Of a stretch of 64,000 nucleotides of DNA, positions 1-64,000 are shown piece by piece. The translations under genes were made by a program, and so were the position numbers. Below the pieces are notes generated by a model. That model ran no database searches and was not told where the DNA came from. It saw only the letters and a program-made list of their open reading frames with translations. How positions within the stretch are numbered: the stretch's first letter is position 1; every line of letters starts with the position of its first letter. The stretch lies in assembly GCA_964472785.1 (NCBI GenBank), contig CAYYMH010000011.1, positions 22,783-86,782 on the forward strand, given 5' to 3'. The stretch comes from an uncultured Cytophagia bacterium (GTDB lineage Bacteria; Zhuqueibacterota; Zhuqueibacteria; Thermofontimicrobiales; Thermofontimicrobiaceae).

Positions 1-13
1 GTCATCTTCAAAA

Positions 14-1774
14 TTGGCACACATCATGAAAATATTTAAACCATTAGCCATGCTGCGACCGTATTTTGCGCGCTATAAACGAGAGATCGCGGTTTCGATT
101 GTGTTGATCATCGTTGCCAATGGGCTGTATGCCGTATTGCCGAAAATTTTACAATTTGTGATTGATAAAATCGAAGTTGGCATCACACAGCAGGAGCTCA
201 TTCTTTATGCGTCGATTTTTGTCGTGCTGACTGCGGTGCAATCGTTGATTCGGTTTATTATCCGGCGGAAACTGGTTGGCATGTCGCGCAAGATCGAATA
301 CCATTTGCGGAACGATTATTTCAGTCATCTGCAAAAATTATCGCTCAAATTCTTCGTCCGCAACAAAACAGGGGACTTAATGGCGCGGGCAACCAATGAC
401 ATCCGTTCCGTTGCCATGACCATCGGGCGTGGGTTTATGTTTTTCTCCAGCAATGTTGTGGTTTTCAGCGTCGTGATCGTTCTCATGGTCACCACGAATC
501 TGAAACTCACCCTGCTCTGCCTGCTGCCGTTTCCGCTGGTGATGCTGGTGGTTTACAAGAGTATGAGTTTTTTCTTTCATACGTTTGAAAAAATTCAGGC
601 AAAATTTTCCGACATCACCGCCAAGGCACAGGAAAACATTTCCGGCGTTAGGGTGATCAAAGCGTACGTTCAGGAGGAGCACGAAGTCGATCAATTCCAG
701 AATTTGAATCATGAATACCTCAGCGAAAACCTGAAACTTGCCAAAGGCAGAGGTGCGATGTGGGCGAGCATGGAAATATTGTTCGGGCTGGCGTTTATCT
801 TTCTGCTCTGGTTTGGCGGCAATGCGGCGATTAAAGACCAGATCAGTATCGGTGATTTTGTAGCTTTTACGGTTTGGCTGGGCATGTTAGCCTGGCCCAT
901 CGTTTCGTTTGGCTGGATCATTAATTTACTGCAGCGGGCATCGGCATCCATGCACCGCATAAATAAAATCATGCTTGAAACGCCGGAAATTGAAAATACA
1001 GCGTCATGCGATTACGCGATAAAAGATATTCAGGGACGCGTCGAATTCAAAAATGTGACCTTCAGCTACAACGGGGAACCGGTGCTGAAAGACATCAATT
1101 TCGAACTGAAGCCGGGCAAGACGCTGGCACTCGTCGGCCCGACCGGCAGCGGAAAAACGACACTGATTAATTTGATCCCGCGCCTGATTGATGCGACAGC
1201 CGGTCAGGTTTTGATCGACGGACGCGATCTTCGTTCAATTCCGTTAGCGGTGCTGCGGCGGCATATCGGGTTCGTGCCCCAGGAAACATTTTTATTTTCA
1301 GAAACCATTGAGGAAAACATCTCGTTTGGAGTTGAAAATTCACGACATGAAGAGATCGATTGGGCAGCCCAAATATCCACTATACGCGAGGATTTGAAAA
1401 ATTTTCCGGAAAAATATCAGACATTGATCGGTGAACGAGGCGTCAATTTATCCGGCGGACAGAAACAACGAACAGCCATTTCCCGGGCTTTGCTCAAGAA
1501 ACCGAAAATTTTGATTCTGGATGACGCATTGTCTTCAGTGGACACGTACACCGAAGAGAAGATACTCAAAAGCCTGAAGGATAATCATTTTTCACAAACC
1601 AATGTCATCATTTCTCACCGCATCTCGTCCGTCAAACACGCGGACTTAATTCTGGTGTTGAAGGACGGAGAAATTACTCAGCGGGGATCGCATCAAAAAC
1701 TGGTCAGAGAAAAAGGGCTTTACGCAGAGCTTCATGAGCAGCAATTACTGGAAAAAGCCATTGAGGATATGTAG
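14..1774 (+). CDS. ABC transporter ATP-binding/permease protein (fused TMD-NBD exporter, subunit A of a probable heterodimer)
   Basis: 586 aa. The N-terminal part is a 6-TM domain. Walker A is GPTGSGKTT and the ABC signature is LSGGQKQR, followed by a Walker B ILILDDALS-type segment. The next gene is a paralog 35 bp downstream. Confidence 0.9.
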   Translation: MAHIMKIFKPLAMLRPYFARYKREIAVSIVLIIVANGLYAVLPKILQFVIDKIEVGITQQELILYASIFVVLTAVQSLIRFIIRRKLVGMSRKIEYHLRNDYFSHLQKLSLKFFVRNKTGDLMARATNDIRSVAMTIGRGFMFFSSNVVVFSVVIVLMVTTNLKLTLLCLLPFPLVMLVVYKSMSFFFHTFEKIQAKFSDITAKAQENISGVRVIKAYVQEEHEVDQFQNLNHEYLSENLKLAKGRGAMWASMEILFGLAFIFLLWFGGNAAIKDQISIGDFVAFTVWLGMLAWPIVSFGWIINLLQRASASMHRINKIMLETPEIENTASCDYAIKDIQGRVEFKNVTFSYNGEPVLKDINFELKPGKTLALVGPTGSGKTTLINLIPRLIDATAGQVLIDGRDLRSIPLAVLRRHIGFVPQETFLFSETIEENISFGVENSRHEEIDWAAQISTIREDLKNFPEKYQTLIGERGVNLSGGQKQRTAISRALLKKPKILILDDALSSVDTYTEEKILKSLKDNHFSQTNVIISHRISSVKHADLILVLKDGEITQRGSHQKLVREKGLYAELHEQQLLEKAIEDM

Positions 1775-1808
1775 CCGAATTACTTATTATTACAAAGGAT
1801 AATCGAGA

Positions 1809-3626
1809 TTGAAAAGCAGTTATCACGACGAAGAAATACTTGGCAAAGCCTACGACAGCCGGCTTTTTAAACGGCTTCTGGAATACCTGAAACCTTATAA
1901 GGTTCAAGTGGTGGTGGGTATCCTGTTGGTGCTTATCGCAACCGGGCTCGAACTGCTGGGTCCGTACCTGATCAAAGTTGCCATCGATCAATACATCGTC
2001 ACCAAGATTTCCGAAGGCTTGATCACGATTGTGCTCATTTATCTGGGATTGCTGATATTCAAATTTATTTTTCAGGTGATTCGTGCGTACCTGATGCAAT
2101 GGATCGGACAAAAGGTGGTGTTTGACATCCGCATGAAAATTTTCAAACATTTTCAAAAATTGTCGCTGTCATTTTTTGATAAAAATCCTGTCGGACGTCT
2201 GGTGACCCGGGTTACCACAGATGTGGAAACATTGAACGAGTGGTTTTCAGCGGGAATTGTCTCGATTTTCGGGGATGTATTTCTGCTGCTCGGTATCGTG
2301 ATTGTAATGATCAATATTCAATGGAAATTGGCGCTGGTCACTTTTTCGGTGCTGCCGATTCTCATTTATATCACCGTCTTTTTCCGAAAACGGATTCGCA
2401 CGGCCTACCGCGACATCAGAACGCGGATTGCCAAAATCAATTCCTATCTGCAGGAAAACATCAGCGGGATGACCGTGGTGCAGATTTTCAACCGGGAAAA
2501 ACGTAATTTTAAAAAATTCGACCAGTTGAACCAAAGTCACCTGGAAGCACATTTGCGTTCGATTTTTTACTACTCCATTTTCCTGCCATCCATCGATGTG
2601 ATCGAATCCATTGCGTTGGCGTTGATTATTTGGTACGGCGGCATGCAGTATTACGCGGAAAATGTCACGTTCGGTATTCTGGTGTTGTTCATTCAGTACT
2701 CCAAGCGTTTCTTCCGCCCGATCTCCGATTTGACGGATAAGTATAATATTATGCAATCTGCCATGGCAGCGTCGGAGCGGATTTTTATGTTATTAGATGA
2801 AAAACCGGAAATCACCAATCCGGAACAACCAAAGACGCTCACTCAATTCAATGGTCGTATTGAGTTCCGAAATGTCTGGTTCGCGTACAAAAATAAAAAA
2901 GACGGCTCACCGGACTATGTGCTGAAGGATATTTCTTTTACAGTGAATCCCGGAGAACGCATCGCATTTGTCGGCGCCACTGGAGCCGGGAAGACATCGA
3001 TTATGAATTTGCTCTGCCGGTTTTACGACGTTACCGAGGGAGAAATTTTGCTGGACGGTATCAATATCAAAGACCTGAAAATTCAAGACCTGCGTAAAAA
3101 TCTCGGATTGGTGCTTCAGGATGTGTTTATTTTCGCGGGAACAGTGGAGGAAAACATCCGGCTGGGCAATGCGGGAATCAGTTCCGACCGAATCAAAAAT
3201 TCTGCAAAAGATGCAAACGCCCACCATTTCATCAAAAATCTGCCCGACAAATATGATGAATTTATGATGGAGCGGGGAGCTTCGCTATCCACCGGTCAAA
3301 AACAATTGCTTGCCTTTGCCCGCGCGCTGGCTTTTGATCCGAATGTTCTGATCCTGGATGAAGCAACATCGAGCGTGGACACTGAATCGGAAAAATTAAT
3401 TCAGCAAGCGCTCAACAGACTGATGGCAAACCGGACTTCCATTTGCATCGCGCATCGTCTGTCCACCATTCAAAATTGTGACCGGATTATTGTCATGCAC
3501 AAGGGACAAATTCGCGAGGAGGGTTCTCATCAGGAATTACTGAAATTGAAGGGAATTTATTACACGCTGTATCAATTGCAGTTTATGGATAAAAAATTTC
3601 AAGCGGATGCATCAGTCAAAAATTGA
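1809..3626 (+). CDS. ABC transporter ATP-binding/permease protein (subunit B of heterodimeric exporter)
   Basis: 605 aa with a TTG start preceded by aaagga. Walker A is GATGAGKTS, the signature is LSTGQKQL and Walker B is LILDEATS. The TMD plus NBD architecture is MdlB/MsbA-like. Confidence 0.88.
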   Translation: MKSSYHDEEILGKAYDSRLFKRLLEYLKPYKVQVVVGILLVLIATGLELLGPYLIKVAIDQYIVTKISEGLITIVLIYLGLLIFKFIFQVIRAYLMQWIGQKVVFDIRMKIFKHFQKLSLSFFDKNPVGRLVTRVTTDVETLNEWFSAGIVSIFGDVFLLLGIVIVMINIQWKLALVTFSVLPILIYITVFFRKRIRTAYRDIRTRIAKINSYLQENISGMTVVQIFNREKRNFKKFDQLNQSHLEAHLRSIFYYSIFLPSIDVIESIALALIIWYGGMQYYAENVTFGILVLFIQYSKRFFRPISDLTDKYNIMQSAMAASERIFMLLDEKPEITNPEQPKTLTQFNGRIEFRNVWFAYKNKKDGSPDYVLKDISFTVNPGERIAFVGATGAGKTSIMNLLCRFYDVTEGEILLDGINIKDLKIQDLRKNLGLVLQDVFIFAGTVEENIRLGNAGISSDRIKNSAKDANAHHFIKNLPDKYDEFMMERGASLSTGQKQLLAFARALAFDPNVLILDEATSSVDTESEKLIQQALNRLMANRTSICIAHRLSTIQNCDRIIVMHKGQIREEGSHQELLKLKGIYYTLYQLQFMDKKFQADASVKN

Positions 3627-3638
3627 CAGGAATTTTGT

Positions 3639-4433
3639 TTAGTCTTCAAATAAAAATTGAAAGATACTTTTTTCAGTCTCCACCTTTGACTTTAATAAAT
3701 CTGATTTTCGCTCGCTAACTGTTTCATCTCGTTTACATAGATGCTTGATCAATTTCATATCATCATTCCACCTAACGCCGTCAAAAAACTCGACACCTTT
3801 GTGATCACGGATTTTATACAGCGCTTTGGTCTTGTAACATGTACCGAGATAGACGTAATCCAAATTCTGCTCCATCGCCCAGCGGATCGTCCGCCACATC
3901 ATCCATTTGCCCAATGAATGCGATTTTAAATAATCGAGGTCAAAAAAGGAGTACCAGTAATGGAGCGTGTTACCGTGAATCGCCGCACAGACATAACCAT
4001 ACGTTTTTTCAACCGATCTAAAAATGAGGATGTGGCTCAAGATATTCCCGTTGAAAATGTACTTAATCCGGGCTTCATCCATTCGTCCGCCATCGAAGCG
4101 GGTTTCAGCGTATTGTTTGCAAAAGCCTAAAAAATCATTTTCGTTGGTATCAAAATCTGATTTTTGAACAGGTATCAAATCAATCTTCAGTGGTTCGACC
4201 AAACGGTTCACTCGCCGGTTTTCCGAGGTATCTGTAAATTTATCCAGATTGATCCGCACACTTCGAGCCAGATAAAAAATGTCTTTTTTAATAGAGAAAT
4301 CCCCTGTAAATGGCAAAAAACCTTTTGCGTAGATTTCGGGAATTTCCTGTTGAGTTTCTTTGACGCAATATACGCCAAAGGAAAAAGTGTAGGTTTGATA
4401 ATCGATTTGGTGTTGTGAGAAGATGAGTTTCAT
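3639..4433 (-). CDS. ATE_C-domain protein (arginyl/leucyl-tRNA--protein transferase, Bpt-like)
   Basis: The C-terminal region HYWYSFFDLDY...SLGKWMMWRTIRWAMEQNLDYVYLG...DGVRW matches the conserved ATE_C/Bpt block (YxFYDPDY...SLG...YVYLGYWI). The start was moved to the internal ATG at 4431-4433 (MKLIFSQ). Confidence 0.55.
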   Translation of the reverse strand: MKLIFSQHQIDYQTYTFSFGVYCVKETQQEIPEIYAKGFLPFTGDFSIKKDIFYLARSVRINLDKFTDTSENRRVNRLVEPLKIDLIPVQKSDFDTNENDFLGFCKQYAETRFDGGRMDEARIKYIFNGNILSHILIFRSVEKTYGYVCAAIHGNTLHYWYSFFDLDYLKSHSLGKWMMWRTIRWAMEQNLDYVYLGTCYKTKALYKIRDHKGVEFFDGVRWNDDMKLIKHLCKRDETVSERKSDLLKSKVETEKSIFQFLFED

Positions 4434-4458
4434 AATCTTATTTGAAATAAATTTACAT

Positions 4459-5433
4459 TCAGCTCCAAGACACGCGATGAGAATACAGACTCTGCGGATG
4501 ACCAATAATATTTATATCAAATTTAAGGGAAGTTTCTACCCTTGAGCTTGCGCTGTGAATTCGAAAAGATATTTGCCAGCCTTTGTCAAAAGTTAAGTGC
4601 AAAGTATTCGTTGAATTATTTTTATAACGGAATTCAATGATGCGTGTTGGGAATTGCAATTTTCCAACATGTATTGAGGGTCTAATTTCATTAGCAGGTT
4701 TGTTCAGTGTCCCATTGAAATTGAAAGCCTGAATAAGTGTAAGTCGATTTTCTTTTATCACTTTGTAAAAGTCTTGTTTACCTATAAGATAGTGGAGTAA
4801 TCTTTCTGGAACAATGGATGGATTTTTTCTGTCAATTTTTAACAACTCATTCCTGAATGCGTTCAGTACTTTCTGATATATTTCGTGTTTTTTAGGTAAT
4901 GAACTCCATAACGTTTTTGACTTACTCAACGGTCTCAGCGCATCAAAAATTTCTTTTACTTTAGTGATATACTCCGATGAACATGGTATTCCAAGCCATT
5001 TTTTACCAAAATCAATTCGACCGGATAATCTTGAGTGTTTCAAGGCGCGATGTTGATTTTTCGCTGAAATTCCAATTTCCCACTGGTGTTTCTTTCTGAT
5101 TGCTAATATGTCTCTTGTATCTCCCACAATACCAGCTTTATCTGAAATTAATTGTAATTCCAAAGCATCATTTTTTGACAAGGGATTCGTAAGCCGAGGT
5201 TCCAATAACATCAAATGCTTAATAGCCGATTCCGACGCTCGTTTGTACTTATGTTGTTCCTTATCACTGCATTTATTAAAACATTCTAACGCTATATCGA
5301 ATGAGCGATCTTCTACAATTTTAACATCTTGTTTATGACTTAACAGTTCATATAATTTTATCAGAAGAGAATATTCAAATGCCTTACCTGTCTCCCTTTG
5401 ACTAAGCGGGGTCATTATTTCTTTCTCCTTCAA
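4459..5433 (-). CDS. putative type II restriction endonuclease (partner of the adjacent Dam-family methyltransferase)
   Basis: 324 aa with no family recognised by eye. The call is positional: it is co-oriented with the upstream methyltransferase and overlaps its stop by 4 nt (ATGA). The gene is low in GC (about 33%) relative to its neighbours. Confidence 0.4.
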   Translation of the reverse strand: MKEKEIMTPLSQRETGKAFEYSLLIKLYELLSHKQDVKIVEDRSFDIALECFNKCSDKEQHKYKRASESAIKHLMLLEPRLTNPLSKNDALELQLISDKAGIVGDTRDILAIRKKHQWEIGISAKNQHRALKHSRLSGRIDFGKKWLGIPCSSEYITKVKEIFDALRPLSKSKTLWSSLPKKHEIYQKVLNAFRNELLKIDRKNPSIVPERLLHYLIGKQDFYKVIKENRLTLIQAFNFNGTLNKPANEIRPSIHVGKLQFPTRIIEFRYKNNSTNTLHLTFDKGWQISFRIHSASSRVETSLKFDINIIGHPQSLYSHRVSWS

Positions 5434-6314
5434 AGATTGAAATAAGCCTGGATATCTTTGCTAAGTATGAGTACTTCTCTCGAATTCTTATCATTTGACA
5501 TACCGTATTTCCAAACGGGAAAAAGTATTTTATAATTCTTATAAAGGTCTAATATTTCAGGACAATTGTTATAAGAAAGAAGCCAGTTGTCTCTATTATC
5601 TAAAATCTTAAACAATGCTAAATGATCAAAATCTCTATGTGCGTCTCCGTTTCTGCCATATAAATTATTCTTTATCAAATAAGGTGGATCCAAATAAAGA
5701 AACATATTGGGATGTCTTTCAATCGAATATCGGAAGTCAAAATTTCGAACTTTTATTAGGGGATTATGAAAGTTTCTGATTCGATCAATTGAAGTTAATG
5801 TAAATCTGGGATGTCCCGGAGACATTCCTCCCGATAAGGTCGAACCAGAGTATGATGATCTATTTAAAACATAAAATACAACGGCTCTTTCTATTTTTGT
5901 TTTAAATGATTTTTGCACTTTTTGTAGATGATAAAATTTTTCTTTTGAAAGAGGATAATATTTTAATACATGGTTTGCGAGTTCATGAGGGTCATCAATC
6001 AAGGATTGCCAAAATTCAACCAAAGGTTTAAATATATCGTATCCAAAAACTTTTATTCCTCTTCCGGTGCAGGCTAATTCAACGGAGCCCCCTCCGATAA
6101 ATGGAGCACACATTTCATCAATGAATTTGGGAATTAGCGACAAAATAATATTGACGGCTCTTGTTTTCCCACCAGGATATCTTAACAGAGATTTTGTAGA
6201 ATATTTTACGGTTTCACAAGTGGTACTAAAAAGATGCTCCAAGGAACCATCGTCTTTCACTACTTTTACGCTTTTGTTTCCCCCAGATACGATGTAGGAA
6301 TGATTTTTAATCAT
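5430..6314 (-). CDS. DNA N6-adenine methyltransferase, Dam/D12 class
   Basis: RYPGGKTR (Dam motif X-like), FIGGGSV (AdoMet-binding motif I) and YLDPPYL (catalytic DPPY motif IV) are all present. Confidence 0.85.
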   Translation of the reverse strand: MIKNHSYIVSGGNKSVKVVKDDGSLEHLFSTTCETVKYSTKSLLRYPGGKTRAVNIILSLIPKFIDEMCAPFIGGGSVELACTGRGIKVFGYDIFKPLVEFWQSLIDDPHELANHVLKYYPLSKEKFYHLQKVQKSFKTKIERAVVFYVLNRSSYSGSTLSGGMSPGHPRFTLTSIDRIRNFHNPLIKVRNFDFRYSIERHPNMFLYLDPPYLIKNNLYGRNGDAHRDFDHLALFKILDNRDNWLLSYNNCPEILDLYKNYKILFPVWKYGMSNDKNSREVLILSKDIQAYFNL

Positions 6315-6460
6315 TTAAGGTGCCAGATTCATTAGTTTCTTCCTGAAATTGAAATCATAAGATAAAAATATGAAATTTGTAAATTAATATCAAGAGTTAA
6401 TTTGTACAAAGATTTTAAATCGTGAAATTATTGGGGTTATTATTTTGTTGAAACCAACCA

Positions 6461-7060
6461 CTAATTGATATTATTCATTGCTACTGATACCCGAATCACT
6501 CCCCGAAAATCTCCTTCTTCGTAACCCAATGCGTTATCTTCCGGATAATTTTCCTGCAATGATTTCAGAATGCCATCATCCACCTGCTGTTTCGCCCCAT
6601 GACATTTGAGACACAGTTTCGTCATTCGCATCGGTTTGTAATAGCTTAAAACCTGATTCGATTCCTCTGTTTGAATGTAATGCTTCGGCAGGCTGTCATG
6701 TTCTGCTAATGTTGTCTCAAAATATTCCAATGCTTTCTTTTCATATTGATCCGGCGCGTTAGCTGGGTTTCTGTACTTAAAAGACGTTCTTTTAATTTCA
6801 ACACCTTCCGGCAAATTCTGCTGCACATCATCCGTAATAGGCATTGCCTGAACCGCACAAAATTCGAATGCAGTAACCGGATCACTTTCATTCAAAGCTT
6901 CGATCAGATGGGTTTTCAGCTCTTTCATCAACGCATTGGAAGACGACTCCCCGATCTGGATTATCTTTTGTTCTTGCTGCTCGGTGAGCTTTGATTGGTC
7001 ATCAGAACATCCCCAAAAAGTAAGCGTAATCAAAAACGATGTGAAAATGATACTTTTCAT
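6461..7060 (-). CDS. DUF3365-like lipoprotein with CxxCH heme-binding motif
   Basis: It has a signal peptide plus lipobox (LTFWGC). A CLKCHG motif sits near the C-terminus. Its size and layout resemble Tll0287/DUF3365 proteins. Confidence 0.45.
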   Translation of the reverse strand: MKSIIFTSFLITLTFWGCSDDQSKLTEQQEQKIIQIGESSSNALMKELKTHLIEALNESDPVTAFEFCAVQAMPITDDVQQNLPEGVEIKRTSFKYRNPANAPDQYEKKALEYFETTLAEHDSLPKHYIQTEESNQVLSYYKPMRMTKLCLKCHGAKQQVDDGILKSLQENYPEDNALGYEEGDFRGVIRVSVAMNNIN

Positions 7061-7098
7061 TGATGATTCCTCCTTATTTTGATATTTTTGTCGCCCGA

Positions 7099-7539
7099 TT
7101 ATTTCAATTTTTTTCTGTAAATAATCATTCGCCCCGCCTGTTTAAAACCGAGCGCCTGGTGAGTTTTCTGACCGATTTTATTTGTTGTTTTGGTGTCGGA
7201 ATAAATTTCTTCGCAGCCCTGGCGTTGTGTCCACTTTTCCGCCTCTTCAAGCAGCGCCTTACCGAATCCCTTATTACGGTATTTCTCCTCCACATACCAG
7301 CCTTCAATATAACCAACTTTAGCCGGCATAATTTTCATCATCGATTCACGCAACGCGACTTCAATAAATCCCACCGCTCGATCTTTTTCGAGGCAGATGA
7401 AAATACTGTATTTTTCCGGTAGCGACAGCATGAGCAACGCTTCTTTTTCATGCGTTGACAAACTTTGTCTGGGCCAAAGTTGATGGCGTAAACGGATCCA
7501 ACTGTCTAAATGTGAAGGTTCAACCAGAATGATTTGCAT
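7099..7539 (-). CDS. GNAT family N-acetyltransferase
   Basis: 146 aa. It carries the acetyl-CoA binding motif region RNKGFGKALL and a GWYVEEKYR block. Confidence 0.8.
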   Translation of the reverse strand: MQIILVEPSHLDSWIRLRHQLWPRQSLSTHEKEALLMLSLPEKYSIFICLEKDRAVGFIEVALRESMMKIMPAKVGYIEGWYVEEKYRNKGFGKALLEEAEKWTQRQGCEEIYSDTKTTNKIGQKTHQALGFKQAGRMIIYRKKLK

Positions 7540-7555
7540 TCTTCTTTCCTTGATT

Positions 7556-8275
7556 TTAACTTACTTTTCTCCAAATCCAATTAATTTCTTTTTGCATTCG
7601 AAACAGATAATACAATACAGACAAACTGCCTAAAAGGCTTAAAAATAAAAACGGAGAAAGTGTGTTTAACATTTGACCGTAATTAAGGAAACTGCTGACT
7701 GGCATTCCGATGATTAAGATAGAGGTAATAAAATCGGCAAGCCAATAAAATCCATAAAAGGCAAAAATAAGTTCAGTTGAAAAAGGGTCTAACTTGAATG
7801 ACCGTTGGGCAACTGAAATTGATCTTGTGAAAAAGTAATAAAAAATGATCGAAACAAACCGCTCACTGTATGCAATCAAATACATGAAAACGGGCTGATC
7901 AAACCTGCCACCTTCATCAAAAGTCCTGGTAGCGACTAATGCCGCCGATGTCAGAATAGCTGCAATCCATAAAACGATTTTGATAATCAATAAAATTTGG
8001 GCCGTGCTGAGCACATTACTTTTTTTAATAACAGTTAATGCCTTCTTGACTTCTGCGAGGTTAATGTAAAGCCAGTAGAGATAATAGAGACCAAATGTGA
8101 TGATACTGAGAAGGATCAGACCGATGAAGCTTCTTTCTTTGCCAGTTGAAATTTTCTTTGTGTCGGGTGACGCTTTTTCTTCAGGATTCAGCTTCTCGTA
8201 GCATTTATTGCAGATCGAATCTAATTTGAAAAATTCTGAGCTGGGATAACTTTTACCACATTTATCACACTTCAT
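7556..8275 (-). CDS. membrane protein with N-terminal zinc-ribbon (CxxC...CxxC) and DUF4234-like TM region
   Basis: The N-terminus reads MKCDKCG...CNKC. It has multiple hydrophobic helices and a YYLYWLY motif. Confidence 0.45.
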   Translation of the reverse strand: MKCDKCGKSYPSSEFFKLDSICNKCYEKLNPEEKASPDTKKISTGKERSFIGLILLSIITFGLYYLYWLYINLAEVKKALTVIKKSNVLSTAQILLIIKIVLWIAAILTSAALVATRTFDEGGRFDQPVFMYLIAYSERFVSIIFYYFFTRSISVAQRSFKLDPFSTELIFAFYGFYWLADFITSILIIGMPVSSFLNYGQMLNTLSPFLFLSLLGSLSVLYYLFRMQKEINWIWRKVS

Positions 8276-8470
8276 TTGCTCAACCCTCTTAAGATAAACA
8301 GATAATCAGTGGAGGAAAAATTTGTAATGTTAGCAAAAAGTACAAACTTTTTACGATAATGTCAACTTAAAAATGAAGAAAGATTGGTGAAATTTTGAAA
8401 CACAAAATTTGGGTCGGGCGTTAATGCACCTTTTTGTTAAACCAATTATTGGAATTATCAGAAAAAAAAA

Positions 8471-9634
8471 TCACTTCTCCACATTTTCATACCCAGTCAT
8501 TTCAACGTACCCCAAACCAGAGATAAATTTTCCGTTGGAAGTTCCTCTGAACGACACACTCCCTTCCCAATAACGAATGGAAACATTCAATTCCTGATTC
8601 GCGATATTCGGGATGATGGTCAACTCGACGTTCTCTTCCTGAATTTTCATTGTCCATTTTGCCGGATACAAATCGCCGAACGGACTTTGCCAATAATCCA
8701 ACACAGTCAATTTCACTTCTGTAAAATCAATACGACGACTCGTGCCATTTTTTTCAACAAAAGTACCGCTGCTAAATTTTGAAAGCGAACCGTCCGCATT
8801 TCGAATCTGGTAATACATAATTTCCCTCCCATCATCCAATTGAAGAGAGAACCAATCCCAGCCGACCTGATTTTTCCCTAAAGCGCTGGTACTCCATTCC
8901 CGGTCCAGCCAGGAATTGCCCTGAACAGCGAACTGTTGATCATCGACAGAAATATTTCCCTTGGTTTTTAACCGGGTAAATGAATAATAATACGAAGCAT
9001 TCCCCGGCTCCTGGCCCTTCTGGCTTAATCCTTTATCACCCTGAAAAACAACCGGTTTAGCCGCGGTCAGGTTAAGTCTGAGGCTAATATTTTCGTCGCT
9101 CGCAATTAAACTGACTGCTGGAAATTCGTATTGGATTTGAGCGGCGATTTGTTCAACCCGCCAATCATCCAGCCAGATTTCGAGCGGGCTTGCCTGAGCG
9201 CCGGTTAACTTTTGCGCGCCGCGATTGAAGCGTTCGAAAAAATAGAACTTTTGGTTTTTGACGTCAGTCAATGCAAGATGCGCCATGTAAATCTGATTCG
9301 CTGACCAATCAGATTGCCGATCAATTGAATCCGGATTAATCGCGTTCCGGAAAATCGTAAATTGGTATCCGAACAATCGATCATCTTCAGTTTTCAGATT
9401 TCCGGTAAAATACCACCACTCGGAACGAAATTCAGGGTGAGCGCCAAGATCGCGCGGAAACTCAAATTTAATCGGAGTCATCGCTCTGGCAAAACCCTCA
9501 TTCGCGGAATCCGCCAAAATATCAGTGACTCTGATTGATGCATCATTTTGAATTGGTGTGTTCTTGTTAATCCAGAAATAAACAATTATTCCAAAAGTAA
9601 AAACAAGTATCAAAAATGTTATCAACTTTTTCAT
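8471..9634 (-). CDS. AttH-like lipocalin/CrtC-domain protein
   Basis: It has an N-terminal TM or signal segment. The motif FPRDLGAHPEFRSEWWYFTGNL matches the AttH/CrtC-family signature (DHGAHP...EWWYxTG). It lies downstream of the FtsX permease and ABC ATPase, as in attEFGH-type operons. Confidence 0.6.
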   Translation of the reverse strand: MKKLITFLILVFTFGIIVYFWINKNTPIQNDASIRVTDILADSANEGFARAMTPIKFEFPRDLGAHPEFRSEWWYFTGNLKTEDDRLFGYQFTIFRNAINPDSIDRQSDWSANQIYMAHLALTDVKNQKFYFFERFNRGAQKLTGAQASPLEIWLDDWRVEQIAAQIQYEFPAVSLIASDENISLRLNLTAAKPVVFQGDKGLSQKGQEPGNASYYYSFTRLKTKGNISVDDQQFAVQGNSWLDREWSTSALGKNQVGWDWFSLQLDDGREIMYYQIRNADGSLSKFSSGTFVEKNGTSRRIDFTEVKLTVLDYWQSPFGDLYPAKWTMKIQEENVELTIIPNIANQELNVSIRYWEGSVSFRGTSNGKFISGLGYVEMTGYENVEK

Positions 9635-9652
9635 TTGCTTATCTGCTAAATT

Positions 9653-12205
9653 TTATTCTTCTCTCAAAGCCAGCGCCGGTGATGTCTTTGCCATTTTATA
9701 AGCCGGAAAAATACCGGCAAAAATGGCAGCCAATACAGCTAAAATCAACCCTTGCAGCAAAAGCCCGGGAATGAAATCAAAGTGGATGGTCCAGCCAAAC
9801 GACCGTTCGTTGATGACTTTAATCAGCACCAGCGCCAAAATATTTCCGATGGGCAGAGCGATCAATCCGGAAATCAAGCCCATCAATCCGGTTTGCAAAA
9901 TGACCATTTTCCACAATTCTTTCGGAGTCAAGCCAGTCGCCCGAAGCACGCCGAATTCCCGGGTTCGCTCAAGTTGAATTGCCATCAACGCACTCAAAAC
10001 GCCAACAAAAGCCACAATGATTGCCAGAGATTGCAGAACACTGGTGATTAAAAACGTCCGGTCAAACACCTGGATCGATGAATTCATTAGCGACCGGTTC
10101 GATTGAACCTGAACTTCCTGATCCGGTGGCAGCATTCGCCGAATTTGCTCCATGAACGCATCTGCCAAAACACCGGCATTCAAATAAAGCAGAATGCCGG
10201 ACAACTTGTCATCCCGCCAATATTTTCGATAGGTTGGATAAGCAATCGAAACCAGACCGAGATCAGTGCCATAATCATAATAAACGCCAACCACCTCGAA
10301 TTTTTTGTCCCCGTGATCCGTCAGTAAAATAACGTCATCCCCAACATTTGTGTCGTAGTGATGGGCATAGGTTTCCGAAACCAGCGCCGCCTCATTCTCC
10401 TGATACTGCTGCCAGGCTTGATCCGGATCCCCGCTTTTGAATGTGAAATCGTCGTAGCGATGCTTACCGATTTTGGCGGTCAACAAAATAAAAGCGCCTT
10501 TCTCTGTCAATATTTTTTGTTCACGATAATAATTCACATGTTTTATTTCTGGCATTTTCGAAAACTTGTCAACCAAATCAAAATCCAAATTTCCGTTACT
10601 CTGCGTGGCAACGATGCGGGGCGCTGAAATAAAAATATCCGCTGATAGCAAATTTTCCAGCCAGTCAGATACCGTATTTCGAAAACTTTTCACCATGGTT
10701 CCCACACCGATCGTTGTCGCCACGGCAATACTCAAAGCCGCAATAGCCACCGACGTACGGCTGATTTGCGCGGAGATACCATTGGCTGCCATTTTACCCA
10801 ATGTTCCGAATAATCTTCCCATCAACGGTCGCACAAGTTTGACCGCGACGACGATCAAAAGAGGCGTCAGCAAGGAAAGCCCCAGCACCAGCGGCACCAA
10901 ACCGCTGTAACTCACCCAGATGCTTTTGCCCGGTGTAAACAAAATCGCTGCACCCAGTAACGCTGCGAAACTGCCCCAGATCGTGAGTTTCGGAATATGA
11001 GTTCGAATACCTGTTTCCAGATTGGAGCGACTCATCACCACTCTCGGCGGAGAGAGTGTCGCCTCCCGTGCCGGCTTGAGCGCCGCAAAACAGGTGGCAC
11101 CGATGCCGATGATGAATCCTTTTAATAAATTCAAAAAAGAAATATGAATCGTATTCACTGTTAGTACAAAATACAAATCATTGATCGACTGCGTGACCAG
11201 ACCGATCATTCCTTTGCTGAGCAAAATCCCGGCAAACACGCCGATGAGCGTGCCGATAAATCCCAGTATCAATGCCTCATTCACAATCAGCCAAAATATC
11301 TCTTTCCGGGTAACGCCGAGCGACCGAATCAGCCCGATATAGCTGCGCCGCTGCACCACGGCAAAGGTCATGGTATTGTAAATCAAAAACATACCCACGA
11401 TGAGCGCCAGCAAGCTCATGGCTGTCAGATTCATGTTGAACGCGCTCACCATTTGCTCGGCTGAATTGGTGCGATAGCCCGCTTTTTCGATGCGGACACC
11501 ACTTGGCAGTACTGCTTCCAATTTCTGCAAAATCGAATCTGTCTGCTGATTATCAATTAACAGATCAATTCTTGAAACGTGCCCATCCATTCCCATCAAT
11601 TCTTGCGCAGTCGAGATATCGGCAATAATCATATTCTCCAACGCCTGCCCATTTTGCCCATCTCCTACATTGAGCAGACCAATAATTTTCAGCGTATCTT
11701 TTTTAACGCCAATTTTGATGGGTAGCGGATCACCAGTTTTTTTGCCCAGATTTTTTGCTGTCGAATTTGAAATTATCACAGCGCGCGGCTCGGTAAAAAA
11801 TTTTGTAAAATTTTTCAAATCGAAAGTTTCCGCTTCCAAAATATTCCGGCGAAAAGGAGCCTCCGAAAACCAATCGACACCCAGCAGAGTCAATGTCCGC
11901 GGTGGTTCATCTTCAATAGTCAAATAGCCCTCAATCGCCGGCGCACTTTTTCTGAAACCCAAATCGGTGCGAATAATCCGAAACAGCGAATCCGGCACAC
12001 CGGACGGTCCGCCGACAAGCTGGTGGGTGGCTTTACCGGCAATAGTTTCAAAGGAAAGGCGGAAGGCACGGACGGCGCTCTGATTCACCAGATCGATGGA
12101 AACGACCACTGCCACGCCGAGCGCGATTCCCACGATGGACAGGAGAATCTGCCAGGGATGATGCAATAAATTGACAATGCTGGATTTAATCAGTGTCTTT
12201 TTCAT
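9653..12205 (-). CDS. ABC transporter permease, FtsX/MacB family (duplicated FtsX domains)
   Basis: 850 aa with two blocks of four TM helices separated by large periplasmic domains. This is the typical architecture of LolE/MacB-like fused permeases. Confidence 0.85.
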
Positions 12206-12899
12206 GGGCAGGAATGTTTGGTTTGTCCGTATGTTTTAATTTCCCATCTTTGAGCGTAAGAATTCGGTCTGCCAGTCCGATTACCTCCCGACTGTGGGTC
12301 GCCATGATCAGTGTGGTGCCGGCATTGCGAACCAGACGATCCAGCAGTTGAATAATTTGGCTGCCGGTTTCCAAGTCCAGATTACCGGTGGGCTCGTCTG
12401 CTAAGACAATGGCTGGCTGATGAATCAGTGCTCTAACAATAGCGACGCGCTGCTGCTCACCACCGGACAGCCGATCCGGATAAGTTTTAGCCCGATCCGC
12501 TAATCCGATTTCGTTCAGCAATGCTGCAATCCGTGTTCGACCTTCTCCGTTTCCAGCATTATTCAATTCAAGCGGCAGCAGCAGATTTTCTTCGACCGTC
12601 AGCGTCGGGATCAGATTAAAAAACTGAAATACGAAACCGATATTTTTCCGGCGGAACAACGTGCGCTCCTGTTCGGACATGGTTGTCAAATTTCGCTGCC
12701 CGATGACGACTTCACCGGAATTGGGCAGATCAATCCCACTGATCAAATTGAGCAACGTGGATTTCCCGGAGCCGCTTTTGCCTAACAAAATCATCAGCTC
12801 CCCTGCCGTGATCTTCTCGGAAATGTTATTGATCACGGTATTTTCAGCGTTCCCTTCCCGGTAGGTTTTGGTCAGCTTTTTTAGTTCGATCTGCAACAT
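12186..12899 (-). CDS. ABC transporter ATP-binding protein (LolD/MacB-type)
   Basis: The start was moved to the ATG at 12897-12899 (MLQIELKKL). Walker A is GKSGSGKST, the signature is [15 protein letters not shown] and Walker B is [11 protein letters not shown]. Confidence 0.9.
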
Positions 12900-13219
12900 G
12901 AATAGTAATTTTTTGAATATAAATTGAGTTGTAATATTTATTGAAAAAGAGCAAGAATAGATAACGGTGGTTTGTGGAATATGTTCCCGGAACATGAGCG
13001 TGCCCCAACTCATTTTCTTTTCCAAAGCAGGTCTTTTGCATGCAACACCAACGGATTGAAGCGGAAGTTTGATGCGGATGGGTATGTGGAGAAGGTTGGG
13101 AAATTGAAAAATAATTCAGATTAGATTTTACTTCCCAAATTGATTGATTGTCACTAATCCAATTTTCCCGCCGTATATTCTTTCTCAATCAATAGAAACC
13201 ACGGAAGCATTATTATGTG

Positions 13220-13483
13220 TCAATCAAGACTTGTTTCACGATTTCTCCTGGACGTGAAAGCATTCTTCCGACGGATTTTCAAATCTTTTAAAAATTCCTT
13301 AAAATCATCTTCAGGCATATCACGCCAACTTCCTGCTAATTTTAATATTTTGTCAGGAGTTGATACCTTTGCTTCTAATCCCAAACGATAATGATGAATT
13401 AAATCAAAAATTTCAGATACTTTTTCATCCGGTATTTTTTCAATCTCATCGAAAATTTTATCGCGCATTACTGATTTTTTCAT
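13220..13483 (-). CDS. hypothetical small protein, DUF2281-like (orphan antitoxin-like)
   Basis: 87 aa. The C-terminal region LAGSWRDMPEDDFKEFL resembles the DUF2281 GSxxGxxxxDDFDxPLxDF block. No toxin partner is adjacent. Confidence 0.3.
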   Translation of the reverse strand: MKKSVMRDKIFDEIEKIPDEKVSEIFDLIHHYRLGLEAKVSTPDKILKLAGSWRDMPEDDFKEFLKDLKIRRKNAFTSRRNRETSLD

Positions 13484-13675
13484 TTTGGAATCCAGAAATT
13501 CCTTATTGTTCCTAACTAATTGTTTATCTATATTTTTCAGTTAATATTACAAATTTAATTCGAAAAATGCAAGCTATTATTGACAGAAGCCTAACAAGAA
13601 TTTGTAAAAAATAATTTCCGGGCTCAAAACTATTACCCAACAACCAATTCATCAATCCGTTCTCTGAGAGCTCGT

Positions 13676-14137
13676 TTATTTTTCCATCAAAGCCTTTTCA
13701 ACTTCACTGACATCCGGTATATCCGACATGGAATAACCGTAATAGACAAATGTGAGAATCCCGGACTTGTCGATCAGCATCTGCGCGGGCATTCTGCCAA
13801 ATTTGAAAATTTTCACTTGCTGTCCGTAAAGCTTTATGACCGAATGTTTCGGATCAGGCAAACCAACGAACGGCAGGGATTCCTTTTGCCAGTATTTTTT
13901 GAACGCCTCGGAGTTTTCCGGTCCCACGACCAACACTTCAACATCTAACTTCTGCAATCTGTCTGCTTCCTGACGCAACTGCGCCATGTGCTTGCGGCAA
14001 AATGGTCACATAAATCCCCGGTTAAAAACCAGCAGCACATTTTTCTTCTCTTTGTAATCAGACAGGGAGACGTTTTCCCCATTAAAATCTTTCAGCGTAA
14101 AATTTGGGGCTTGAGTGTTGAGTTGTGCTTTTGGCAT
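13676..14137 (-). CDS. redoxin/AhpC-TSA-fold thiol:disulfide oxidoreductase with in-frame TGA at the redox-active position (candidate selenoprotein, UxxC)
   Basis: An ATG at 14135-14137 opens 43 sense codons (MPKAQLNTQAPNFTLKDFNGENVSLSDYKEKKNVLLVFNRGFM). A TGA follows at 14006-14008, and the same frame continues as PFCRKHMAQLRQ...EK to the stop. The N-terminal part aligns with the beta1-alpha1 region of BCP/peroxiredoxin (VLYFYPKDDTPGCT). The TGA therefore falls at the first Cys of a CxxC-like pair (U-P-F-C). Confidence 0.5.
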
Positions 14138-14353
14138 TTAATAGTACTTTCTTAATTTTTTTGTAAAAACCTAAAAGTGATTTTACTAGTTTTAACATGA
14201 AAAAATATTGCACTGCATTTCGAGCGTATAGCGTGATTAACCCAAAGGATTTGACAATTGCACAAAACCTGCATTTCAGCTGTGGCCAAGTCGTCAAGTT
14301 TATTCTTTGATTTGTGTTTTAACAACGAACAATTAATAAAAATTTGCTATACT

Positions 14354-14397
14354 AAAGACCGCAAGATTCAAATTTAATTTTACTACCTGCGGTCTTT
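14354..14397 (-). other. 10-bp perfect-stem hairpin downstream of the DGR template repeat
   Basis: aaagaccgca (14354-14363) pairs with tgcggtcttt (14388-14397) across a 24-nt loop. On the minus strand a T-tract follows about 10 nt after the stem. It may be a terminator or structured spacer of the DGR RNA. Confidence 0.35.
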
Positions 14398-14520
14398 ATT
14401 TTGTTATTCGTCTCAATTCGCCACAGGCGGACCAAGACAGGAATAAGCCTGTCGTCTATCAAGGCGCTGGATAATCTCCAGTCGGAAAATTATCATCTGA
14501 CCAAAAAACATTACACGATT

Positions 14521-14647
14521 AAAAACTAACGAACACAACGAAACCCGATATTGTTGTTGCTATTGTTCGGATTGTTGTTGTTGCGATTCGCACAACGCGT
14601 GTTGTTGGCATTGTTGTTCCACGAACCGCTCCGCAGCACGCGATCTG
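14521..14647 (-). repeat. DGR template repeat (TR)
   Basis: 127 bp that is about 86% identical to 17110-17236. On the coding (minus) strand it is Asn-codon rich (aac/aat). 14 of the 18 mismatches to the other copy fall at adenines of this copy. Confidence 0.75.
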
Positions 14648-14761
14648 TTTTTTCGGCTTATCCCTTTTCTTTTGAAATAAAGGAGTGAAATGCCTTTACG
14701 CATTTCACGGCGGCGCATAAAGGCGCCGCACTCCATTTTATTATTTGCCGTGCTTTGTGTT

Positions 14762-15124
14762 TCACTTATTGTTATGATTATCAAAAGCTTGTTTTTTTAT
14801 CCAACCGCCAAGCATCTTTCCGATTTCGTTTATTTGAATATTGATTCGTTCATAATAACTGAAATTCCAAAAATTCAACTCCAACGTCACTCGCGTTAAA
14901 ATGCGCAGCCGTTCCAAATAATCACTGGCGCGATATAAAGCGGTTAATTTATCTGTTGAAGTAAAACCAAGCGTAATTTCTTCGATGAATTTCAGACTAC
15001 TGTCCTGTAATCGATGCGAAATAATATATCGCTGCGACTTCGGAAATTTCATCGTCGCTTTGAATAGGTCAACTGACAGTTGATAACTTTTATCAAATAA
15101 CGGGTAATCTTCTTTTCGTTTCAT
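14762..15124 (-). CDS. avd: DGR accessory variability determinant (Avd), four-helix-bundle protein
   Basis: 120 aa. The C-terminal motif EIGKMLGGWIKKQ parallels EVGRILGSWIARV of Bordetella-phage bAvd. It sits between the reverse transcriptase and the TR. Confidence 0.7.
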   Translation of the reverse strand: MKRKEDYPLFDKSYQLSVDLFKATMKFPKSQRYIISHRLQDSSLKFIEEITLGFTSTDKLTALYRASDYLERLRILTRVTLELNFWNFSYYERINIQINEIGKMLGGWIKKQAFDNHNNK

Positions 15125-15131
15125 AATATCC

Positions 15132-15197
15132 GGAGTGCATCGCCTTTATGCGATGCACGTTGCGATGCACGTGCAATGCATAAAGGCATTGCACTCC
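15132..15197. repeat. REP-like palindromic hairpin pair (copy 1)
   Basis: Two inverted units built on ggagtgcatcgcctttatgcgatgcac. Three other copies occur at 16282, 16915 and 21594. It lies between avd and the reverse transcriptase. Confidence 0.7.
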
Positions 15198-15204
15198 AAT
15201 TCCT

Positions 15205-16269
15205 TTATTTTACAAAAATAAAACGATTGAATAAATCTTCCCGCAAACGCCAGGTATCGGCATGTCCCGCGTGACCGATCCATGATTGTACGGATGAATT
15301 GATGGTTTGAAAATCAATGACGCCTTGTTTGTAGTCCTGTTGAAATATTTTCATTCGTTTGGCAAATAATCTGATGTTTGATTTTCGCAAGCGGCGATAT
15401 TCAGGGAAAATACGATAGCCCATAAAATCCGTTCCCTGCGTGACAGGGAATATTGTATTCTTTTTCGGATGAACGGACAAACGCAGCGTTGCCAAAAATC
15501 TGATGATTTCATGCCGTATATTCCACAATTCTGCTTTGGAATCGGACAACACCACAAAGTCATCCATGTAGCGAATATAATGATGGCAGCGAAGAACAAA
15601 TTTCACAAAATAATCCAGCTCGCTCAAATAAATATTCGCCAAAAACTGACTGGTTAAATTTCCGATAGGCAAACCGCGCTGCCGTTCCAGTGGAGTTAGC
15701 AAATCATCATCGCCATACCAGTGCATCACGTATTCATCTTTTAAAATATCTCTGCCGCTATGAATAATGGCGTCTAACAGCCACAGCAGATCGTTGTCCT
15801 TAATTTTTTTTCTTAAAATGGCAAGCAGAATCTCGTGATCGATGCTGGGAAAATACTTTTGAATATCGCATTTAAAAACGTATTTCTTTTTCCTGCAAAA
15901 TTGGGTAAACCGATCCGCTGCTTTATGCTGCCCTTTTCCTTTGCGACAAGCATAAGAATCAAAAATGAATAGCTTTTCGTAGATCGGCTCCAGCACATTG
16001 CAGATGGCGTGATGCACCACCCGATCACGAAACGGCGCCGCCGATACAAGCCGACGTTTGGGTTCCGTAATATAAAAATTATAGTAGCAGCCGACTTGAT
16101 AACTTTTGGAACGTAAATCATCTTGCAATTGAAACAATTCTTTCTCTAAATTTATCTTGAACTGTTCCACATACGGCTTCCATTTTTTCCCTTTTGCCGC
16201 TTTTTTAAAGGCGCTATACAAATTTTTAAAGGTGATAATGTGCGGATAGATATTTTTTATCGTTTTCAT
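15205..16269 (-). CDS. DGR reverse transcriptase
   Basis: The start was moved to the ATG at 16267-16269 (MKTIKN). LPIGNLTSQ is the DGR-specific I/LGxxxSQ variant of the QGxxxSP motif. The YMDD catalytic box is YMDDFVV. The N-terminus SAAPFRDRVVHHAICNVLEPIYE is typical of DGR reverse transcriptases. Confidence 0.9.
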   Translation of the reverse strand: MKTIKNIYPHIITFKNLYSAFKKAAKGKKWKPYVEQFKINLEKELFQLQDDLRSKSYQVGCYYNFYITEPKRRLVSAAPFRDRVVHHAICNVLEPIYEKLFIFDSYACRKGKGQHKAADRFTQFCRKKKYVFKCDIQKYFPSIDHEILLAILRKKIKDNDLLWLLDAIIHSGRDILKDEYVMHWYGDDDLLTPLERQRGLPIGNLTSQFLANIYLSELDYFVKFVLRCHHYIRYMDDFVVLSDSKAELWNIRHEIIRFLATLRLSVHPKKNTIFPVTQGTDFMGYRIFPEYRRLRKSNIRLFAKRMKIFQQDYKQGVIDFQTINSSVQSWIGHAGHADTWRLREDLFNRFIFVK

Positions 16270-16281
16270 AATTTGCCAGAT

Positions 16282-16335
16282 GGAGTGCATCGCCTTTATG
16301 CGATGCACATGCAATGCATAAAGGCATTGCACTCC
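16282..16335. repeat. REP-like palindromic hairpin pair (copy 2)
   Basis: ggagtgcatcgcctttatgcgatgcac followed by atgcaatgcataaaggcattgcactcc. It lies between the reverse transcriptase and rayT. Confidence 0.7.
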
Positions 16336-16339
16336 ATTT

Positions 16340-16888
16340 CTAAAAATCATCGATATCGTTGTAATATGTAATTGTTTGTGGTTTATATGTTAAGAAATTC
16401 TCTCTTAACCTTTCTTCTTCCTGCGCTTTCCAAACACGAAAACTTGAGAATGAGTAATCATTTAAATTTTCTACATAATGATGCTTCACAGGATTATACA
16501 AAATGTATGTCGCTGTTTCATAATAATGTTTTTCATTGCGAATACAGCGATCCCAGTATTGATACCAAAATGGTTTTACATCAATACTCAACTCTTTTTT
16601 TATGTGGAACGCGCTGGTTTTATGCAAGGTATTAAAGAAGCGTGGGATATCATCACTTTTTTTAACGTTTGCCAAAAAATGATAATGATTTTCCAATACA
16701 ACCCAATCGAATATTTCCCATTGATATTTTTCGATAAATTGAAAGAGGTATTTGATAAATATTTCTTTTGTTGTCGGAGTAGAAAGCAAACATCGTTTCT
16801 GATAGACAGCGCCTGTGAAAAAATAGTAGAAATCATCGATAAACCAATGGGTTGGAGCGTGCTTATATCTTTTTATAGTCAGGCTCAT
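16340..16888 (-). CDS. rayT: REP-associated tyrosine transposase (RayT / TnpA_REP, IS200-like Y1 HUH)
   Basis: The start was moved to the ATG at 16886-16888 (MSLTIKRYKH). The HUH motif is WVVLENHYHFL. The C-terminal block YWDRCIRNEKHYYETATYILYNPVKHHYV parallels E. coli RayT FWEHAIRNTKDYRHHVDYIYINPVKHGWV. REP hairpins flank it on both sides. Confidence 0.8.
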   Translation of the reverse strand: MSLTIKRYKHAPTHWFIDDFYYFFTGAVYQKRCLLSTPTTKEIFIKYLFQFIEKYQWEIFDWVVLENHYHFLANVKKSDDIPRFFNTLHKTSAFHIKKELSIDVKPFWYQYWDRCIRNEKHYYETATYILYNPVKHHYVENLNDYSFSSFRVWKAQEEERLRENFLTYKPQTITYYNDIDDF

Positions 16889-16914
16889 ATTGTTATCCGT
16901 GTGTTGTGAAATCC

Positions 16915-17010
16915 ATAAAGGGATTTCACTCCGTTTGGAGTGCATTCCCTTTATGGAATGCACCGCGGAGCATAAAGGCATATTCGCAATGCATAAAGGC
17001 ATTGCACTCC
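16915..17010. repeat. REP-like palindromic hairpin cluster (copy 3, composite)
   Basis: A partial unit (ataaagggatttcactcc) precedes ggagtgcattccctttatggaatgcacc and gcggagcataaaggcatattcgcaatgcataaaggcattgcactcc. It lies between rayT and the variable repeat. Confidence 0.7.
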
Positions 17011-17109
17011 GAAATGCAAAAATTTTTCGTCCGCCTTCGGCGGAACCCAAAAACCCAATTACCAAAACCCAAGTAACCAAATCACAAATCACAAAAAAGA
17101 TAGACGACT

Positions 17110-17236
17110 AAAAACTAACGAACGCAACGAAACCCGATATCGTAGTTACGATAATGCGGGTAGTTGACGAAGCGATTCGCACAACGCGTGTAGTTGGCAT
17201 CGTTGAGCCACGAACCGCTCCGCAGCACGCGATCTG
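17110..17236 (-). repeat. DGR variable repeat (VR) at 3' end of target gene
   Basis: 127 bp homologous to the TR. It covers the last ~41 codons of the 742-aa ORF and includes its stop codon. At TR-adenine positions the codons change from aac/aat to ctc, gat, tac, ttc, gtc, cat, tat and cgt. Confidence 0.75.
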
Positions 17237-19343
17237 CGCCACTCGACGGACCTGTCGGATTTTCATAGGGACTTTTGCCGTAATAATCGCTGCCATACCA
17301 GTCGGCGCACCATTCCCACACGTTGCCGCTCATGTCGTACAAGCCAAGCTCGTTGGATTGCTTAGCGCCCACGGGGTGCGTTTTACCGCCAGAATTGTTA
17401 CTATACCATGCCACACTGCCCACATCGTTGCTGCCGCTGTATGTATACCCTTTCGATTTATTACCGCCGCGCGCGGCATATTCCCACTCCGCTTCCGTGG
17501 GCAACCGTTTGCCCGCCCAGTTGGCGTAGGCATTGGCGCCGTACCATGTGACTTCAATAACGGGGTGATTGGCATAACCGCTCACTGGCACATATTTATT
17601 GCGCTGCTTTACAATTTTACAGTCTGTACCCTTTATATCAAGCCAGGTGGCGCCACCTTCACTCTGGTTGCCTTTCTCATTGAGAAATTTGCAAAATTGT
17701 TCGTTGGTCACTTCGTATTTGTCTATGTAAAAATCCTTCACATACACTTTATGGATGGGTTTTTCGTCATCACCCCCATCATTGCTGCCCATCATAAAGG
17801 CGCCGCCCTGCACATACGCCATGTCGGGATACGTTTTGGATTTGTCGTCAGTACTGGGACTGTTTCTTTGTTCAATCTGCCTGTTTTTTAAACCAAATGG
17901 CGGCTCGGTTTTCTTTTCCTGACTTGCGCTGCTGGCGTCTGCGCTGTGCGATAAGGCGGACATTTTAAACCTCGCCACCACGGTCAGGAAAAAATTATCG
18001 TTATCGCCCGCCACGGGATACAGCCAGATCGTGTCCACATCGCGATACATATCCTGTCCGCCGCCTGTTTTATCCGATTCCAGCATGAAATTGACCACTT
18101 CAGTTTCACGGATAAACTGTTCCACTTTGGAGTAGCTTTGTTTTATCTGCGTGTACACATCGAACGCGGTTTTGGCAATGTCGTCGGCGGGATTGCCTTC
18201 GGCGGTGACATTGGCGGTGAATCGGGCAATCAGCTCCTTTTCTTTAGCGGCGATAAGCTGATTTTTGAGCTGCTCCACCTGGTTGTCGAAATAGCGCAGG
18301 GATTTGTTAATGCTAACTTCGATGTTGTTGGCGTCGTACACCACATTCGTCTTTTCCTGAATGGTTTGTTTGAGAAAACGGCTGCGATTCGCCAGATTGG
18401 TTTGCAACTGTTCAATATCCGAATCAATTTTCGCCAGGTTGGCAAAGCCATTGCGGATAATCTGCTGCTGTCTGCGGCTGGATGTGCTGTTAGAATTGTC
18501 GATCACGGCTTTGCTGGAATTCACTTCAAATTCGATGCTTTTAATTTCAGCGGCGGACACGCCTGCGGACTGCAGTTTGGTTTGATAATTGTAATCGCTC
18601 AATAAATTAACAACGAGATGCGCGCTCGTTGTTTCTGCATAGTCCCTTGTCGCGGCAAGCGATTTCTTGAGCGGCGCTACATTGACTTTGATGAGATATA
18701 AAAATTTAGTTTGTCCAGCAATTTTTTTGAACATAGGCTGCTTTTCAACCGTCATTTCGCCGCTTATTTGCGCTTTGATGCGGTCGGTGAGCAGGCGGTT
18801 GTCTTCAATTACGGTCAGGCTGGAAATAAACACGCCATTCAAATCTTCGATTGCCGTCGGCGCCAGCAGCTTCTCCGCCTGGTCCGACAGTTTTTCTTTG
18901 GACGCCAGGATATCGATATCGTTGAGCAGCACGAGATAAAAACCCTGAAAAGCGATACTGGCCAGATCCTGCTGAACCTGCTGTTCAATATCTTTGCGGC
19001 TTTGCTGCTTCACCGTAATCTGCTCCTGCATTTTCTTGATGTCCACCAGTTTGAGCAGCTCCTGTTTGTCCATGTAAATATTGGTCATCTTGTTTTTCAG
19101 CATGGCGATCTGGTTGTCCACATCGATATTGTTGCGGGTGATCTGAATTTTCAGCTCGTCAATATCCAGCGACTTGCAGAAAAACCGCGCCGTTTTGATT
19201 TTCTGACTCATGGCAGATTTTTGAATACTGCCTTTGTCGAAAATCAACGGACTCGCGGGTTGATAGATTTGAGAGTAAAGAGGAATAGCAAACAGAAATG
19301 ACAGGAATAGACAAACTGTTTTTTTTATCATTTGAATCTCCAA
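17115..19343 (-). CDS. DGR target (variable) protein: secreted coiled-coil-rich protein with C-terminal FGE-sulfatase (C-type-lectin-like) domain
   Basis: It has a signal peptide (MEIQMIKKTVCLFLSFLFAIPLYSQ). The C-terminal roughly 250 aa carry FGE/SUMF1-like motifs (GGAFMMGS, HPVIEVTWYGANAYANWAGKRLPTEAEWEYAARGG, NVWEWCADWY). The VR occupies the C-terminal tail, as in known DGR targets. Confidence 0.75.
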   Translation of the reverse strand: MEIQMIKKTVCLFLSFLFAIPLYSQIYQPASPLIFDKGSIQKSAMSQKIKTARFFCKSLDIDELKIQITRNNIDVDNQIAMLKNKMTNIYMDKQELLKLVDIKKMQEQITVKQQSRKDIEQQVQQDLASIAFQGFYLVLLNDIDILASKEKLSDQAEKLLAPTAIEDLNGVFISSLTVIEDNRLLTDRIKAQISGEMTVEKQPMFKKIAGQTKFLYLIKVNVAPLKKSLAATRDYAETTSAHLVVNLLSDYNYQTKLQSAGVSAAEIKSIEFEVNSSKAVIDNSNSTSSRRQQQIIRNGFANLAKIDSDIEQLQTNLANRSRFLKQTIQEKTNVVYDANNIEVSINKSLRYFDNQVEQLKNQLIAAKEKELIARFTANVTAEGNPADDIAKTAFDVYTQIKQSYSKVEQFIRETEVVNFMLESDKTGGGQDMYRDVDTIWLYPVAGDNDNFFLTVVARFKMSALSHSADASSASQEKKTEPPFGLKNRQIEQRNSPSTDDKSKTYPDMAYVQGGAFMMGSNDGGDDEKPIHKVYVKDFYIDKYEVTNEQFCKFLNEKGNQSEGGATWLDIKGTDCKIVKQRNKYVPVSGYANHPVIEVTWYGANAYANWAGKRLPTEAEWEYAARGGNKSKGYTYSGSNDVGSVAWYSNNSGGKTHPVGAKQSNELGLYDMSGNVWEWCADWYGSDYYGKSPYENPTGPSSGADRVLRSGSWLNDANYTRCANRFVNYPHYRNYDIGFRCVR

Positions 19344-19487
19344 AACTGTATTCTAGTGTAACTTAGCTATTCGTTGATTACTACTGCAAAATTAGCATAT
19401 GCCTTAATATAGAAAATATTAAGTAAGATGTCAACAAAAAATTGCCTCTTTCTGCAAAATATGATTTCTACTTTTCTTTACTTACCC

Positions 19488-19560
19488 GACAACACCGCGG
19501 CAATTCCCACCACGCCGCATTGGGATACGCGTGACGCTTCCAGTGGTAACAGATCAGGAA
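19488..19560 (-). pseudogene. degenerate duplicate of the crtW 3' end (remnant)
   Basis: About 60 bp are roughly 80% identical to 20101-20175. Read on the minus strand it gives CYHWKRHAYPNAAWWELPRCCR, against crtW CYHFGYHWEHHAFPNAAWWELPGYYRKS. Confidence 0.4.
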
Positions 19561-19563
19561 GAC

Positions 19564-19806
19564 TTAAACTGACCCCAACTTCAATCGTTCAGCAATCCAA
19601 ATTTTAATTATAGACTGCCGGGTCACTCCCAGTCTTTTCGCTTCTTTATCAAGAGATTTTATCATCCATATTGGAAAATCCACATTGACACGCTTTTGTT
19701 CCAAACCCGGTCTTTTGGCGTTCTCCAAATCTAAGTAATCTGTCAGATCTTCCCCGTTATCAAATTTCTTATCAAATTCTTCAGCTTTCATATATTTCTT
19801 TTTCAT
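19564..19806 (-). CDS. brnA: BrnA antitoxin (RHH/CopG-like) of BrnT/BrnA type II TA system
   Basis: 80 aa. The C-terminal region KEAKRLGVTRQSIIKIWIAERL is the BrnA-type ribbon-helix-helix. It overlaps the upstream brnT by 26 nt. Confidence 0.7.
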   Translation of the reverse strand: MKKKYMKAEEFDKKFDNGEDLTDYLDLENAKRPGLEQKRVNVDFPIWMIKSLDKEAKRLGVTRQSIIKIWIAERLKLGSV

Positions 19807-20041
19807 TTTTCCTCGCCCTTCGAACTGAAATTAATCTTATTTTTTTATTTCGATACGTAAATATAGCAGCCCAATGTTTGTTATAAATCATGGCGATTAA
19901 AACATATCTTGGCTCATCCAGATGTTTCGTTGGAATTTCAATCCTGTCAGGATCGTTCCATAATTCCTGGGCTTCTATAAAGTCAATACCGTGTTTATCG
20001 TTATTGGCTTTGCTCTTATTCTCGTCAAACTCAAATTCCAT
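19781..20041 (-). CDS. brnT: BrnT toxin (DUF497 ribonuclease)
   Basis: 86 aa. MEFEFDENKSKANNDKHGIDFIEAQELWNDP matches the BrnT N-terminal consensus (F.WD..K...N..KHGV.F.EA..VF.D). Confidence 0.7.
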   Translation of the reverse strand: MEFEFDENKSKANNDKHGIDFIEAQELWNDPDRIEIPTKHLDEPRYVLIAMIYNKHWAAIFTYRNKKIRLISVRRARKNEKEIYES

Positions 20042-20099
20042 TATGGTATATAATTTATATATTTATTATATAATAATCAAGCTATTTTTATGCTTCATT

Positions 20100-20819
20100 T
20101 CAGCTTTTCCGATAATACCCCGGCAACTCCCACCACGCCGCATTGGGAAAAGCATGATGCTCCCAGTGATAGCCAAAGTGGTAACAGGTGAGAAAGGAGA
20201 GCAGCAGCGGATAATCGTTGCTTCTGGCGCGGTGTTTGTCTTTGAAGCCTTCGGCGGTGTCCCGGTGTGTCAGGTAGGTACCAAAATAGAATAACTGCAC
20301 CGTGCTCAACAGCGCCGGCGCCACCCAGAATAGAAATATATTGACCATTGCCACGCCTGCCACATGCAGCAGCAGGTTAAAAAGGACTGCCATACCCAGG
20401 ATCTGATACCACGTCAAATAGTGCGTCATAAAGCGCCAGTACCAGCGCCAGAATTGCGGGTGTTCGCCATCGTGGTAATCCGGGTCTCCCTGACTTGCCG
20501 GATATTTGTGGTGATCCCAGTGTTTGGTTTGCAATTTTTTGAACGAGAACAGGGCGTAGAGCAGCAGCGAAAGATGTCCGAAGAAATTATTTACGTTCCG
20601 ATCCGTAGGGAAGATGCTGCCGTGCATCGCGTCGTGAGCCGTGATAAACAGTCCGGTGTATAAAAAGGTCTGCCAGACTACGGCAATAGGGATCAGAAAC
20701 ATCGTTGTGGAATTGAGCTTCAGGGTCAGCAGCCCGTACAGGCTCGCGCCCCAAATGAGCAGAACTGTCATCGCGATAAGCAGTCCTTTGAGCGATTTTT
20801 TTCTTTTTTCATTTTTCAT
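20100..20819 (-). CDS. crtW: beta-carotene ketolase, CrtW-type (membrane di-iron desaturase/hydroxylase fold)
   Basis: The start was moved to the ATG at 20817-20819 (MKNEKRK). The histidine boxes are HDAMHGS, HWDHH and HWEHH. It is the 3'-most gene of the carotenoid operon. Confidence 0.75.
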   Translation of the reverse strand: MKNEKRKKSLKGLLIAMTVLLIWGASLYGLLTLKLNSTTMFLIPIAVVWQTFLYTGLFITAHDAMHGSIFPTDRNVNNFFGHLSLLLYALFSFKKLQTKHWDHHKYPASQGDPDYHDGEHPQFWRWYWRFMTHYLTWYQILGMAVLFNLLLHVAGVAMVNIFLFWVAPALLSTVQLFYFGTYLTHRDTAEGFKDKHRARSNDYPLLLSFLTCYHFGYHWEHHAFPNAAWWELPGYYRKS

Positions 20820-20823
20820 GGCT

Positions 20824-21507
20824 TCACCTGAAAATAATGAATACAAAATAAATGAATTGCGCGACATACGCGTGCAGCGCGATGTCGGAGTGTGTCTTTT
20901 CAAAAAGCTGCCATTTCAGCGCGGGAAGAATAAACAGGAAACTGAGCACGAACCAGGCAAAGTAATTCTGCATTGGCACGATCCCGTTTGACCAGTTCCA
21001 GTAATTCAGTTTCATCGCAGCCGGTTCCATCACCAAATCGAAAATCACCATCAGCAGCGCGATAATGAACGCCTGTAAAACGAGATTGAACTTTCCGGTT
21101 TTTGAAGCTATTTTTTGCAGGATTGCCGCGGATGAAAGCAGCATCACCACCCAGGCACAACCGATCGCCAGTGGTACGCCAAACAATTTTGGCTGCAAAG
21201 TATCGCCATACTGATAGCTGCCGAAAATATGTCCGGTTTTGACGCCGAGTAATTCGATCAGGTAACTCAACACGAAAACGCTGATTACCCACACCAGAAA
21301 TTTGTTCTTTTCGTTCTTTTTATCCGGTGAAAAGTTTTGATAAAAATCCCAACTCACCCACACTGCCAGTCCGAAAATAAGCGGCGCTGCCAGAATCCGC
21401 ATTGTCGTTTGTAGCACATTGAGCACATGCCAGAGTCCGCCGGCGGTCAGGAAAAAGTAGAGGGCGAAAATTTGTGCGTGTTTCTTTTTTAATTTCATCG
21501 TTTTCAT
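20824..21507 (-). CDS. carotenoid biosynthesis-associated membrane protein (Caroten_synth/DUF422-like; possibly CruF-type 1',2'-hydratase)
   Basis: 227 aa polytopic membrane protein. It is embedded in the carotenoid operon between the GT2 gene and crtW. Its size and position match CruF of salinixanthin/myxol-type clusters. The family assignment is from memory and is not verified. Confidence 0.45.
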   Translation of the reverse strand: MKTMKLKKKHAQIFALYFFLTAGGLWHVLNVLQTTMRILAAPLIFGLAVWVSWDFYQNFSPDKKNEKNKFLVWVISVFVLSYLIELLGVKTGHIFGSYQYGDTLQPKLFGVPLAIGCAWVVMLLSSAAILQKIASKTGKFNLVLQAFIIALLMVIFDLVMEPAAMKLNYWNWSNGIVPMQNYFAWFVLSFLFILPALKWQLFEKTHSDIALHAYVAQFIYFVFIIFR

Positions 21508-21593
21508 TACAACCTAAAAGATATGAACCTCAAAGTTCACGAAGAACACAACGTTTGTAAAGAATTTTTCTGAATCTTTGTGAACTTTAGTTT

Positions 21594-21645
21594 GGAGTGC
21601 AATCCCTTTATGGATTGCATGCATCGCATGAAGGCGATGCACTCC
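21594..21645. repeat. REP-like palindromic hairpin pair (copy 4)
   Basis: ggagtgcaatccctttatggattgcatgc followed by gcatcgcatgaaggcgatgcactcc. It lies intergenic inside the carotenoid operon. Confidence 0.7.
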
Positions 21646-21707
21646 GAGGTACTTATAATTGAAAAGTACTTGACACCTCGCTCTTTTAAGAAGCAAAAAA
21701 ACCATTA

Positions 21708-22820
21708 CTATTTCACCGCAATCTCGCGTCCCTTCCAGCGGATTTTGCCCCGTTTAAAACTGAAAAATGAATTCAGCCCGATGGTGATGGCGTAAATGAT
21801 ACTCACCGGATGCAAAATCGTGCTCACCCAAAACGGATGTTTGTAACGGATCGCCAGCAGCGCCCGTAGCAACACATTCAATCCAATGGCAATCAACGCC
21901 AGCGTTCGGACTGACGGAATCATCCACAAAAAATACGGGTAAATAAAACCAATGATCAACGAAAAGATAATCCCGAAAAACGTCACGTTGTGATAGCCGG
22001 TCAAACCGTAAAAGTTTTTGGAGAATCCTTCCCAGACCTCACGTGCCGAGGAATACATCCGGCAATAGACCGCGCCGGTACCGGCAGTCGTGAGCGTCTT
22101 TTTTCCCTTCCGTTTGGCGATTCGGCTGAGCTCGGTGTCTTCCACTAAATGATTTTTCACGACATCGTGCCCCCCAATCTCACGGTAAGCTTTTTTGGTG
22201 AACGCAATCCACTGACCATTGGCGGCTGCCAGCGACGGATTGGGCGCGTAATAAGTTAGCCAGAGCGGCAGCGTCCCGTACACGAAGAAATCGACAATCG
22301 GCACAATCAGTTTTTCAGCAAATGTCACCGTCCGCTGCTGGGGAAAGGCAGAGACAAGGTCTAATTGATATTTCTGAAGGTACGCCACCGTATTCGAGAC
22401 CACGAATTTTTCGTGCTGATTATCCGCATCCGTAAAAATAAAGATCTCTCCTTGCGCTTTCTGACTGAGCTGATGACATGCCCAGTTTTTGCCTGTCCAG
22501 CCCGTGGGCAGCTTTTCTCCCTGAATCAGCCGCACCCGCGAATCTTTGGCAGCGAAATTATTGACAATTTCCTCCGTACCGTCAGTGGAATGATCATTCA
22601 ACACGATCACTTCAAAATTGGGATAATCCTGCTCAAGGATGCCGTTCAAACAATTGCCGATATTTGCCGCCTCGTTTCGTGCCGGAATTAAAACCGACAC
22701 TTTGGGAGTATCGGTCAATTGGGGCGCGTGTTTCAACCGCGGTCCCAGCAGCACATTCACCAGCGTTACTGTCAGCACCATTATCAGTAAGACGATTCCG
22801 ATTGTCAAAAGTATAAACAA
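21708..22820 (-). CDS. family 2 glycosyltransferase, probable carotenoid glycosyltransferase (CruC-like)
   Basis: The GT2 motifs are VLIPARNEA...VIVLNDHSTDGT and TDADNQ. It has C-terminal TM helices. It lies between the acyltransferase and the Caroten_synth gene. Confidence 0.7.
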   Translation of the reverse strand: MFILLTIGIVLLIMVLTVTLVNVLLGPRLKHAPQLTDTPKVSVLIPARNEAANIGNCLNGILEQDYPNFEVIVLNDHSTDGTEEIVNNFAAKDSRVRLIQGEKLPTGWTGKNWACHQLSQKAQGEIFIFTDADNQHEKFVVSNTVAYLQKYQLDLVSAFPQQRTVTFAEKLIVPIVDFFVYGTLPLWLTYYAPNPSLAAANGQWIAFTKKAYREIGGHDVVKNHLVEDTELSRIAKRKGKKTLTTAGTGAVYCRMYSSAREVWEGFSKNFYGLTGYHNVTFFGIIFSLIIGFIYPYFLWMIPSVRTLALIAIGLNVLLRALLAIRYKHPFWVSTILHPVSIIYAITIGLNSFFSFKRGKIRWKGREIAVK

Positions 22821-22821
22821 T

Positions 22822-23547
22822 TTAACCCCTCTGTTTTCGTTTCAATAGTTGATCCATTTTTTCGTTGATTGACTGCGCACCGGATAAAAGGACAGCGCCT
22901 CGCTCACCCGAAATGATTTGTTCTTCTAACTGATCCAGTAGTCCGTTTTCGATGCGTTCCAGCCAGGTCATTCCCTCAAAATTCGTTTGATCTAAAATAT
23001 AATTTTCACCGAACCGGAAAAACACAAGTGCCCGTTGCTCCCCCAAATATTCCGCCCGCATCGCCAGCGGCAGCACATTGATTGATTTGCCATATTTTTT
23101 AATGATCCAATCGACACCGCGTTTCAATCCGAGCGGACGTGTGCCCCACGGCAAAAGTTCTCCCTGCGGGAAAATGCAAATCGCCGGTGATGAAACCTGT
23201 TCAGACGTTAATAGTTCCAACGTGTAGTTGAGCGATTGATAAATTCCTTTTGAAGTCTCGAGATTGATACTGTACGCGCCCACTTTTGAGAAAAAATTAT
23301 ATTTACTTAGTTGCTGCTCCAGCATCATCAGGTATACTTTTCGATGCAGTATTTTTTTTTGCAATAAATAGATGAAAAATCCATCCCACCAGGTACTGTG
23401 ATTGGGCAATAAAAGCAGCGGTAATTTCGGATCCGTCTCCGGTAACTCTCCCAACAGATTGATGGAGTGGAAATGCTTTTTCATTAACCGGAACACGTAG
23501 AAGTGAAATAGTTTATCTGCCCACCATGTGTGTTGTGCTTTGATCAT
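22822..23547 (-). CDS. acyltransferase (PlsC/lysophospholipid acyltransferase fold), probable carotenoid-glycoside acyltransferase (CruD-like)
   Basis: The start was moved to the ATG at 23545-23547, which overlaps the crtB stop (ATGA). The HxxxxD motif is NHSTWWDG. Its position is next to the glycosyltransferase. Confidence 0.65.
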   Translation of the reverse strand: MIKAQHTWWADKLFHFYVFRLMKKHFHSINLLGELPETDPKLPLLLLPNHSTWWDGFFIYLLQKKILHRKVYLMMLEQQLSKYNFFSKVGAYSINLETSKGIYQSLNYTLELLTSEQVSSPAICIFPQGELLPWGTRPLGLKRGVDWIIKKYGKSINVLPLAMRAEYLGEQRALVFFRFGENYILDQTNFEGMTWLERIENGLLDQLEEQIISGERGAVLLSGAQSINEKMDQLLKRKQRG

Positions 23548-24518
23548 ATTTGTTTTTGCGCTCTTTGCGTCTTGGCGTGACGTTTCAGTTTCTCGGATTG
23601 TCGAGAAATTTTTTCTTCCCTGCGAATTTTTTCTTTCATCACTCTCCACCGGGTACGCCACACTTCCAGAAATAAGATAGCAAATTTTTTCACTTGCGGA
23701 ACGAACACTCTCCCCAAAAACGGATTGAAATCCTGAGCTTCAATTTTATTCAAAATCCCCCGATAAATTTTACTGGCGGAATAAATCGCAAACTGGGATT
23801 CTGTCGCCAGCATTGGAATGCCGAGGTCTGCTTCTTTATAATAATCATGGGCACGCTTTACCTGAAACTGCATCAACTTTTTGAAGTTATCATCCATTTT
23901 TTCATCAATCACATGCTGACGGTCAATTCCGAAGCGGTGCAACTCTTCCAGCGGAATGTAGATGCGTCCCATATTTTTGTCTTCCTGAATATCGCGTAAG
24001 ATATTGGTCAACTGCATGGCAATGCCTAATTTTTCCGCATATTGGAACGCTTTTTTATCTTTGTAGCCTAAAACATACGTCATCATTAAACCGACGACGC
24101 CTGCGACCCGATAGCAAAACGTGTACAAATCCTCGAAAGTTTCGTACTGTTTATTTTGAATATCCATTTGCACACCCTTAATCAGATCCAACGGGTACTC
24201 AATCGGAATCTTATATTTTTGAGCCACCACAATAAACGCCTGTACCACCGGATGCTCCGACTCTCCCGTACGGTAGGCGATTTTCATTTCTTTGGCTAAC
24301 GATGTAGCTTCACTGATCAATTCTGCGTCAGATCGCTTGCGCGGATTATCAATCAGATTATCGGCATGACGGCAAAAGCCGTACAAGCCAAATGTTGCCC
24401 ATCGCCGCTTAGGAGGTAACATCAGCGTTGAAATAAAAAAACTTTTTGAATGATGTGCCGTCGCCAAGCGTGCGTGCGTAAACGCTGCTTTGTGCGACGG
24501 TTCCTTCCAAAACTTCAA
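23544..24518 (-). CDS. crtB: phytoene synthase
   Basis: The squalene/phytoene synthase signatures are YCYRVAGVVGLMMTYVLG and DIQEDKNMGRIYIPLEEL. Confidence 0.85.
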   Translation of the reverse strand: MKFWKEPSHKAAFTHARLATAHHSKSFFISTLMLPPKRRWATFGLYGFCRHADNLIDNPRKRSDAELISEATSLAKEMKIAYRTGESEHPVVQAFIVVAQKYKIPIEYPLDLIKGVQMDIQNKQYETFEDLYTFCYRVAGVVGLMMTYVLGYKDKKAFQYAEKLGIAMQLTNILRDIQEDKNMGRIYIPLEELHRFGIDRQHVIDEKMDDNFKKLMQFQVKRAHDYYKEADLGIPMLATESQFAIYSASKIYRGILNKIEAQDFNPFLGRVFVPQVKKFAILFLEVWRTRWRVMKEKIRREEKISRQSEKLKRHAKTQRAQKQI

Positions 24519-24564
24519 AACGTTGACCTCATTTATTTGTGAATGTGACTAAATTGTTCGAAAA

Positions 24565-26043
24565 TTATTCCTCAAAATCTTTTAAAATCGCATATTCCGT
24601 GGCTTCTGATGTGAGTAACGTCCCCGGAATTCCGGCGCCCGGATGGGTGCTGGTTCCTACCAGATAAAAATTGTCGATATCTTCGCTCTTATTCGCCGGA
24701 CGGAAACTGGCTGTCTGAATAAGTTTCGGTTCCAGTCCCCAGGCACTGCCTAAATAATTATTGCAATGTTTTTTAAAATCTTCGGGCGTCACAATTTCCA
24801 TCACCTCGATGTTTTTCCGTAAATCCTCTAATCCGAAATCCTGCTCCAGAAATCTCAATATTTTTTCTGCAAAAATGGATTTCATTTCCGCCCAGTTAAT
24901 ATCACCGGCTAAATTGGGAACTGGAATCAGAAAATACATGCTCTCGCCGCCTTTGGGCGCCATTGATGGATCAGTGCGGGTTGGCGCGTGGGCATAGATT
25001 GAAAAATCATCGGATAAAATTTTCCGGTCGAAAATGTCATAAATCAGCTCCCGGTAACGCTTGGCAATGATCAAGGTGTGGTGCAGCAATTTCGGGTACT
25101 TTTTTCGGGAACCAATGTATAAAATGAATGCACTCATCGAATATGCCATGTTTTTGACGCGCCGGTCACTCCATTTCCGCCGATGCTCACTTTTGACTAA
25201 ATCGAGATATGTGTGCGCAAAATGCGCATTTGAGACGACCACATCCGCCATAAATTCCTTTTCACCGGCTTTCACGCCGACTGCTTTCTTATCTTTCACT
25301 ATCACTTCAGTGACTTCTGTGTTCGTTTCAATCGTCCCGCCAAGCTCCAGAAAGAGCTTTTCCAGTGCCTGAATAAAACTGTACATCCCGCCCTTTGAGA
25401 ACCAAACGCCACCTTCCTTTTCCAAATAAGGGATCATTAAATACACAGCCGGCGCCCGGAACGGATTACCGCCAATGAACAGCGTGTTAAACGAGAAGGT
25501 AAACACATTTCGAAAATCCTTGAAATAACGTTTAACCGCGTAGTACGAAGGCAACGGAACCCAGAGTTTCAGCGCTTTGGGTAAAAATTTCAACAGCGTT
25601 CCTTTTGAAAACGGCCGTTTCCCCAAGCCTTTTTTGATAACCGCATCGTGCATTTCTTCTGCATGTTTGATAAACCGCTCATAATTGTCCGCATCCTTTG
25701 GATTGTACTGTCCCAGTTGGGCTTTCATTTTTTCTGTATCGCCCTGGTAGTCGATGGTCGTGCCATCGTGAAAATAAATCCGGTAATACGGATCCAACAG
25801 TACCAGATCGAGATAATCTTCCATCTTTTTTCCGGCGGCTGAAAACACGTCCTGAATGATTTCCGGTGCTGTAATCAGTGACGGTCCCATATCAAATTTG
25901 TAATCGCCGACTTGCATGGGATAGGCGTGTCCGCCGGTCTTTTCATTTTTTTCCAGTATCGTTACCTGAAATCCTTTGGCTTGCAGCCGGATCCCCAGCG
26001 CAAGCCCGCCAAATCCTGAACCTATAATAATTGCTGTTTTCAT
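24565..26043 (-). CDS. crtI: phytoene desaturase
   Basis: It has the N-terminal FAD-binding fold MKTAIIIGSGFGGLALGIRL...EKNEKTGG and CrtI-family length (492 aa). It is adjacent to crtB. Confidence 0.85.
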   Translation of the reverse strand: MKTAIIIGSGFGGLALGIRLQAKGFQVTILEKNEKTGGHAYPMQVGDYKFDMGPSLITAPEIIQDVFSAAGKKMEDYLDLVLLDPYYRIYFHDGTTIDYQGDTEKMKAQLGQYNPKDADNYERFIKHAEEMHDAVIKKGLGKRPFSKGTLLKFLPKALKLWVPLPSYYAVKRYFKDFRNVFTFSFNTLFIGGNPFRAPAVYLMIPYLEKEGGVWFSKGGMYSFIQALEKLFLELGGTIETNTEVTEVIVKDKKAVGVKAGEKEFMADVVVSNAHFAHTYLDLVKSEHRRKWSDRRVKNMAYSMSAFILYIGSRKKYPKLLHHTLIIAKRYRELIYDIFDRKILSDDFSIYAHAPTRTDPSMAPKGGESMYFLIPVPNLAGDINWAEMKSIFAEKILRFLEQDFGLEDLRKNIEVMEIVTPEDFKKHCNNYLGSAWGLEPKLIQTASFRPANKSEDIDNFYLVGTSTHPGAGIPGTLLTSEATEYAILKDFEE

Positions 26044-26059
26044 AATTTTATCATTTCCT

Positions 26060-26089
26060 AAATTAGATTTTAACTATTTATTTAATCAT
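26060..26089. promoter_or_regulatory. candidate operator/regulatory repeat upstream of crtI (copy 1)
   Basis: aaattagattttaactatttatttaatcat recurs with about 85% identity at 26245-26277. Confidence 0.25.
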
Positions 26090-26244
26090 AAATTAACCGC
26101 CGAGCTCGCGGAAAACGCAGAGATTTTTTTTGAAAACATCTGATCTACGTTGAAAAACTGTCTATCATATATTATTTAACTAAATAAGTATTTGTTTTTT
26201 TATATTAATTCTTTCTTTGCGTTCTTTGCGTCTTCGCGGTGAAT

Positions 26245-26277
26245 AGTTAAATTAGGTTAACTGTTTTATTTAATCAT
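26245..26277. promoter_or_regulatory. candidate regulatory repeat (copy 2) at 3' end of second desaturase gene
   Basis: agttaaattaggttaactgttttatttaatcat is a direct repeat of 26060-26089. It partly overlaps the stop codon of the 493-aa gene. Confidence 0.2.
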
Positions 26278-27758
26278 CATTTCTTCTCTTTTTCCAAAAT
26301 CAAATCCGCACTCAATTTACCAGATAACATCACCAGCGGCACACCGCCACCGGGATGCGTCGAACCGCCGACAAAATACAACCCCTTTATTTCGCGGCTC
26401 CGGTTCGCCGGTCTGCGGAACGCCGTGGTTTTGTTATTTGAGGCGATGCCGTAAATGCTCCCCCGGTTGCTGCGGTAGTAATCATAAAAATCCTGCGGGG
26501 TGAATACTTTTTCAGTTTCAACTTTATCGGTTACATCTAATCCATTACTTTTCAGTTTATCCAAAACAAAATTCCGCATCCGATTGACAATATCGTCCCA
26601 CTGTTGCCCCTCTGCTAAATATGGCATATTTAAAAGAACGAACCAGTTTTCATGACCTTTCGGTGCGTGAGCTTTGTCGGTCTTGCTGCTGATGGCGATA
26701 TAAATAGTCGGATCGTCTGGTGCCTGTTTCTCTTTGAAAATGCTCTCAAATTCTGGTGCATAATCATTCGGGAAAATAATGTTATGATGCGCTAATTGAT
26801 CATATTCGCCTTTCACGCCCCACAGAAAAACCAGCCCTGACAACGACGGCTCGAACCGATTCAGCTTTTTCCGCTTTTTTTCGAAGCCGTCAATTAATTC
26901 GTTGTAAGCCACCACCACATCCGCGTTTGAGATTACATAATCCGCACTGATCTTTTCGCCGTTTACCTGAACTCCAATCACCTGCTTATTTTGTTGCAGA
27001 ATTCTTTCAACATGTGCGGATGTCGAAATGTTGACGCCATTTTCGCATGCTAATTTCTCAAGCACAGTTACCAGTTGAAACATCCCGCCTTTAATGTAAA
27101 AACTGCCCAGTCCGTACTCGACGTAAGGAATAATATTTAGCGTCGCCGGCGCCTGATACGGATTCGATCCATTGTAGGTGGCGTAGCGATCGAAAAGCTG
27201 AATGATTCTCGGATGTTTGAAAAAACGTGACACACCCTGATGCGCTGTTCTCATCGGATCGATCTGATACGCTCTGAACAGCGTCATAAAATTTTTCCAA
27301 TTGATCACTTTATTCGGTTCATGAATCGCGCTGTAAAGGAAAATATCAGCCGTCAAATCATAAATCCTTTTTCCGTAATTCATGAACGCTTCATACTGCT
27401 CCGCATCTTTCGGGGATAATTTTGCTATTTCCGGCCGCATCCGGTCTGTTTCCGTTGATGTATCCAGCGATGCCCCGTCCTCCCAAAAATAACGGCACAC
27501 CGGATCAATGGGCTCAAATGTTAAATAGTCCTCCCTTTTTTTACCAATAAATTGAAACAAATCATCCACCACAAAGGGCATGGTCAGAAGTGACGGTCCG
27601 GTATCAAATTGAAATCCCTGATCTTCAAAGCGGTTCATCTTCCCGCCCAATCTGTCATTTCGCTCGAACAGCTCAACATCGAAACCGCGATTTGCCAACC
27701 GAACCGCTGCGCTGAGTCCGCCTAATCCGCCGCCAATGACTGCAACTTTTTTACCCAT
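26277..27758 (-). CDS. CrtI-family carotenoid desaturase (second paralog; possibly CrtD-type 3,4-desaturase)
   Basis: The N-terminus reads MGKKVAVIGGGLGGLSAAVRL...ERNDRLGGK (FAD fold). It is 493 aa and is the second CrtI paralog in the operon. Confidence 0.8.
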   Translation of the reverse strand: MGKKVAVIGGGLGGLSAAVRLANRGFDVELFERNDRLGGKMNRFEDQGFQFDTGPSLLTMPFVVDDLFQFIGKKREDYLTFEPIDPVCRYFWEDGASLDTSTETDRMRPEIAKLSPKDAEQYEAFMNYGKRIYDLTADIFLYSAIHEPNKVINWKNFMTLFRAYQIDPMRTAHQGVSRFFKHPRIIQLFDRYATYNGSNPYQAPATLNIIPYVEYGLGSFYIKGGMFQLVTVLEKLACENGVNISTSAHVERILQQNKQVIGVQVNGEKISADYVISNADVVVAYNELIDGFEKKRKKLNRFEPSLSGLVFLWGVKGEYDQLAHHNIIFPNDYAPEFESIFKEKQAPDDPTIYIAISSKTDKAHAPKGHENWFVLLNMPYLAEGQQWDDIVNRMRNFVLDKLKSNGLDVTDKVETEKVFTPQDFYDYYRSNRGSIYGIASNNKTTAFRRPANRSREIKGLYFVGGSTHPGGGVPLVMLSGKLSADLILEKEKK

Positions 27759-28431
27759 TGGATTGCTTCCTCAAATTTTCATAAAAAATCACACACAAAA
27801 GTAAATGTGATATACCGTAAAAAAAATCTTCAATAGGTATCGTGAAAACTCGTAATCCGACTTGGTAACTTTCACCATACAAAACCACCGGACGCGCCGT
27901 CAGATAACCATTGAAAATTAAAATTAACAACAAAACAAGTCCTAAAAATTGATACGTTCGAAACTGTTTGAATATTTTTGTTTTTAAAAAATCGTCCGAT
28001 AATCCGACAACCCCAAACACAAACAATGCCAGACCGGTGTATTCTTTTCCAAAGAAAAACAGCACAATTCCGATCGGAATAAATATCATTAAAATCCGAT
28101 TTAAGTTATTTCCTAATCCTCCGATACTTTTATTCTCAAAATACGCTTTTAATACTTCCCAAATAAATAATGAAGAAAATGGAACCGTGACAAAGAAAAA
28201 CCATTCTTCGATAGGCAGTCCGAGCAAGCGAAAATTCATTGTATAGTTATCATTAAACCACCAATGCCTTCCTGTGACCAGCGCATCCCAAACAATAAAC
28301 AGAATCAACGGAATAGTTAACGCTTTGAAAACACGAAACCACTTGTCAACAAAATACACTTTTTTATCAAAGCTTAAGAGTAAAGGTCCGGTAATCACCA
28401 CAACATTAAAAATCAAATATTCAAATCTCAT
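27751..28431 (-). CDS. lycopene cyclase domain protein (fused CrtYcd-type heterodimeric-cyclase homolog)
   Basis: 226 aa membrane protein. It carries two halves that each have the PxE(E/D) cyclase motif region (LPIEEWFFF, IPIEDFFYG). Confidence 0.75.
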   Translation of the reverse strand: MRFEYLIFNVVVITGPLLLSFDKKVYFVDKWFRVFKALTIPLILFIVWDALVTGRHWWFNDNYTMNFRLLGLPIEEWFFFVTVPFSSLFIWEVLKAYFENKSIGGLGNNLNRILMIFIPIGIVLFFFGKEYTGLALFVFGVVGLSDDFLKTKIFKQFRTYQFLGLVLLLILIFNGYLTARPVVLYGESYQVGLRVFTIPIEDFFYGISHLLLCVIFYENLRKQSNG

Positions 28432-28988
28432 TCACGACTCAAATCATTTTTTATCTCATTCAACAGTTTCGACTCGTTCGATGTCAAATTTACCTTTTGC
28501 TCCATAAATTCAATCACATTAAGAATCAACTCAGGTTTGTAATCCTGAAATTGGTCAGGTAATAATTTAATAATTTTCCGAAAACTCCGCTCCGCATCGT
28601 CTTTCCGATTAAAGAAGAACGGAAGATAATAATTTGTGGATCCGTGGATAAACAACGCTTCGATATCTTCCGGGCTTTTTTCGATGCCTTCATCCATTAT
28701 ATCCAGACCGCGTTTTACCCATTTTAATTTATTATGCGGCATAAAGGAATGCTTCCCTTTGATTGCCATCAACGCTCCAAGGTATGTTCCGGATTTTCCT
28801 TCCAAGTTTTCATTCTTCTCAAGCTCTGAAAAAAGCCTGATTGCCTGATCTAATTTAGCTTCATCTTCTATCGACTGATAAAAATAGATTCGGGCTTGAT
28901 CTAATGTCTTATCAAAGTTTGAACCTGCAATCCCAACTGTAAAGTTAAAAGTAAACACAGATATTAATAATAAGTAATTCGTCTTCAA
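28428..28988 (-). CDS. hypothetical secreted protein (first gene of carotenoid operon)
   Basis: It has a signal peptide. Its start overlaps the cyclase gene start region by 4 nt. No recognisable domain was found. Confidence 0.4.
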   Translation of the reverse strand: MKTNYLLLISVFTFNFTVGIAGSNFDKTLDQARIYFYQSIEDEAKLDQAIRLFSELEKNENLEGKSGTYLGALMAIKGKHSFMPHNKLKWVKRGLDIMDEGIEKSPEDIEALFIHGSTNYYLPFFFNRKDDAERSFRKIIKLLPDQFQDYKPELILNVIEFMEQKVNLTSNESKLLNEIKNDLSRE

Positions 28989-29225
28989 TTTTAATTCTCC
29001 TCGAAACTAATTTTAAATAAATACATCTAAATAGGCGATAAAAGCTTTTTATTTTTAGTTTCTATTAAATCATCATTCTGATAAAAGTTCATATCGCTTA
29101 TATTTTTGAAATTTAGATTCACGACATTAAATTTGGTTTCACAAAAAATTTGAGTTGTTTAATTTTAACTTTTAACTAATTAGCGTTAATTTTTTTAAAA
29201 AGTCAAGGAAAAAAGGATTAAATTA

Positions 29226-30677
29226 ATGAAAAATAATAAAAAAATATTACTGACGGGCGCAACAGGTTACATCGGTGGGCGGCTACTCAGAGTTCTGAAA
29301 GAAGCTGGCTATTCGATTCGTTGTATGGCACGGCGTCCTGAATCATTATCTCATTGGAAAGATGGAAACACAGAAATTGTTTACGGTGATCCGCTTAACA
29401 AAGATTCTCTAAACACAATTTTTGAAGGTGTTGACGTCGCATTTTATTTTATCCATTCACTGGGTTCAAAAGAAAGTTTTATGGAGCCGGATCGGATTGC
29501 AGCAGAAAACTTCAGCAAAGCTGCAAAATCGCAAGGCGTCAAACGTATCGTATATCTTGGAGGTCTCGCCAATCCGGATGAGGAGCTATCTGATCATCTC
29601 AAAAGCCGGCTGGAGGTTGCTGACTACTTAAGAAGTTCTGGAATTCAAGTTATCGAATTTCGGGCTTCCATTATTTTAGGTTCCGGCAGTTTGTCTTTTG
29701 AAATGATTCGCGCTCTGGTGGAACGCCTGCCTGTGATGATCATTCCCAAATGGGTCAGAGTCAAAGCCCAGCCAATAGCTATCGAAGATGTGACAGATTA
29801 TTTGATGGCTGCAATTGATCTTGAGACCGAAGAGAATAAAATTTATGAAATTGGCGGTGCCAATAAAACATCGTACATGGGCATTATGAAGGAGTACGCC
29901 CGCCAGCGCGATTTGAAACGGTTGATGATTCCGGTGCCTGTTTTGACGCCCAAGCTGTCAAGTCTATGGCTCGGTTTAGTGACACCGCTGTATGCGCGAA
30001 TCGGGAGAAAGCTGGTCGACAGCATTAAACATCCCACGGTTGTACGTGATAAATCCGTACTGAAGGATTTTGATATTCAGCCCAAAACAGCAAAAAATGC
30101 GGTGAAAGCAGCTCTATGTAATGAAGAACGGGAGTTTGCCGAGACGAAGTGGTCTGATTCATTAGCTTCAACCGGAAATTCGCCACGTGATTGGGGCGGT
30201 ATTCGTTTTGGCAATCGTATTTTGGACATTCGAGAAAAACATGTTGATGTTTCGCCGGAACAGGCTTTTGCGCCCATCCGAAAGATAGGTGGAGATGTCG
30301 GCTGGTACTACGCCAATTGGCTTTGGAAACTGCGCGGTTTTCTGGATATTTTGGTTGGCGGTGTTGGTTTACGCCGCGGAAGAAGGAATCCGGATTCTGC
30401 TAACATTGGGGATACGATTGATTTTTGGCGGGTGCAAGCTTTTGAACCGGACAAGAAACTCCGTCTATTAGCAGAGATGAAGCTACCGGCGCGCGCATGG
30501 TTAAATTTTGATGTGGAAGCAGGAGAAAACGGTGGTTCAGTAATACGTCAAACTGTGGAATACGATCCGATTGGACTGTGGGGCATTTTATACTGGTATC
30601 TCGTCTATCCGCTGCATCTATTTATTTTCTCCGGTATGATCCGAAATATTGCCAAAGCAGCCGTAGCAAAAGATTAA
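29226..30677 (+). CDS. NAD(P)-binding SDR/epimerase-family protein with C-terminal DUF2867-like domain
   Basis: The Rossmann motif is LLTGATGYIGGRL. It has a YbjT-like architecture with a roughly 150-aa C-terminal extension. Confidence 0.7.
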   Translation: MKNNKKILLTGATGYIGGRLLRVLKEAGYSIRCMARRPESLSHWKDGNTEIVYGDPLNKDSLNTIFEGVDVAFYFIHSLGSKESFMEPDRIAAENFSKAAKSQGVKRIVYLGGLANPDEELSDHLKSRLEVADYLRSSGIQVIEFRASIILGSGSLSFEMIRALVERLPVMIIPKWVRVKAQPIAIEDVTDYLMAAIDLETEENKIYEIGGANKTSYMGIMKEYARQRDLKRLMIPVPVLTPKLSSLWLGLVTPLYARIGRKLVDSIKHPTVVRDKSVLKDFDIQPKTAKNAVKAALCNEEREFAETKWSDSLASTGNSPRDWGGIRFGNRILDIREKHVDVSPEQAFAPIRKIGGDVGWYYANWLWKLRGFLDILVGGVGLRRGRRNPDSANIGDTIDFWRVQAFEPDKKLRLLAEMKLPARAWLNFDVEAGENGGSVIRQTVEYDPIGLWGILYWYLVYPLHLFIFSGMIRNIAKAAVAKD

Positions 30678-31175
30678 TTTTGTATCTAATCAAAATTCTA
30701 AAACAAATAGTAAAAGAGAATGGATCACTTATTGATAAATTTTGAGTGCAGCAACTGTGTTGCTGCATGAAGTAACATAGTTACTTCACTCCAAAAATAA
30801 AATAGTAACTTACACATAGTTAATCAAATAGTAACCATACTAAAAATATTCAATTTAGAGGAAACACGCGAAATAGCGCTAAAACCAAAATTAAAAAATA
30901 GTGTTTAGTGGCTGAACGGAAACTCTTATTTTTGTTATTTTGAGGAGTACCTCGTCAAGCTCGGCATAAACTCCACGACGAAAAATATCATCCTACTAAG
31001 TGGCTGTCTATTTTAAGCTTAGTAGTGTAAGATTCTTCATCCGCCAAAGGCGGATTCAGAATGACATTTTTGTTTCGTTCAATGACTACTTAGTGATTTT
31101 TTGTGTGTTTAGTGGGCTACAGTTAGATAGTTTTTAGTTAATTTTAGATTTAATTTCTATTATTGAGTAACGAAA

Positions 31176-32060
31176 ATGGAAACGAAAATCAAATATTTCA
31201 ATAGTCAAGAAGCGGCGAAAATTCTAAACGTCAACGTTTCAACTATCAAGCGCTGGACAGATGAAGGGGAGCTGAATTGTATCCGAACGGCTGGTGGTCA
31301 CCGCAAGTTTACGATGCAGCATTTGGCAGAACATTTGAGAAAGAATAAAAAGAAAACCAGTAAAGACCATTTCTTTCCGATTGAGGATGAACAAGACATG
31401 GTTGTCAATTCCCATATTTTAAAGGGGAATTATGATTTTTTGATTGACTATGTTTTTGAAGTGGCAAAAAATGCTAATCGTCAAAAAGTGCAACATGTAC
31501 TAAATGGTTTGTATGTCAGGCGATTTCCTTTGCACGAAATTTACGATAAACTACTTACCCCGGTTCTTCATCGCAATGGTGAAGACTGGGAACAAGGAAA
31601 GATTAATATTGTACAGGAACACTTTAGCACGCAAATTATCCGCGATATGATTATCCAATTACAAAGTATCGTTCAAATTTCAAAAGAGAAACATGGGAAA
31701 GCATTTTGCCTGACTCTATCAACAGAAATGCATGACATTGCGATCAAAATGGTTCAACATATTTTGGAATTGAACGGATTTCAGGTGCTTTACAGTGGGC
31801 AAATGACGCCAACCTTGAGGATTGAGCAAATATTCGAACTTCATAAACCGGACTATCTGTTTATCTCCAGTACCATCATTTCCGATTTAAATCTGAATCA
31901 AGCTGAATTTGATAAAATTTGCCACATGAGCGAAAAGTATGGAGCGGATATTTATGTTGGTGGACAGGGATTTGACCAAATTGACCATAATCACATCACT
32001 GTGAAATCCAGATTATTTTCTTTCAAACAATTAGATTCATTGTTCAATGATAGTAAATGA
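31176..32060 (+). CDS. carH: CarH/LitR-type light-dependent transcriptional regulator (MerR HTH + AdoCbl-binding domain)
   Basis: The N-terminal MerR-type HTH is AAKILNVNVSTIKRWTDEGEL. The Wx9EH motif is WEQGKINIVQEH. The B12-binding E/DxHxxG-like motif is EMHDIA. At 294 aa it matches CarH in length. Confidence 0.8.
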   Translation: METKIKYFNSQEAAKILNVNVSTIKRWTDEGELNCIRTAGGHRKFTMQHLAEHLRKNKKKTSKDHFFPIEDEQDMVVNSHILKGNYDFLIDYVFEVAKNANRQKVQHVLNGLYVRRFPLHEIYDKLLTPVLHRNGEDWEQGKINIVQEHFSTQIIRDMIIQLQSIVQISKEKHGKAFCLTLSTEMHDIAIKMVQHILELNGFQVLYSGQMTPTLRIEQIFELHKPDYLFISSTIISDLNLNQAEFDKICHMSEKYGADIYVGGQGFDQIDHNHITVKSRLFSFKQLDSLFNDSK

Positions 32061-32297
32061 TATGACGATTATTCAGATAATTTATGTAATTTATAAATAT
32101 GAGAACCCTTTCCGTTAAAAAACCATCCAAATTACAAACGCTTATAACGCTCAATTTAAAGGAACAATATATTTGGAGGATTCTACCATGCAATTCTTAA
32201 AATCTTTATTTACAGTAATATTTGTAGTTTCAGTGATTTTCTTGTTAATTTTAGTATAAAAAATTATAAAAAGTAACTATATTGGGGAGTTTAAGAG

Positions 32298-34640
32298 ATG
32301 TTAAAGAAAATTTTTGGGTTATTCGGATTTTTAACAATAATATTTATTTCTACTGCATTTACTCAACCAAAAGGTGCGATCAGTGGAACTGTGGTTGATG
32401 CCCGAACAAAAGAACCATTAATTGGAGTGAATGTCGTTGTAGTTGGAACGATCACCGGTGCATCAACAGATTTAAAGGGACAATATGTTATTAAAAATGT
32501 ACCAGTAGGGACTTACCGCTTGCGCTTCGATTATATCGGCTATGAATCCAAATTAAAGACAGATGTCGTCGTTATTTCAGCACGCCCAACAACGGTAAAC
32601 GCTGAATTGAACGAAACTGTGATTGAAGGACAGGAAGTCACCGTAACTGCTGGTTATTTTGTCGAAGAAGAAAAAGTTCAACCCAGTACAATTGGACTGA
32701 CGCGTGAGGAAATTCGTCGCTTTCCGGGCGGTTTTGAAGACGTCGTGAGAACTGTGTCCACTTTACCCGGTGTTGCCATCAACTCCGCCGGCGGGCGAAA
32801 TGATTTACTGGTTCGCGGCGGAGGCCCTTCAGAAAATTTATATACGATTAATAACATCGAAGTCCCAAATATTAATCATTTCGGTTCACAGGGTAACAGC
32901 AGCGGAAGTTTGAGTTTTGTTAATTTGGATTTTGTACAGGATGTCACTTTTTCCACTGGAGGATTTTCCGCTCGCTATGGCGACAAAATGTCGTCTGTCC
33001 TTTCTTTGCAGATGTTGAATAAAATTCCGGAAAGCTTCGAAAGTAAGATCACTATTTCAGCAACACAATACGGACTCGATACTGAAATACCGATTCAGGA
33101 TAAAGGTAACTTTATCTTTTCGGCAAGGAGGAGTTATCTCGACTTAATTTTCAAAGCGGCAGGACTGCCGTTTGTACCGATTTACACTGACTTTAATATT
33201 TTTGCAAATTATGATTTGTCACCTAAAGACAAAATTTTCTTTTTAGGTTTATCTGCCATAAATAATGTTGACAGAGATCAAAGTTCGCTGGAGAACCGTG
33301 TCCGCAATGCCGGACTGCTGGATAACTCACAGTATCAGGGAATATCCGGACTTAACTACCGGCGATTGCTGAATAATGGATATATTGATTTGACGCTTGG
33401 CATGAATCTATTCCGTTATCGTTTCAGCCAACTTGACCAGAATGAAATCGAATACTTCAAAAGCGATGCCGACGAATGGGAAAATAGTGTCAAACTTCAG
33501 CACTATTGGGTGGCGACCAAGACTTTTGGCGTCAGAAGCGGCTTGTCCGCGAAATTTATCCGTAATGATAACACCACCAGTTTTGCGGATACCATTTATG
33601 ACCGCAGTGGAAATCGCGTCCCGGTTTCGGCAATTGGTGTTGATCCCTTTGTCAAGACGAACACACGGGCTCAGAAATATGCCGCTTTTATGGAAGTGGA
33701 TTGGCTGCTGCACCCTTGGTTCAATGTTAATGCTGGATTGAGGGCAGATTATTATGAGTTTTTGAGTGACAAATTATATTTGGCACCACGCCTGTCGGTG
33801 AAATACAAACTCACTGATAAAATTTCGATCCGAACCAGCGGCGGGATCTATTACCAATCTCCCTCGTATGTGTGGGTAGTAAATCCATTCAATGAACAAC
33901 TTAAGGCATTGCAAAATCGGATGGCAGTTGTAGGCTGGGATTATCTTTTTCGCGATGATCTCCGGATGTCTTTGGAAGGCTACTATAAAAAATACAGTGA
34001 TCTACCCAGCGGCATTGTTCCCGGTGTAACGGATTATCTGGTACTGACGAACACAGGTACCGGCTTTGGCGGGAGACAGGATGACTTCCAGTCTTTTGGC
34101 TATTATGATTTAACATCGTCAGCGACTGGTATCGCTTACGGTTCAGAATTATTGGTCCAGAAAAAATTCTCTGAAATTCCGCTTTACGGATTATTCAGCT
34201 TGACATACAGCAAATCCGAAGTTACTGCCAATAACGGAATGACCTATCCGGGTCAATACGATCAGCGGTTTATTTTGAATTTATCCGGAGGCTATATTTT
34301 CAATGACAAGTGGGAAATCGCTGCCAAATTCCGCTATTTTACCGGAGTTCCGTACACTACGCTGTATCGTCCGTCAAAAAATCCGACGAATCCCGGATCG
34401 ATTCAGAATTTGCCAGCGGATTATCTGACGTCCCGAACGCCAGCGGGTCACCATCTGGATGTACGGGTTGATCGTTATTTTAATTTTAGCAGTTACACGC
34501 TGATTGTTTACCTCGATATTCAAAATATTTATGATTACAAAATTCCACAGCGACCGAGTTACGATTTTTGGGCAGACGAAATTAACACCAGTAGTGATAT
34601 TGGAATTCTACCGTCGATTGGGATTAGTTTGGAATTGTGA
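32298..34640 (+). CDS. TonB-dependent outer-membrane receptor with N-terminal carboxypeptidase-regulatory-like domain
   Basis: It has a signal peptide. A CarbopepD_reg-like beta-sandwich (GTVVDARTKEPLIGVNVVVVGT...YRLRFDYIGYE) precedes a plug and a beta-barrel. It ends with a C-terminal aromatic residue pattern. Confidence 0.75.
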   Translation: MLKKIFGLFGFLTIIFISTAFTQPKGAISGTVVDARTKEPLIGVNVVVVGTITGASTDLKGQYVIKNVPVGTYRLRFDYIGYESKLKTDVVVISARPTTVNAELNETVIEGQEVTVTAGYFVEEEKVQPSTIGLTREEIRRFPGGFEDVVRTVSTLPGVAINSAGGRNDLLVRGGGPSENLYTINNIEVPNINHFGSQGNSSGSLSFVNLDFVQDVTFSTGGFSARYGDKMSSVLSLQMLNKIPESFESKITISATQYGLDTEIPIQDKGNFIFSARRSYLDLIFKAAGLPFVPIYTDFNIFANYDLSPKDKIFFLGLSAINNVDRDQSSLENRVRNAGLLDNSQYQGISGLNYRRLLNNGYIDLTLGMNLFRYRFSQLDQNEIEYFKSDADEWENSVKLQHYWVATKTFGVRSGLSAKFIRNDNTTSFADTIYDRSGNRVPVSAIGVDPFVKTNTRAQKYAAFMEVDWLLHPWFNVNAGLRADYYEFLSDKLYLAPRLSVKYKLTDKISIRTSGGIYYQSPSYVWVVNPFNEQLKALQNRMAVVGWDYLFRDDLRMSLEGYYKKYSDLPSGIVPGVTDYLVLTNTGTGFGGRQDDFQSFGYYDLTSSATGIAYGSELLVQKKFSEIPLYGLFSLTYSKSEVTANNGMTYPGQYDQRFILNLSGGYIFNDKWEIAAKFRYFTGVPYTTLYRPSKNPTNPGSIQNLPADYLTSRTPAGHHLDVRVDRYFNFSSYTLIVYLDIQNIYDYKIPQRPSYDFWADEINTSSDIGILPSIGISLEL

Positions 34641-34675
34641 TGTATTAGAAACAATTTAATCTTCCGTTAAAAATT

Positions 34676-34704
34676 CCTTGACAAAGTCAGGATATTTGAT
34701 ATAT
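34676..34704 (+). promoter_or_regulatory. possible sigma70-like promoter (TTGACA-N17-ATATTA) upstream of the Ntn-hydrolase/photolyase operon
   Basis: ttgaca is at 34676-34681, followed by a 17-nt spacer and atatta at 34699-34704. It lies about 190 nt upstream of the ATG at 34894. Confidence 0.25.
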
Positions 34705-34893
34705 TATGAGAAAGACAGCAAGCCAGAGTAGAATAATACACACGTCAAATTCCCTACTCAGTCTTAAATTGTTGCCGTCTTTTGAGTGCCCACTAAACAT
34801 ACTCAATACACAATAATTTTCGTTGAGTTTAAAACATTTCTTTGTGAAGCATAATCCACGAATCATAAATTATCAAGCATAAGGCGGGAATTT

Positions 34894-36120
34894 ATGTTTA
34901 ACAGACGATATTTATTATTAATCCTAATTTTAACAGCACTTTTATTCTCTGTTGAAACTTTCGCTTGCACCACTGCCATTGTATCGGGTAAGTATACGAA
35001 AGACGGGAGACCGTTGCTCTTTAAACATCGCGATACCGGAACACTGCAAAACAAACTCATGTTCTTCAGCGATGGCAAATATGAATATATCGGACTGGTC
35101 AATTCGGATGACGCAGAGGGTGAATCTGTCTGGGCTGGTTTAAACAGCGCTGGTTTTGCCATCATGAATTCTGCATCTTACAATCTAAACCTGAAGGACA
35201 CCACATCGCTGAAGGACCGTGAAGGGATCGTAATGAAAAGAGCGCTCCAAATCTGCGGTACCGTGGATGATTTTGAAACGCTGCTGGACACACTTCCCAA
35301 ACCGTTGGGGGTGGAAGCTAATTTCGGAGTGATTGATGCGAAAGGGAACGCTGCCTATTTTGAGACCGGAAATTTCGACTTCCGAAAATTTGATGTTAAC
35401 GATCGCGGAACAGCGCTCTTTGGCTATATTATCCGCACCAACTATTCCTACAGCCTGGATGCGGATCAGGGATATGGTTACATTCGTTATCAAAATGCGC
35501 AGCAATTGTTCAACATGGCCGCAGCGACAAACAATCTATGTTATGAATTTATTTTGAAAGATGTTTCCCGCTGCCTGAAGAACTCCATGACCAATGTCGA
35601 TTTAAGGAAAAACTTACCGGCAAATGGTCGCGATCCGGTGATGGTTAATTTTCGTGATTTTATTGTCCGTAACAGTTCTGCTTCCACAGTCGTTGTTCAC
35701 AGCGTGAAACCCGGAGAGTCGCCTGAATATGCGACTATGTGGACGATCCTCGGATTCCAATTGTGTACGCCAGCTATGCCGGTTTGGGTAAAAGGCGGCG
35801 ACCAATTGCCAGCACCGCTAATCGCTGATGAAACCGGAACCGCACCTCTGTGCGACCTAGCGCTCAAATTAAAAGAAAAATGTTTGCCGATAACAAGGGG
35901 CTCAGGAAAATATTATCTTAATCATGCTGCTGTCATTAATGAAGAAGGAACAGGTATTCTCCAAAAATTAATACCCATCGAACATGTTATTTTTCAAAAG
36001 GCACATCATGAAATGGAAAAATGGCGCGAGACCGGATTGGAAAAGAAAAACATCCTGAACTTTTATCAATGGCTGGACGATCAAATCTTTGTCGATTATC
36101 AAAATACTTTTGGATTCTAA
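34894..36120 (+). CDS. Ntn-hydrolase, peptidase C69 / choloylglycine-hydrolase-like (N-terminal Cys nucleophile)
   Basis: The signal peptide ends ...ETFA. It is followed by CTTAIVSGKYTKDGRPLLFKHRD, which fits the Cys-Thr-Thr...GK...DG...R-D pattern of C69 and linear-amide hydrolases. Confidence 0.55.
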   Translation: MFNRRYLLLILILTALLFSVETFACTTAIVSGKYTKDGRPLLFKHRDTGTLQNKLMFFSDGKYEYIGLVNSDDAEGESVWAGLNSAGFAIMNSASYNLNLKDTTSLKDREGIVMKRALQICGTVDDFETLLDTLPKPLGVEANFGVIDAKGNAAYFETGNFDFRKFDVNDRGTALFGYIIRTNYSYSLDADQGYGYIRYQNAQQLFNMAAATNNLCYEFILKDVSRCLKNSMTNVDLRKNLPANGRDPVMVNFRDFIVRNSSASTVVVHSVKPGESPEYATMWTILGFQLCTPAMPVWVKGGDQLPAPLIADETGTAPLCDLALKLKEKCLPITRGSGKYYLNHAAVINEEGTGILQKLIPIEHVIFQKAHHEMEKWRETGLEKKNILNFYQWLDDQIFVDYQNTFGF

Positions 36121-36132
36121 AACGAGTAAGCA

Positions 36133-37311
36133 ATGGCAACTCAACGCGAACAAAAGCTACGGGCTTTAGCGAAATTAATGAACCGGCAAAACGTCAGCTC
36201 TATTCCGGTGACAAAAGCGCTGATTGATTGCTTTGACGCTGTCATCACACCGGAAGAGAATGAATTTTTAATCAAGCTCGGTACTGAGCCTCACACTTAC
36301 CAGCAGGCAACAGAAAAAGCTCAAATTCCTGAAGAGGATTTCCCACCTTTTTTTGAAAATATTCTTAAAAAAGGTTTGGTTTGGGAGAAAGATTGTTTTG
36401 ATGGTGACAAAAGGTATGAGTTAGCCCCGATCCTGTTGGGTTGGTTCGAGATTTACCTTTCGAATGGGAAAGAAACGCCTCAGCAACAAGAGTTTGCCAG
36501 ACGCGTTGAAAAGCTGTTTCAGTCATGGGGAAATTTAAATCGCTTTCCCATTCGATATCTCTGGAACCTCAAACATCAGCACGGAGAAGCTCACAAGCAT
36601 GTTGCAACCACCAAATCTTCCCCAACAGCAGATTCTGTAACAGTCAAACTGAATCGGCAAATCAATGCCAATGATACCGAAATCTATCCTTCAAAAAGCG
36701 TTTTTGAACTAATTGAAAAATATGGAAATAAAAACGAAATTGCCGTGGTTCATTGTTTCTGCAGGCAATGGAAAAAAATGGTCGGTGATCCCTGCCGTTT
36801 CGATTATCCGCCTGAATCGTGCATTGTGATCGGCAAGTTCACAAAATATACCGTAGATTATGGGATTGGGAGATACATCTCAAAAAGCGATGCGTTTCAA
36901 CTGATCAAAAGACTGCAAAAAAGCGGAGCCGTGCATCAGGTCTATTATGAACATGAGGACATGAGCTTGCCTGAAATTGCCATCTGTAACTGTTGTTGGG
37001 ACTGCTGCGGTGTGCTGGGTTCTTATAACCGCGGGATTTTACCGCTTCATTTTAAATCATATTACATCGCCCAAATTGAAAATGCCGAGCGCTGCACAAA
37101 ATGCCGGAAGTGTGAAAAATATTGTCCTGTGGAGGCGATTTTTGTCGAAGGGCAGCAGTTGAAAATTGATGAACAAAAATGCATTGGCTGTGGTCAATGC
37201 GAATTGCAGTGTCCGCACAATGTATTGTCTTTGCGTTACCTGGAACGGGATGTGATTTTGCCGTTACAAAAAAAGTCGAAAGCAAGAATTAAACCAAACC
37301 ACATAAAATGA
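36133..37311 (+). CDS. Fe-S protein with two 4Fe-4S ferredoxin motifs and extra Cys cluster
   Basis: The ferredoxin motifs are CTKCRKCEKYCPVEAI and CIGCGQCELQCPHN. An additional CNCCWDCC cluster is present. Its stop overlaps the photolyase gene start by 4 nt. Confidence 0.6.
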   Translation: MATQREQKLRALAKLMNRQNVSSIPVTKALIDCFDAVITPEENEFLIKLGTEPHTYQQATEKAQIPEEDFPPFFENILKKGLVWEKDCFDGDKRYELAPILLGWFEIYLSNGKETPQQQEFARRVEKLFQSWGNLNRFPIRYLWNLKHQHGEAHKHVATTKSSPTADSVTVKLNRQINANDTEIYPSKSVFELIEKYGNKNEIAVVHCFCRQWKKMVGDPCRFDYPPESCIVIGKFTKYTVDYGIGRYISKSDAFQLIKRLQKSGAVHQVYYEHEDMSLPEIAICNCCWDCCGVLGSYNRGILPLHFKSYYIAQIENAERCTKCRKCEKYCPVEAIFVEGQQLKIDEQKCIGCGQCELQCPHNVLSLRYLERDVILPLQKKSKARIKPNHIK

Positions 37312-38843
37312 CAAAGTCAGTTCTCAGATTAATTTTGGGGGATCAGTTAAATATCAACCATTCCTGGTTTGGGAATGTGGACCAAGATGTAATTTACGCA
37401 ATGATGGAAGTCCGCCAGGAAACCGATTATGTAAAACACCACATCCAAAAGGTACTTGCCTTTTTTGCCAGCATGCGCGCATTTGCCAAACAACTTCAGC
37501 AGCAGGGACACACGATTCACTACCTTCGTTTGGATGATCCCGAAAACCGGCAATCCATTCCGGATAATTTAACTTATTTCATCAATAAATACAACGTTAA
37601 ACAACTCGAGTATCAATTACCGGATGAATACCGATTGGATCAGCAACTTAACGCTTTTTGTGATGAGCTGTCGATAAAAACGAAAGCAATGGACACGGAA
37701 CATTTTCTTTCCATGCGCCATGATGTCAAAAATTATTTTTCCGGAAAAAATCAGTTCCTGATGGAATCATTTTACCGCCATATGCGAGATAAACACAACA
37801 TTCTCATGGAGGATAAAAAACCAATTGGAGGAAAATGGAACTATGACATCAAAAACCGGCGGAAATATGACGGGCAGCAAACAGTGCCAGAACCGCTCAT
37901 TTTCGATAATAAGGTTGAACATTTAATAACGCTGCTCGAGGCGCAAAAAGTGAAAACTTTCGGTCACTGCGAGTATCATCTGATCTGGCCTATTAACAGG
38001 GCGCAATCGCTCGAACTTCTAAACTATTTTATTAAACATGCCCTTCCCTATTTTGGTAGTTATCAGGATGCGATGGTAAAAAAGCACTGGAGCCTGTTCC
38101 ATTCCAGATTATCCTTCAGTTTGAACACAAAAATGCTGCATCCAATGGAAGTAATCATTTCAGCATTGAACGCGTGGAATGATAACAGGAATCAGATTGA
38201 GCTGCATCAAATAGAAGGCTTTGTCCGACAAATATTGGGCTGGCGCGAATACATGCGAGGCATATACTGGTCAGAGATGCCAGACTATAAGAACCTTAAT
38301 TTTTTCGACCATCATCGAAAATTACCTCATTATTACTGGGATGCAGAAACAAACATGCAATGCATGAAATATGCATTGGATCAATCATTAAAAAAAGCTT
38401 ATGCCCATCACATTCAGCGGCTGATGATCACTGGTAATTTTGCACTATTAGCAGGTATTCATCCAGATGAAGTGGATGCCTGGTATTTGGGCGTTTACAT
38501 CGATGCGGTTGAATGGGTGGAAATGACCAACACACGGGGAATGAGCCAGTATGCGGATGGTGGCATCGTCGGCTCCAAACCGTATATTTCAACAGCGAAC
38601 TATATCCAAAAAATGAGCGATTACTGTGAAGGCTGTTTTTATGATTACAGAAAAAAATATGGTGACAAAGCCTGCCCGTTCAACAGCCTGTATTGGGCAT
38701 TTTACCACCGTCACCGTAAAAGATTGGGCAAAAATCCAAGGGTTGCCATGATGTACCGTGTATGGGATCTAAAATCAGAAACAGAAAGATATGCGATTCT
38801 TGAACAGGCTGATTTATATTTACAAAACGTTGAAAAATTATAA
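37308..38843 (+). CDS. cryptochrome/photolyase-family protein, PhrB/CryB-like (FeS-BCP, COG3046)
   Basis: The N-terminus LRLILGDQLN...HHIQKVLAFFASMRAFAKQLQQQGHTIHYLRLDD parallels A. tumefaciens PhrB (LILGDQLS...[34 protein letters not shown]). It is 511 aa. Confidence 0.8.
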   Translation: MTKSVLRLILGDQLNINHSWFGNVDQDVIYAMMEVRQETDYVKHHIQKVLAFFASMRAFAKQLQQQGHTIHYLRLDDPENRQSIPDNLTYFINKYNVKQLEYQLPDEYRLDQQLNAFCDELSIKTKAMDTEHFLSMRHDVKNYFSGKNQFLMESFYRHMRDKHNILMEDKKPIGGKWNYDIKNRRKYDGQQTVPEPLIFDNKVEHLITLLEAQKVKTFGHCEYHLIWPINRAQSLELLNYFIKHALPYFGSYQDAMVKKHWSLFHSRLSFSLNTKMLHPMEVIISALNAWNDNRNQIELHQIEGFVRQILGWREYMRGIYWSEMPDYKNLNFFDHHRKLPHYYWDAETNMQCMKYALDQSLKKAYAHHIQRLMITGNFALLAGIHPDEVDAWYLGVYIDAVEWVEMTNTRGMSQYADGGIVGSKPYISTANYIQKMSDYCEGCFYDYRKKYGDKACPFNSLYWAFYHRHRKRLGKNPRVAMMYRVWDLKSETERYAILEQADLYLQNVEKL

Positions 38844-39855
38844 TAACATGTGATATAGCCTGATCGAATTTGGACGTTCAACACGAGTATTAGTCACTTA
38901 GTAGAAACAACTCATTCATTTTTCTGAACAGAATTTTTTAAAAAATTAGAGTCTTTTTTGATAATTTCGCTTGACTTTGAAAATAAATTTATTATATTAA
39001 AACTGTTGTAAATTATTTCAGAACAAGAAGCTCATCCCTTCTCTTTCGGAAACAGAAACGAAAATTGAACCTCCGATCAGCAAATTCAACACACTAATAT
39101 CAGACCCGGGACACACTCCTTAAAATGGTCATCATATTGATAATTTATATTTTACAAGCTGTTATGAAATATTTAAAATTCAATTATTAGTTACATCCAT
39201 GACTGATTGAAATAATTTTATTTGCTAAGCTAAATTTAAAAATCTATTTACAATTTTAATTTCAATTTTGTCGATGTATAAAATTTGGTTTAAAGCCCAA
39301 ATTCAATGGACACAATGTTATATCCGTCCTATCAACAGGCCTTTCAACCGTTGAATTTTCACTGTTGATTCATAATAGCAGTCTATTTATATTTAAATAT
39401 TCTGCGAAAATAATTTCCTAAAAACATTTTTTTCTTGACATTAATTAAATAATTTTTTATTTTGAATATCGGCATCACAAGGCACCAAATGAATGGCATT
39501 TAGAATATGCTTTCTCATGCAGATTAACTTTCGATTAATATAATCCCAGTTGAATCTACCCGCAGTCGGAGCCAGACTCATACTTTTTCTGAATGCTTTT
39601 CTTAATACACACAATATCTCCTATCTAAGATTTTTCTATAATTTATTAGATTTAGCTACACAGATCATTAATAAATAAATGAGAGAAACACATTTAAAGC
39701 ATCCCTTATACTGCAGAAAATTAGGCGTGATGAACTTATGGGACAAATCATATGGATTATTAATCATCAAAGGAGGTGATAAATTCGATATCGTTTCCCC
39801 CCCCTTAATTCACATCAACCATTTCAGCAACATGTAAGTTAAGAAAGGAATTACT

Positions 39856-42800
39856 ATGAATAGTAAAATTGACTCAAACAGGATATACCTTGACTTGTTT
39901 GTTCTGTTTGTGATCGCTTCGTTTATTTGCTTTCCTCTTTTTTCTCATGCGCAGGAGTTGGTTACAAAAGAAAAGGTTATTGAATTAGCTAATCGATTTA
40001 TTCAGGATGGACAAGCAGAAATACCCTCTCTGTCAACAGCTCAATTCGGAGAACCTGAGCTCATCAATGACGATGCTGATAATCCCATTAAGTGGCAGGT
40101 CAAAGTAATGACTCAAAATCGCTTGATGGGATATTTTTATGTCAAAGCAGAAACCATGGATGATGGTAACATACCCGTTTGGTTTTCAGGTCTTGGAGAT
40201 ACCGGTCAAAAACAGGAACAAATATCTCCAATTAAAAAAGAAAAAGGGATAGCAGGAGAACCCCATATCGAAGAAAATGACAACCATTTTATTGAGGAAG
40301 AAGAATCGAATTTTCCAAAAGGTCAAACGACACCCAGAATGGGTTATTCATCACTGGTTTTTGATCCCTCTAAATTTCAACGAATTATTCCTGCAGACGA
40401 TGAGAAGGAAATCATTGAACAAGAACCTCCGGAAGCGCCCGCTGCCTGGAACACGATTAAATATGAGAGTTTTGAAGGTTCTTTTCCCAATGATTGGGAT
40501 GTTTATGCGGCAACAGGATATGCCGACGCCTATTGGGACGATACGTCTTATAAAAAATACGCTGGCTCTTGGAGTGGGTTTTGCGCTGATCTTGGTTCAG
40601 ATTCCAATGGCTATGGCGGTCAATATGTCAATAATATGTATGCCTGGATGATCTATGGACCGTTCAGTCTGGCTGACGCTACGGATGCGGTGGTTCAATT
40701 TCGTCATTGGACGAAAACGGAGGCAACTTACGATAAACTCCATTATGTCGCATCAAAAAATGGTACGAACTATTATGGTTGGTACCTGACTGGCAACATG
40801 ACTGATGATACCGGAAACATAAATGGTTGGCTTTACAAGGAATTTGATCTGACCAATGTCTATACTATCGGAGACTTAACCGGTGAAAGCCAGGTATGGA
40901 TCGCATTTGTATTTACCAGTGATGCGGTAGTTGTTAATGACGGATCATATCTGGATGAAATTTATCTTAAAAAAGATGTTGGGGATACAGCGCCAACACT
41001 GGTTGACCACTTTACCTGTAGAGACGGCAATGATCCATACAACACAGCAACCACTACATTTAATACCACAGATAATATTGCAGCGGAATTCGTTAAATTT
41101 AACTCGAGCTCTTGTACTCGTGGTTATCCCCTTGGTATTGATTTCTACGATGATACAAATTCATATTATTGGGGAGCAACGACAACAATTCCAGCCGGAA
41201 ACAGCAATTATACCTGGTGGGCGGGAATTTATATCTCGGGTCAATATCCTGAGACTCATCCGGGTACTTATAACGCACGGGTAAAATTGGACGGTAGTCA
41301 GATTGCCAGGGATAATTTTACTATTGAAGGTTCAGATACAGAACCAACTTTAGTCGATCATTTTACCTGTCGCAACGGTGATGATCCATACAACACCCAA
41401 ACCACAACTTTTAATACTACAGACGCTATTGCAACAGAATTCGTGAAATTCAATTCGACCGCTTGCACAAGAGCCTGGACGGTCCGTATTGATTTTTTTG
41501 ATGATAATGACGATTTTTATTGGGGAGCAGAAATGAATTTGCCTGCAGGAAATAGTAGTTGGACATGGTGGGCTGGAATGTACATTTCCGGTTATTATCC
41601 TGCAACTCATCCAGGAGATTACTGTGTACGTGTTCATCTGGATGGGAATTGGTTATTCAGAGACGATTTTGAGATTGTACAACAAGGAGGGGAACCCGAC
41701 ATCCATGTTAATCCAACCCAAATCGATATCTATCAAACTCCGGCAAATTTGCAAAACTTTGATATCGATCCACTACCAGTACAGGAAGAACCATTTCGTG
41801 GAAAACATCCCACAGGTCTTATAATTCCGGAATATGTCAAAGATTACTGGAAAACACATTCACCTCAAATCGAATTTGATGTAAACACACTCAGTGCATC
41901 AGTCGACTGGAGCAGCAGCGACAGTCCGGTAAAAAATCAGGGGACTTGCGGTTCCTGCTGGGCGTTTGCTGCTGTCGGCTTGGTGGAAAATCGTGGTGGA
42001 TATTCTGATCTTTCAGAGCAAGTTCTTGTATCATGTGCTCCCGGAGACTGCAACGGCGGGTGGATGTGGGACGCCTTTGAATATATGAATACAGACGGCG
42101 TTCCGCCTGAAGTCTGCTATCCGTACACTGCGACCAATGGAAACTGTAACAACAAATGTACGAATCCCGATTATTTAGTAAAAGTAACAAACTACACGCC
42201 AGCATACGGTTTGTGGGGAGAACCTACTACGGTTAACACTTTGAAAGGTCAACTGCAAAGTGGACCTGTTGTTGTGGCAATGCGTGTTCCGGATGACAAC
42301 ACATTTAATGGCTGGCCTGGTTATACAGGAGGTATTTACAATTACAGCGGCGGAAATATTTCCGATGGTCCCAATCATGCGGTTTTGCTTGTTGGCTACA
42401 ATGATGATCAGCAATATTTTAAAGCAAAAAACAGTTGGGGGACAACATGGGGAGAAAGCGGATATTTTCGTATTGCTTATGATGATGTAACTGACGACAT
42501 CCAGTTTGGAAGCTATGGTTGTATTGCCTCTGGCATTTACACTGAAGGCGGCGGAGAATCCTTCACGATAAGCAATCAAGGAACGGCAACTTTAGTGATC
42601 AACAGCATCAGTGACAATAAATCCTGGTTGTCATTTACACCAACGACGATCCCGAATATTACACCGGGAGGCTCTCAAGTCGTTACTGTGAGTGTTACAG
42701 ATTGGAATGCAGTAAGCTCTCCTTCAGAGACCGGAACCATTACAATCAACTCAAATGATCCGGATGAAGCGAATGTTCAGGTACAGGTAACAGCTTATCC

Positions 42801-44499
42801 AGATGGCGGTGGTGACAATCCTATTCTGAATGTCAATAAAACCAGTATGACGTTTAGTGCTAATCAGGACGGTCCAAATCCTGCGCCGCAGACATTCAAT
42901 ATCACTAACGGCGGAACCGGGTCGTTCAACTGGACTGTCGCTGATAATAAGAGCTGGCTTTCAGAGAGTCCGACTAGTGGCAGCACAACCAACGAAACCG
43001 ATGTCGTGACTGTTTCCGTCAATGTCGCTGGATTAGGTCAGGGTACCTATAATGGAACCATAACAATTAGCGCTCCTGCTGCTCAGGGTAGCCCCAAAAC
43101 CATCAATGTGACACTAAATATTGGAGGCGGTGGACCGTGTAATCCACCTTATGTTAAAGCTCAAGACGGAAGCGGTGTCACCGGAACCGTGTTCACAGTG
43201 GATGTCGACATCAATCAAAATCCGACCGCAATTGATGCGTTTGGCTTTCAGTTTACCTATAATAGCAGTAAAATGTCATTACAGAGTGTGGCAAAAGGCG
43301 TATTGAGTAACCACTTCAGTTTCTTCCAGTATAATGAAAGTCCAGCAGGCACAGTTACGATCGGTGGATTCGATACAACACCCATTTCTGAAAATAGCAA
43401 TGGTACGATTGCAAGGGTAACGCTTCAAGTGACAAATTGTACAGAAGGAGAGACCTCAACATTAGGCATTCAAAACCTGACAGACGATTTAGCCGGGATG
43501 AATACCTGTAATGGAACATTTACCTGTGATCAACCTTGTCTGTTAGGTGATGTCAATATGGACGATGCAATCAGCCCGGGAGATGCCCTGTGCGCATTTC
43601 AGATTTATCTCAATGGAGGCACACCACCATCCGGTGAATGTGATACGGAATGTGCCTTGTATGCGGCAGATGTAAATTGCTCGCCAAATGGCGTAACTCC
43701 GGGTGATGCACTTTATATTTTCCAGGCCTATTTGAACGGTTTAACTCCACCATTGGATTGTGATCCGACATTAGCGATGGCGAACGAAAATAGCAACAAC
43801 GCCAAAATCAGTCTGGTAAAATTGCAAAGCCTCGCCGACAACGAACTCAAATTAGCCTTGCAGGTGGAACAGGTCAATGTACTGAAAGCATTTGGAATAG
43901 ATATTGGGTTCTCTGACGAAGTGTTGGCCCTGAAAGAAGTGCAATCCACGACACTGACAGAAACCTGGCAGGCACTTGATGGTCAGGAAAATATGGCAGG
44001 TGTCATTAGCATCGGTGGTTTTAATCATGAAGCGATTTCTTCAAACGGTTTTCTGGCAACTTTGACCTTTGAGGTAAAACAGTCTGACCTAAACAAAAAC
44101 ATCGAATTGTGGTTATCGAATGCCCAAGATGACTTGGCAGGAGTTCAAGCCACCGCCAATGTATTTCGCTTTAATCTGCTTTCAACAGATGTGTATCGAA
44201 TCGGTGACGGTTTGATCCCGGAAGATTACGTACTCGACCAGAATCATCCCAATCCGTTCAATATGGAAACGGAAATAACCTATCAGATACCCGAACCGAC
44301 CTATGTCAAACTTGATATTTACAATTCAAGGGGTCAAAAAGTGAAATCATTGGTTTCGGAGGATCAGCAAGCAGGGCGTTATGCAGTGCACTGGGACGGA
44401 AGAAATGAAAATGGTGAAACAATGACTTCCGGTGTTTATCTGTACCGAATTTCAACGTCGAAATTTGTTGATTCTAAAAAGTTGATACTCATTAAATAA
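39856..44499 (+). CDS. secreted multidomain papain-like (C1) cysteine peptidase with cohesin-like and dockerin-like modules and T9SS C-terminal sorting domain
   Basis: The signal peptide ends SHA|QE. A tandem ~117-aa repeat is present. The C1 active site is QGTCGSCWAFAA. Two Ig-like domains follow, then a cohesin-like domain (AIDAFGFQFTYNSS...). The dockerin-like pair is GDVNMDDAISPGDAL / ADVNCSPNGVTPGDAL. The C-terminus (...VYLYRISTSKFVDSKKLILIK) is a T9SS CTD. Confidence 0.8.
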   Translation: MNSKIDSNRIYLDLFVLFVIASFICFPLFSHAQELVTKEKVIELANRFIQDGQAEIPSLSTAQFGEPELINDDADNPIKWQVKVMTQNRLMGYFYVKAETMDDGNIPVWFSGLGDTGQKQEQISPIKKEKGIAGEPHIEENDNHFIEEEESNFPKGQTTPRMGYSSLVFDPSKFQRIIPADDEKEIIEQEPPEAPAAWNTIKYESFEGSFPNDWDVYAATGYADAYWDDTSYKKYAGSWSGFCADLGSDSNGYGGQYVNNMYAWMIYGPFSLADATDAVVQFRHWTKTEATYDKLHYVASKNGTNYYGWYLTGNMTDDTGNINGWLYKEFDLTNVYTIGDLTGESQVWIAFVFTSDAVVVNDGSYLDEIYLKKDVGDTAPTLVDHFTCRDGNDPYNTATTTFNTTDNIAAEFVKFNSSSCTRGYPLGIDFYDDTNSYYWGATTTIPAGNSNYTWWAGIYISGQYPETHPGTYNARVKLDGSQIARDNFTIEGSDTEPTLVDHFTCRNGDDPYNTQTTTFNTTDAIATEFVKFNSTACTRAWTVRIDFFDDNDDFYWGAEMNLPAGNSSWTWWAGMYISGYYPATHPGDYCVRVHLDGNWLFRDDFEIVQQGGEPDIHVNPTQIDIYQTPANLQNFDIDPLPVQEEPFRGKHPTGLIIPEYVKDYWKTHSPQIEFDVNTLSASVDWSSSDSPVKNQGTCGSCWAFAAVGLVENRGGYSDLSEQVLVSCAPGDCNGGWMWDAFEYMNTDGVPPEVCYPYTATNGNCNNKCTNPDYLVKVTNYTPAYGLWGEPTTVNTLKGQLQSGPVVVAMRVPDDNTFNGWPGYTGGIYNYSGGNISDGPNHAVLLVGYNDDQQYFKAKNSWGTTWGESGYFRIAYDDVTDDIQFGSYGCIASGIYTEGGGESFTISNQGTATLVINSISDNKSWLSFTPTTIPNITPGGSQVVTVSVTDWNAVSSPSETGTITINSNDPDEANVQVQVTAYPDGGGDNPILNVNKTSMTFSANQDGPNPAPQTFNITNGGTGSFNWTVADNKSWLSESPTSGSTTNETDVVTVSVNVAGLGQGTYNGTITISAPAAQGSPKTINVTLNIGGGGPCNPPYVKAQDGSGVTGTVFTVDVDINQNPTAIDAFGFQFTYNSSKMSLQSVAKGVLSNHFSFFQYNESPAGTVTIGGFDTTPISENSNGTIARVTLQVTNCTEGETSTLGIQNLTDDLAGMNTCNGTFTCDQPCLLGDVNMDDAISPGDALCAFQIYLNGGTPPSGECDTECALYAADVNCSPNGVTPGDALYIFQAYLNGLTPPLDCDPTLAMANENSNNAKISLVKLQSLADNELKLALQVEQVNVLKAFGIDIGFSDEVLALKEVQSTTLTETWQALDGQENMAGVISIGGFNHEAISSNGFLATLTFEVKQSDLNKNIELWLSNAQDDLAGVQATANVFRFNLLSTDVYRIGDGLIPEDYVLDQNHPNPFNMETEITYQIPEPTYVKLDIYNSRGQKVKSLVSEDQQAGRYAVHWDGRNENGETMTSGVYLYRISTSKFVDSKKLILIK

Positions 44500-44520
44500 T
44501 TTCTATCCAATTCTATATTT

Positions 44521-44567
44521 CATCCCGGGGACAATTGTCTAAGTTCCCGGGATGAATAATTTTGTTT
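44521..44567 (+). terminator. rho-independent terminator after the C1-peptidase gene
   Basis: The stem is catcccggg...cccgggatg (9 bp perfect). It is followed by aataattttgtttg. Confidence 0.5.
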
Positions 44568-44766
44568 GAGACTCTTTGAGACATACCACGCTCAAATTTG
44601 ATCACAATTTGTTGTTACTCACATTCAGATATTCATCAATACCATGACACTTTTATTGATACTGATTTATGAGGAGTTTTTTTCTACTCTTGAACAAACT
44701 TTTGGTATAAACGATCACGTTCACGTTTAAAATATTATAAAGAAATATTTCAGAGAAAGGGAACAG

Positions 44767-47700
44767 ATGTCGAGATTATGCGCCATAGTTAGTTTGTTGT
44801 TGATAATTTTTAATCCAGCCTTGATAGATTCACAAACCGCAAACAACCAAAACAGAAAAAATCTTGAACTATTAGCCGAAAGACATCAAAAAAAATCTCT
44901 TCAAAAAAAACAGGAAGCCATCAAATGGGCACAGGAAAAGGGAGCACCTGTGCGAACAGAGTTTAAGGACGGGACGATCATTGAAATTCAAGAAATTTTA
45001 AATGGTTATCCCCTATATTACATTACTGAAAATATAAATGCCGCCAAAACCGTTTCTACCGATGATGTCTGGCCCGGTGGCTCTGCCGGCTTGAATTTAA
45101 CTGGTTTGGGAATTACAATTGGTGAATGGGACGGTGGCGGAGTACGAACCTCTCATCAGGAGTTCAATGGCAGAGTCACTCAGATGGATTCTCCCAGTGG
45201 CACCAGCAGCCATTCGACTCATGTTGCCGGGACGATGATCGCGCGTGGGATGGATTCAGACGCAAAAGGTATGGCATATCAGGCAACTTTGGATGCCTAT
45301 GAGTGGAGTTCAGATGAATCAGAAATGGCAACTGCCGCAGCAAATGGTTTATTGTTCTCAAACCACTCTTACGGTTTTATTACCGGGTGGGAATACAACT
45401 ATTTTGGTGACGGTCGCTATGCCTGGTTTGGCGATATTTCAGTCAGCCAGGTGGAAGATCATAAATTTGGGTTTTATCTGGATCACGCGGCTGACTGGGA
45501 TGAGATTGCTTACAATGCACCATATTATCTTATCGTCAAATCAGCCGGCAATGACCGCAACGATACCGGACCGTCACCGGGAGGCACGCATTGGTACTAC
45601 AACGGTTCGACCTGGGCATTAAATAATACGACACGCGATCGGGACGGTGGAAATGATGGATATGACTGCATTCCCGGAGGATCCGCGATTTCCAAAAATG
45701 TTTTAACAGTCGGTGCTGTCGATGACATTCCAGGCGGTTATACCATGCCTTCGGACGTTGTGATGAGTTCGTTTAGCGGCTGGGGACCTGCTGATGACGG
45801 CCGGATAAAACCGGACATTGTCGCTAACGGGATATCTCTTTATTCCTGCGATGATGATTATGACTCAGATTACACATCGAAAAGCGGCACTTCAATGGCA
45901 GCACCGAATACAACAGGTTCGCTCGCTCTGCTGCAGGAACATTATAAAGAAACGCATAATGACAGTTTGATGTTAGCTGCAACGTTAAAAGCGCTGGTAA
46001 TTCACACAGCAGATGAAGCCGGTGCCTACGCCGGACCAGATTATGAGTTTGGCTGGGGATTGCTCAATACAACAACTGCTGCCGAGCTGATTACGCAGGA
46101 TACGACAGATGGTAATTTCATACGAGAAGTGGAATTACAAAATAATGGTCAATATTCATTGCAGGTGAACTCCAATGGTGTTGACCAGATTAAAGTCACC
46201 ATTGCCTGGACAGATCCGGCGGGTACACCACCTTCAGCTCAGCTAAATCCGCGAACACCGATGCTAGCGAACGATCTCGATTTAAGAATTACCAATGATA
46301 ACCAAACGCACTATCCCTGGAAATTGGATCCTGATGATCCTTCGCATTCCGCAATCAGGGCAGATAACACCGTTGATAATGTTGAACAAATTATCATTGA
46401 AGAACCAATTCAGGGCGGTTACACAATCGTGGTGAATCATAAAGAACAACTAACAAACAGCAGGCAACAATTTTCGATGATTTTGGAAGGTGTTACCTTT
46501 GGATCTGATTCATGCATAGCACCCTACATCGCCTGTCCAAATGTTGAGGGGAAACCGGGTCAGAATTTGATTATTGATATAGCGATCGAGGACAATCCGC
46601 TACCGATTGATGCATTTGGATTTGAATTCAATTATTGCAGTGACAAATTATCCCTGGTTTCGGTCGAGAAGTACGATTTAACCGATTCTTTTCAGTTTTT
46701 CCAGTTTCAGGAAAACACACCCGGGACAGTAACTATCGGCGGATTCAATACTGACCCGATATTGGCGAACCAGAGCGGAGCTATCGCACGAATTACATTA
46801 CAGGTCGATCAATGTACCGAAGGAGAAACGTGTGATCTGGAAATCTCAAATCTGACCGATGATGTAGCTGGATTAAATATCTGTGACGGATCATTTACTT
46901 GTGTGACATGTTTGTTGGGCGACGTCACAGATGATGGCGCTCTCACACCGGCAGATGCGCTCTGCGTCTTTCAGCGATATTTAGAGCCGTCCTATCAGTC
47001 GACGGATTGCCCTTGTTTGGATGATGCGTCTGACGCTAATTGTGATCAATTAATTACCCCCGGAGATGCGTTAATTATATTTACGGCATATTTGAATAAT
47101 ATCGATCCTCCTCTTTTTTGTCCTGTATTAAAAACGGAATACGATCAAAAAGAAAATTTTGGAAATGAAAAATTGTATCTCAAGCCAACAGGAAATAATC
47201 CCGAACAGGAAATGACATTTTCATTAATGATAGACAATCCTGCTGAATTAAGAGCGTTCGGGATTGATTTGGGCTTTCCGGACGATTTGCTGAGATTCGT
47301 CGATGTTAAACCAACTTCCGTTACAGAGTGTTGGCAGATATTAGAAGGAACAGAACCATTAGCTGGCGTCGTACGAATTGGCGGGTTTAATCAGGAAGCC
47401 ATTCAACAAAAAGGTTCCCTCTCATTGGCGACAATTACCTTTAGAGAAAAAAGAGGAGCGCAGGGCGAGGGTGAGCTCTGGCTTTTTAATGCATCGGACG
47501 ACTTGAGTGAAATAAAAAAGGAAAACTTACAATTCAGCTTGCAGACAACCGACGTGCGACAGATAACATTTGAAACGACTCCAAAAACGTATGGATTAGG
47601 ACAAAACTACCCCAATCCATTTAATATGGAAACAGATATTTTTTATCAATTACCCGAAGCAAGCGAAGTCAAGCTTACTATTTACAATTCCCGGGGACAA

Positions 47701-47862
47701 AAGATTCAGACATTAGTAGCAGAACAACAGAACGCAGGACATTATGTAGCTCATTGGGATGGAAGAGACGAATCCGGGCAGGAAGTCAGCTCCGGTGTTT
47801 ATGTTTATAAATTGATTGCTAATGATTTTACAGATTCCAAAAAGCTTATTTTGATGAAGTAA
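44767..47862 (+). CDS. secreted subtilisin-like (S8) serine peptidase with cohesin-like/dockerin-like modules and T9SS C-terminal sorting domain
   Basis: The signal peptide ends IDS|QT. The catalytic His region is SHSTHVAGT and the Ser region is SGTSMAAPNTTG. A cohesin-like module (PIDAFGFEFNYCSDKLSLVSV) and dockerin-like repeats (GDVTDDGALTPADAL / ANCDQLITPGDAL) follow. The C-terminus is a T9SS CTD (...VYVYKLIANDFTDSKKLILMK). Confidence 0.85.
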   Translation: MSRLCAIVSLLLIIFNPALIDSQTANNQNRKNLELLAERHQKKSLQKKQEAIKWAQEKGAPVRTEFKDGTIIEIQEILNGYPLYYITENINAAKTVSTDDVWPGGSAGLNLTGLGITIGEWDGGGVRTSHQEFNGRVTQMDSPSGTSSHSTHVAGTMIARGMDSDAKGMAYQATLDAYEWSSDESEMATAAANGLLFSNHSYGFITGWEYNYFGDGRYAWFGDISVSQVEDHKFGFYLDHAADWDEIAYNAPYYLIVKSAGNDRNDTGPSPGGTHWYYNGSTWALNNTTRDRDGGNDGYDCIPGGSAISKNVLTVGAVDDIPGGYTMPSDVVMSSFSGWGPADDGRIKPDIVANGISLYSCDDDYDSDYTSKSGTSMAAPNTTGSLALLQEHYKETHNDSLMLAATLKALVIHTADEAGAYAGPDYEFGWGLLNTTTAAELITQDTTDGNFIREVELQNNGQYSLQVNSNGVDQIKVTIAWTDPAGTPPSAQLNPRTPMLANDLDLRITNDNQTHYPWKLDPDDPSHSAIRADNTVDNVEQIIIEEPIQGGYTIVVNHKEQLTNSRQQFSMILEGVTFGSDSCIAPYIACPNVEGKPGQNLIIDIAIEDNPLPIDAFGFEFNYCSDKLSLVSVEKYDLTDSFQFFQFQENTPGTVTIGGFNTDPILANQSGAIARITLQVDQCTEGETCDLEISNLTDDVAGLNICDGSFTCVTCLLGDVTDDGALTPADALCVFQRYLEPSYQSTDCPCLDDASDANCDQLITPGDALIIFTAYLNNIDPPLFCPVLKTEYDQKENFGNEKLYLKPTGNNPEQEMTFSLMIDNPAELRAFGIDLGFPDDLLRFVDVKPTSVTECWQILEGTEPLAGVVRIGGFNQEAIQQKGSLSLATITFREKRGAQGEGELWLFNASDDLSEIKKENLQFSLQTTDVRQITFETTPKTYGLGQNYPNPFNMETDIFYQLPEASEVKLTIYNSRGQKIQTLVAEQQNAGHYVAHWDGRDESGQEVSSGVYVYKLIANDFTDSKKLILMK

Positions 47863-47955
47863 AAAGAAAGCCAGATTTAAAAGTATAGTACCAAGTTATT
47901 GGACTAATAATATCATAATTTAATTTTATTTGTTCACTAAAAAAAAGGATAGTAA

Positions 47956-50035
47956 TATGATAAGGAAAAATTACTTCAGTTCGGTCGTGTTACTGGTCTT
48001 AACTGTCTTTTTGACAAACGCACATTCAGCATGGGACGTGAGCCCTGCCGAGACCTCATATCAATACGGACCTGGAGAAAGTTTCACTGTTGAAGTTGAA
48101 TTAAGCGGTTCGGGAAGCGACATTGATGCACTTGGATTCGATTTTAATTACCCGAACAACTTGCTTACTTTTGATAATGTCGATTTTTCCGGTACACTTA
48201 TGGATGTCTGGAATTTTAAACAATCCAGTGAGTTATCCCCGGGCCTTCTTAAAATTGGAGGATTTACAACAACCGGAATTATTACAGGAGGCACACAAGG
48301 CACTATTGTTAAAATAAACTTCACGGTCAAGCAAAGCGCGACTGGTAGCGGTCAGTTCATGATAACCAACGTCACCGATGATTTAACCGGAGCTACTACA
48401 TCCGCAGCGACATTTAACACTGGTGGTGCACCAACTGATGGATGGGACATCTCCCCCGCTGAATCTCAGTACCAGTATTCACCAGGTCAGGCATTCACCG
48501 TCGATGTTGAATTAAGCGGAGATGGTGATGATATTGATGCGTTAGGATTTGATTTTAATTATCCGAACAGCCTGCTTACCTTTGACAATGTCGATTTTTC
48601 TGGTACGCTTATGGAACCATGGGATTTTAAACAATCCAGCGAACCATCTCCGGGTCTTCTTAAAATTGGAGGATTTACCACAACTGGAATCATTACCGGC
48701 CCAACCCAGGACACTTTAGTCAAAATAAATTTTACAGTGAAACAGGGGGCAAATGGCAACGGAATGTTTACAATCGATCAACTTACAGACGATGTATCGG
48801 ACGCGACAGCAGGATCAGCAACCTTTTCCACGAACACAGGAGGAGGTTACGACGTTTCTGGGACGATCCAGTATTTCCAGAATCAGAAGGCAGTCCCTTC
48901 AGCAGATGTCTCGCTGAACGGGAACTTTACAATTACGGATAATAGCGGTCAATTTTCGTTTTCTCAAATTCCCGGTGGAAATTACAGTCTGAAACCGGCC
49001 AAAACCGGTGATGTTGGAAACAGCGTTAGTCCCTTTGATGCTTCGATGGTGCTGCGTTTTGCTGTGGGCTTAATTTCTCTCACACCCTATCAACAAATTG
49101 CCGCCGATGTTTCCGGAAACGGGAGTATCTCACCGTTTGACGCGTCATATATTTTACGCTATTCTGTGGGATTAATTTCTTCATTTCCTGTCGGAGCTGA
49201 TTGGGGATTTGTGCCGAATTCCTTTGTCATTGATGAAAACAATTGGAATGAAGCCCCGGACTCAATCGACTACTCACCGTTAAACTCAAATCAAACCGGA
49301 CAGGATTTTACAGGAATTGTTTACGGCGATGTAACCGGAAACTGGTTGAATGCGTCCCTCACTGCATCAACAAATGGTGCTGAAGTCATAGTAAAGAATT
49401 TCGAAAATTTGCAAAACTCGCTTATCAAGTATCCGATAGAATTTCAGATTGATGAGGAAGCGTTTTCCGGTAGCTTTACTTTGAACTACAGCTCAAATGA
49501 CTACGAATTTGTGTCCTGCTCAAATCCGCCTACTGGCGGATTAATCGCTGCAGCTTCCAGTTCAGATGGTCAGGTTAAAATCGCTTTTGCATCGGAAAAC
49601 TCGTTATCAAATCAAAAGTTAACCTTCAACCTGCTGCTGAAAAAAATCAAATCAGGACAGACTCATTTACCAGACGTCGAATTAACCGATGTATTCATTG
49701 ACGATAAATCTGTCTTAACAACAGCCGTAAACCAATTTCAACAAAACGAATTACCAGCGGATTTTAATCTCCATCAAAATCACCCCAATCCATTTAATCC
49801 GGAAACAAACATCCGGTTTACCATTCCGAAATCATGTTTTGTAACGATGGCAGTCTATAACCAGTTAGGTCAGCGGGTCAAAACATTAGTGAATGGCATT
49901 AAATCGCCAGGAACGCACGAAGTAACCTGGAACGGATTGGATGAAAATGATCAGCCGGTGGTGAGTGGTGTGTACATTTATAAAATGAATACCAATAATT
50001 TTACGGCTTCAAAAAAGCTCATTCTGATAAGATAG
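47956..50035 (+). CDS. secreted protein with two tandem cohesin-like domains, dockerin-like repeats and T9SS C-terminal sorting domain (scaffold-like)
   Basis: The ATG at 47956 is preceded by aaggata. Two ~137-aa repeats are present (DIDALGFDFNYPNxLLTFDNVDFSGTLM...). The dockerin-like pairs are GDVGNSVSPFDASMVLRF / ADVSGNGSISPFDASYILRY. The T9SS CTD is ...VYIYKMNTNNFTASKKLILIR. Confidence 0.65.
48032..48850 (+). repeat. tandem direct repeat (2 x ~411 bp, ~85% identical) encoding the two cohesin-like domains
   Basis: 48032-48442 is nearly repeated at 48443-48850. The antisense ORFs 48148..48330 and 48559..48759 are mirror images of each other. Confidence 0.7.
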
Positions 50036-50240
50036 TATCAAATGACCGTATGATAGAACAACTATTTGAATAATAATTGCTCAAGACACCGCTGCTATCG
50101 TCAAAATCGGTAACAGCGGTGGACATAATTGGATGAGTTTTTCAGAAATAGATCTTCACAAATTCCCACCCTCATACCTCTGTTAATTTCATTGGGAACG
50201 AATTAAATATAAATCAGTAACATATACCAAGTATAATTTG

Positions 50241-50272
50241 AAATCCGGCAATCTTGAATTCCGGATTTTTTA
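50241..50272 (+). terminator. rho-independent terminator after the scaffold-like gene
   Basis: aaatccgg (50241-50248) pairs with ccggattt (50261-50268). It is followed by ttttaa. Confidence 0.5.
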
Positions 50273-50323
50273 ATTCATCGGTAATGCGATAAAAAACACA
50301 GAATCGAACCTAACACAATCAGG

Positions 50324-51871
50324 GTGCTTATGAAGAAAACAAAAAAACCGAAAACGAGTTTTATAGACAAGGCGTTGAACATAGTAGAGCGTGTGGGAAA
50401 TGCGTTGCCGCATCCGGCTTCACTATTTGCAATATTTGCGTTGATGGCACTGATCGCTTCAACACTGGGACACTGGCTTAATGTACAAGTGACACACCCG
50501 GCAACCGGTGAGGTGATTAAAACTGTTAATTTACTATCCAAGACAGGGATTGAGCGGATAATTGACGACATGGTTGTCAACTATACCAGTTTTGCACCAT
50601 TAGGAATTGTGCTTGTAGCGATGCTGGGAATTGGTATGGCGGAAGGAAGCGGGCTCATCGGCGCGCTTATCAGGAAGTTGGTGCTTTCCTCACCCCGCAA
50701 ACTATTAACATTCGTGATCGTCCTGGCAGGTATTCTTTCCAACACAGCAAGTGATATTGGCTATGTGCTGTTGATACCATTAGCCGGGATTGTATTTATC
50801 GCAGTCGGACGGCATCCCATAATTGGTATGGCTGCCGCGTTTGCCGGTGTTTCAGGTGGATTTAGTGCTAATCTGATCCTGGGAACCATCGATCCGCTGG
50901 TTGCCGGTTTATCTGAAGAAGCTGCACATATTCTTGATCCGACGTATCATGTGAATCCTACTGCAAATTATTATTTTATGGTGGTCTCAACTTTTATCAT
51001 TGCGATTGCAGGAACTGTTGTCACCGAAAAGCTGGTGGCGAAACGTTTTGGTAAATACGAAGGAGCTCACAGCGAGGATCAAATCGAACCGCTATCAGAC
51101 CTTGAAAAAAAAGGGCTTCGCTGGAGTGGCATTACCTTGTTCGTATGGATCATTATCATTTTAATTGGCGTTGTTCCGGAAAACGGATTTTTACGTGGAT
51201 CTGAAGGTGGCTTGTTATCTTCGCCGCTGATAAAAGGGGTGATTGCTGTGTTATTTCTTGTTGCCGGTTCCGCAGGGATTGTTTATGGTGCAGTCACCGG
51301 TAAATACAAAAACGATGCTGATGTTGTCAACGGAATGACGGCGAGCATGAAATCGCTGGCAAATTATATGGTACTGGTTTTTTTTGCAGCGCAATTTGTC
51401 GCATATTTTAAATGGAGCAATTTAGGCGTCATTTTTGCCATCTCTGGTGCCGATGCACTCATGAAAGCAAATCTTGGCGTTATACCGCTGATGCTGCTTT
51501 TTATTATATTATCCGGAACCATCAATATGTTTCTTGGCAGCGCCTCAGCGAAATGGGCGTTGCTCGCGCCAATTTTCGTTCCGATGTTTATGCTACTCGG
51601 TTACACACCGGAACTGTCCCAGGCTGTTTACCGGATCGGTGATTCTGTGACCAATATCATTTCGCCAATGATGAGCTTTTTTGCACTCATCATCGCTTTC
51701 TTTCAAAAGTATGATGAAAAGGCAGGAATCGGAACCATTATTTCGACAATGCTGCCATATTCGATTGTGTTTTTTATCTGTTGGTCATTGTTGCTCATTG
51801 TTTGGATTTTACTGGGACTGCCATTGGGACCCGGTGCTGGGTTGTATTATGAGGGTGTGCAAGGATTTTAG
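50324..51871 (+). CDS. abgT: AbgT-family transporter (p-aminobenzoyl-glutamate / MtrF-type)
   Basis: 515 aa polytopic membrane protein. It has the N-terminal cytoplasmic segment followed by the ALPHPASLFAIFALMALIAS helix typical of AbgT/MtrF. Confidence 0.8.
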   Translation: MLMKKTKKPKTSFIDKALNIVERVGNALPHPASLFAIFALMALIASTLGHWLNVQVTHPATGEVIKTVNLLSKTGIERIIDDMVVNYTSFAPLGIVLVAMLGIGMAEGSGLIGALIRKLVLSSPRKLLTFVIVLAGILSNTASDIGYVLLIPLAGIVFIAVGRHPIIGMAAAFAGVSGGFSANLILGTIDPLVAGLSEEAAHILDPTYHVNPTANYYFMVVSTFIIAIAGTVVTEKLVAKRFGKYEGAHSEDQIEPLSDLEKKGLRWSGITLFVWIIIILIGVVPENGFLRGSEGGLLSSPLIKGVIAVLFLVAGSAGIVYGAVTGKYKNDADVVNGMTASMKSLANYMVLVFFAAQFVAYFKWSNLGVIFAISGADALMKANLGVIPLMLLFIILSGTINMFLGSASAKWALLAPIFVPMFMLLGYTPELSQAVYRIGDSVTNIISPMMSFFALIIAFFQKYDEKAGIGTIISTMLPYSIVFFICWSLLLIVWILLGLPLGPGAGLYYEGVQGF

Positions 51872-52199
51872 TTAATTTCTTGTACTTTTTGAAATAAACA
51901 AGTTAAACTGAATATGTTTCCGGACGAAATCTTTTGACTTATTTTTTTCCGTGTGAACAAAAACATTTCCCTTTCCCGGTTTATATTGAGTTGTCTGGTT
52001 CTGATATTTTTCGACAAATTCTAAATACTCATAACCACGGTAAGGGCACAGAAAATACAGACGAACTTTGCGGATAATCAAACAGCAGGACTTAATAAAA
52101 ACGGATAAATCTCGTATTTTGACTTCGGTTAATTCAGTCACTTTATTGTGATAATGACCACAAAAGTGAAATAGATGACGACCTTCTGGTAAGTGACAC

Positions 52200-52979
52200 T
52201 TATTCTAAAACATAACGAAATGTGATCACGCCCCGTTGTATATTCTGTGGTTCACTTTCAGAAAGCGGATTAAAACGCCATTGCCGCAATGCATCCAGCG
52301 TGAGTTTCTCCAGCTGCGGGTCTGATCTTATCACCGGAATCATCTCCCCAACCTGCCCGTTCGGTAAAACCGAGAAGCCGATTTTAACTACGGCTTGTTT
52401 TTGTAAATTTTCCGGATATTCCGGGATGACTTTATGTACCACCGCTCGTTCTGCCACCTTGCCTTCAATTTGGTAAGGCATATTTTCTCCACCCGCGTTG
52501 ATTTTACCCGCAGAACTCGCAGGCATAATTTTATCTTCCGGCGTCAGCTTCCGTCCCGCAGAGGCAATGAGTTTATCTTCTTTTTTTGAGGCACTGAATA
52601 ATGGTGCGTCGATCATCGTTTTGTTAGCAGATTGTTCGTGTCTGTTTATTTTCTCTTTATCCTCGACGGAGATTTTCTGGTTGTCATCCGGAACCCGCAA
52701 TTCCGGCGCTTCATCCTCCAGCATTTTTCGTAAAGGAAGTTTAACAACATCTGGTGTCGCTTGAACGCCGTCATTGACATCGGACAGCTCTTCGCTTTTC
52801 GAAAGCGGTGAATCCGGACGCAACGAAGAACCTCTTTCTGTTACAAATGCCACTTCCGTAAATTCAGAAGTCCTGAAGTGCCATTTGACTTTTAATAACA
52901 GAAAAAGAGCAATCAAAAGGGCATGAAAAAATATTGAGAGAATAAGCGCCCACTGTTTTTCTCGACTGTTTAAAACCAC
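52200..52979 (-). CDS. tonB: energy transducer TonB
   Basis: It has an N-terminal TM anchor and a Pro/Glu/Lys-rich linker. The C-terminal TonB domain is PEYPENLQKQAVVKIGFSVLPNGQV. It lies downstream of exbB-exbD. Confidence 0.7.
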   Translation of the reverse strand: MVLNSREKQWALILSIFFHALLIALFLLLKVKWHFRTSEFTEVAFVTERGSSLRPDSPLSKSEELSDVNDGVQATPDVVKLPLRKMLEDEAPELRVPDDNQKISVEDKEKINRHEQSANKTMIDAPLFSASKKEDKLIASAGRKLTPEDKIMPASSAGKINAGGENMPYQIEGKVAERAVVHKVIPEYPENLQKQAVVKIGFSVLPNGQVGEMIPVIRSDPQLEKLTLDALRQWRFNPLSESEPQNIQRGVITFRYVLE

Positions 52980-52981
52980 GG

Positions 52982-53401
52982 CTACAAATCACTCCCTGGT
53001 TGAGTTGCAATTAAAAATTTCTCTGCTCCGGCAATTTTGGCAATGTCCACAATTTCAACGGTTTTTTCCAGTGTCAAATCCTTATCTGCTTGAATAACCA
53101 CCAGCTTTTGAGAGTGCTGATCCAAAAGCTGTTTTAACTTGCCTCCCAGCTCACTTTTCAAAATGCGTTGATTATTCAAATAGATCATATCTGTTTTCGT
53201 GATCGTTAAATAAATTCGGTCTTTGGTGTCAACTTCTCCCGTAATCGCTTTAGGCAAACTCACTTTGATACCGGGTTGGACAAAAAATGATGAAGATAAC
53301 AGAAAAAATATCAGCAGTAACAATACAATATCGGTCAAAGAAATTGTTGAAAAGGTGACTATTTTTTTTCGATTCATTTTAAAATTCATCTTTTTTCTCA
53401 C
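52982..53401 (-). CDS. exbD: biopolymer transport protein ExbD/TolR
   Basis: About 139 aa with a single N-terminal TM segment. The region DVLLLLLIFFLLSSSF is ExbD-like. Confidence 0.8.
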   Translation of the reverse strand: MRKKMNFKMNRKKIVTFSTISLTDIVLLLLIFFLLSSSFFVQPGIKVSLPKAITGEVDTKDRIYLTITKTDMIYLNNQRILKSELGGKLKQLLDQHSQKLVVIQADKDLTLEKTVEIVDIAKIAGAEKFLIATQPGSDL

Positions 53402-54011
53402 CTCTCTCGATCAACATATCCAAAATGGTTGTCGAATGATCCTCCATTTCAAAAACAAGATATTCAACCTTGCCCTGAAGCCAGTTATAAAAAATGAGCG
53501 TAATAATACCAACGGCAAGACCGGCAGCAGTCGTAACCAGCGCTTCCCAAATTCCACCGGCTAAAACACTGGCATCCACATTCCCCCCGAGATTTTGAAC
53601 CTGAATAAACGCCCGGATCATCCCGGTTACCGTTCCTAAAAAACCCAAGAGTGGCGCAATAGCAGCAATGGTGCCCAGTATGCCCAGATTGCTTTCCAAT
53701 CGAAATATTTCCGCCTTTCCGGCGTTTTCAATCGCTTCTTTTATTTCTTCGCGTGAACGGTTATATCTTTCAACCGCTGCCTTGGTGATTTTCGCGACGG
53801 GTGCAGACGTCTTTTTTGCAAGCATTATCGCATCAGTGATTTTCTCCTTCATAATCAAAGATTTGATATGAAGAATGAAGCTGCGGGCATTAATTCGCAT
53901 TTTTCTCAAATATAGCCAGCGCTCGATAATAATCGCCATTGCAATAATAGAGCACAGAAAGATCGGTATCATCAAGATGCCACCTTTAACAAGAATCATC
54001 AAAAAATTCAT
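53379..54011 (-). CDS. exbB: MotA/TolQ/ExbB proton channel protein
   Basis: 210 aa with 3 TM helices. The C-terminal signature region is GFLGTVTGMIRAF. Confidence 0.8.
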   Translation of the reverse strand: MNFLMILVKGGILMIPIFLCSIIAMAIIIERWLYLRKMRINARSFILHIKSLIMKEKITDAIMLAKKTSAPVAKITKAAVERYNRSREEIKEAIENAGKAEIFRLESNLGILGTIAAIAPLLGFLGTVTGMIRAFIQVQNLGGNVDASVLAGGIWEALVTTAAGLAVGIITLIFYNWLQGKVEYLVFEMEDHSTTILDMLIERGEKKDEF

Positions 54012-54068
54012 TCTACCTCCTCTAAAGATAATTTCCTTTTCATTCGCTTTTAATCATTCAATTTTCAT

Positions 54069-55037
54069 TTAATCATAAAGCAAACCGATCAAGACTTTGC
54101 CAACATTCCCCAGACTCTGCGCACTGCATTTGTCCGGTGTATCTTCGATTGTATGCCAGTAGGGATAATCAAAATCAATGATATTAATGCAACGAATCCC
54201 CACTTGCAGCAGATTCAAATGATCATCATAAACATCATGCTTGACTTGGGGGATGAATTCGTGAATGCCCAATGCTTGTGCTTTATTCCACACTAAATCC
54301 ACGATGTCTCTGGCGTACTGATAAGAATTTTGTTCAATATAAAGCTGTTGATCCGCGTCGCCGATCAAATCCAATAAAATGCCGAATTCCGGCCGATAGC
54401 GTTTTGTTACTGTCTGAGCAAATTTCTCCGAGCCTTTTGCCCAGGTATGGTTTTGTCCGTAAGAACCAAAATCCTCTGCATCAAACAGAACAATATCCAC
54501 GCCATATTTCGGCCGCTTCAAGTGAAGCAGACGGGCTATTTCCAGCAAAACAGCAACTCCGGAAGCACCGTCATTCGCGCCCAACACCGGTTTTGAATGG
54601 TTCTGCGGATCTGGGTCCTGATCTGCCCAGGGGCGCGTATCCCAATGAGCGCAAAGTAAAATTCGTCGGGTATTGTCCGAATGAAAATTCGCGATAATAT
54701 TAAAACACTTCACTGGCTTTTCTTCGGGTCTGATGCGAATTCGAAACGGCTGTTCAGTGACTTTGTCAGCATATTGCTGCAACGTTTGAACGAGGTAGTT
54801 TTTGCAATTTACATGAGCGTCAGTGCCGGGAACACGAGGGCCGAAGTCACATTGTTTCTCTAAATACAGAAATGCATTATCCTGATCAAACTTAGGTGTA
54901 ACCTGACTGTTACACGAGGAAATAGATGCAACAAAAAAAATAATTATCAATTTTGTCTGAAATTTTATTCTCATGATAATATCCAATAAATAATTCCGAT
55001 ATTTCCGTACTAAATAAAACGAGTTAAGTATTTTCAC
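54069..55037 (-). CDS. M28-family metallopeptidase-fold lipoprotein, glutaminyl-peptide cyclotransferase-like
   Basis: The lipoprotein signal is ASISSCNS. The M28 zinc-site region is LLCAHWDTRPWADQD...VLFDAEDFG. It is adjacent to the SprA-like gene. Confidence 0.5.
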   Translation of the reverse strand: MKILNSFYLVRKYRNYLLDIIMRIKFQTKLIIIFFVASISSCNSQVTPKFDQDNAFLYLEKQCDFGPRVPGTDAHVNCKNYLVQTLQQYADKVTEQPFRIRIRPEEKPVKCFNIIANFHSDNTRRILLCAHWDTRPWADQDPDPQNHSKPVLGANDGASGVAVLLEIARLLHLKRPKYGVDIVLFDAEDFGSYGQNHTWAKGSEKFAQTVTKRYRPEFGILLDLIGDADQQLYIEQNSYQYARDIVDLVWNKAQALGIHEFIPQVKHDVYDDHLNLLQVGIRCINIIDFDYPYWHTIEDTPDKCSAQSLGNVGKVLIGLLYD

Positions 55038-55039
55038 GA

Positions 55040-58000
55040 TTAAGAGCCGCTAATGGAAATGTTGACATTAATTCCCAACTCCTGAATTGTCGTGTCTCCG
55101 ATTCGTTTATTGCTGTTCTTCCCCATTTTGAAGTGCACACCGCCGCGAACGTTCCGGCTGAACGAATAATTCAGTTGTGGTTCAAGTGACCAGCTCTTTC
55201 TCATATCTGTTTCGACCCAATCTTTTTCCTGTAACTTTTGAAAACTCTGATTGTTATTCATGCTGATGGTGAGCTGAAAATCCATGTTATTTTTCAACTC
55301 CTTATTTTTCAAAAATGGGAGTGGAATTCTCATTCCACCGCTATGGGAATACGAAGCGCTAAAAGACAGATCCGATTGCACGGATTTCTGACCTCCGGAA
55401 CCACCGCGTTGCGTAAAACTAATATTCTCAGAATAATTATAACGAACATTCATGTTGATATTCTTTTTTAAACTGATGTTAAATCCAGCCAACGGACGAA
55501 ATGATTTTGTGTACGATGTTTTTGTTTTTTGATTAGGATTGTTTTGCCATGATTCCTGTTTTTTACCGGAAAAATTATGATCGAAACTGATGCGCTGAGT
55601 AAATTTCTTAAAAAACGAAATTTTCTCCAATCCGGACCATCTGACCGTCCATTCAGCTATCGGGAATCCTCCCGTTTCTTCTATATAAAACCATGAATCT
55701 GAACTTCCCCCGGTTCTGGTTGTGGTTTCGTTTTCGTCTTCATCGTGACTATACTTCAGACTCACATCCATTTGTTTAATTATGTTTAATCCGGACTGGA
55801 GCGAAATGCTCCTGTTATCTCTGAATGAACCGTCATTGGTTCCCACACCCTCAACACTTTCCATGCCCGGATTCTTATCGAAACCGACCATGTAATTAAA
55901 AGAAGGCATGCCACCGGCTGGGTCTAATCCGTAATTGCTAATATTTTTCCGCTGCGTCAAATTCAAATTAATCGGTTTAATGCGACTGGTGATAAAATCA
56001 ACGCCGCTACCTAAAATTGATAATGGATTGAAACCTGATCCCTGATCTTCTTTTTTATCCTGGTCTGATTTGTCAGGCGGTTTTTTCGCTGGTGGCCTTC
56101 GACGCTTGACCCGAGTACCTGATGATTTTTTAAATAAAGACTTTACAAACTGATCCGGATCAAACGTTAATGATGTCGTAATTGAATTGTTATTGGATGC
56201 GTTTCGTCCCCTATCTTTTAGCTGAAGGTTATTACTAAACTTGAACTTGGCTGAATAAGAAAAATTCGTCTTTAACCAGCGAAATAATTGGGGATTAAAT
56301 TTAGCACTGATCGACTGACTCATGTCTGTCAACTGTCCAAATCGGAAATTAGTAATTTCCTCCAATGGCTCTGCAGTATCCCTGAGGTCATTTTTGTAAT
56401 CACGGGAAAAATCAAATGACATGCTCTGAAAAGGCTGAATACCGGTTTGGATGCTGCGAGAGATGAGAAAGGTTTCATTTTCCGTCACAACGCCCGATCG
56501 TGTTTCTGATTTAGAATTTGACCGATTTCCGGAAGCCTTCAAATTTAAATTTGTCGGAAAATAGAAAAATTTGAGTTGCGCCAGTTTGCTAATAATTGGT
56601 GCCTTGCCTATCCATTTGAACGGTTGAAAATATTTATCCTTGGGAAATGACAAATTGTAACTGATGTTTGCGGTGTACGTTTCCCGATCCGCATATTTCT
56701 GTGTGGAGCTTTTGCTGTGTGATTGCGCCGTGTTAAAGCTGATCGAAATATTGTCAATTGTATTTTTAACAAAGAAATTATTCGAACGCGTATTTTTACG
56801 AAACGAGACACCCAACCCTTGATTGATATTTTCATTACCGATTTTTTCTAAAACGGAATCCGGTGTATCCTTGGTTACCAGGATATCACTGCCGGGTAAA
56901 TACTTTGGGGTTGATGTTCTCTCAGAATAATTGAAATTTATCGGAATAGCGATACCCCACGAATTGGGGAGAAATTTGTGTAAAGAGAAATTACCCGAAA
57001 TGCTTCCTCCGATTTCATTGTTCCCCGAGCCAAAACGTTGGTTCACATTATGGAAATCCGCGTCCTTTTTATTGATCTCACCGTTGATAGTAAAAACATC
57101 TGCCACCTTCAATTGCGCGCGAGCCCGAAGCGCCACTCCTTTATCTTTTTTAACGCCGGAAAGCCGTAGTTCATTTATCCAAATTTCACCCGAAAAAGGT
57201 AGCCCATTTTTATCAATGTAATCTTCCATAGCATCCGGATTGGAAATATTTTTTATTCCTAAAACCAACTGCCGAACATTAGTCAGCGATGGTTCTCCTT
57301 TAATAATGTAATACTTACCATTGCCGAGACTATCAACGCGTAAACCGGTCAAGGTATCCGGCGGCTGCAGCTTCAACGTGGCGAGGTCATTCAGCGCGAT
57401 ATCCATATTGTTACCTTCCCAGCCTTCAAAGATCGGCGATCGGTATTCGTAGTAGTTGTTATTGTCAGAGCCGAAACGGAGAAATAATTCCACACTGGAC
57501 ACGTCTTTGCTGAAATTTCTTCCGTATGCATCACCGCCGTGGATGAACATTTTCATCCTATCGTAATGAATGTAATTTTCCGCCTGATAAAATGTTTTTC
57601 TTAAAATTCCGTTCGCGCCAGCTTCTAATTCATTCACACGAATCACTAATGATTGCTCTTTTGCTTCAACGCGTGTGATGCGGTCTTTAACTCCACTCAC
57701 TCCCGGTGGTGGGCTGTAATCATCATTATCATGTGTATTCGTGACTGCAGCGATCACGGTCGAATCATTTTTCGTATTATAACTTGAAAAATCGTCTGGT
57801 GCGACTCCCATTTCCTTCCAATCGTTCCCGACCAAATTTATTTCAGCAATTCGAAGATAGGTGTCCGCATAACAGCTATCGATCCAAACACGGACGTATT
57901 CAATACGCGACATATCCGGTTCCCCGACTCTTTTAGTGAATTCGCTCAAGGGAATGCGGTACAATCGCCATCCATATTCATTATCCTGTCCGCCAGCAAT

Positions 58001-61000
58001 GTACATGGTGTCTTTGTGACTTTTGGATAATGAAAAGGTATATTCAAAATAATCATTCTGAACGTCCAACGACCCGTTTCCGTTAAAATCTTCAGAGTCC
58101 GGTAGTCTGCCACCCGGATCATTTTCATTGCCTTCAGTGCCATTGATTCGTGAATAGTCATAACCGCCGGTAGTATAATACCAATCATCGTAACTGATCG
58201 GTTCACCGTCATCCCGTTGTCCGTTTTTGTTTATATCCCAATAATCTTCAGGATCGGCTCCTGCCATACCATCCAGCCCGACATCCTCACCCGGGTCAAG
58301 CAATTCATTTTTTATTCCATTCACAGGCCTATCTTCGTCGTCCAACTTACCATTCGGTATAATATCTTCGGAAATACGACCTAAATCGATATGCAATCGA
58401 CCGGCATCGCCATCGACCCAAACTTCTAAAAATTTACTATCACTTTGATCCGAATAACCGGTTGAGAGCCATCTTTGAATGCCGCCCCAGGATTGTGTGG
58501 GTTCATATTCCGGATCATCGGGCCTGTCCGCGGGTGAAAATTCCAGTGTTAACACATGCACAACCTGTGGCGTGTTTGGATTATGCGTATCGCGATTGGG
58601 CCAGATTTCTCTGATTGCCACCTGATTGTAAGGATTGTACCAGATCAATCGTCCGCGTCTTTTGTAGTGATAGAATGTCCGTTGCCAATTATTCGTTGGA
58701 TCAGGGATTTCGCCGATTCCCAACGGACAGGAGGATGCCCTCCAGCCACTCTTGATCACGCCCAATGGTGTAATTTTTTTCGCAGCTTCAAAATCATCGA
58801 TATAGGCAACACCATCCGGGTCATCTGTTTTCGTGTTATTCAGTGTGTTCGGATTCGGTAAAATCTGGGCAATCTCACCTTCAAATTTTAAATTAGATTC
58901 TTCTTTGGTCTCGATGAGCGGAAAGGCATCAATCGCTTTAGTTAAAAAGTTGGGTTTAAAATCAAATGATGTGTTCACATCCCAAATCATGTTCCGCATC
59001 GGTCCTTTTCCAACCCGCACCTTTTGATCCAAAGTGCTCTGATTCAAATAAAGGAAAGTACCTCCAATAAAAGAATTTTCCCAGAATCTGTATTCACCCC
59101 GCATCCCGAGCAGCGTTTTTTTCTCTAATTGAAAAAGTTCATTTCGTTGATAATTCACTTCAACATTGGCGGAAGGACTGGTCGCTTCCTCCCGTAAAAT
59201 GGTCAATTTCCCTGAATAATAATCAATGATATAGTCTTTATCTTTAATCAATTTTGATCCGTTGAGAATCACTTCCTCTGATCCTTCAATGACATTCCAA
59301 CCCAAATCATAGGTCGCACTACGATTTTTCGATTTCACCAAAATATAAAATTTACTCTCATTGGCGATGTAGCTCTGATTGGTCGTATCATACATTGCGG
59401 AGACTATTTTTTCTTTGGGAAGATAAGATTCGTCAGCAAAAGGGCGCAGACTCGGAAATTCAAGTTCTCCCTGTCCCAGCCTTAGAATATTTGAAATATT
59501 ATCGATGATATTATCCGGTTGCGTTTCACCGCTTTGATTTACTTTATCTAAACCGAACAAACTTAAATAAGATTTTACGCCTTCATCAGTATTAATCGTT
59601 TCTTCGTCATCTCCTGACGGTGTGTCAAAAAAGATTTTCGCCTCAAATCCATCAGGATCGATATCACGAGCTCCCAAATAATAAACATGACGAAACATCA
59701 AATCCCACGTGCTATCAGATGGGCGCGGTGACCGGGGTTTCAGCATTCTCAAAATGATAACATCTTCCTCGAACGGATTGAATTCGGTGTCTCCCACAAC
59801 CTTTCCGGAACTATCACGATAGGCAATGGCTAACATCTCATTATCGGAAACAGCGTTACGAAGTTTGATATAACCCAACGACGTTTCCAAAAAATATTCC
59901 GAACGATCGAGCCGAATCCAGTAGCCATAAGTATTTTCCTGATCGATTTGGGTAGTATCGGGATTTTCCACATCTGGATTTTCCAAAGCCCAGCCGTAGA
60001 TACGTCCTTCTTTTTGTTCGTAGCCCGGCGCTGATTTGTAAATTTCAAAATCGGTAATGATTTTATCTTCATAAAAGTAATGGGTACCAGACTCATCTAA
60101 TTCGGTATAATTATCCCGATAGGTGTGATCAACAAAGAAATACACACCTTTCATATAATTATAATCCTGAATTTTATACTCGCCCTCTTCAGCGCCGCCA
60201 CTGATGGTCAGTTTCTTATTCTCGCCTTTCTCCTGACTGGCAATTGTTGTCAAGTGAAAATTGCCAACTTGCGCCTCTGCTTTGATCCCGAACAAGCCGC
60301 TGTTTTTTCCGCTAAAGGAAACAAAACGGGTAGCAGGCAACGAAAGCGATATATTCCCAGCCTGAATCGACTGGATGATTTCGTCGTCGTAGCCTTTATA
60401 ATCCAGCTTCACCGTGTTTTCAAAATCAAAAGGACGCTCACTATCCTGGTCAACACTGACAGTAACCTTATCACCGATATTTCCCTGAACCCGGAAACGC
60501 TGGGTCTGTTCCATTTTAAAATTATAGTCTGACCCCCGGTTGATAGCAGTTTTTACCTGACTGCGTTTTTCATGACGAAAACCGCCGCGAATATTAATCT
60601 GACCGGTAACTGACAGAGACACCTGATCTCCGCCAAAGATCGTCTGAAAAGCCCGGCTTCTGATCTTGACCGGGATGGCGATTTCAATTCCCTTGCCTCT
60701 TTTTCTCTCAATCCGTTCACCGGAAATATCCTTAACCTTGTAATTTTGCCAGATGACATCTAAATTTTTATCCAGACAATAGCGTGTATAATCGGATAAT
60801 GAATAAGTAGCTGGCTGATGCAGGTACACATCAAAGGCTTGTTCTTCAACAGTTACTTCTGAACCAGTACTGTCAATGTCAACATCCCGCTTGATGGTAC
60901 GTGGTGTTTTTTTTACGGAGGGTTGTGTAAAATCGAGCATGGAGAGCCCTCGAGCGAGTTCCTTTCCAAACAATGGAATTCCATACGTTTGCTCCGTGGA

Positions 61001-61135
61001 AAGACGCAGACCAATATATGGATTGTCAGATGCCATAACTTTTCCCGAGATAAAAAACGTTGGGAAAATTATGATAAAAAACAATGATATGTAATAGGAA
61101 TGGAATTTCAAACCGGTTTTCGCTCTAAAGCTCAT
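55040..61135 (-). CDS. sprA: giant outer-membrane protein, SprA/Sov-like T9SS translocon candidate
   Basis: 2031 aa with a signal peptide. It shows long stretches of alternating Gly/Asn/Ser/Tyr/Phe-rich beta-strand-like sequence. T9SS cargo genes and T9SS CTDs occur in the same window. The assignment is by size and context and was not checked against a motif. Confidence 0.45.
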   Translation of the reverse strand: MSFRAKTGLKFHSYYISLFFIIIFPTFFISGKVMASDNPYIGLRLSTEQTYGIPLFGKELARGLSMLDFTQPSVKKTPRTIKRDVDIDSTGSEVTVEEQAFDVYLHQPATYSLSDYTRYCLDKNLDVIWQNYKVKDISGERIERKRGKGIEIAIPVKIRSRAFQTIFGGDQVSLSVTGQINIRGGFRHEKRSQVKTAINRGSDYNFKMEQTQRFRVQGNIGDKVTVSVDQDSERPFDFENTVKLDYKGYDDEIIQSIQAGNISLSLPATRFVSFSGKNSGLFGIKAEAQVGNFHLTTIASQEKGENKKLTISGGAEEGEYKIQDYNYMKGVYFFVDHTYRDNYTELDESGTHYFYEDKIITDFEIYKSAPGYEQKEGRIYGWALENPDVENPDTTQIDQENTYGYWIRLDRSEYFLETSLGYIKLRNAVSDNEMLAIAYRDSSGKVVGDTEFNPFEEDVIILRMLKPRSPRPSDSTWDLMFRHVYYLGARDIDPDGFEAKIFFDTPSGDDEETINTDEGVKSYLSLFGLDKVNQSGETQPDNIIDNISNILRLGQGELEFPSLRPFADESYLPKEKIVSAMYDTTNQSYIANESKFYILVKSKNRSATYDLGWNVIEGSEEVILNGSKLIKDKDYIIDYYSGKLTILREEATSPSANVEVNYQRNELFQLEKKTLLGMRGEYRFWENSFIGGTFLYLNQSTLDQKVRVGKGPMRNMIWDVNTSFDFKPNFLTKAIDAFPLIETKEESNLKFEGEIAQILPNPNTLNNTKTDDPDGVAYIDDFEAAKKITPLGVIKSGWRASSCPLGIGEIPDPTNNWQRTFYHYKRRGRLIWYNPYNQVAIREIWPNRDTHNPNTPQVVHVLTLEFSPADRPDDPEYEPTQSWGGIQRWLSTGYSDQSDSKFLEVWVDGDAGRLHIDLGRISEDIIPNGKLDDEDRPVNGIKNELLDPGEDVGLDGMAGADPEDYWDINKNGQRDDGEPISYDDWYYTTGGYDYSRINGTEGNENDPGGRLPDSEDFNGNGSLDVQNDYFEYTFSLSKSHKDTMYIAGGQDNEYGWRLYRIPLSEFTKRVGEPDMSRIEYVRVWIDSCYADTYLRIAEINLVGNDWKEMGVAPDDFSSYNTKNDSTVIAAVTNTHDNDDYSPPPGVSGVKDRITRVEAKEQSLVIRVNELEAGANGILRKTFYQAENYIHYDRMKMFIHGGDAYGRNFSKDVSSVELFLRFGSDNNNYYEYRSPIFEGWEGNNMDIALNDLATLKLQPPDTLTGLRVDSLGNGKYYIIKGEPSLTNVRQLVLGIKNISNPDAMEDYIDKNGLPFSGEIWINELRLSGVKKDKGVALRARAQLKVADVFTINGEINKKDADFHNVNQRFGSGNNEIGGSISGNFSLHKFLPNSWGIAIPINFNYSERTSTPKYLPGSDILVTKDTPDSVLEKIGNENINQGLGVSFRKNTRSNNFFVKNTIDNISISFNTAQSHSKSSTQKYADRETYTANISYNLSFPKDKYFQPFKWIGKAPIISKLAQLKFFYFPTNLNLKASGNRSNSKSETRSGVVTENETFLISRSIQTGIQPFQSMSFDFSRDYKNDLRDTAEPLEEITNFRFGQLTDMSQSISAKFNPQLFRWLKTNFSYSAKFKFSNNLQLKDRGRNASNNNSITTSLTFDPDQFVKSLFKKSSGTRVKRRRPPAKKPPDKSDQDKKEDQGSGFNPLSILGSGVDFITSRIKPINLNLTQRKNISNYGLDPAGGMPSFNYMVGFDKNPGMESVEGVGTNDGSFRDNRSISLQSGLNIIKQMDVSLKYSHDEDENETTTRTGGSSDSWFYIEETGGFPIAEWTVRWSGLEKISFFKKFTQRISFDHNFSGKKQESWQNNPNQKTKTSYTKSFRPLAGFNISLKKNINMNVRYNYSENISFTQRGGSGGQKSVQSDLSFSASYSHSGGMRIPLPFLKNKELKNNMDFQLTISMNNNQSFQKLQEKDWVETDMRKSWSLEPQLNYSFSRNVRGGVHFKMGKNSNKRIGDTTIQELGINVNISISGS

Positions 61136-61587
61136 GAATTCGTTTACACTGGTGGATTAGACGGTTCGCCGAATTATTTAGTTAAACTTGTTATGACAAT
61201 AAATGTTCATAAAAAAATTGACATTTTTCATTTATTCTGAATAGGTAACCTCAATAATACAAACAGATTACAAATAGTGCTTTATAGCTTGATATTAGAT
61301 TTATTTAAATTAAGTTTACAAAATATAGCAATGTTTGAAAGATTCATAAAGACAATTTTAGAGCTGTAAAAGAAACCTCAAAGATAATAACAAGTTTAAC
61401 TATACAAACCTCCTGGCGTTTAATAATCAACATTTGGTGAAGAATATGGATTTAATTGATCCTGCAGGCGTGGAGAATTTTCTTGCTAATCTATCATGTT
61501 TTGCTTATATTGTAACTGAATTTTCAAACAATGAGTTCCCATTAAAACCCGATTAAATGTAACGTTTTAGACAAATTAAAAATTTAA

Positions 61588-62991
61588 ATGTACCAATTAT
61601 CAAAACATATCATCCGACAACATGTGGGTCCTTTTTTCTTCGGCTTTTTTATCATAACGCTGCTTTTTATGTTGAATTTGATATTCAAAGAACTGAGCCG
61701 AATATTAAGCAAAGGCCTCGATTTTTTTGTTGTTTTGGAATTTTTCGTTTTGAATATCGCCTGGATTGTGGCGTTAGCAGTCCCAATGGGCGTACTCATG
61801 TCATGCCTGATGGCTTTTGGTCAATTGTCGGCTGACAATGAAATCACCGCGATCAAATCGTGCGGGATAAGTTTATACCGAATTATATTGCCGGTTCTAA
61901 TTGTCGCGGCTGGATTGTCAATATTTCTGATTTGGTTCAATAATTACGTGCTTCCGGATTCCAATCATCGGTTGAGATTGCTGGCAAGAGACATTACGAC
62001 GAAAAGACCCACTGTAAGTTTGGAGCCGGGATATTTATACGAAGACATCCCGGATATTTCGATTCGGGTTGAAAAGCTACAGGAGCAGAAAAATCTGTCA
62101 CTTATTGAAGATGTGCTCATTTACGACCGAAATGATGAAAACATTAATCGTACAATCATTGCAGAACGAGGCCGAATAGAGGTCGATAAGAACAGCGGTT
62201 TGCTCAAACTCATTCTTTTCGACGGTGAAATTCACGAAATTAATAATGATAAATTGGAGCAATACAATCGTATTCAGTTTCCGAAATATTCAATGACAAT
62301 TCCGATTCCAGATATGGTATTACAGCGTACTGACTCGGAATACCGCGGTGACCGCGAACAAAGTGCGAAGATGATGCGTCAGGAAATAGCCAGCAATAAA
62401 AAATTAATTCAAAAGAGAAAAGAAAATTTGCTTAAATTTATAAATCTGCAAATTGAGCGTTCTTTTAACTTCGATAAATTAACACCCATGGTTGGGGCAG
62501 ATTTGAAAGATAAAATTATCTTGCCAAATGTCGAAACGCTAAAAATGGCAACTCGTTTTCAGACGAATCTAAAAAAACAAATCCGAATCAACAAAAATAT
62601 TCTTCACCGCATAAAAGCCGAAATTGAAGTGAATCACAGCTATGAGTTGAGCAATAAAAAACTGCTGGTGGAAATACATAAAAAATATTCGATTCCTTTT
62701 GCCTGTATTGTTTTTGTTCTCATCGGCGCACCGCTCGGCATTATGGCAAACAGAGGAAATATGGCAGTCGGCGGTGGTATCAGCCTGATATTTTTTATTA
62801 TCTATTGGATTTTTCTCATCGGCGGTGAAGAGCTGGCTGATCGAAATATGTTGTCCCCCTTTCTCGCCATGTGGCTGGCAAATATTATCGTCGGTGCTTT
62901 TGGCTTGTATTTACTTGTGCGAACTGTGAAAGAGGTTTCTTTGCTGAGCTTTGATTTTCTAATAAAACTTTTACCTAAACGCTTTAGATGA
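61588..62991 (+). CDS. LPS export ABC permease, LptF/LptG (YjgP/YjgQ) family
   Basis: It has the N-terminal MYQLSKHIIRQHVGPFFFGFFIITLLF pattern, six TM helices and a large periplasmic insert. A paralogous gene follows 4 nt later. Confidence 0.8.
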   Translation: MYQLSKHIIRQHVGPFFFGFFIITLLFMLNLIFKELSRILSKGLDFFVVLEFFVLNIAWIVALAVPMGVLMSCLMAFGQLSADNEITAIKSCGISLYRIILPVLIVAAGLSIFLIWFNNYVLPDSNHRLRLLARDITTKRPTVSLEPGYLYEDIPDISIRVEKLQEQKNLSLIEDVLIYDRNDENINRTIIAERGRIEVDKNSGLLKLILFDGEIHEINNDKLEQYNRIQFPKYSMTIPIPDMVLQRTDSEYRGDREQSAKMMRQEIASNKKLIQKRKENLLKFINLQIERSFNFDKLTPMVGADLKDKIILPNVETLKMATRFQTNLKKQIRINKNILHRIKAEIEVNHSYELSNKKLLVEIHKKYSIPFACIVFVLIGAPLGIMANRGNMAVGGGISLIFFIIYWIFLIGGEELADRNMLSPFLAMWLANIIVGAFGLYLLVRTVKEVSLLSFDFLIKLLPKRFR

Positions 62992-62995
62992 TAGC

Positions 62996-64000
62996 ATGAA
63001 AATATTAGATAAATACATATTAAAAAATTTTTTTGGGACTTTACTTTTTGCTCTGATCGCTTTTTCGGCAATATTTATTATCATTGATCTCATCGGCTTC
63101 ATGGATAAATTTATCGATCAAAAAGTTGGTATGCCAATTATCATTCAGTATTATCTGTTCTATTTGCCCTACATTATTATCTTAACTTTACCGGTTGCCA
63201 CTCTGCTGGCAAGCTTGTTCAGTGTTGGCCAACTGGCGCGCTACAATGAAATTATTGCCATGCGCTCTTCAGGGTTATCGAGTCATCAAATTTTAGCTCC
63301 CTTATTTATCGCGGGTCTGTTAATCAGTCTGATTGCCATTTACAGTGGCGAGAGATTTGTGCCGATAGCAAACCAAAAAAAGAAAGATGTTTACGAAAAT
63401 TATGTGAAAAAAAATAAAAGTAAAACCAGACGAAAAACAAAAAATATTCAGTTACAAGTTGATAAAAACCGCTGGTTGACCGTCAGCTTTTTTGATATTC
63501 AAAAGAACACAGCTTACCAGGTCAGTTTGGAAGAATATCAAAACAGTACGCTGATCGAAAGAATAGATGCCGCCAGCATGACATGGGAAGAAAAGAAATG
63601 GATTTTTAATCAGGCATACTGGAGGCAATTCAATGGAATGGAAGAAAAAGTTGAACATTTCGAATCAAAACGATTGACAAATCTGAATTTCAAACCAGAA
63701 GACATTGCCAAAGTTCAAAAAAAGGCTGAGGAGATGAGCTTTTGGGAGCTGAAAAATTTTATTAAAGAAATTCGGCGAACAGGCGGGAATCCGGATCGTT
63801 GGCTGGTTGAATTGTATTTGAAAATCGCTTTTCCGTTTTCTAATTTAATCATCATTCTCTTTGGCGCTCCTCTTGCATCCAAAAAAACACGCAGTGGCAC
63901 GGCGATAAGCTTTGGTGTCAGTTTGTTTATCTGTTTCCTCTACTTTGGTTTAATCAAAGTGGGGCAGGGACTGGGACATAACGGAACGCTTCCTCCTCTG
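62996..64000 (+). CDS. LPS export ABC permease LptG/LptF-family paralog (3'-truncated by window end)
   Basis: The ATG is at 62996 (MKILDKYILKNFFGTLLFAL...). The reading frame is open to the window edge, as checked codon by codon. Confidence 0.75.
   Translation, partial: MKILDKYILKNFFGTLLFALIAFSAIFIIIDLIGFMDKFIDQKVGMPIIIQYYLFYLPYIIILTLPVATLLASLFSVGQLARYNEIIAMRSSGLSSHQILAPLFIAGLLISLIAIYSGERFVPIANQKKKDVYENYVKKNKSKTRRKTKNIQLQVDKNRWLTVSFFDIQKNTAYQVSLEEYQNSTLIERIDAASMTWEEKKWIFNQAYWRQFNGMEEKVEHFESKRLTNLNFKPEDIAKVQKKAEEMSFWELKNFIKEIRRTGGNPDRWLVELYLKIAFPFSNLIIILFGAPLASKKTRSGTAISFGVSLFICFLYFGLIKVGQGLGHNGTLPPL

What the first reader, a model, noticed from the sequence alone, without database searches (positions are those of the whole stretch)
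14354..19343. Complete diversity-generating retroelement with adenine-specific TR to VR differences
A 127-bp repeat occurs twice on the minus strand. One copy (14521-14647) lies downstream of an Avd gene and a reverse transcriptase that has the DGR-specific LPIGNLTSQ motif. The other copy (17110-17236) forms the last 41 codons of an FGE-sulfatase-domain protein.
- 14 of the 18 mismatches sit where the first copy has A on the coding strand. Its codons aac/aat/agc become ctc, gat, tac, ttc, gtc, cat, tat and cgt in the other copy.
- The remaining 4 mismatches are silent third-position C/T changes.
- The TR reading frame is DRVLRSGSWNNNANNTRCANRNNNNPNNSNNNIGFRCVR, against VR ...WLNDANYTRCANRFVNYPHYRNYDIGFRCVR.
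This is the hallmark of mutagenic homing. It would diversify the ligand-binding face of a secreted C-type-lectin-fold protein.
Basis: seen in the sequence. Interest (0 to 1): 0.75.

Follow-up and report, generated by a model that had tools for sequence, protein, structure and literature searches.

The report
Complete DGR invaded by REP elements
This is a genuine but ordinary diversity-generating retroelement: a reverse transcriptase, its helper protein Avd and a template repeat rewrite the tip of a secreted lectin-fold protein. Small mobile REP/RAYT elements have inserted between its parts.

Summary

- **Repeat:** TR 14521-14647 and VR 17110-17236 (minus strand) differ at 18 of 127 positions. 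Fourteen of these fall on TR adenines (Fisher p = 5e-6). The other four are silent transitions.
- **Proteins:** The RT is closest to the PDB entry 8ub7, inferred to be Bordetella phage bRT (E = 1e-52, against 1e-18 for group II intron RTs). Avd passes Pfam bAvd. The target ends in an FGE-sulfatase/C-type-lectin domain.
- **Homologues:** In 26 target homologues, codons matching TR adenines have 2.85 bits of entropy, against 0.83 for the other VR codons.
- **RNA elements:** A conserved, covarying structured RNA follows TR. A 10-nt segment of it is 10/10 complementary to the sequence just after VR and 6/10 to the TR copy. This fits the primer-IMH model proposed for phage BPP-1.

A REP-associated transposase (RAYT) and REP doublets occupy every junction, one of them inside the avd 3' end. 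Sister loci show the cassette decaying; in one, REP-REP recombination deleted the RT.

The four silent mismatches argue against recent homing. The verdict is a new member of a known kind, of modest interest.

The parts
17115..19343 (-). Target gene, 742 aa from TTG at 19343. The database homologue P0001 starts 4 codons later at ATG 19331 (738 aa). It has a signal-like N-terminus, a ~500-aa helical/beta N-terminal region of unknown function, and an FGE-sulfatase/C-type-lectin domain at residues 505-742.
17110..17236 (-). VR, the variable repeat. The diversified stretch is 17141-17207.
   Evidence: 18 of 127 positions differ from TR, 14 of them at TR adenines. Homologue entropy is 2.85 bits at codons matching TR adenines.
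17093..17140 (-). IMH candidate: the invariant 3' end of VR plus its flank. GTCGTCTATC at 17099-17108 is 10/10 complementary to the RNA primer strand downstream of TR.
17030..17044 (-). Short GC hairpin (TCCGCC-GAAG-GGCGGA) downstream of the target gene. It is probably the target gene terminator, and possibly the stem-loop that aids homing.
   Evidence: Sequence read, coordinates. Function is inferred.
16906..17015 (.). Cluster of REP palindromes upstream of the RAYT gene.
16340..16888 (-). REP-associated tyrosine transposase (RAYT, 182 aa), inserted between VR and RT. It is not a DGR component.
   Evidence: NCBIfam NF047646 92.8 bits (cut-off 80) and Pfam Y1_Tnp. Gene call. Absent at this position in L002 and L003.
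16278..16340 (.). REP doublet upstream of RT. It forms a 42-nt, 95% identical direct repeat with the doublet downstream of RT.
   Evidence: (D4).
15205..16269 (-). DGR reverse transcriptase, 354 aa from MKTIKN. The ORF listing extends it to 16350 through REP sequence.
   Evidence: RVT_1. 8ub7 E = 1e-52 against group II intron RTs at 1e-18. BPP-1 brt 35% identity, 95% coverage, E = 9e-47. L003 orthologue is 354 aa.
15128..15202 (.). REP doublet inserted between RT and avd. In relatives the RT stop and avd start abut.
14762..15124 (-). Avd accessory protein, 120 aa. Its C-terminal tail was changed by the insertion from ...GGWIKKEKG* in relatives to ...GGWIKKQAFDNHNNK*.
   Evidence: Pfam bAvd 60.4 bits (cut-off 40). 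NCBIfam DivGenRetAVD 77.5 bits (cut-off 80). Alignment.
14674..14795 (.). Insertion of about 122 nt carrying a REP doublet (14679-14738) inside the 3' end of avd. It is absent in L002, L003 and L006.
14655..14665 (-). Upstream strand AGGGAUAAGCC. It is predicted to pair with 14439-14449, as the avd:Sp 'cPRT Stop' duplex does in BPP-1. The insertion leaves it intact.
   Evidence: One compensatory change in L007. Model from bioRxiv 10.1101/2023.10.23.563531.
14521..14647 (-). TR, the template repeat, with 15 AAY codons.
14504..14551 (-). IMH* candidate. It reads TAATCGTG where VR reads TAGTCGTC, and the same difference is seen in four other related loci (L002, L003, L004, L007).
14470..14497 (-). 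Stem-loop 1 downstream of TR, a candidate Avd-binding stem-loop.
   Evidence: 10 pairs, 91.5% of cells paired in 6 loci.
14451..14460 (-). Candidate RNA primer strand GAUAGACGAC. The adjacent adenosines 14452 and 14450 are candidate priming sites.
   Evidence: 10/10 complementary to the VR flank and 6/10 to the TR flank. Compensatory change in L007. Same relation in BPP-1, proposed in PMC5703328.
14439..14449 (-). Downstream strand GGCUUAUUCCU of the predicted long-range duplex.
14410..14438 (-). Stem-loop 2, followed by an A-rich tract at 14394-14409.
   Evidence: 13 pairs, 6 of them with compensatory changes.
14354..14397 (-). Stem-loop 3, a long terminal hairpin at the end of the conserved element.
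   Evidence: 9+3 pairs, 98% and 94% of cells paired.

Best explanation
The region is a chromosomal diversity-generating retroelement with the gene order target(VR) - RT - avd - TR - structured RNA, all on the minus strand.

**Inferred mechanism, by homology with Bordetella phage BPP-1.** A transcript carries the avd 3' end, TR and the roughly 170-nt downstream element. This RNA binds the RT-Avd complex. An adenosine in the downstream element, next to GAUAGACGAC, primes cDNA synthesis across TR, and the RT misincorporates opposite template adenines. The RNA-linked cDNA then replaces VR. Direction is set because the primer strand pairs perfectly with the sequence just after VR and poorly with the TR copy. 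The result randomises about 20 codons, 15 of them AAY, on the ligand-binding face of a secreted FGE/C-type-lectin-fold protein.

**What is shown.** The parts are present, the TR-VR mismatches are adenine-specific, the RNA structure is conserved and covaries, the primer-IMH complementarity exists, and homologues are hypervariable at the templated codons.

**What is inferred.** cDNA priming, homing and current activity are inferred.

The cassette has been colonised by a RAYT transposase and REP doublets at every junction, but its ORFs and cis elements are intact. Four silent non-adenine TR/VR differences indicate that homing has not happened recently.
For: - **Mismatches:** 14 of 18 fall at TR adenines, p = 5e-6.
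- **RT:** Best PDB match is 8ub7, a 328-aa 'Reverse transcriptase' inferred to be bRT, at E = 1e-52; the best group II intron RT is at 2.4e-18. BPP-1 brt and the ANMV-1 DGR RT are among full-length tblastn hits. All NCBIfam group II intron, retron and defence RT models score far below their cut-offs.
- **Avd:** Pfam bAvd 60.4 bits against a cut-off of 40.
- **Target:** FGE-sulfatase domain related to TvpA.
- **Family-level diversification:** In 26 homologues, entropy is 2.85 bits at codons with TR adenines, 0.83 at other VR codons and 1.16 in the rest of the protein (Mann-Whitney p = 1e-11).
- **Orthologous cassettes:** L002, L003, L004 and L007 also show A-specific TR/VR mismatches and the same IMH/IMH* difference.
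- **Downstream RNA:** 35 pairs, 93.8% of cells paired, 10 pairs with compensatory changes; slid controls give 33-53% paired and 3 or fewer.
- **Primer strand:** 10/10 complementary to the VR flank and 6/10 to the TR flank, with a compensatory change in L007. The same relation holds in BPP-1, as proposed in PMC5703328.
Against: - Four non-adenine TR/VR differences, all synonymous, mean that VR or TR has drifted since the last homing event.
- A 122-nt REP insertion altered the Avd C-terminus and separates avd from TR.
- One REP hairpin followed by a T-rich tract lies between avd and TR and could terminate transcription.
- Related loci show the cassette being lost repeatedly.
- NCBIfam's Avd model scores 77.5, just under its cut-off of 80.
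- No read-level or strain-level VR variation could be examined. The only other copy found is 100% identical.
Confidence: 0.88

Rival explanations
1. The cassette is a DGR relic. It is structurally complete but no longer homes, having been silenced by the REP/RAYT insertions or by other means, and it is on its way to the decayed states seen in sister loci.
For: - Four silent non-A mismatches in 90 non-A positions.
- REP insertions at all three junctions, one inside the avd 3' end.
- A terminator-like REP hairpin between avd and TR.
- Decay in relatives: L006 lost RT by REP-REP recombination and its TR slot is A-mutagenised. L004 has a truncated RT and no avd. L007 has no RT or avd. L020 and L023 have no DGR near the target.
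Against: - RT (354 aa, YMDD, PIGNLTSQ) and Avd ORFs are intact and 88-90% identical to the compact L003 cassette.
- TR keeps all 15 AAY codons.
- The upstream strand, primer strand, IMH and all three stem-loops are intact.
- Intact relatives L002 and L003 also carry 2-4 non-A mismatches, so such mismatches are usual in this family.
Confidence: 0.35
2. The two copies are an ordinary segmental duplication or gene conversion tract, and the RT nearby is coincidental.
For: Two direct repeats 2.6 kb apart could arise by duplication.
Against: - The adenine bias has p = 5e-6.
- The A-rich copy is non-coding and consists of AAY codons.
- RT and Avd lie adjacent.
- The same arrangement and bias occur in at least four related loci.
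Confidence: 0.01
3. The RT belongs to a group II intron, retron or defence RT system rather than a DGR.
For: NCBIfam's top-scoring model is group II intron RT/maturase, and several annotated phage homologues are labelled 'retron-type'.
Against: - The group II intron model scores 156 bits against a cut-off of 300, and retron and Drt models score 25-58 bits against cut-offs of 200-600.
- The inferred bRT entry scores 182 bits against 69 for the best group II intron RT.
- Rfam finds no intron or retron RNA in the window.
- The 'retron-type' labels are generic annotations on known DGR phages.
Confidence: 0.01

Closest known systems
Treponema denticola DGR and its target TvpA (FGE-sulfatase / CLec1 target class; category 'b' of Wu et al. 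2018, PMC5758913)
   Different: The Treponema DGR has an HRDC accessory gene (architecture C). This one has only avd. The 500-aa N-terminal region (two repeats of a long helix plus a small sheet) has no Pfam match. The host lineage appears to be candidate division KSB1.
Bordetella phage BPP-1 DGR (mtd-avd-TR-Sp-brt)
   Same: It has RT plus Avd, and TR directly follows the avd 3' end. A structured RNA downstream of TR includes a stem-loop near TR and a strand complementary to the avd 3' end, followed by a stem-loop and an A-rich tract. A primer strand is complementary to IMH but not to IMH*.
   Different: The gene order is target-RT-avd-TR-Sp rather than target-avd-TR-Sp-RT, so the structured RNA is the last element and ends in its own long hairpin. 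The target is an FGE-type rather than an Mtd-type lectin fold. The element is chromosomal, not phage-borne. RT identity is only 35%.
RAYT/REP (REPIN) systems
   Same: The window has a Y1 transposase matching the REP-associated tyrosine transposase model above its cut-off. Paired 27-nt palindromes GGAGTGCATNSCCTTTATGSNATGCAC flank it and are scattered nearby: 7 matches in the window against 0 expected.
   Different: Here the REP doublets sit inside a DGR cassette, at the VR/RT, RT/avd and avd/TR junctions. A full-text search found no paper that holds both terms.

Membership tests
Diversity-generating retroelement (DGR) | TR/VR repeat pair whose differences fall almost only at TR adenines | tested here: met
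   14 of 18 mismatches fall at the 37 adenines of a 127-nt TR, Fisher p = 5.1e-6. The other 4 are silent transitions.
Diversity-generating retroelement (DGR) | Reverse transcriptase of the DGR clade, with the [LIV]GxxxSQ motif instead of the group II intron QGxxxSP | tested here: met
   PIGNLTSQ and YMDD are present. The best PDB hit is 8ub7, a 328-aa RT inferred to be BPP-1 bRT, at E = 1e-52; group II intron RTs reach 2e-18. BPP-1 brt aligns at 35% identity over 95% of the protein. No formal phylogeny was built.
Diversity-generating retroelement (DGR) | Avd accessory protein (four-helix bundle) next to the RT | tested here: met
   Pfam PF22296 bAvd 60.4 bits against a cut-off of 40. NCBIfam NF033474 77.5 bits against 80, marginally below. 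No direct PDB sequence hit.
Diversity-generating retroelement (DGR) | VR at the 3' end of a target gene encoding a C-type-lectin or Ig-fold binding domain | tested here: met
Diversity-generating retroelement (DGR) | IMH at the VR 3' end that differs from IMH* at the TR 3' end | tested here: met
   VR reads TAGTCGTC and TR reads TAATCGTG in the window and in L002, L004 and L007; L003 is the same except that its VR lacks the A (TGTCGTC). The VR flank is 10/10 complementary to the primer strand and the TR flank 6/10.
Diversity-generating retroelement (DGR) | Cis-acting RNA around TR: an upstream avd segment and a structured downstream spacer | tested here: met
   The ~170-nt element downstream of TR is conserved in 6 loci. 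It has 35 pairs, 93.8% of cells paired and 10 pairs with compensatory changes. An 11-bp upstream:downstream duplex is predicted, with one compensatory change. There are only six sequences, so support is moderate.
Diversity-generating retroelement (DGR) | Ongoing mutagenic homing, seen as VR heterogeneity within a population | not testable with these tools
   No reads are available. The only other copy (Logan SRR7048221) is identical and its contig ends 94 nt upstream of VR. Between-homologue hypervariability at the templated codons is shown.
Group II intron RT / retron RT / defence RTs | Score above the family's curated cut-off, and an associated intron or msr-msd RNA | tested here: not met
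   TIGR04416 scores 156 against 300, retron St85 56 against 235, and Drt2-5 27-58 against 200-550. No Rfam family is matched in the window.
RAYT/REP (REPIN) element | Y1 transposase of the RAYT family flanked by REP palindromes | tested here: met
   NF047646 scores 92.8 against 80. REP doublets flank the gene at 16278-16340 and 16906-17015, and further copies lie at 14679-14738, 15128-15202 and 21590-21650.

The most novel reading that the evidence does not exclude
This DGR family may give the first comparative evidence, including compensatory changes, for an unresolved step of mutagenic retrohoming: that the direction of homing is set by base pairing between the RNA primer strand linked to the cDNA and the IMH DNA just after VR.

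In L007 the primer strand and the VR flank changed together (GACAGACGAC with GTCGTCTGTC), and L004 shows a partial case. The relation holds from Bordetella phage to KSB1-like bacteria.

In addition, REP doublets flanking the RT may act as a recombinational off-switch, as seen in L006, where the TR slot was also overwritten by an adenine-mutagenised copy.
Probability: 0.35. Interest if true: 0.5.

Novelty: new member of a known kind. Interest (0 to 1): 0.3.

Why it matters
As a DGR it adds little. FGE-sulfatase/lectin-fold targets are the commonest class, and tens of thousands of DGRs are catalogued.

Its value is as a natural comparative series. Close relatives give an intact compact cassette (L002, L003), a REP/RAYT-invaded but complete cassette (this window), an RT-deleted cassette with a corrupted template (L006), and orphaned targets with or without TR (L007, L020, L023).

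This series documents how DGRs are lost. It also gives sequence covariation that bears on how the cDNA finds VR. A 2026 study of the BPP-1 system still calls that step 'incompletely understood' (PMC12875486).

Tried and rejected
- **Metagenome scan:** A pattern for the conserved downstream RNA motif gave 12 loci, but only L009 is a real relative. Covariation therefore rests on six loci.
- **Generality of the primer-IMH rule:** A generic test on seven other DGRs (L022, L005 and five phage DGRs) found no complementarity above shuffled controls. The rule is supported only for this family and BPP-1.
- **Avd structure:** A PDB sequence search with Avd found nothing.
- **RNA genes:** Rfam and tRNA scans of the window were empty.
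- **Strain variants:** The exact look-up of the 738-aa target version was not on record. The cluster look-up gave no accession or name. The organism is therefore inferred only from homologues labelled candidate division KSB1; related MAGs carry inconsistent labels.
- **8ub7 identity:** I could not confirm from text that 8ub7 is bRT. The inference rests on its 328-aa length, the alignment and the separate BPP-1 brt hit.
- **Ancestral TR for the non-A mismatches:** I asked whether a template like L003's would explain them. It would not; four non-A differences remain by my reading of the L003 TR printed against the window VR.
- **Local hairpin at 14439-14455:** The GACAGG/CCUGUC hairpin competes with the long-range duplex. 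It is broken in L006 and L007, whereas the long-range pairing is kept.
- **RAYT site preference:** The Y1 transposase after the target in L023 is unrelated to this RAYT, so there is no evidence for a shared insertion.

Full report
**1. The observation**

The repeat finder reports a 144-nt direct repeat, 14504-14647 against 17093-17236, at 84% identity. Over the quoted 127 nt (14521-14647 against 17110-17236, read on the minus strand) there are 18 mismatches.

- Fourteen mismatches lie where the first copy has A. That copy has 37 A among 127 bases.
- Four lie at non-A positions (Fisher exact p = 5.1e-6, odds ratio 13).
- The four non-A differences (14571 T>C, 14565 C>T, 14559 C>T, 14535 T>C) are all third-position transitions that leave the VR amino acid unchanged.
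- The reading frames are exactly as quoted.
- No further copy exists in the window.

Three minor corrections apply. Homology continues about 17 nt past the stop codon. The coding part of VR is 39 codons plus 2 nt. The RT ORF is over-extended at its 5' end through a REP element.

**2. The genes**

- **RT (15205-16269).** It matches RVT_1. Its best solved-structure relative by a wide margin is 8ub7, a 328-aa reverse transcriptase (E = 1.2e-52, 182 bits). The best group II intron RT scores 69 bits. The alignment shows PIGNLTSQ against PIGSLTSQ, and YMDD. I could not find the accession in text. A tblastn search against phage genomes independently gives BPP-1 brt at 35% identity over 95% of the protein (E = 9e-47), plus ANMV-1 and other DGR-bearing phages. 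All NCBIfam group II intron, retron and defence RT models fall far below their cut-offs.
- **Avd (14762-15124).** It passes Pfam bAvd (60.4 bits against 40). It is marginal for NCBIfam DivGenRetAVD (77.5 against 80).
- **Context.** The neighbours are chromosomal: carotenoid genes, an ABC transporter, a restriction-modification pair and a BrnT/BrnA pair. There is no tRNA or Rfam hit.

**3. Evidence from relatives**

The target has about 30 full-length homologues, and those with names are labelled candidate division KSB1. In an alignment of 26 of them, the scaffold RVLRGGSW...RCA.R...P...GFRCVR is conserved. The positions that match TR codons with adenine at position 1 or 2 are hypervariable.

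| Codon set | Mean entropy (bits) |
|---|---|
| VR codons with TR adenine at position 1 or 2 | 2.85 |
| Other VR codons | 0.83 |
| Rest of the protein | 1.16 |

The difference from the rest of the protein has Mann-Whitney p = 1e-11.

Loci with related RTs share the order target-RT-avd-TR (L003 90%, L002 82%, L004 80% but truncated). They also have A-specific TR/VR mismatches: 18 of 20 in L002, 22 of 29 in L003 and 16 of 18 in L004. L007 has 19 of 20. In the window and in L002, L003, L004 and L007 the 3' ends differ in the same way. VR reads TAGTCGTC and TR reads TAATCGTG (in L003 the VR lacks the A, reading TGTCGTC), which is what IMH and IMH* should look like. L006 is the exception: its TR slot reads the hybrid TAGTCGTG (see section 6).

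**4. The RNA around TR**

About 170 nt downstream of TR (14354-14503) are conserved in six loci.

- RNAalifold and a pair count support three stem-loops. There are 35 pairs, 93.8% of cells are paired, and 10 pairs carry compensatory changes. Slid controls give 33-53% paired and at most 3 compensatory pairs.
- The single sequence folds with z = -2.9.
- The layout fits what Handa et al. describe for BPP-1 and predict for 207 of 278 Avd-containing DGRs (bioRxiv 10.1101/2023.10.23.563531). That layout is a stem-loop just after TR, then a duplex between a strand upstream of TR and a strand downstream, followed by a stem-loop and adenosines.
- Here AGGGAUAAGCC (14655-14665) can pair over 11 bp with GGCUUAUUCCU (14439-14449). 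All single-sided changes in relatives keep pairing by wobble. L007 has a compensatory C>U / G>A change. The competing local hairpin is broken in L006 and L007.
- With six sequences this is moderate evidence.

**5. Primer strand and IMH**

Immediately 5' of that strand lies GAUAGACGAC (14451-14460).

| Locus | Complementarity of primer strand to VR flank |
|---|---|
| Window | 10/10 (GTCGTCTATC, 17099-17108) |
| L002 | 10/10 |
| L003 | 9/10 |
| L006 | 9/10 |
| L007 | 10/10, through a compensatory change (GACAGACGAC with GTCGTCTGTC) |
| L004 | 7/10 |

The equivalent TR flank (ATCGTGTAAT) reaches only 6/10 by position-by-position pairing in the window; the scan found no site in any TR flank scoring above 6-7 of 10.

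In BPP-1, Sp48-56 (AGGUGGUCA, ending at the priming A56) is 9/9 complementary to the VR IMH and 6/8 to the TR IMH*. Naorem et al. 2017 already proposed that this difference explains the direction of homing (PMC5703328, Discussion). So this is confirmation in a distant lineage, not a discovery. A crude test on seven other DGRs found nothing above shuffles, so generality is not shown.

**6.

The ORF between VR and RT (16340-16888) is a REP-associated tyrosine transposase (NF047646, 92.8 bits against a cut-off of 80). The palindrome GGAGTGCATNSCCTTTATGSNATGCAC occurs 7 times in the window against 0 expected, as doublets at these positions:

- 16906-17015 and 16278-16340, flanking the RAYT gene;
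- 15128-15202, between RT and avd;
- 14679-14738, inside a roughly 122-nt insertion in the avd 3' end;
- 21590-21650.

Alignment with the compact L002 and L003 cassettes shows these are insertions. In relatives the RT stop abuts the avd start, and Avd ends ...GGWIKKEKG* about 15 nt before TR. In the window Avd ends ...GGWIKKQAFDNHNNK*. The insertion spares the 28 nt just upstream of TR, including the predicted duplex strand.

Sister loci show decay.

- **L006** (target about 90% identical in DNA) has the RAYT but lacks RT. One REP doublet carries the left flank of the upstream copy and the right flank of the downstream copy. RT was therefore deleted by recombination between the two 95%-identical doublets that flank it in the window. 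Its TR slot holds an adenine-mutagenised, VR-like copy: 20 of 28 differences from the window TR are at adenines. Its IMH* has moved towards IMH.
- **L004** has RT truncated at residue 171 and no avd.
- **L007** has TR and the downstream RNA but neither RT nor avd.
- **L020 and L023** have only the target.
- **L022** serves the same target family with a different cassette, HRDC-avd-RT-TR.

**7. Activity**

All ORFs and cis elements are intact, so the cassette looks competent. Three points argue the other way.

- The four synonymous non-adenine differences cannot come from one round of homing. They imply drift under purifying selection since the last event. Intact relatives carry 2-4 such differences too, so homing appears rare in this family.
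- A REP hairpin with a T-rich tail between avd and TR could reduce read-through.
- No read-level data could be examined. The only other copy is identical, and its contig ends 94 nt upstream of VR.

I put the probability of a non-functional relic at about 0.35.

**8. Comparison and novelty**

FGE-sulfatase CLec1 targets are the largest category in Wu et al. 2018 (19%). ORFs nested between DGR components are also recorded there (PMC5758913). The core order RT-avd-TR is not among the listed B1-B3 orders (avd-TR-RT, avd-RT-TR, TR-(avd)-RT), but it keeps the avd-TR-spacer unit and is a permutation, not a new kind. No paper in the searched library mentions DGRs together with RAYTs.

The verdict is a new member of a known kind. 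The theoretical repertoire is about 15^15 x 4^5, or roughly 4e20 proteins. This is my own arithmetic from the 15 AAY codons and five other adenine-bearing codons counted.

Noticed in passing
window 13676-14137 (-), in-frame TGA at 14006-14008: The peroxiredoxin-like gene just downstream of the DGR is called only as a 103-aa C-terminal fragment. The frame continues upstream to an ATG at 14137 through a single TGA that sits in a U-P-F-C motif (…NRGFM*PFCRKH…). This is a candidate selenocysteine (UxxC) redox protein rather than a pseudogene. No SECIS element was verified.
   Followed up: partly
window 19481-19548 and 20104-20171: A 68-nt direct repeat (82% identical) brackets the BrnT/BrnA toxin-antitoxin pair (19564-20041). 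One copy is the 3' end of the FA_desaturase (carotenoid ketolase-like) gene. It looks like the footprint of the TA module's insertion.
   Followed up: no
L006:5518-6640 (GCA_964605145.1, CAZSBG010000153.1): In this sister locus the RT is precisely deleted between the two REP doublets that flank RT in the window. Its TR slot carries an adenine-mutagenised, VR-like sequence with a hybrid IMH*/IMH (AGTCGTG). This looks like a natural case of template self-mutagenesis.
   Followed up: partly
L007:3780-4920 (GCA_016927835.1, candidate division KSB1): The target gene is followed by a DUF559 ORF, then an intact A-rich TR and the structured downstream RNA. There is no RT or avd on the 8.9-kb contig. 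This is either a recent loss or a TR served in trans.
   Followed up: no
window 17330 (end of Logan contig SRR7048221_58364): An independent assembly of the same sequence is 100% identical over 12.1 kb but breaks 94 nt upstream of VR. This could reflect VR heterogeneity or TR/VR repeat confusion in the reads.
   Followed up: no
L022:1417-5577 and L023:5001-8064: Homologues of the same target family are served by a different cassette in L022 (HRDC-avd-RT-TR). In L023 the target is followed by an unrelated Y1 transposase with no DGR nearby.
   Followed up: partly
window 3639-6314 (-): A HaeIII-type restriction endonuclease lies next to a D12-class N6-adenine methyltransferase, about 8 kb from the DGR. 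The region is rich in accessory and defence-type modules.
   Followed up: no

What the first reader, a model, noticed from the sequence alone, without database searches (positions are those of the whole stretch)
15132..17010. RayT transposase and REP hairpins inserted inside the DGR cassette
A clear RayT sits between the target gene (VR) and the DGR reverse transcriptase. Its HUH motif is WVVLENHYHFL and its Tyr block YILYNPVKHHYV parallels E. coli YafM/RayT. On both sides it is bracketed by palindromic about 55-95-bp REP-like elements built from inverted ggagtgcaNNgcctttatgcNNtgcac units. A further REP copy separates avd from the reverse transcriptase.
- The VR is still A-diversified, so the DGR has either tolerated or post-dated the insertion.
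- REP copy 3 lies about 100 bp downstream of the VR. In Bordetella phage BPP-1 a hairpin/cruciform downstream of the VR promotes homing, so these REP hairpins could have been co-opted for that role.
Basis: partly seen in the sequence, partly recalled or inferred. Interest (0 to 1): 0.55.

Follow-up and report, generated by a model that had tools for sequence, protein, structure and literature searches.

The report
REP transposase nested inside a DGR
A domesticated REP-associated transposase gene (RayT) and its small palindromic REP repeats have settled into every gene junction of a working diversity-generating retroelement; this is an ordinary mobile-repeat invasion, made instructive because relatives show the before state, the tolerated state, and a later loss of the reverse transcriptase.

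Summary
Window 16340-16888 (-) encodes a RayT. It passes the NCBIfam REP_Tyr_transpos cutoff, and its HUH and Tyr motifs align to E. coli TnpA-REP (4ER8). It sits between the VR end of an FGE-sulfatase/C-type-lectin DGR target and the DGR reverse transcriptase.

Nine REP units (GGAGTG, 5-nt arm, CCTTTATG, complementary arm) fill all four junctions of the cassette. One more doublet lies 4.6 kb away.

The same REP family occurs in more than 118 stretches of KSB1/Calditrichota-type MAGs. Its stems covary and it clusters at rayT genes.

The closest REP-free DGR relatives (RT 73-88% identical) have target, hairpin, RT, Avd and TR with an ATGA RT/avd overlap. So the RayT/REP block is an insertion, not a DGR accessory. 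RayT homologs at 75% identity or less lie outside any DGR.

A native GC hairpin that covaries across relatives still sits between the VR and the REPs, so co-option of REP as the homing hairpin is unnecessary and unsupported.

The DGR kept working after the insertion: RT dN/dS is about 0.05, and VRs of insertion-sharing lineages differ mainly at TR adenines.

In one sister contig the RT is missing exactly between two REP doublets, and its avd and TR are decaying.

This is a new member of known kinds, in an unusual context, of moderate-low interest.

The parts
17115..19343 (-). DGR target gene (742 aa) with a C-terminal FGE-sulfatase / C-type-lectin-fold domain that carries the VR
   Evidence: Pfam FGE-sulfatase E=8e-70 at residues 505-742. 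A sigma70-like promoter match lies at 19434-19406.
17101..17236 (-). Variable repeat (VR), including the IMH-type 3' end TAGTCGT
   Evidence: Direct repeat with the TR, 84% identity. 15 of 19 core mismatches are at TR adenines.
17030..17044 (-). Native GC-rich hairpin (TCCGCC-GAA-GGCGGA) followed by CGAAAAATTTTT. It is conserved downstream of the VR in this DGR family and is either a homing hairpin, a terminator, or both.
   Evidence: Present at the same place in the REP-free relatives L124, L130, L136, L137, L138 and L140. 91% of cells are paired, 5 of 7 pairs show compensatory changes, and 0 of 500 shuffles reach the covariation score.
16906..17010 (.). REP cluster upstream of rayT: three REP units plus one loop fragment. 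This is the left arm of the REPtron.
   Evidence: Units have their 5' ends at 17010(-), 16937(+) and 16932(-). ssDNA fold z = -5.7. The same cluster is present in L098 and L139.
16340..16888 (-). rayT: REP-associated tyrosine (Y1/HUH) transposase, 182 aa
   Evidence: NF047646 scores 94.5 bits against a cutoff of 80. HUH and Tyr align to 4ER8. dN/dS is 0.07-0.18 against L098 and L139. It is single-copy in the window.
16282..16335 (.). REP doublet (REPIN) between the rayT stop and the RT start. This is the right arm of the REPtron.
   Evidence: Fold -23.6 kcal/mol, z = -7.6.
15205..16269 (-). DGR reverse transcriptase (354 aa, true start MKTIKN)
   Evidence: RVT_1 E=7e-24. The IGNLTSQ and YMDD motifs are in the translation. 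All close homologs are 354 aa and share this start.
15132..15197 (.). REP doublet inserted into the ancestral ATGA overlap between the RT stop and the avd start. It contains an internal 12-nt duplication.
   Evidence: Relatives read GTGAAATGAAACG. The window reads GTAAAATAAAGGAATT-[REPIN]-GGATATTATGAAACG. Fold z = -7.2.
14762..15124 (-). avd accessory gene (120 aa). Its C-terminus was altered by a REPIN insertion, from EKG* to QAFDNHNNK*.
   Evidence: bAvd E=2.7e-16 and DivGenRetAVD 77.5 bits. Compared with L098, L124 and L130.
14670..14791 (.). Recent insertion of about 119 nt in the last codons of avd. It consists of the REP doublet 14682-14734 plus 54 nt and 12 nt of non-REP flanks. The boundaries are ambiguous by a 4-nt T/A run.
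   Evidence: The empty site is present in sister L098 and in all REP-free relatives. No other copy of the 57-nt flank was found in any held sequence.
14504..14647 (-). Template repeat (TR), AAC-rich, with the IMH*-type end TAATCGT
14290..14503 (-). Conserved, structured non-coding region 3' of the TR. It is probably the spacer / priming domain of the DGR RNA.
   Evidence: Conserved in L098, L124, L130, L137 and L140. 45 pairs are predicted, and 15 of them show compensatory changes.
21594..21645 (.). REP doublet of the same family outside the DGR, in an intergenic gap

Best explanation
The block 16282-17010 is a REPtron: a single rayT gene bracketed by its cognate REP hairpins. The host is a KSB1/Calditrichota-like bacterium, judged from the organism names of homologs.

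**History (inferred from comparisons).**
- In an ancestor of this lineage the REPtron landed in the roughly 35-nt spacer between the native VR-downstream hairpin/terminator and the RT start codon of a chromosomal DGR. The ancestral order was target/VR, hairpin, RT, Avd, TR.
- It inserted in the same orientation as the DGR genes.
- REP doublets (REPINs) then colonised the two other junctions. One split the ATGA RT/avd overlap. A later one entered the last codons of avd, just 5' of the TR.

**Mechanism (inferred from the family, not shown here).**
- RayT is an HUH/Y1 single-strand DNA nuclease.
- It recognises folded REP hairpins through the conserved 5' GGAG head and the conserved CCTTTATG loop. 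The stem needs only to pair.
- It cleaves and rejoins ssDNA, and this spreads REP/REPIN copies.

**Relation to the DGR.**
- The REPs are passengers, not DGR parts.
- The DGR tolerated them and kept homing after the insertion.
- The costs are a loss of RT/Avd translational coupling, a changed Avd tail, and an RT now flanked by directly repeated 27-nt REP arms.
- In sister contig L098 the RT is absent exactly between those two doublets, through recombination or RayT-mediated excision, and the rest of that DGR is decaying.
For: **RayT identity:**

**REP family is real and wide.**
- 9 hits against 0 expected in the window.
- 271 units were found by head+loop alone. 77% have 5/5 and 92% have at least 4/5 complementary arms, with 27 different arm sequences.

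**Clustering at rayT.** 7 of the 9 loci with four or more units carry rayT, against 0 of 109 other loci. Nearly all units in rayT loci lie within 700 nt of rayT.

**It is an insertion.**
- RT homologs P0059 (82%), P0065 (73%) and P0058 (88%) have no RayT and no REP of this family. They keep the ATGA overlap and have the TR right after the avd stop.
- RayT homologs at 59-75% identity are in DGR-free contexts but REP-flanked.

**The insertion is shared.** L098 (RayT 95.6% aa), L139 (91%) and L142 (83%) all have hairpin-REP-RayT.

**It is tolerated.** RayT omega is 0.07-0.18 and RT omega about 0.05-0.09. A-site-specific VR divergence between the window and L098 is 21/39 against 6/93.

**RT loss.** L098 joins the avd-side flank of doublet 2 to the RayT-side flank of doublet 3. 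It also has a 1-nt frameshift in avd and an altered TR.

**Recent REPIN insertion.** Empty site in L098, filled site in the window.
Against: - The REP head is GGAG, not the canonical GTAG.
- The per-genome REP copy number in the source organism is unknown, because only 64 kb is held.
- The exact REPtron insertion junctions cannot be fixed, because the spacer has diverged among relatives.
- L136 (RT 78%) carries a degenerate REP doublet at the same site without RayT. The order of events (REPIN first, or RayT later lost) is therefore open.
- L138 (RT 88%, no RayT) is about as close to the window as L139 (with RayT). Loss in L138 cannot be separated from absence.
- The RT-less L098 contig comes from a co-assembly. 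A repeat-mediated assembly skip cannot be fully excluded, although the avd frameshift and the corrupted TR argue that the loss is real.
- Four non-A TR/VR mismatches suggest the window's DGR may not have homed recently.
Confidence: 0.85

Rival explanations
1. The REP hairpins, especially 16906-17010, have been co-opted as the hairpin/cruciform downstream of the VR that promotes DGR homing.
For: REP elements form very stable ssDNA hairpins about 91 nt from the VR end. Hairpins downstream of the VR are needed for homing in BPP-1 (PMC3240598).
Against: - A native GC hairpin at 17030-17044 lies between the VR and the REPs. It is conserved with compensatory changes in REP-free relatives.
- The REP-free relatives L124 and L130 have exclusively A-specific VR/TR mismatches.
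- REP has a 6-nt CTTTAT loop at 91 nt. This does not fit the published 4-nt GRNA loop at 4-34 bp.
Confidence: 0.04
2. The RayT-like protein is a lineage-specific DGR accessory nuclease, for example one that nicks near the VR for target-primed cDNA integration, and the REPs are its DGR cis sites.
For: - RayT is co-oriented with the DGR genes and sits right next to the VR.
- The arrangement is kept in four lineages under purifying selection.
- The nuclease that nicks DGR targets is unknown (general knowledge).
Against: - The closest DGR relatives lack RayT.
- None of 9 other rayT loci has a DGR RT within reach.
- The same REPs are scattered through non-DGR intergenic DNA in many genomes.
- The protein passes the curated REP_Tyr_transpos equivalog model.
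Confidence: 0.04
3. The invasion has already crippled the DGR in the window lineage, so the cassette is a recently silenced, decaying DGR rather than a tolerated, active one.
For: - There are four non-A TR/VR mismatches (positions 76, 82, 88 and 115 of the core) against zero in L124 and L130.
- The RT/avd coupling is broken and the Avd C-terminus was rewritten by the newest REPIN insertion.
- Sister L098 has clearly decayed.
Against: - All ORFs are intact, with the catalytic motifs present.
- RT omega is about 0.05-0.09.
- 15 of 19 mismatches are still at adenines.
- The TR, the IMH/IMH* difference and the 3' RNA domain are conserved.
Confidence: 0.3
4. The arrangement is an assembly artefact: repeat-induced chimerism that joins a REPtron to a DGR.
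For: REPs are assembly-breaking repeats. Many related contigs end in REPs.
Against: - An independent Logan contig (L001, SRR7048221) is 100% identical over 10,991 nt across the whole cassette.
- L098, L139 and L142, from other samples, show the same junctions.
Confidence: 0.02

Closest known systems
E. coli REPtron (tnpA-REP / yafM flanked by REP/BIME; structure 4ER8)
   Same: - A Y1 HUH nuclease of about 165-180 aa with aligned HUH and Tyr motifs.
- The gene is bracketed by its own short palindromic repeats in inverted pairs.
- The repeats are also dispersed in intergenic DNA.
   Different: - The head tetranucleotide is GGAG, not GTAG.
- Stems are perfect 9-bp palindromes without the bulge that E. 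coli group 2 REPs require.
- The loop is conserved and the stems vary freely.
- The host is a KSB1/Calditrichota-like bacterium, not a proteobacterium.
- The element sits inside a DGR operon.
Group 3 REPtrons (Stenotrophomonas maltophilia, Marinomonas MWYL1; PMC8266576) and Pseudomonas REPIN-RAYT systems
   Same: - Perfect palindromic REPs with loop-sequence-dependent recognition.
- In Marinomonas only the last two bases (AG) of the head are strongly selected, and these are the two bases kept here in GGAG.
- REP doublets (REPINs) are the common unit.
   Different: - No biochemical data exist for this family.
- The loop is longer (6 nt).
- The REP consensus is shared across many MAGs of deep lineages, whereas the described families are usually species-specific.
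IS200/IS605 insertion sequences
   Same: Same Pfam family (Y1_Tnp). Subterminal hairpins on both sides of the transposase gene. A guide tetranucleotide 5' of the hairpin.
   Different: - It scores below the IS200 NCBIfam cutoff (19.6 against 55 bits) but above the REP_Tyr_transpos cutoff.
- It is single-copy in the window.
- Its hairpins are multiplied as free-standing REPs.
Bordetella phage BPP-1 DGR and the chromosomal Avd-type DGRs surveyed by Wu et al. 2018 (PMC5758913)
   Same: - RT with IGNLTSQ and YMDD, plus Avd.
- A TR/VR pair with A-biased mismatches.
- A C-type-lectin-fold (FGE-sulfatase) target.
- A GC hairpin downstream of the VR.
- Non-accessory ORFs nested between the target and the core ('X' architectures) are already described.
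   Different: - The gene order is target-RT-avd-TR.
- The hairpin has a GAA triloop about 56 nt from the VR end, not a GRNA tetraloop at 4-34 bp.
- The nested ORF here is a RayT, and palindromic repeats occupy every junction. A full-text search found no paper mentioning both DGR and RAYT.

Membership tests
RAYT / TnpA-REP (REP-associated tyrosine transposase) | HUH metal-binding motif and a single catalytic tyrosine in an IS200-like Y1 fold | tested here: met
   HYH in VVLENHYHFL and Tyr in TYILYNPVKH align to the E. coli TnpA-REP 4ER8 motifs. Pfam Y1_Tnp.
RAYT / TnpA-REP (REP-associated tyrosine transposase) | Scores as RAYT rather than as an IS200/IS605 transposase | tested here: met
   NF047646 scores 94.5 bits against a cutoff of 80. 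NF033573 transpos_IS200 scores 19.6 bits against a cutoff of 55.
RAYT / TnpA-REP (REP-associated tyrosine transposase) | Gene flanked on both sides by cognate REPs (REPtron) | tested here: met
   Three units upstream and two downstream. The same holds at homologs in L002, L044, L055, L067, L079, L081, L142 and L143.
RAYT / TnpA-REP (REP-associated tyrosine transposase) | Single copy per genome | tested here: inconclusive
   There is one copy in the 64-kb window. The rest of the genome is not available.
RAYT / TnpA-REP (REP-associated tyrosine transposase) | Binds and cleaves single-stranded REP DNA | not testable with these tools
   This needs biochemistry.
REP / REPIN repeats | Short (20-40 nt) palindromic, extragenic, repeated elements | tested here: met
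   27-nt units with a 9-bp stem and a 6-nt loop, all intergenic apart from the one that rewrote the avd tail. 11 units in the window and 271 units in the held loci.
REP / REPIN repeats | Conserved 5' GTAG tetranucleotide | tested here: not met
   The head is GGAG in essentially all units. Only A3 and G4 match the canonical tag (PMC3733652, PMC8266576). The family works like a REP but is a GGAG-tagged variant.
REP / REPIN repeats | Frequently arranged as inverted doublets (BIME/REPIN) | tested here: met
   Four of the five elements in the window are inverted doublets and the fifth (16906-17010) is a three-unit cluster. 64 doublets were counted among 228 units in the genome loci.
REP / REPIN repeats | High copy number within one genome | tested here: inconclusive
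No count exists for the source genome.
Diversity-generating retroelement | DGR-type RT plus a TR/VR pair whose mismatches fall at TR adenines | tested here: met
   IGNLTSQ and YMDD are present. 15 of 19 core mismatches are at A. Four non-A mismatches are atypical.
Diversity-generating retroelement | Avd accessory protein and a C-type-lectin-fold target with a C-terminal VR | tested here: met
   bAvd/DivGenRetAVD and the FGE-sulfatase domain.
Diversity-generating retroelement | GC-rich hairpin downstream of the VR (7-10 bp stem, GRNA loop, 4-34 bp away, per PMC3240598) | tested here: inconclusive
   A conserved, covarying GC hairpin exists. However, it has a 5-8 bp stem and a GAA triloop and lies about 56 nt from the VR end. 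It may equally be an intrinsic terminator.

The most novel reading that the evidence does not exclude
The REP doublets are not neutral passengers. Because two directly repeated REPINs bracket the RT gene next to a co-transcribed RayT, the RT may be a RayT-excisable (and possibly re-insertable) cassette. That would make it a REP-based on/off switch for hypermutation, and the RT-less L098 would be the 'off' product. Alternatively, RayT nicking at the VR-proximal REPs might assist target-primed cDNA integration.
Probability: 0.04. Interest if true: 0.75.

Novelty: new member of a known kind. Interest (0 to 1): 0.33.

Why it matters
- **Filled and empty sites for a REPtron.** REPtrons are usually regarded as immobile, domesticated, vertically inherited genes. 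Here a REPtron sits inside an otherwise tightly conserved operon, and empty-site relatives are available.
- **A very recent REPIN insertion.** The site is empty in a sister contig whose rayT is 96.7% nt-identical (about 90% across the locus). The insertion is about 119 nt and carries 66 nt of non-REP flank. Such filled/empty pairs are rare and bear on how REPs and REPtrons move.
- **A conserved but divergent REP recognition code.** The GGAG head and CCTTTATG loop are shared across KSB1/Calditrichota-type MAGs while the stems covary freely. That makes a testable prediction about what this RayT recognises.
- **A natural series for the DGR.** Relatives show a compact state, an invaded but maintained state, and an RT deleted between REPs with avd and TR decaying. 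This is a concrete route by which repeat invasion kills a DGR.

None of this changes what DGRs or RAYTs are understood to be.

Tried and rejected
- **Rfam scan of 13900-17400:** only sub-threshold microRNA-hairpin look-alikes on the REP doublets. No known RNA family.
- **Sigma70 promoter / terminator consensus scan:** counts are close to shuffled expectation. The only strong promoter match is upstream of the target gene. It did not resolve how RT is transcribed.
- **Metagenome scan with the RT:** only two loci returned. L136 was useful. L137 is a separately decayed DGR.
- **Donor search for the 57-nt non-REP flank co-inserted with doublet 14682-14734:** no other copy in the window or in any of the 143 loci.
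- **Fixing the exact REPtron insertion junctions against empty sites:** the spacer between hairpin and RT start is too diverged, and in L138, L130 and L140 it is occupied by other palindromes.
- **P0021 look-up:** not on record. **P0018:** gene list only, no DNA.
- **Considered and rejected:**
  - RayT as a DGR accessory.
  - REP as the homing hairpin.
  - The RT-avd-TR module having moved next to a resident RayT. The cassette's continuity and flanking conserved sequences in REP-free relatives make insertion of the REPtron more parsimonious.
Full report
**1. What is in the sequence**

All relevant genes lie on the minus strand. In that reading direction the order is as follows:

| Feature | Window coordinates |
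|---|---|
| Target gene | 19343-17115 |
| VR | 17236-17101 |
| GC hairpin | 17044-17030 |
| REP cluster | 17010-16906 |
| rayT | 16888-16340 |
| REP doublet | 16335-16282 |
| Reverse transcriptase | 16269-15205 |
| REP doublet | 15197-15132 |
| avd | 15124-14762 |
| REP doublet | 14734-14682 |
| TR | 14647-14504 |
| Conserved non-coding region | 14503-14290 |

- The target has an FGE-sulfatase (C-type-lectin fold) domain at residues 505-742. The RT hits RVT_1 and avd hits bAvd/DivGenRetAVD.
- The RT translation contains IGNLTSQ and YMDD.
- The RT ORF listed mechanically starts at 16350, inside the REP. All close homologs are 354 aa and start MKTIKN, so the real start is 16269.

**2. RayT**

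- The 182-aa product passes the curated NCBIfam equivalog REP_Tyr_transpos (94.5 bits, cutoff 80). It fails the IS200 model (19.6 bits against 55).
- Its only significant solved-structure relative is E. coli TnpA-REP, 4ER8.
- It is single-copy in the window.
- It is under purifying selection: dN/dS is 0.18 against L098 and 0.07 against L139.

**3. The repeats are a genuine, wide REP family**

A head+loop scan finds 11 units, 9 of them inside the 2.4-kb cassette and one doublet at 21594-21645.
- Each unit is GGAG-TGxxxxx-CCTTTATG-xxxxxCA-C. It folds as a 9-bp perfect hairpin with a 6-nt loop.
- The elements fold as two hairpins or as one long hairpin, with z-scores of -4.9 to -7.6.
Almost all are in MAGs labelled KSB1, Zhuqueibacterota, Calditrichota or Caldithrix, or 'uncultured Cytophagia/bacterium'.
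- Across all held sequence, 271 units were picked by head and loop only. Of these, 77% have 5/5 and 92% at least 4/5 complementary variable arms, using 27 different arm sequences. So the head and loop are conserved while the stem is conserved only as a structure.
- This resembles the loop-specific recognition described for group 3 TnpA-REP, where mainly the AG of the head matters (PMC8266576).
- The canonical REP tag is GTAG (PMC3733652). Here it is GGAG.
- Clustering at rayT is clear. 7 of the 9 loci with four or more units encode a RayT homolog, against 0 of 109 other loci. In rayT loci nearly all units lie within 700 nt of the gene.

**4. It is an insertion, not a DGR accessory gene**

- The nearest RT homologs with usable flanks are P0058 (88%, L138), P0059 (82%, L124-L129) and P0065 (73%, L130-L135).
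- All three share the same layout: target/VR, a TTGG-rich spacer, a GC hairpin plus CGAAAATTTTT, the RT, avd overlapping the RT stop by ATGA, and the TR immediately after the avd stop (…GGWIKKEKG*). They have no RayT and no REP of this family.
- Conversely, RayT homologs at 59-75% identity lie among unrelated genes with no RT nearby, yet are flanked by the same REPs. These are L002/L095, L004/L005, P0018, L044, L055, L067, L079, L081 and L143.
- RayT homologs at 83% identity or more are all next to the DGR hairpin. These are L098 (95.6%), L139 (91%, with the RT start following the downstream doublet) and L142 (83%).
- This points to one old entry of the REPtron into the spacer just 3' of the hairpin, in the same orientation as the operon, and long retention afterwards.
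- L136 (RT 78%) has a degenerate CAATG+CATCG REP doublet at the same spot without RayT. REP occupancy of this site may therefore be older than the RayT insertion, or recurrent.
- Wu et al. already note non-accessory ORFs nested between target and core in DGRs (PMC5758913). No paper in the library mentions both DGR and RAYT.

**5. The other REP insertions**

- *RT/avd junction.* Ancestral GTGAAATGAAACG has become GTAAAA-TAA-AGGAATT-[66-nt doublet]-GGATATT-ATG-AAACG. The overlap is split, a TAA stop and a new ATG are supplied, and both protein ends are unchanged. L098 carries the avd-side flank of this insertion, so it predates the window/L098 split.
- *avd/TR junction.* The window has about 119 extra nt: 54 nt, then the 53-nt doublet, then 12 nt. 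The boundaries are ambiguous by a 4-nt A run. The insertion replaces EKG* with QAFDNHNNK*.
- L098 and all REP-free relatives have the empty site. This is therefore a recent event. No donor for the non-REP flanks was found.

**6. The hairpin question**

- A native hairpin (TCCGCC-GAA-GGCGGA, 17030-17044) lies between the VR and the REPs and is present in every relative, REP-free or not.
- Over 8 distinct sequences, 91% of cells pair, 5 of 7 pairs show compensatory changes, and no shuffle reaches the covariation score.
- L124 and L130 have only A-site VR/TR mismatches in the core. L138 even shows Ns within its VR. Homing in this DGR family therefore needs no REP.
- The published hairpin features are a 7-10 bp GC stem, a 4-nt GRNA loop and a distance of 4-34 bp (PMC3240598). 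REP does not match these. The native hairpin matches only loosely, with a triloop about 56 nt away, and could also be a terminator.

**7. Tolerated, then at risk**

- RT dN/dS is 0.09 (window vs L138) and about 0.05 (window vs L139, 115 codons).
- The window and L098 share the insertion, yet their VRs differ at 21 of 39 TR-adenine positions and only 6 of 93 other positions.
- L098's VR is an almost pure A-mutagenised copy of the window-type TR, with 21 A-site and 1-2 non-A differences. Homing therefore continued after the insertion.
- The window's own VR has 15 A-site and 4 non-A mismatches to its TR, while L124 and L130 have none. Its last homing event may not be recent. This is an inference.
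- In L098 the whole RT is missing. The contig joins the avd-side flank of the 15132 doublet to the RayT-side flank of the 16282 doublet through a single doublet identical to the latter.
- L098's avd also has a 1-nt frameshift. Its TR copy now carries the VR-type end (TAGTCGT), a 3-nt insertion, and 8 of 10 variants shared with the window's VR.
- The simplest reading is deletion by recombination, slippage or RayT excision between the 27-nt identical direct REP arms, followed by decay.
- L098 comes from a co-assembly, so read-level confirmation is needed.

**8. Verdict**

- The 'co-opted hairpin' reading is not supported.
- The element is a REPtron with GGAG-tagged, loop-conserved REPs in a KSB1/Calditrichota-like bacterium. 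It is a new member of a known kind, lodged in an unusual and informative place.
- The mechanistic steps (RayT recognition of head and loop, ssDNA cleavage, REPIN spread) are inferred from the family, not shown here.

Noticed in passing
L098:4640-4775 (homolog of window TR 14504-14647): In the RT-less sister contig the TR copy looks like a VR. It has the IMH-type end TAGTCGT and a 3-nt insertion. It differs from the window TR at 19 A-sites and 3 non-A sites. It shares 8 of 10 co-variable positions, including two non-A changes, with the window's VR. This suggests VR-to-TR gene conversion or self-homing into the TR.
   Followed up: partly
window 14290-14503 (-): About 200 nt 3' of the TR is conserved across six DGR loci. 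It folds into three helices, with 15 of 45 pairs showing compensatory changes. It is probably the spacer/priming domain of the DGR RNA. Nothing in Rfam matches it.
   Followed up: partly
window 17046-17100 (-) and the same place in L124, L130, L136, L138, L139, L142: A conserved TTGG-rich spacer (…TTGGTTACTTGGGTTTTGGTAATTGGG…) lies between the VR end and the GC hairpin. Its function is unknown. It could be a promoter or UP-like element for the RT, or part of the homing target.
   Followed up: no
L130:2500-2870; L140:1600-1770 and 2870-3015; L138:215-250: Other, unrelated small palindromic repeats occupy the same DGR junctions in relatives. Examples are GGGCTAAAGCCC, CCACGCCCTGAAGGACGTGG, CTCCGCCATTTATGGCGGAG and CCCTTTCAAAGGTTTGAAACCTTTGAAAGGG. 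In L140 they also separate RT from avd. These spacers seem to be general landing pads for hairpin repeats.
   Followed up: no
L137:220-1300: This is another decayed copy of the same DGR family. The RT has an in-frame stop and is truncated at residue 149 by an inserted unrelated ORF. The avd 3' half, the TR and the RNA domain remain.
   Followed up: no
L138:1-100: The VR of the closest REP-free relative contains runs of N within the VR. Their positions were not checked against TR adenines. They may reflect population-level VR heterogeneity in that metagenome.
   Followed up: no
L143:800-985: Downstream of a 75%-identical rayT there is a REP-flanked mini-ORF that fuses the RayT N-terminus (…HAPTYWFIDD) to its C-terminus (IDDL*). 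It looks like an internally deleted rayT copy, which suggests REPtron duplication and decay.
   Followed up: no
L118:1159, 4130-5438 and 5821: A second, distant DGR (RT 46%, Avd 36% identical) in a REP-bearing MAG has a REP unit about 380 nt beyond the RT and another about 3 kb upstream of avd.
   Followed up: no
window 19564-20041 (-) and 13220-13483 (-): Small toxin-antitoxin-like gene pairs flank the DGR locus. Relatives L124 (type I R-M, ParE/RelB, KilA-N) and L130 (HepT/MNT) place the same DGR cassette in different, island-like neighbourhoods. Synteny with L098 also ends at about window 14313.
   Followed up: partly
window 15161-15172: The RT/avd REP doublet carries a 12-nt internal tandem duplication (GTGCATCGCAAC/GTGCATCGCATA) that is absent from the otherwise identical doublet at 16282-16335.
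   Followed up: no

What the first reader, a model, noticed from the sequence alone, without database searches (positions are those of the whole stretch)
30678..32060. CarH-type AdoCbl photoreceptor with full Wx9EH signature and a repeat-dense 500-bp leader
The 294-aa regulator has a MerR HTH and a B12-binding domain. The latter carries WEQGKINIVQEH (Wx9EH) and EMHDIA (E/DxHxxG-like). These are the residues that cap adenosylcobalamin in CarH.
- It sits between a 9-gene carotenoid operon and a photolyase operon.
- Its 500-bp upstream region is unusually structured.
- It contains repeats of AAATAGTAA(C) at 30706, 30799 and 30826.
- It contains repeats of TTAGTGGCT-like motifs at 30905, 30997 and 31109.
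- It contains a perfect 9-bp inverted repeat tgcagcaac-tgt-gttgctgca at 30748-30768.
- It contains a 7-bp hairpin atccgcc-aaa-ggcggat at 31038-31057.
The direct repeats are plausible CarH operator half-sites.
Basis: partly seen in the sequence, partly recalled or inferred. Interest (0 to 1): 0.5.

Follow-up and report, generated by a model that had tools for sequence, protein, structure and literature searches.

The report
B12 light-sensor gene; operator lies elsewhere
The gene does encode a vitamin-B12-based light-sensing repressor of a recently described subtype, but the repeats in the 500 bases in front of it are not its binding sites; those sites lie at two neighbouring promoters, and part of the 500 bases is a common hairpin-forming repeat element.

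Summary
The ORF at 31176-32060 is a CarH-like adenosylcobalamin photoreceptor. It carries Wx9EH, the His ligand, SxT and GG, all invariant in 24 homologues. It belongs to the CtMerR-like branch (PDB 8JBS, E 7e-32 over the full length), which has a BldC/excisionase-type DNA-binding domain. It is not a canonical CarH: NCBIfam CarH scores 50.7 bits against a cutoff of 400.

The 498-bp upstream region really is repeat- and hairpin-rich (p<=0.005 against shuffles). It holds no operator, however. Footprinting across 80 orthologous loci gave a family motif, a tandem 9-bp direct repeat AACGCTCAW. In the whole 64-kb window its two best matches are:
- 32135-32158, upstream of the TonB-dependent receptor gene;
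- 29082-29105, abutting the -35 of the SDR promoter and facing the crt operon.

The leader's best score is below zero, and it has no single unit and no canonical 11-bp CarH repeat.

In the nearest relatives carH is a distal gene of the operator-controlled SDR operon. Here two intervening genes are absent, and the spacer carries a ~140-nt MITE-like palindromic element (30932-31071; at least 79 distinct copies in metagenomes). It also carries lineage-specific tandem palindromes of unknown function.

This is a new member of a known kind, of modest interest.

The parts
31176..32060 (+). carH-like gene: BldC/excisionase-type wHTH (about residues 7-57), a four-helix B12-binding_2 cap with Wx9EH, and a Rossmann B12-binding domain with the His186 ligand
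   Evidence: Pfam. Invariant residues. PDB 8JBS CtMerR E 7e-32 over residues 6-268, whereas TtCarH matches the cobalamin-binding domain only. NCBIfam.
32135..32158 (+). Predicted operator O_tbdr. Two tandem 9-bp units, AACGCTTAT (32137) and AACGCTCAA (32146), overlap the -35 position of a putative promoter whose -10 is TATATT at 32168-32173
   Evidence: Best PWM hit in the whole window, 26.3. Unit scan. The equivalent sites in L001, L002, L004, L007, L008 and L009 precede the orthologous receptor gene, or in L002/L004 an ~806-aa gene at that position that gave no match to it. The promoter is read from the sequence.
29082..29105 (+). Predicted operator O_sdr. Units AAAGTTCAT (29084) and ATCGCTTAT (29093) directly abut the -35 of the SDR promoter
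   Evidence: Second-best PWM hit in the window, 23.0. Unit scan. Same geometry as L001 1689 (operator, 2 nt, TTGACT-17-TATATT).
29027..29050 (-). Weak partner operator facing the crt operon (AAAAAGCTTTTATCGCCTATTTAG)
   Evidence: PWM 12.7, fourth in the window. It is not above the whole-window null maximum, but sits 55 bp from the + site on the opposite strand. Orthologues show such pairs 57-76 bp apart.
29106..29133 (+). Sigma-70-like promoter TTGAAA-16-TAAATT of the SDR(-carH) transcription unit
   Evidence: Consensus scan. Its position relative to the operator matches the orthologues.
29226..30677 (+). SDR/NmrA-DUF2867 gene, first gene of the operator-controlled unit
   Evidence: Pfam. 76-77% identical orthologues head the carH-containing operons of L001 and L007.
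30678..31175 (+). 498-bp spacer (the 'leader') between the SDR gene and carH, with no operator
   Evidence: In L001 the same interval holds DUF523/DUF1722 and DUF6992/ATP10-like genes. No remnant of them is detectable.
30747..30788 (.). Two abutting perfect 21-bp palindromes, TGCAGCAAC-tgt-GTTGCTGCA and TGAAGTAAC-ata-GTTACTTCA, 70 nt after the SDR stop codon. Function unknown; probably RNA hairpins (terminator or processing/stabiliser) or the site of an unknown dimeric protein
   Evidence: Unique in the window (2 observed against 0.17 expected). Absent from 172 loci. RNA fold of 30678-30860 is -37.8 kcal/mol, z -4.2.
30796..30835 (+). Direct repeats AATaAAATAGTAAC / AATcAAATAGTAAC 26 bp apart, with ACATAGTTA copies at 30775 and 30814. 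Lineage-specific, function unknown
30932..31071 (+). Degenerate copy of a widespread MITE/REP-like palindromic element. It has terminal inverted repeats TGTTATTTTGA...TCAGAATGACA, an internal AGATTCTTCA box, a central hairpin CTACTAAG/CTTAGTAG and the hairpin ATCCGCC/GGCGGAT, followed by TTTTTGTTT. It is flanked by the 9-bp direct repeat ATTTTTGTT (30928, 31066)
   Evidence: 73% identity over 96 bp to L008 4848-4943, E 2e-9. The alignment shows compensatory stem changes. 92 matches, 79 of them distinct, in metagenome contigs. nhmmer 43 bits, E 9e-12. Fold -39.6 kcal/mol, z -3.0. No Rfam family.
32298..34640 (+). TonB-dependent receptor gene (CarboxypepD_reg + Plug + barrel), a predicted regulon member
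   Evidence: Pfam. A receptor homologue lies next to carH in 28 of 80 loci. In 9 loci a PWM site of at least 20 precedes it: L001, L009, L038, L049, L061, L063, L066, L071 and L053.
20100..28988 (-). Carotenoid cluster, divergent from the SDR promoter. Genes in order: unknown 186 aa, lycopene cyclase, two CrtI-type desaturases, phytoene synthase, acyltransferase, GT2, 63-aa ORF, CruF-type, FA_desaturase-type
   Evidence: Pfam. Lycopene cyclase and CrtI lie divergent from carH in 30-32 of 80 loci.

Best explanation
Protein (shown): ORF 31176-32060 encodes an AdoCbl-dependent light-sensing repressor of the CtMerR-like branch of the CarH family. It joins a CarH-type cobalamin-binding module (Wx9EH cap, His186 lower ligand) to a BldC/excisionase-type winged-helix domain.

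Mechanism (inferred by homology): in the dark the AdoCbl-bound oligomer binds tandem 9-bp direct repeats (consensus AACGCTCAW, two units per site) that overlap or abut -35 elements. Green, blue or UV light cleaves the Co-C bond, the oligomer dissociates and the promoters open.

Sites in this window: the predicted sites are not in the 498-bp leader.
- One set lies in the divergent region between the crt operon and the SDR gene: 29082-29105 on the + strand, with a weak partner at 29027-29050 on the - strand.
- The other lies between carH and the TonB-dependent receptor gene, at 32135-32158.

Transcription of carH (inferred): carH is most likely a distal gene of the light-controlled SDR transcription unit, as it is in its closest relatives, and so is autoregulated from about 2 kb upstream.

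The leader: it is the intercistronic spacer of that unit.
- The two genes found there in relatives are absent.
- About 140 nt are a degenerate copy of a widespread MITE/REP-like palindromic element with a U-run after it, which may attenuate read-through.
- The remainder carries lineage-specific tandem palindromes and ATAGTAAC repeats. These most plausibly act as RNA hairpins (3' end, processing or stability of the SDR message) rather than as CarH sites.
For: Protein:
- Domain content.
- W138, H149, E184, H186, S231, T233, G262 and G263 are invariant and E148 nearly invariant in 24 homologues.
- Full-length match to CtMerR 8JBS, E 7e-32. [quoted passage not shown]
- The DNA-binding domain hits NCBIfam HTH_BldC (3.5e-11) and PDB BldC 6AMA (E 6e-4).
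- BldC binds 9-bp direct repeats AATTnnnnC head-to-tail, for example AATTCGGTC (PMC5859096).

Operator:
- 86 sites in 52 loci lie within 400 nt upstream of carH, typically one on the + strand abutting TTGACA and one on the - strand 57-68 bp away.
- 136 PWM sites of at least 20 occur in 751 kb of loci, against 0 in simulated sequence. All 43 sites outside the training zone are intergenic.
- The motif recurs upstream of CtMerR itself and of a Pyrinomonadaceae homologue.
- In the window the two top hits are 26.3 and 23.0, against a null maximum of 11.0 +/- 2.7 (largest 18.1). Each consists of exactly two units at a 9-bp offset.
- The 29082 site abuts the promoter TTGAAA-16-TAAATT, as in L001.

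Layout:
- L001 reads operator, SDR, DUF523/DUF1722, DUF6992/ATP10-like, carH (gaps 16, 9 and 42 nt), operator, TonB receptor.
- L007 has operators ahead of SDR, DUF523/DUF1722 and carH, and further sites after carH; its contig ends before any receptor gene. L008 and L009 have a divergent operator pair directly upstream of carH and a second pair ahead of the TonB receptor.

Leader:
- PWM maximum -6.4 and zero single units.
- No canonical CarH repeats.
- MITE-like element.
- No sigma-70-like + strand promoter reaches the scan threshold in the leader.
Against: - No experiment: DNA binding, AdoCbl binding and light response are all inferred for this protein.
- The operator assignment rests on co-occurrence with carH. 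Another factor could in principle bind the motif.
- The partner site at 29027 (12.7) is not above the whole-window null maximum.
- Co-transcription of SDR and carH across 498 nt with three strong hairpins and a U-run is unproven. Weak promoter-like pairs, TTAGTT-18-TATTAT at 31134-31163 and TTGTGT-17-TAGATA at 31101-31129, could give carH its own constitutive promoter.
- The palindromes and ATAGTAAC repeats exceed chance and remain without an assigned function.
- The glycine of the GxxH signature element of PMC11796333 is Thr here, and B12-binding (PF02310) is 0.2 bits under its cutoff.
Confidence: 0.65

Rival explanations
1. One reading: the AAATAGTAAC and TTAGTGGCT direct repeats in the leader are the half-sites to which this CarH binds, autoregulating its own promoter.
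For: The repeats are real and locally enriched. Three of the 11 window matches to AAATAGTAAC (at most 1 mismatch) fall within 131 bp. Repeat density in the leader exceeds shuffles. CarH-type proteins do bind direct repeats (PMC9304148).
Against: - Spacings of 26, 95, 92 and 112 bp do not fit tandem 9- or 11-bp arrays.
- There is no match to the family motif, even at single-unit level, or to the canonical TnnACA repeats.
- The DNA-binding domain is nearly invariant in the family, so a private specificity is unlikely.
- The motifs are absent from all fetched loci.
- One TTAGTGGCT-like copy sits in the loop of a MITE-like element.
Confidence: 0.04
2. The tandem 21-bp palindromes (30747-30788), perhaps with the ATAGTAAC repeats, are the operator of a second, unidentified dimeric regulator, or an RNA-level switch, that controls carH independently of light.
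For: - Two abutting perfect palindromes share the pattern TGnAGnAAC-N3-GTTnCTnCA, with 2 observed against 0.17 expected.
- AGTAAC recurs 9 nt before the carH ATG (31167) and 26 nt before the receptor ATG (32272).
- The arms can cross-pair into an alternative long hairpin, and 30678-30860 folds with z -4.2.
Against: - There is no conservation anywhere and no candidate regulator.
- The position 70 nt after a stop codon is typical of 3'-end hairpins.
- No Rfam family matches.
Confidence: 0.15
3. The leader is functionless debris: sequence left after loss of the DUF523/DUF1722 and ATP10-like genes, plus a MITE insertion and local duplications.
For: Relatives have genes in this interval. The MITE-like copy is degenerate at its 5' end and flanked by a possible 9-bp target duplication. 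GC content falls to 0.28-0.38.
Against: No protein-level remnant is detectable. Two perfect 9-bp palindromes are unlikely to persist in neutrally decaying sequence (p 0.007).
Confidence: 0.15
4. The AACGCTCAW tandem repeat is bound not by the CarH-like protein but by another regulator of photoprotection genes that merely co-occurs with carH.
For: There is no direct binding evidence. The PWM was trained on carH-proximal regions.
Against: - carH is the only regulator gene common to the loci, which span KSB1, Calditrichota, Marinimicrobia/Fidelibacterota and Acidobacteriota.
- The 9-bp head-to-tail repeat with an A/T tract followed by CGnTC closely matches the BldC half-site AATTCGGTC, and the DNA-binding domain is BldC-like.
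- The sites overlap the promoters of carH itself.
Confidence: 0.08

Closest known systems
CtMerR of Chloracidobacterium thermophilum (PDB 8JBS/8JBT; Yu et al. 2024, PMC11796333)
   Same: Full-length homology (E 7e-32, residues 6-268). It shares the HTH_17/BldC-type N-terminal domain and the GxxW, EH and GxxxP signature elements with the His ligand. The CtMerR cobalamin-binding domain is an AdoCbl-bound tetramer that becomes a monomer in green light. The same 9-bp repeat motif lies upstream of its gene.
   Different: The match is distant; relatives of this family score 34-41% identity to CtMerR. Thr replaces the Gly of GxxH. The host is an AT-rich KSB1/Calditrichota-type lineage. carH sits inside an SDR operon next to a TonB-dependent receptor gene. 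No operator was reported for CtMerR; the motif here is my inference.
Canonical CarH/LitR (Thermus thermophilus 5C8D-F, Myxococcus xanthus, Bacillus megaterium)
   Same: AdoCbl photoreceptor-repressor logic, Wx9EH plus the E/DxHxx(G/P)...SxT...GG motif, control of crt genes, operators made of tandem direct repeats overlapping -35, and frequent autoregulation (PMC9304148).
   Different: Only the cobalamin-binding domain aligns (E 5e-7, residues 121-215). NCBIfam CarH equivalog scores 50.7 bits against a cutoff of 400. The operators are 11-bp nnnnTnnACAn repeats, which are absent here. The predicted units are 9 bp and of different sequence.
BldC of Streptomyces (PDB 6AMA/6AMK; Schumacher et al. 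2018, PMC5859096)
   Same: The DNA-binding domain type matches (NCBIfam HTH_BldC 3.5e-11; PDB E 6e-4). BldC binds 9-bp direct repeats head-to-tail with an A/T tract followed by a C-G pair. Compare AATTCGGTC with AAAACGCTC here.
   Different: BldC is a 68-residue stand-alone domain with no sensor module. The HMM score here (42.8) is below the family cutoff (77).
MITE/REP-type palindromic repeat elements of bacteria
   Same: About 120-150 nt, with terminal inverted repeats, conserved boxes around variable hairpins, many copies across contigs, a possible 9-bp target duplication, and a hairpin plus U-run that can act as a terminator or stabiliser.
   Different: This family (TGTCATTCTGAGGAGCGAAGCGACGAAGAATC...AGATTCTTCAC...TTCAGAATGACA) has no Rfam model, and a text search for its sequence found no paper. 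Mobility has not been shown. There is only one copy in this 64-kb window.

Membership tests
CarH/LitR AdoCbl photoreceptor (canonical) | Wx9EH cap motif over the adenosyl group | tested here: met
   W138-x9-E148-H149. W138 and H149 are invariant and E148 nearly invariant in 24 homologues.
CarH/LitR AdoCbl photoreceptor (canonical) | B12-binding motif E/DxHxx(G/P)-x41-SxT/V-x22-27-GG, with His as lower axial ligand | tested here: inconclusive
   E184-M-H186-D-I-A189 has Ala in place of Gly/Pro; family members have Ala or Pro. S231-x-T233 follows exactly 41 residues later. G262-G263 follows 28 residues after that. All are invariant. PF02310 scores 31.9 bits against a cutoff of 32.1.
CarH/LitR AdoCbl photoreceptor (canonical) | Whole-protein match to the curated CarH model | tested here: not met
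   NCBIfam NF052513 TransRegCarH scores 50.7 bits against a cutoff of 400, covering residues 100-218 only. TtCarH structures align only over residues 121-216.
CarH/LitR AdoCbl photoreceptor (canonical) | Operator of three or four tandem 11-bp repeats nnnnTnnACAn overlapping the promoter | tested here: not met
   No match with up to 2 mismatches in the leader or in the promoter regions. Four matches occur elsewhere in the window, against 7.6 expected.
CarH/LitR AdoCbl photoreceptor (canonical) | AdoCbl binding, dark oligomer, and light-induced dissociation and DNA release | not testable with these tools
   Needs purified protein. Shown only for the homologue CtMerR's cobalamin-binding domain (PMC11796333).
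CtMerR-like branch (HTH_17/BldC-type DNA-binding domain + CarH-type cobalamin-binding domain) | Full-length sequence homology to CtMerR, including the DNA-binding domain | tested here: met
   8JBS E 7e-32, query residues 6-268 against chain residues 16-286.
CtMerR-like branch (HTH_17/BldC-type DNA-binding domain + CarH-type cobalamin-binding domain) | Light-response signature GxxW, EH, GxxH, GxxxP (PMC11796333) | tested here: inconclusive
   G135-E-D-W138, E148-H149 and G208-Q-M-T-P212 are present. GxxH reads T183-E-M-H186, and the Gly is not conserved anywhere in this clade.
CtMerR-like branch (HTH_17/BldC-type DNA-binding domain + CarH-type cobalamin-binding domain) | Tandem 9-bp AACGCTCAW repeats at promoters next to the gene (defined here, not in the literature) | tested here: met
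   Window sites at 32135 (26.3) and 29082 (23.0), against a null maximum of 18.1. 52 loci carry the motif. It also occurs in the CtMerR locus L173 at 3830 and 4004.
BldC family of wHTH regulators | Match to the BldC HTH model or structure | tested here: inconclusive
   NF033787 HTH_BldC scores 42.8 bits, E 3.5e-11, below the cutoff of 77. PDB 6AMA E 5.9e-4 over residues 11-47.
BldC family of wHTH regulators | Head-to-tail binding to 9-bp direct repeats (A/T tract + nnnn + C) | not testable with these tools
   Only the sequence pattern fits: period 9, AAAACGCTC against AATTCGGTC. Binding has not been measured.
MITE/REP-like palindromic repeat (TGTCATTCTGAGGAG...TTCAGAATGACA family) | Terminal inverted repeats and conserved internal boxes shared with many independent copies | tested here: met
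   The window has TGTTATTTTGAGGAG...CGACGAAAAAT...AGATTCTTCA...TTCAGAATGACA. The AGATTCTTCA box and the 5' TGTnATT were not part of the search pattern, yet they match the family consensus. nhmmer gives E 9e-12, which is partly circular because the retrieval pattern came from the window and L008.
MITE/REP-like palindromic repeat (TGTCATTCTGAGGAG...TTCAGAATGACA family) | Target-site duplication and evidence of mobility | tested here: inconclusive
   A 9-bp direct repeat ATTTTTGTT lies at both ends (D7), but it is T-rich and overlaps the element termini. No empty site is available for comparison.

The most novel reading that the evidence does not exclude
CarH homologues with a BldC-type DNA-binding domain, found in KSB1, Calditrichota, Marinimicrobia and Acidobacteriota and including the crystallised CtMerR, use a previously undescribed operator. 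It consists of tandem 9-bp AACGCTCAW repeats, often as two inverted two-unit sites about 55-76 bp apart, which suggests that one tetramer bridges both sites. Their conserved regulon includes carotenoid genes, an outer-membrane TonB-dependent receptor that is frequently adjacent and, in some genomes, ribA. That would amount to light-gated uptake, conceivably of the corrinoid chromophore itself. Within the finding's own coordinates, the unexplained palindromes and the 12-nt complementarity between the leader (31106-31117) and the 5' UTR of the 34894 operon could add an RNA-level layer of control.
Probability: 0.2. Interest if true: 0.6.

Novelty: new member of a known kind. Interest (0 to 1): 0.3.

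Why it matters
For this window the result is mostly corrective. The photoreceptor gene is real, but the conspicuous repeats in front of it are not its operator, and annotating them as such would be wrong.

The wider value is a by-product. The CtMerR-like branch of B12 photoreceptors was described in 2024 as likely having 'an alternative DNA-binding site', but no site was given. The comparison of 80 loci yields a concrete, testable operator: 9-bp BldC-like direct repeats. It also yields a conserved regulon of crt genes, an SDR/DUF2867 gene, a TonB-dependent receptor and ribA. This could guide EMSA or structural work and the design of optogenetic parts. The analysis also flags an uncurated, widespread palindromic repeat family.

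Tried and rejected
- A single-protein scan of genome contigs found no relative, because the closest is only about 61% identical. It was repeated with an alignment.
- The exact protein occurs on one contig only, so no close orthologous leader exists for nucleotide alignment.
- Rfam gave nothing in 28000-34000 at E<=1 apart from a chance miRNA hit. It gave nothing in the whole window at gathering thresholds and nothing on clean copies of the repeat element. This rules out a cobalamin riboswitch or a known sRNA.
- Pseudogene remnants of the DUF523/DUF1722 and ATP10-like genes in the leader: tblastn against the window (E<=1) and against the leader alone (E<=10) gave only noise, no better than unrelated control proteins.
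- Small ORFs in the leader (at most 55 aa) lie in the SDR tail or inside the repeat element and were not pursued.
- The canonical CarH 11-bp repeat is absent.
- The family motif with up to 3 mismatches is not enriched window-wide (9 matches against 9.0 expected). Only the PWM and the positions are informative.
- TGTTTAGTGGGC and TTAGTGG are not enriched window-wide.
- The TonB receptor has no detectable BtuB signature: NCBIfam and PDB give only generic SusC/RagA N-terminal matches. B12 uptake therefore remains speculation.
- A literature search for the repeat element's sequence returned nothing.
Full report
OBSERVATION

The ORF at 31176-32060 (+, 294 aa) is real. Pfam assigns it an N-terminal HTH_17/MerR-type helix-turn-helix (residues 7-57), a B12-binding_2 cap (101-159) and a B12-binding Rossmann domain (175-267; 31.9 bits against a cutoff of 32.1). 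The quoted motifs are present: W138-x9-E148-H149 and E184-x-H186. In an alignment of 24 homologues W138, H149, E184, H186, S231, T233, G262 and G263 are invariant and E148 nearly invariant.

The listed repeats and hairpins exist, within one base of the stated coordinates. It abuts the first and shares the pattern TGnAGnAAC-N3-GTTnCTnCA.

The region is statistically unusual.
- It has 22 exact 8-mer repeat pairs against 5.7 +/- 4.1 in dinucleotide shuffles (p 0.002).
- It has three independent perfect hairpins with stems of at least 7 bp against about 0.3-0.5 expected (p <= 0.005).
- It has the strongest joint repeat and hairpin excess of the 16 gaps left by a rough ORF selection of the window, some of which are in fact coding.

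The stated context is approximate. An SDR/DUF2867 gene (29226-30677) separates the leader from the crt cluster on the - strand. A TonB-dependent receptor gene (32298-34640) separates carH from the operon that ends in a DPRP photolyase-related gene.

WHAT THE PROTEIN IS

The closest homologues are about 60% identical. They come from candidate division KSB1, Zhuqueibacterota, Calditrichia and Marinimicrobia MAGs. The exact protein is known from a single contig.

Against solved structures the best match by far is CtMerR of Chloracidobacterium thermophilum (8JBS), at E 7e-32 over residues 6-268. Thermus CarH matches only the cobalamin-binding part, at E 5e-7 over residues 121-215.

CtMerR was reported in 2024. 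[quoted passage not shown] Its DNA-binding domain differs from CarH, which the authors took to suggest 'an alternative DNA-binding site' (PMC11796333).

NCBIfam agrees with this placement. The CarH equivalog model scores 50.7 bits against a cutoff of 400. The N-terminus hits the BldC HTH subfamily (3.5e-11, though below its cutoff) and the excisionase domain model. PDB BldC (6AMA) is also hit, at E 6e-4.

Of the four signature elements of that paper, GxxW, EH and GxxxP are present. GxxH reads T-E-M-H here. So 'CarH-type AdoCbl photoreceptor' is right in function and in the cobalamin-binding domain, but the protein belongs to the CtMerR-like branch.

WHERE THE OPERATOR IS

I fetched 80 loci that encode relatives and inspected the DNA upstream of each gene. 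A very clear motif emerged: a tandem direct repeat (A)ACGCTCA-wAw-CGCTCA, that is, 9-bp units with consensus AACGCTCAW.
- 86 copies (at most 2 mismatches) lie within 400 nt upstream of the gene in 52 loci.
- Typically one copy is on the + strand and abuts a TTGACA -35 at about -70 to -80. A second is on the - strand 57-68 bp further upstream, facing the divergent crt genes.
- A 24-column PWM finds 136 sites of at least 20 bits in the 751 kb of loci, against none in simulated sequence.
- All 43 sites outside the training zone are intergenic. They precede TonB-receptor orthologues, the SDR/DUF2867 gene, the 186-aa first gene of the crt operon, and GTP cyclohydrolase II genes.
- The motif also lies upstream of CtMerR itself and of a Pyrinomonadaceae homologue.

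The period of 9 and the layout 'A/T tract then CGnTC' resemble the BldC half-site AATTnnnnC, for example AATTCGGTC, which BldC protomers bind head-to-tail (PMC5859096). This fits the BldC-like domain. Canonical CarH proteins instead bind tandem 11-bp nnnnTnnACAn repeats (PMC9304148).

I then scanned the whole 64-kb window on both strands with the PWM. Simulated 64-kb sequences give a maximum of 11.0 +/- 2.7, with a largest value of 18.1.
- The best hit is 32135-32158 (+; CAAACGCTTATAACGCTCAATTTA; 26.3). It lies between the carH stop and the TonB-receptor start.
- The second is 29082-29105 (+; TAAAAGTTCATATCGCTTATATTT; 23.0). It lies in the divergent crt/SDR region and directly abuts the promoter-like TTGAAA-16-TAAATT at 29106-29133.
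- The fourth hit, 29027-29050 (-; 12.7), lies 55 bp from the second on the opposite strand. This mirrors the paired layout of the orthologues.
- The best score anywhere in the leader is -6.4.
- With a single-unit PWM the leader has no unit of at least 7 bits. Each of the two predicted operators consists of exactly two units 9 bp apart.
- The canonical CarH pattern is also absent from the leader.

The DNA-binding domain of this protein is almost identical to those of the relatives: F8, N9, S10, A13, A14, L17, V19-S22, I24-T28 and G40-F45 are invariant. Transferring the family motif to this window is therefore justified.

WHY THE LEADER IS THERE

The closest relatives show the same architecture as the window.
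- L001 reads operator, SDR/DUF2867 (77% identical), DUF523/DUF1722, DUF6992/ATP10-like, carH (gaps of 16, 9 and 42 nt), operator, TonB receptor (75% identical).
- L007 has operators ahead of SDR, DUF523/DUF1722 and carH, and further sites after carH; its contig ends before any receptor gene. L008 and L009 have a divergent operator pair directly upstream of carH and a second pair ahead of the TonB receptor.

So carH in this lineage is a distal gene of an operator-controlled operon, and the receptor gene downstream has its own operator. In the window the two intervening genes are absent and 498 non-coding bases take their place. No protein-level remnant of those genes can be detected.

PARTS OF THE LEADER

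The repeat element (30932-31071).
- It is 73% identical over 96 bp to a sequence downstream of the TonB receptor in L008 (E 2e-9).
- The two copies share the termini TGTyATTyTGAGGAG...TTCAGAATGACA. They keep two internal stems through different sequences: CTACTAAG/CTTAGTAG against ATACCAC/GTGGTAT, and ATCCGCC/GGCGGAT against ATGCGCC/GGCGCAT.
- A pattern built from the shared blocks retrieved 92 matches, 79 of them distinct, from metagenome contigs.
- These share further conserved boxes that were not in the pattern and that the window copy also has, notably AGATTCTTCA.
- A profile of them scores the window copy at 43 bits (E 9e-12). That value is partly circular, because the retrieval pattern was derived from the window.
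- The element folds into a multi-branched structure closed by its termini (-39.6 kcal/mol, z -3.0) and is followed by TTTTTGTTT.
- It is flanked by a 9-bp direct repeat, ATTTTTGTT.
- No Rfam family covers it, and I found no paper containing its sequence.

The first 255 nt. These hold the two abutting palindromes, 70 nt after the SDR stop, and the ATAGTwAC repeats. They are unique in the window and absent from all 172 loci fetched. As RNA the segment is strongly structured (z -4.2). Their function cannot be settled without a closer relative or an experiment.

The last 100 nt. These hold only weak promoter-like hexamers. No + strand promoter in the leader reaches the scan threshold.

MECHANISM, WITH STEPS MARKED

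Shown:
- domain content and motif conservation;
- full-length homology to a biochemically characterised AdoCbl photoreceptor;
- a conserved cis-motif tied to carH across four phyla;
- the motif's presence at two promoters of this window and its absence from the leader;
- the conserved operon layout;
- membership of part of the leader in a repeat family.

Inferred:
- the protein binds that motif as an AdoCbl-loaded oligomer in the dark and releases it in light;
- carH is transcribed from the SDR promoter through the spacer;
- the hairpins act at the RNA level.

VERDICT

The gene call is right. The operator interpretation of the leader repeats is not supported. The locus is a new member of a known and recently defined kind. 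The most useful output is the predicted operator and regulon for the CtMerR-like branch, which lies outside the coordinates of the original finding.

Noticed in passing
window 32189-32260 (+): A 23-codon ORF, MQFLKSLFTVIFVVSVIFLLILV*, with a GGAGG 8 nt upstream. It lies between the predicted operator (32135-32158) and the TonB-dependent receptor start (32298). It could be a small hydrophobic leader or membrane peptide.
   Followed up: no
window 34680-34707 and 34780-34799; leader 30740-30749 and 31106-31117: A near-consensus promoter, TTGACA-16-TATATT, precedes the operon 34894-38843 (C45-like/unknown, Fer4, DPRP photolyase-like), which has no family operator. Its 5' UTR contains TTTTGAGTGC followed by CCACTAAACA. 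The first is repeated at 30740 in the leader. The reverse complement of the second (TGTTTAGTGGGC, 12 nt exact) is at 31106. This may be chance (my estimate about 0.02-0.05 for the 12-mer), a shared site, or RNA-RNA complementarity.
   Followed up: partly
L001 6412, L009 6015, L038 8453, L049 4553/4562, L053 1672, L061 8411, L063 2581, L066 2567, L071 8438; window 32298-34640: A TonB-dependent receptor (CarboxypepD_reg + Plug + barrel) homologous to the window's lies next to carH in 28 of 80 loci. In the 9 loci listed here an operator site of at least 20 precedes it. It has no BtuB signature, and its ligand is unknown.
   Followed up: partly
L011 7192-7938, L022 6101-6757, L028 8132-8767, L032 5883-6515: GTP cyclohydrolase II (RibA-like) genes are preceded by high-scoring copies of the same operator motif. 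This suggests that riboflavin synthesis belongs to the light regulon in some Calditrichia.
   Followed up: no
L173 3830-3853 and 4004-4027 (Chloracidobacterium thermophilum B, CP002514.1): The two best PWM hits of the 9-kb CtMerR locus lie in the region upstream of the gene and over its annotated TTG start. This suggests that the annotated start is too far upstream and that the crystallised protein uses the same operator type.
   Followed up: partly
L008 5165-5195; L002 about 4880-4900: Other palindromic repeats of the GTCATTCC...GGAATC type (for example GTCATTCCGGGCTTGTCCCGGAATC) occur in related loci. Modules such as CCCTTCG...GCTCAGGrTAAAyTCC are shuffled between copies of the element family (for example L153 against the window).
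   Followed up: no
window 28428-28988 (-): The first gene of the crt operon encodes a 186-aa protein with no Pfam or NCBIfam match. Homologues lie divergent from carH in 12 loci.
   Followed up: partly
window 39856-44499 (+): A 1547-aa protein with papain-type peptidase C1, BACON and type IX secretion C-terminal sorting domains. Together with the sigma-70-like promoters, it is consistent with an FCB-group host.
   Followed up: no
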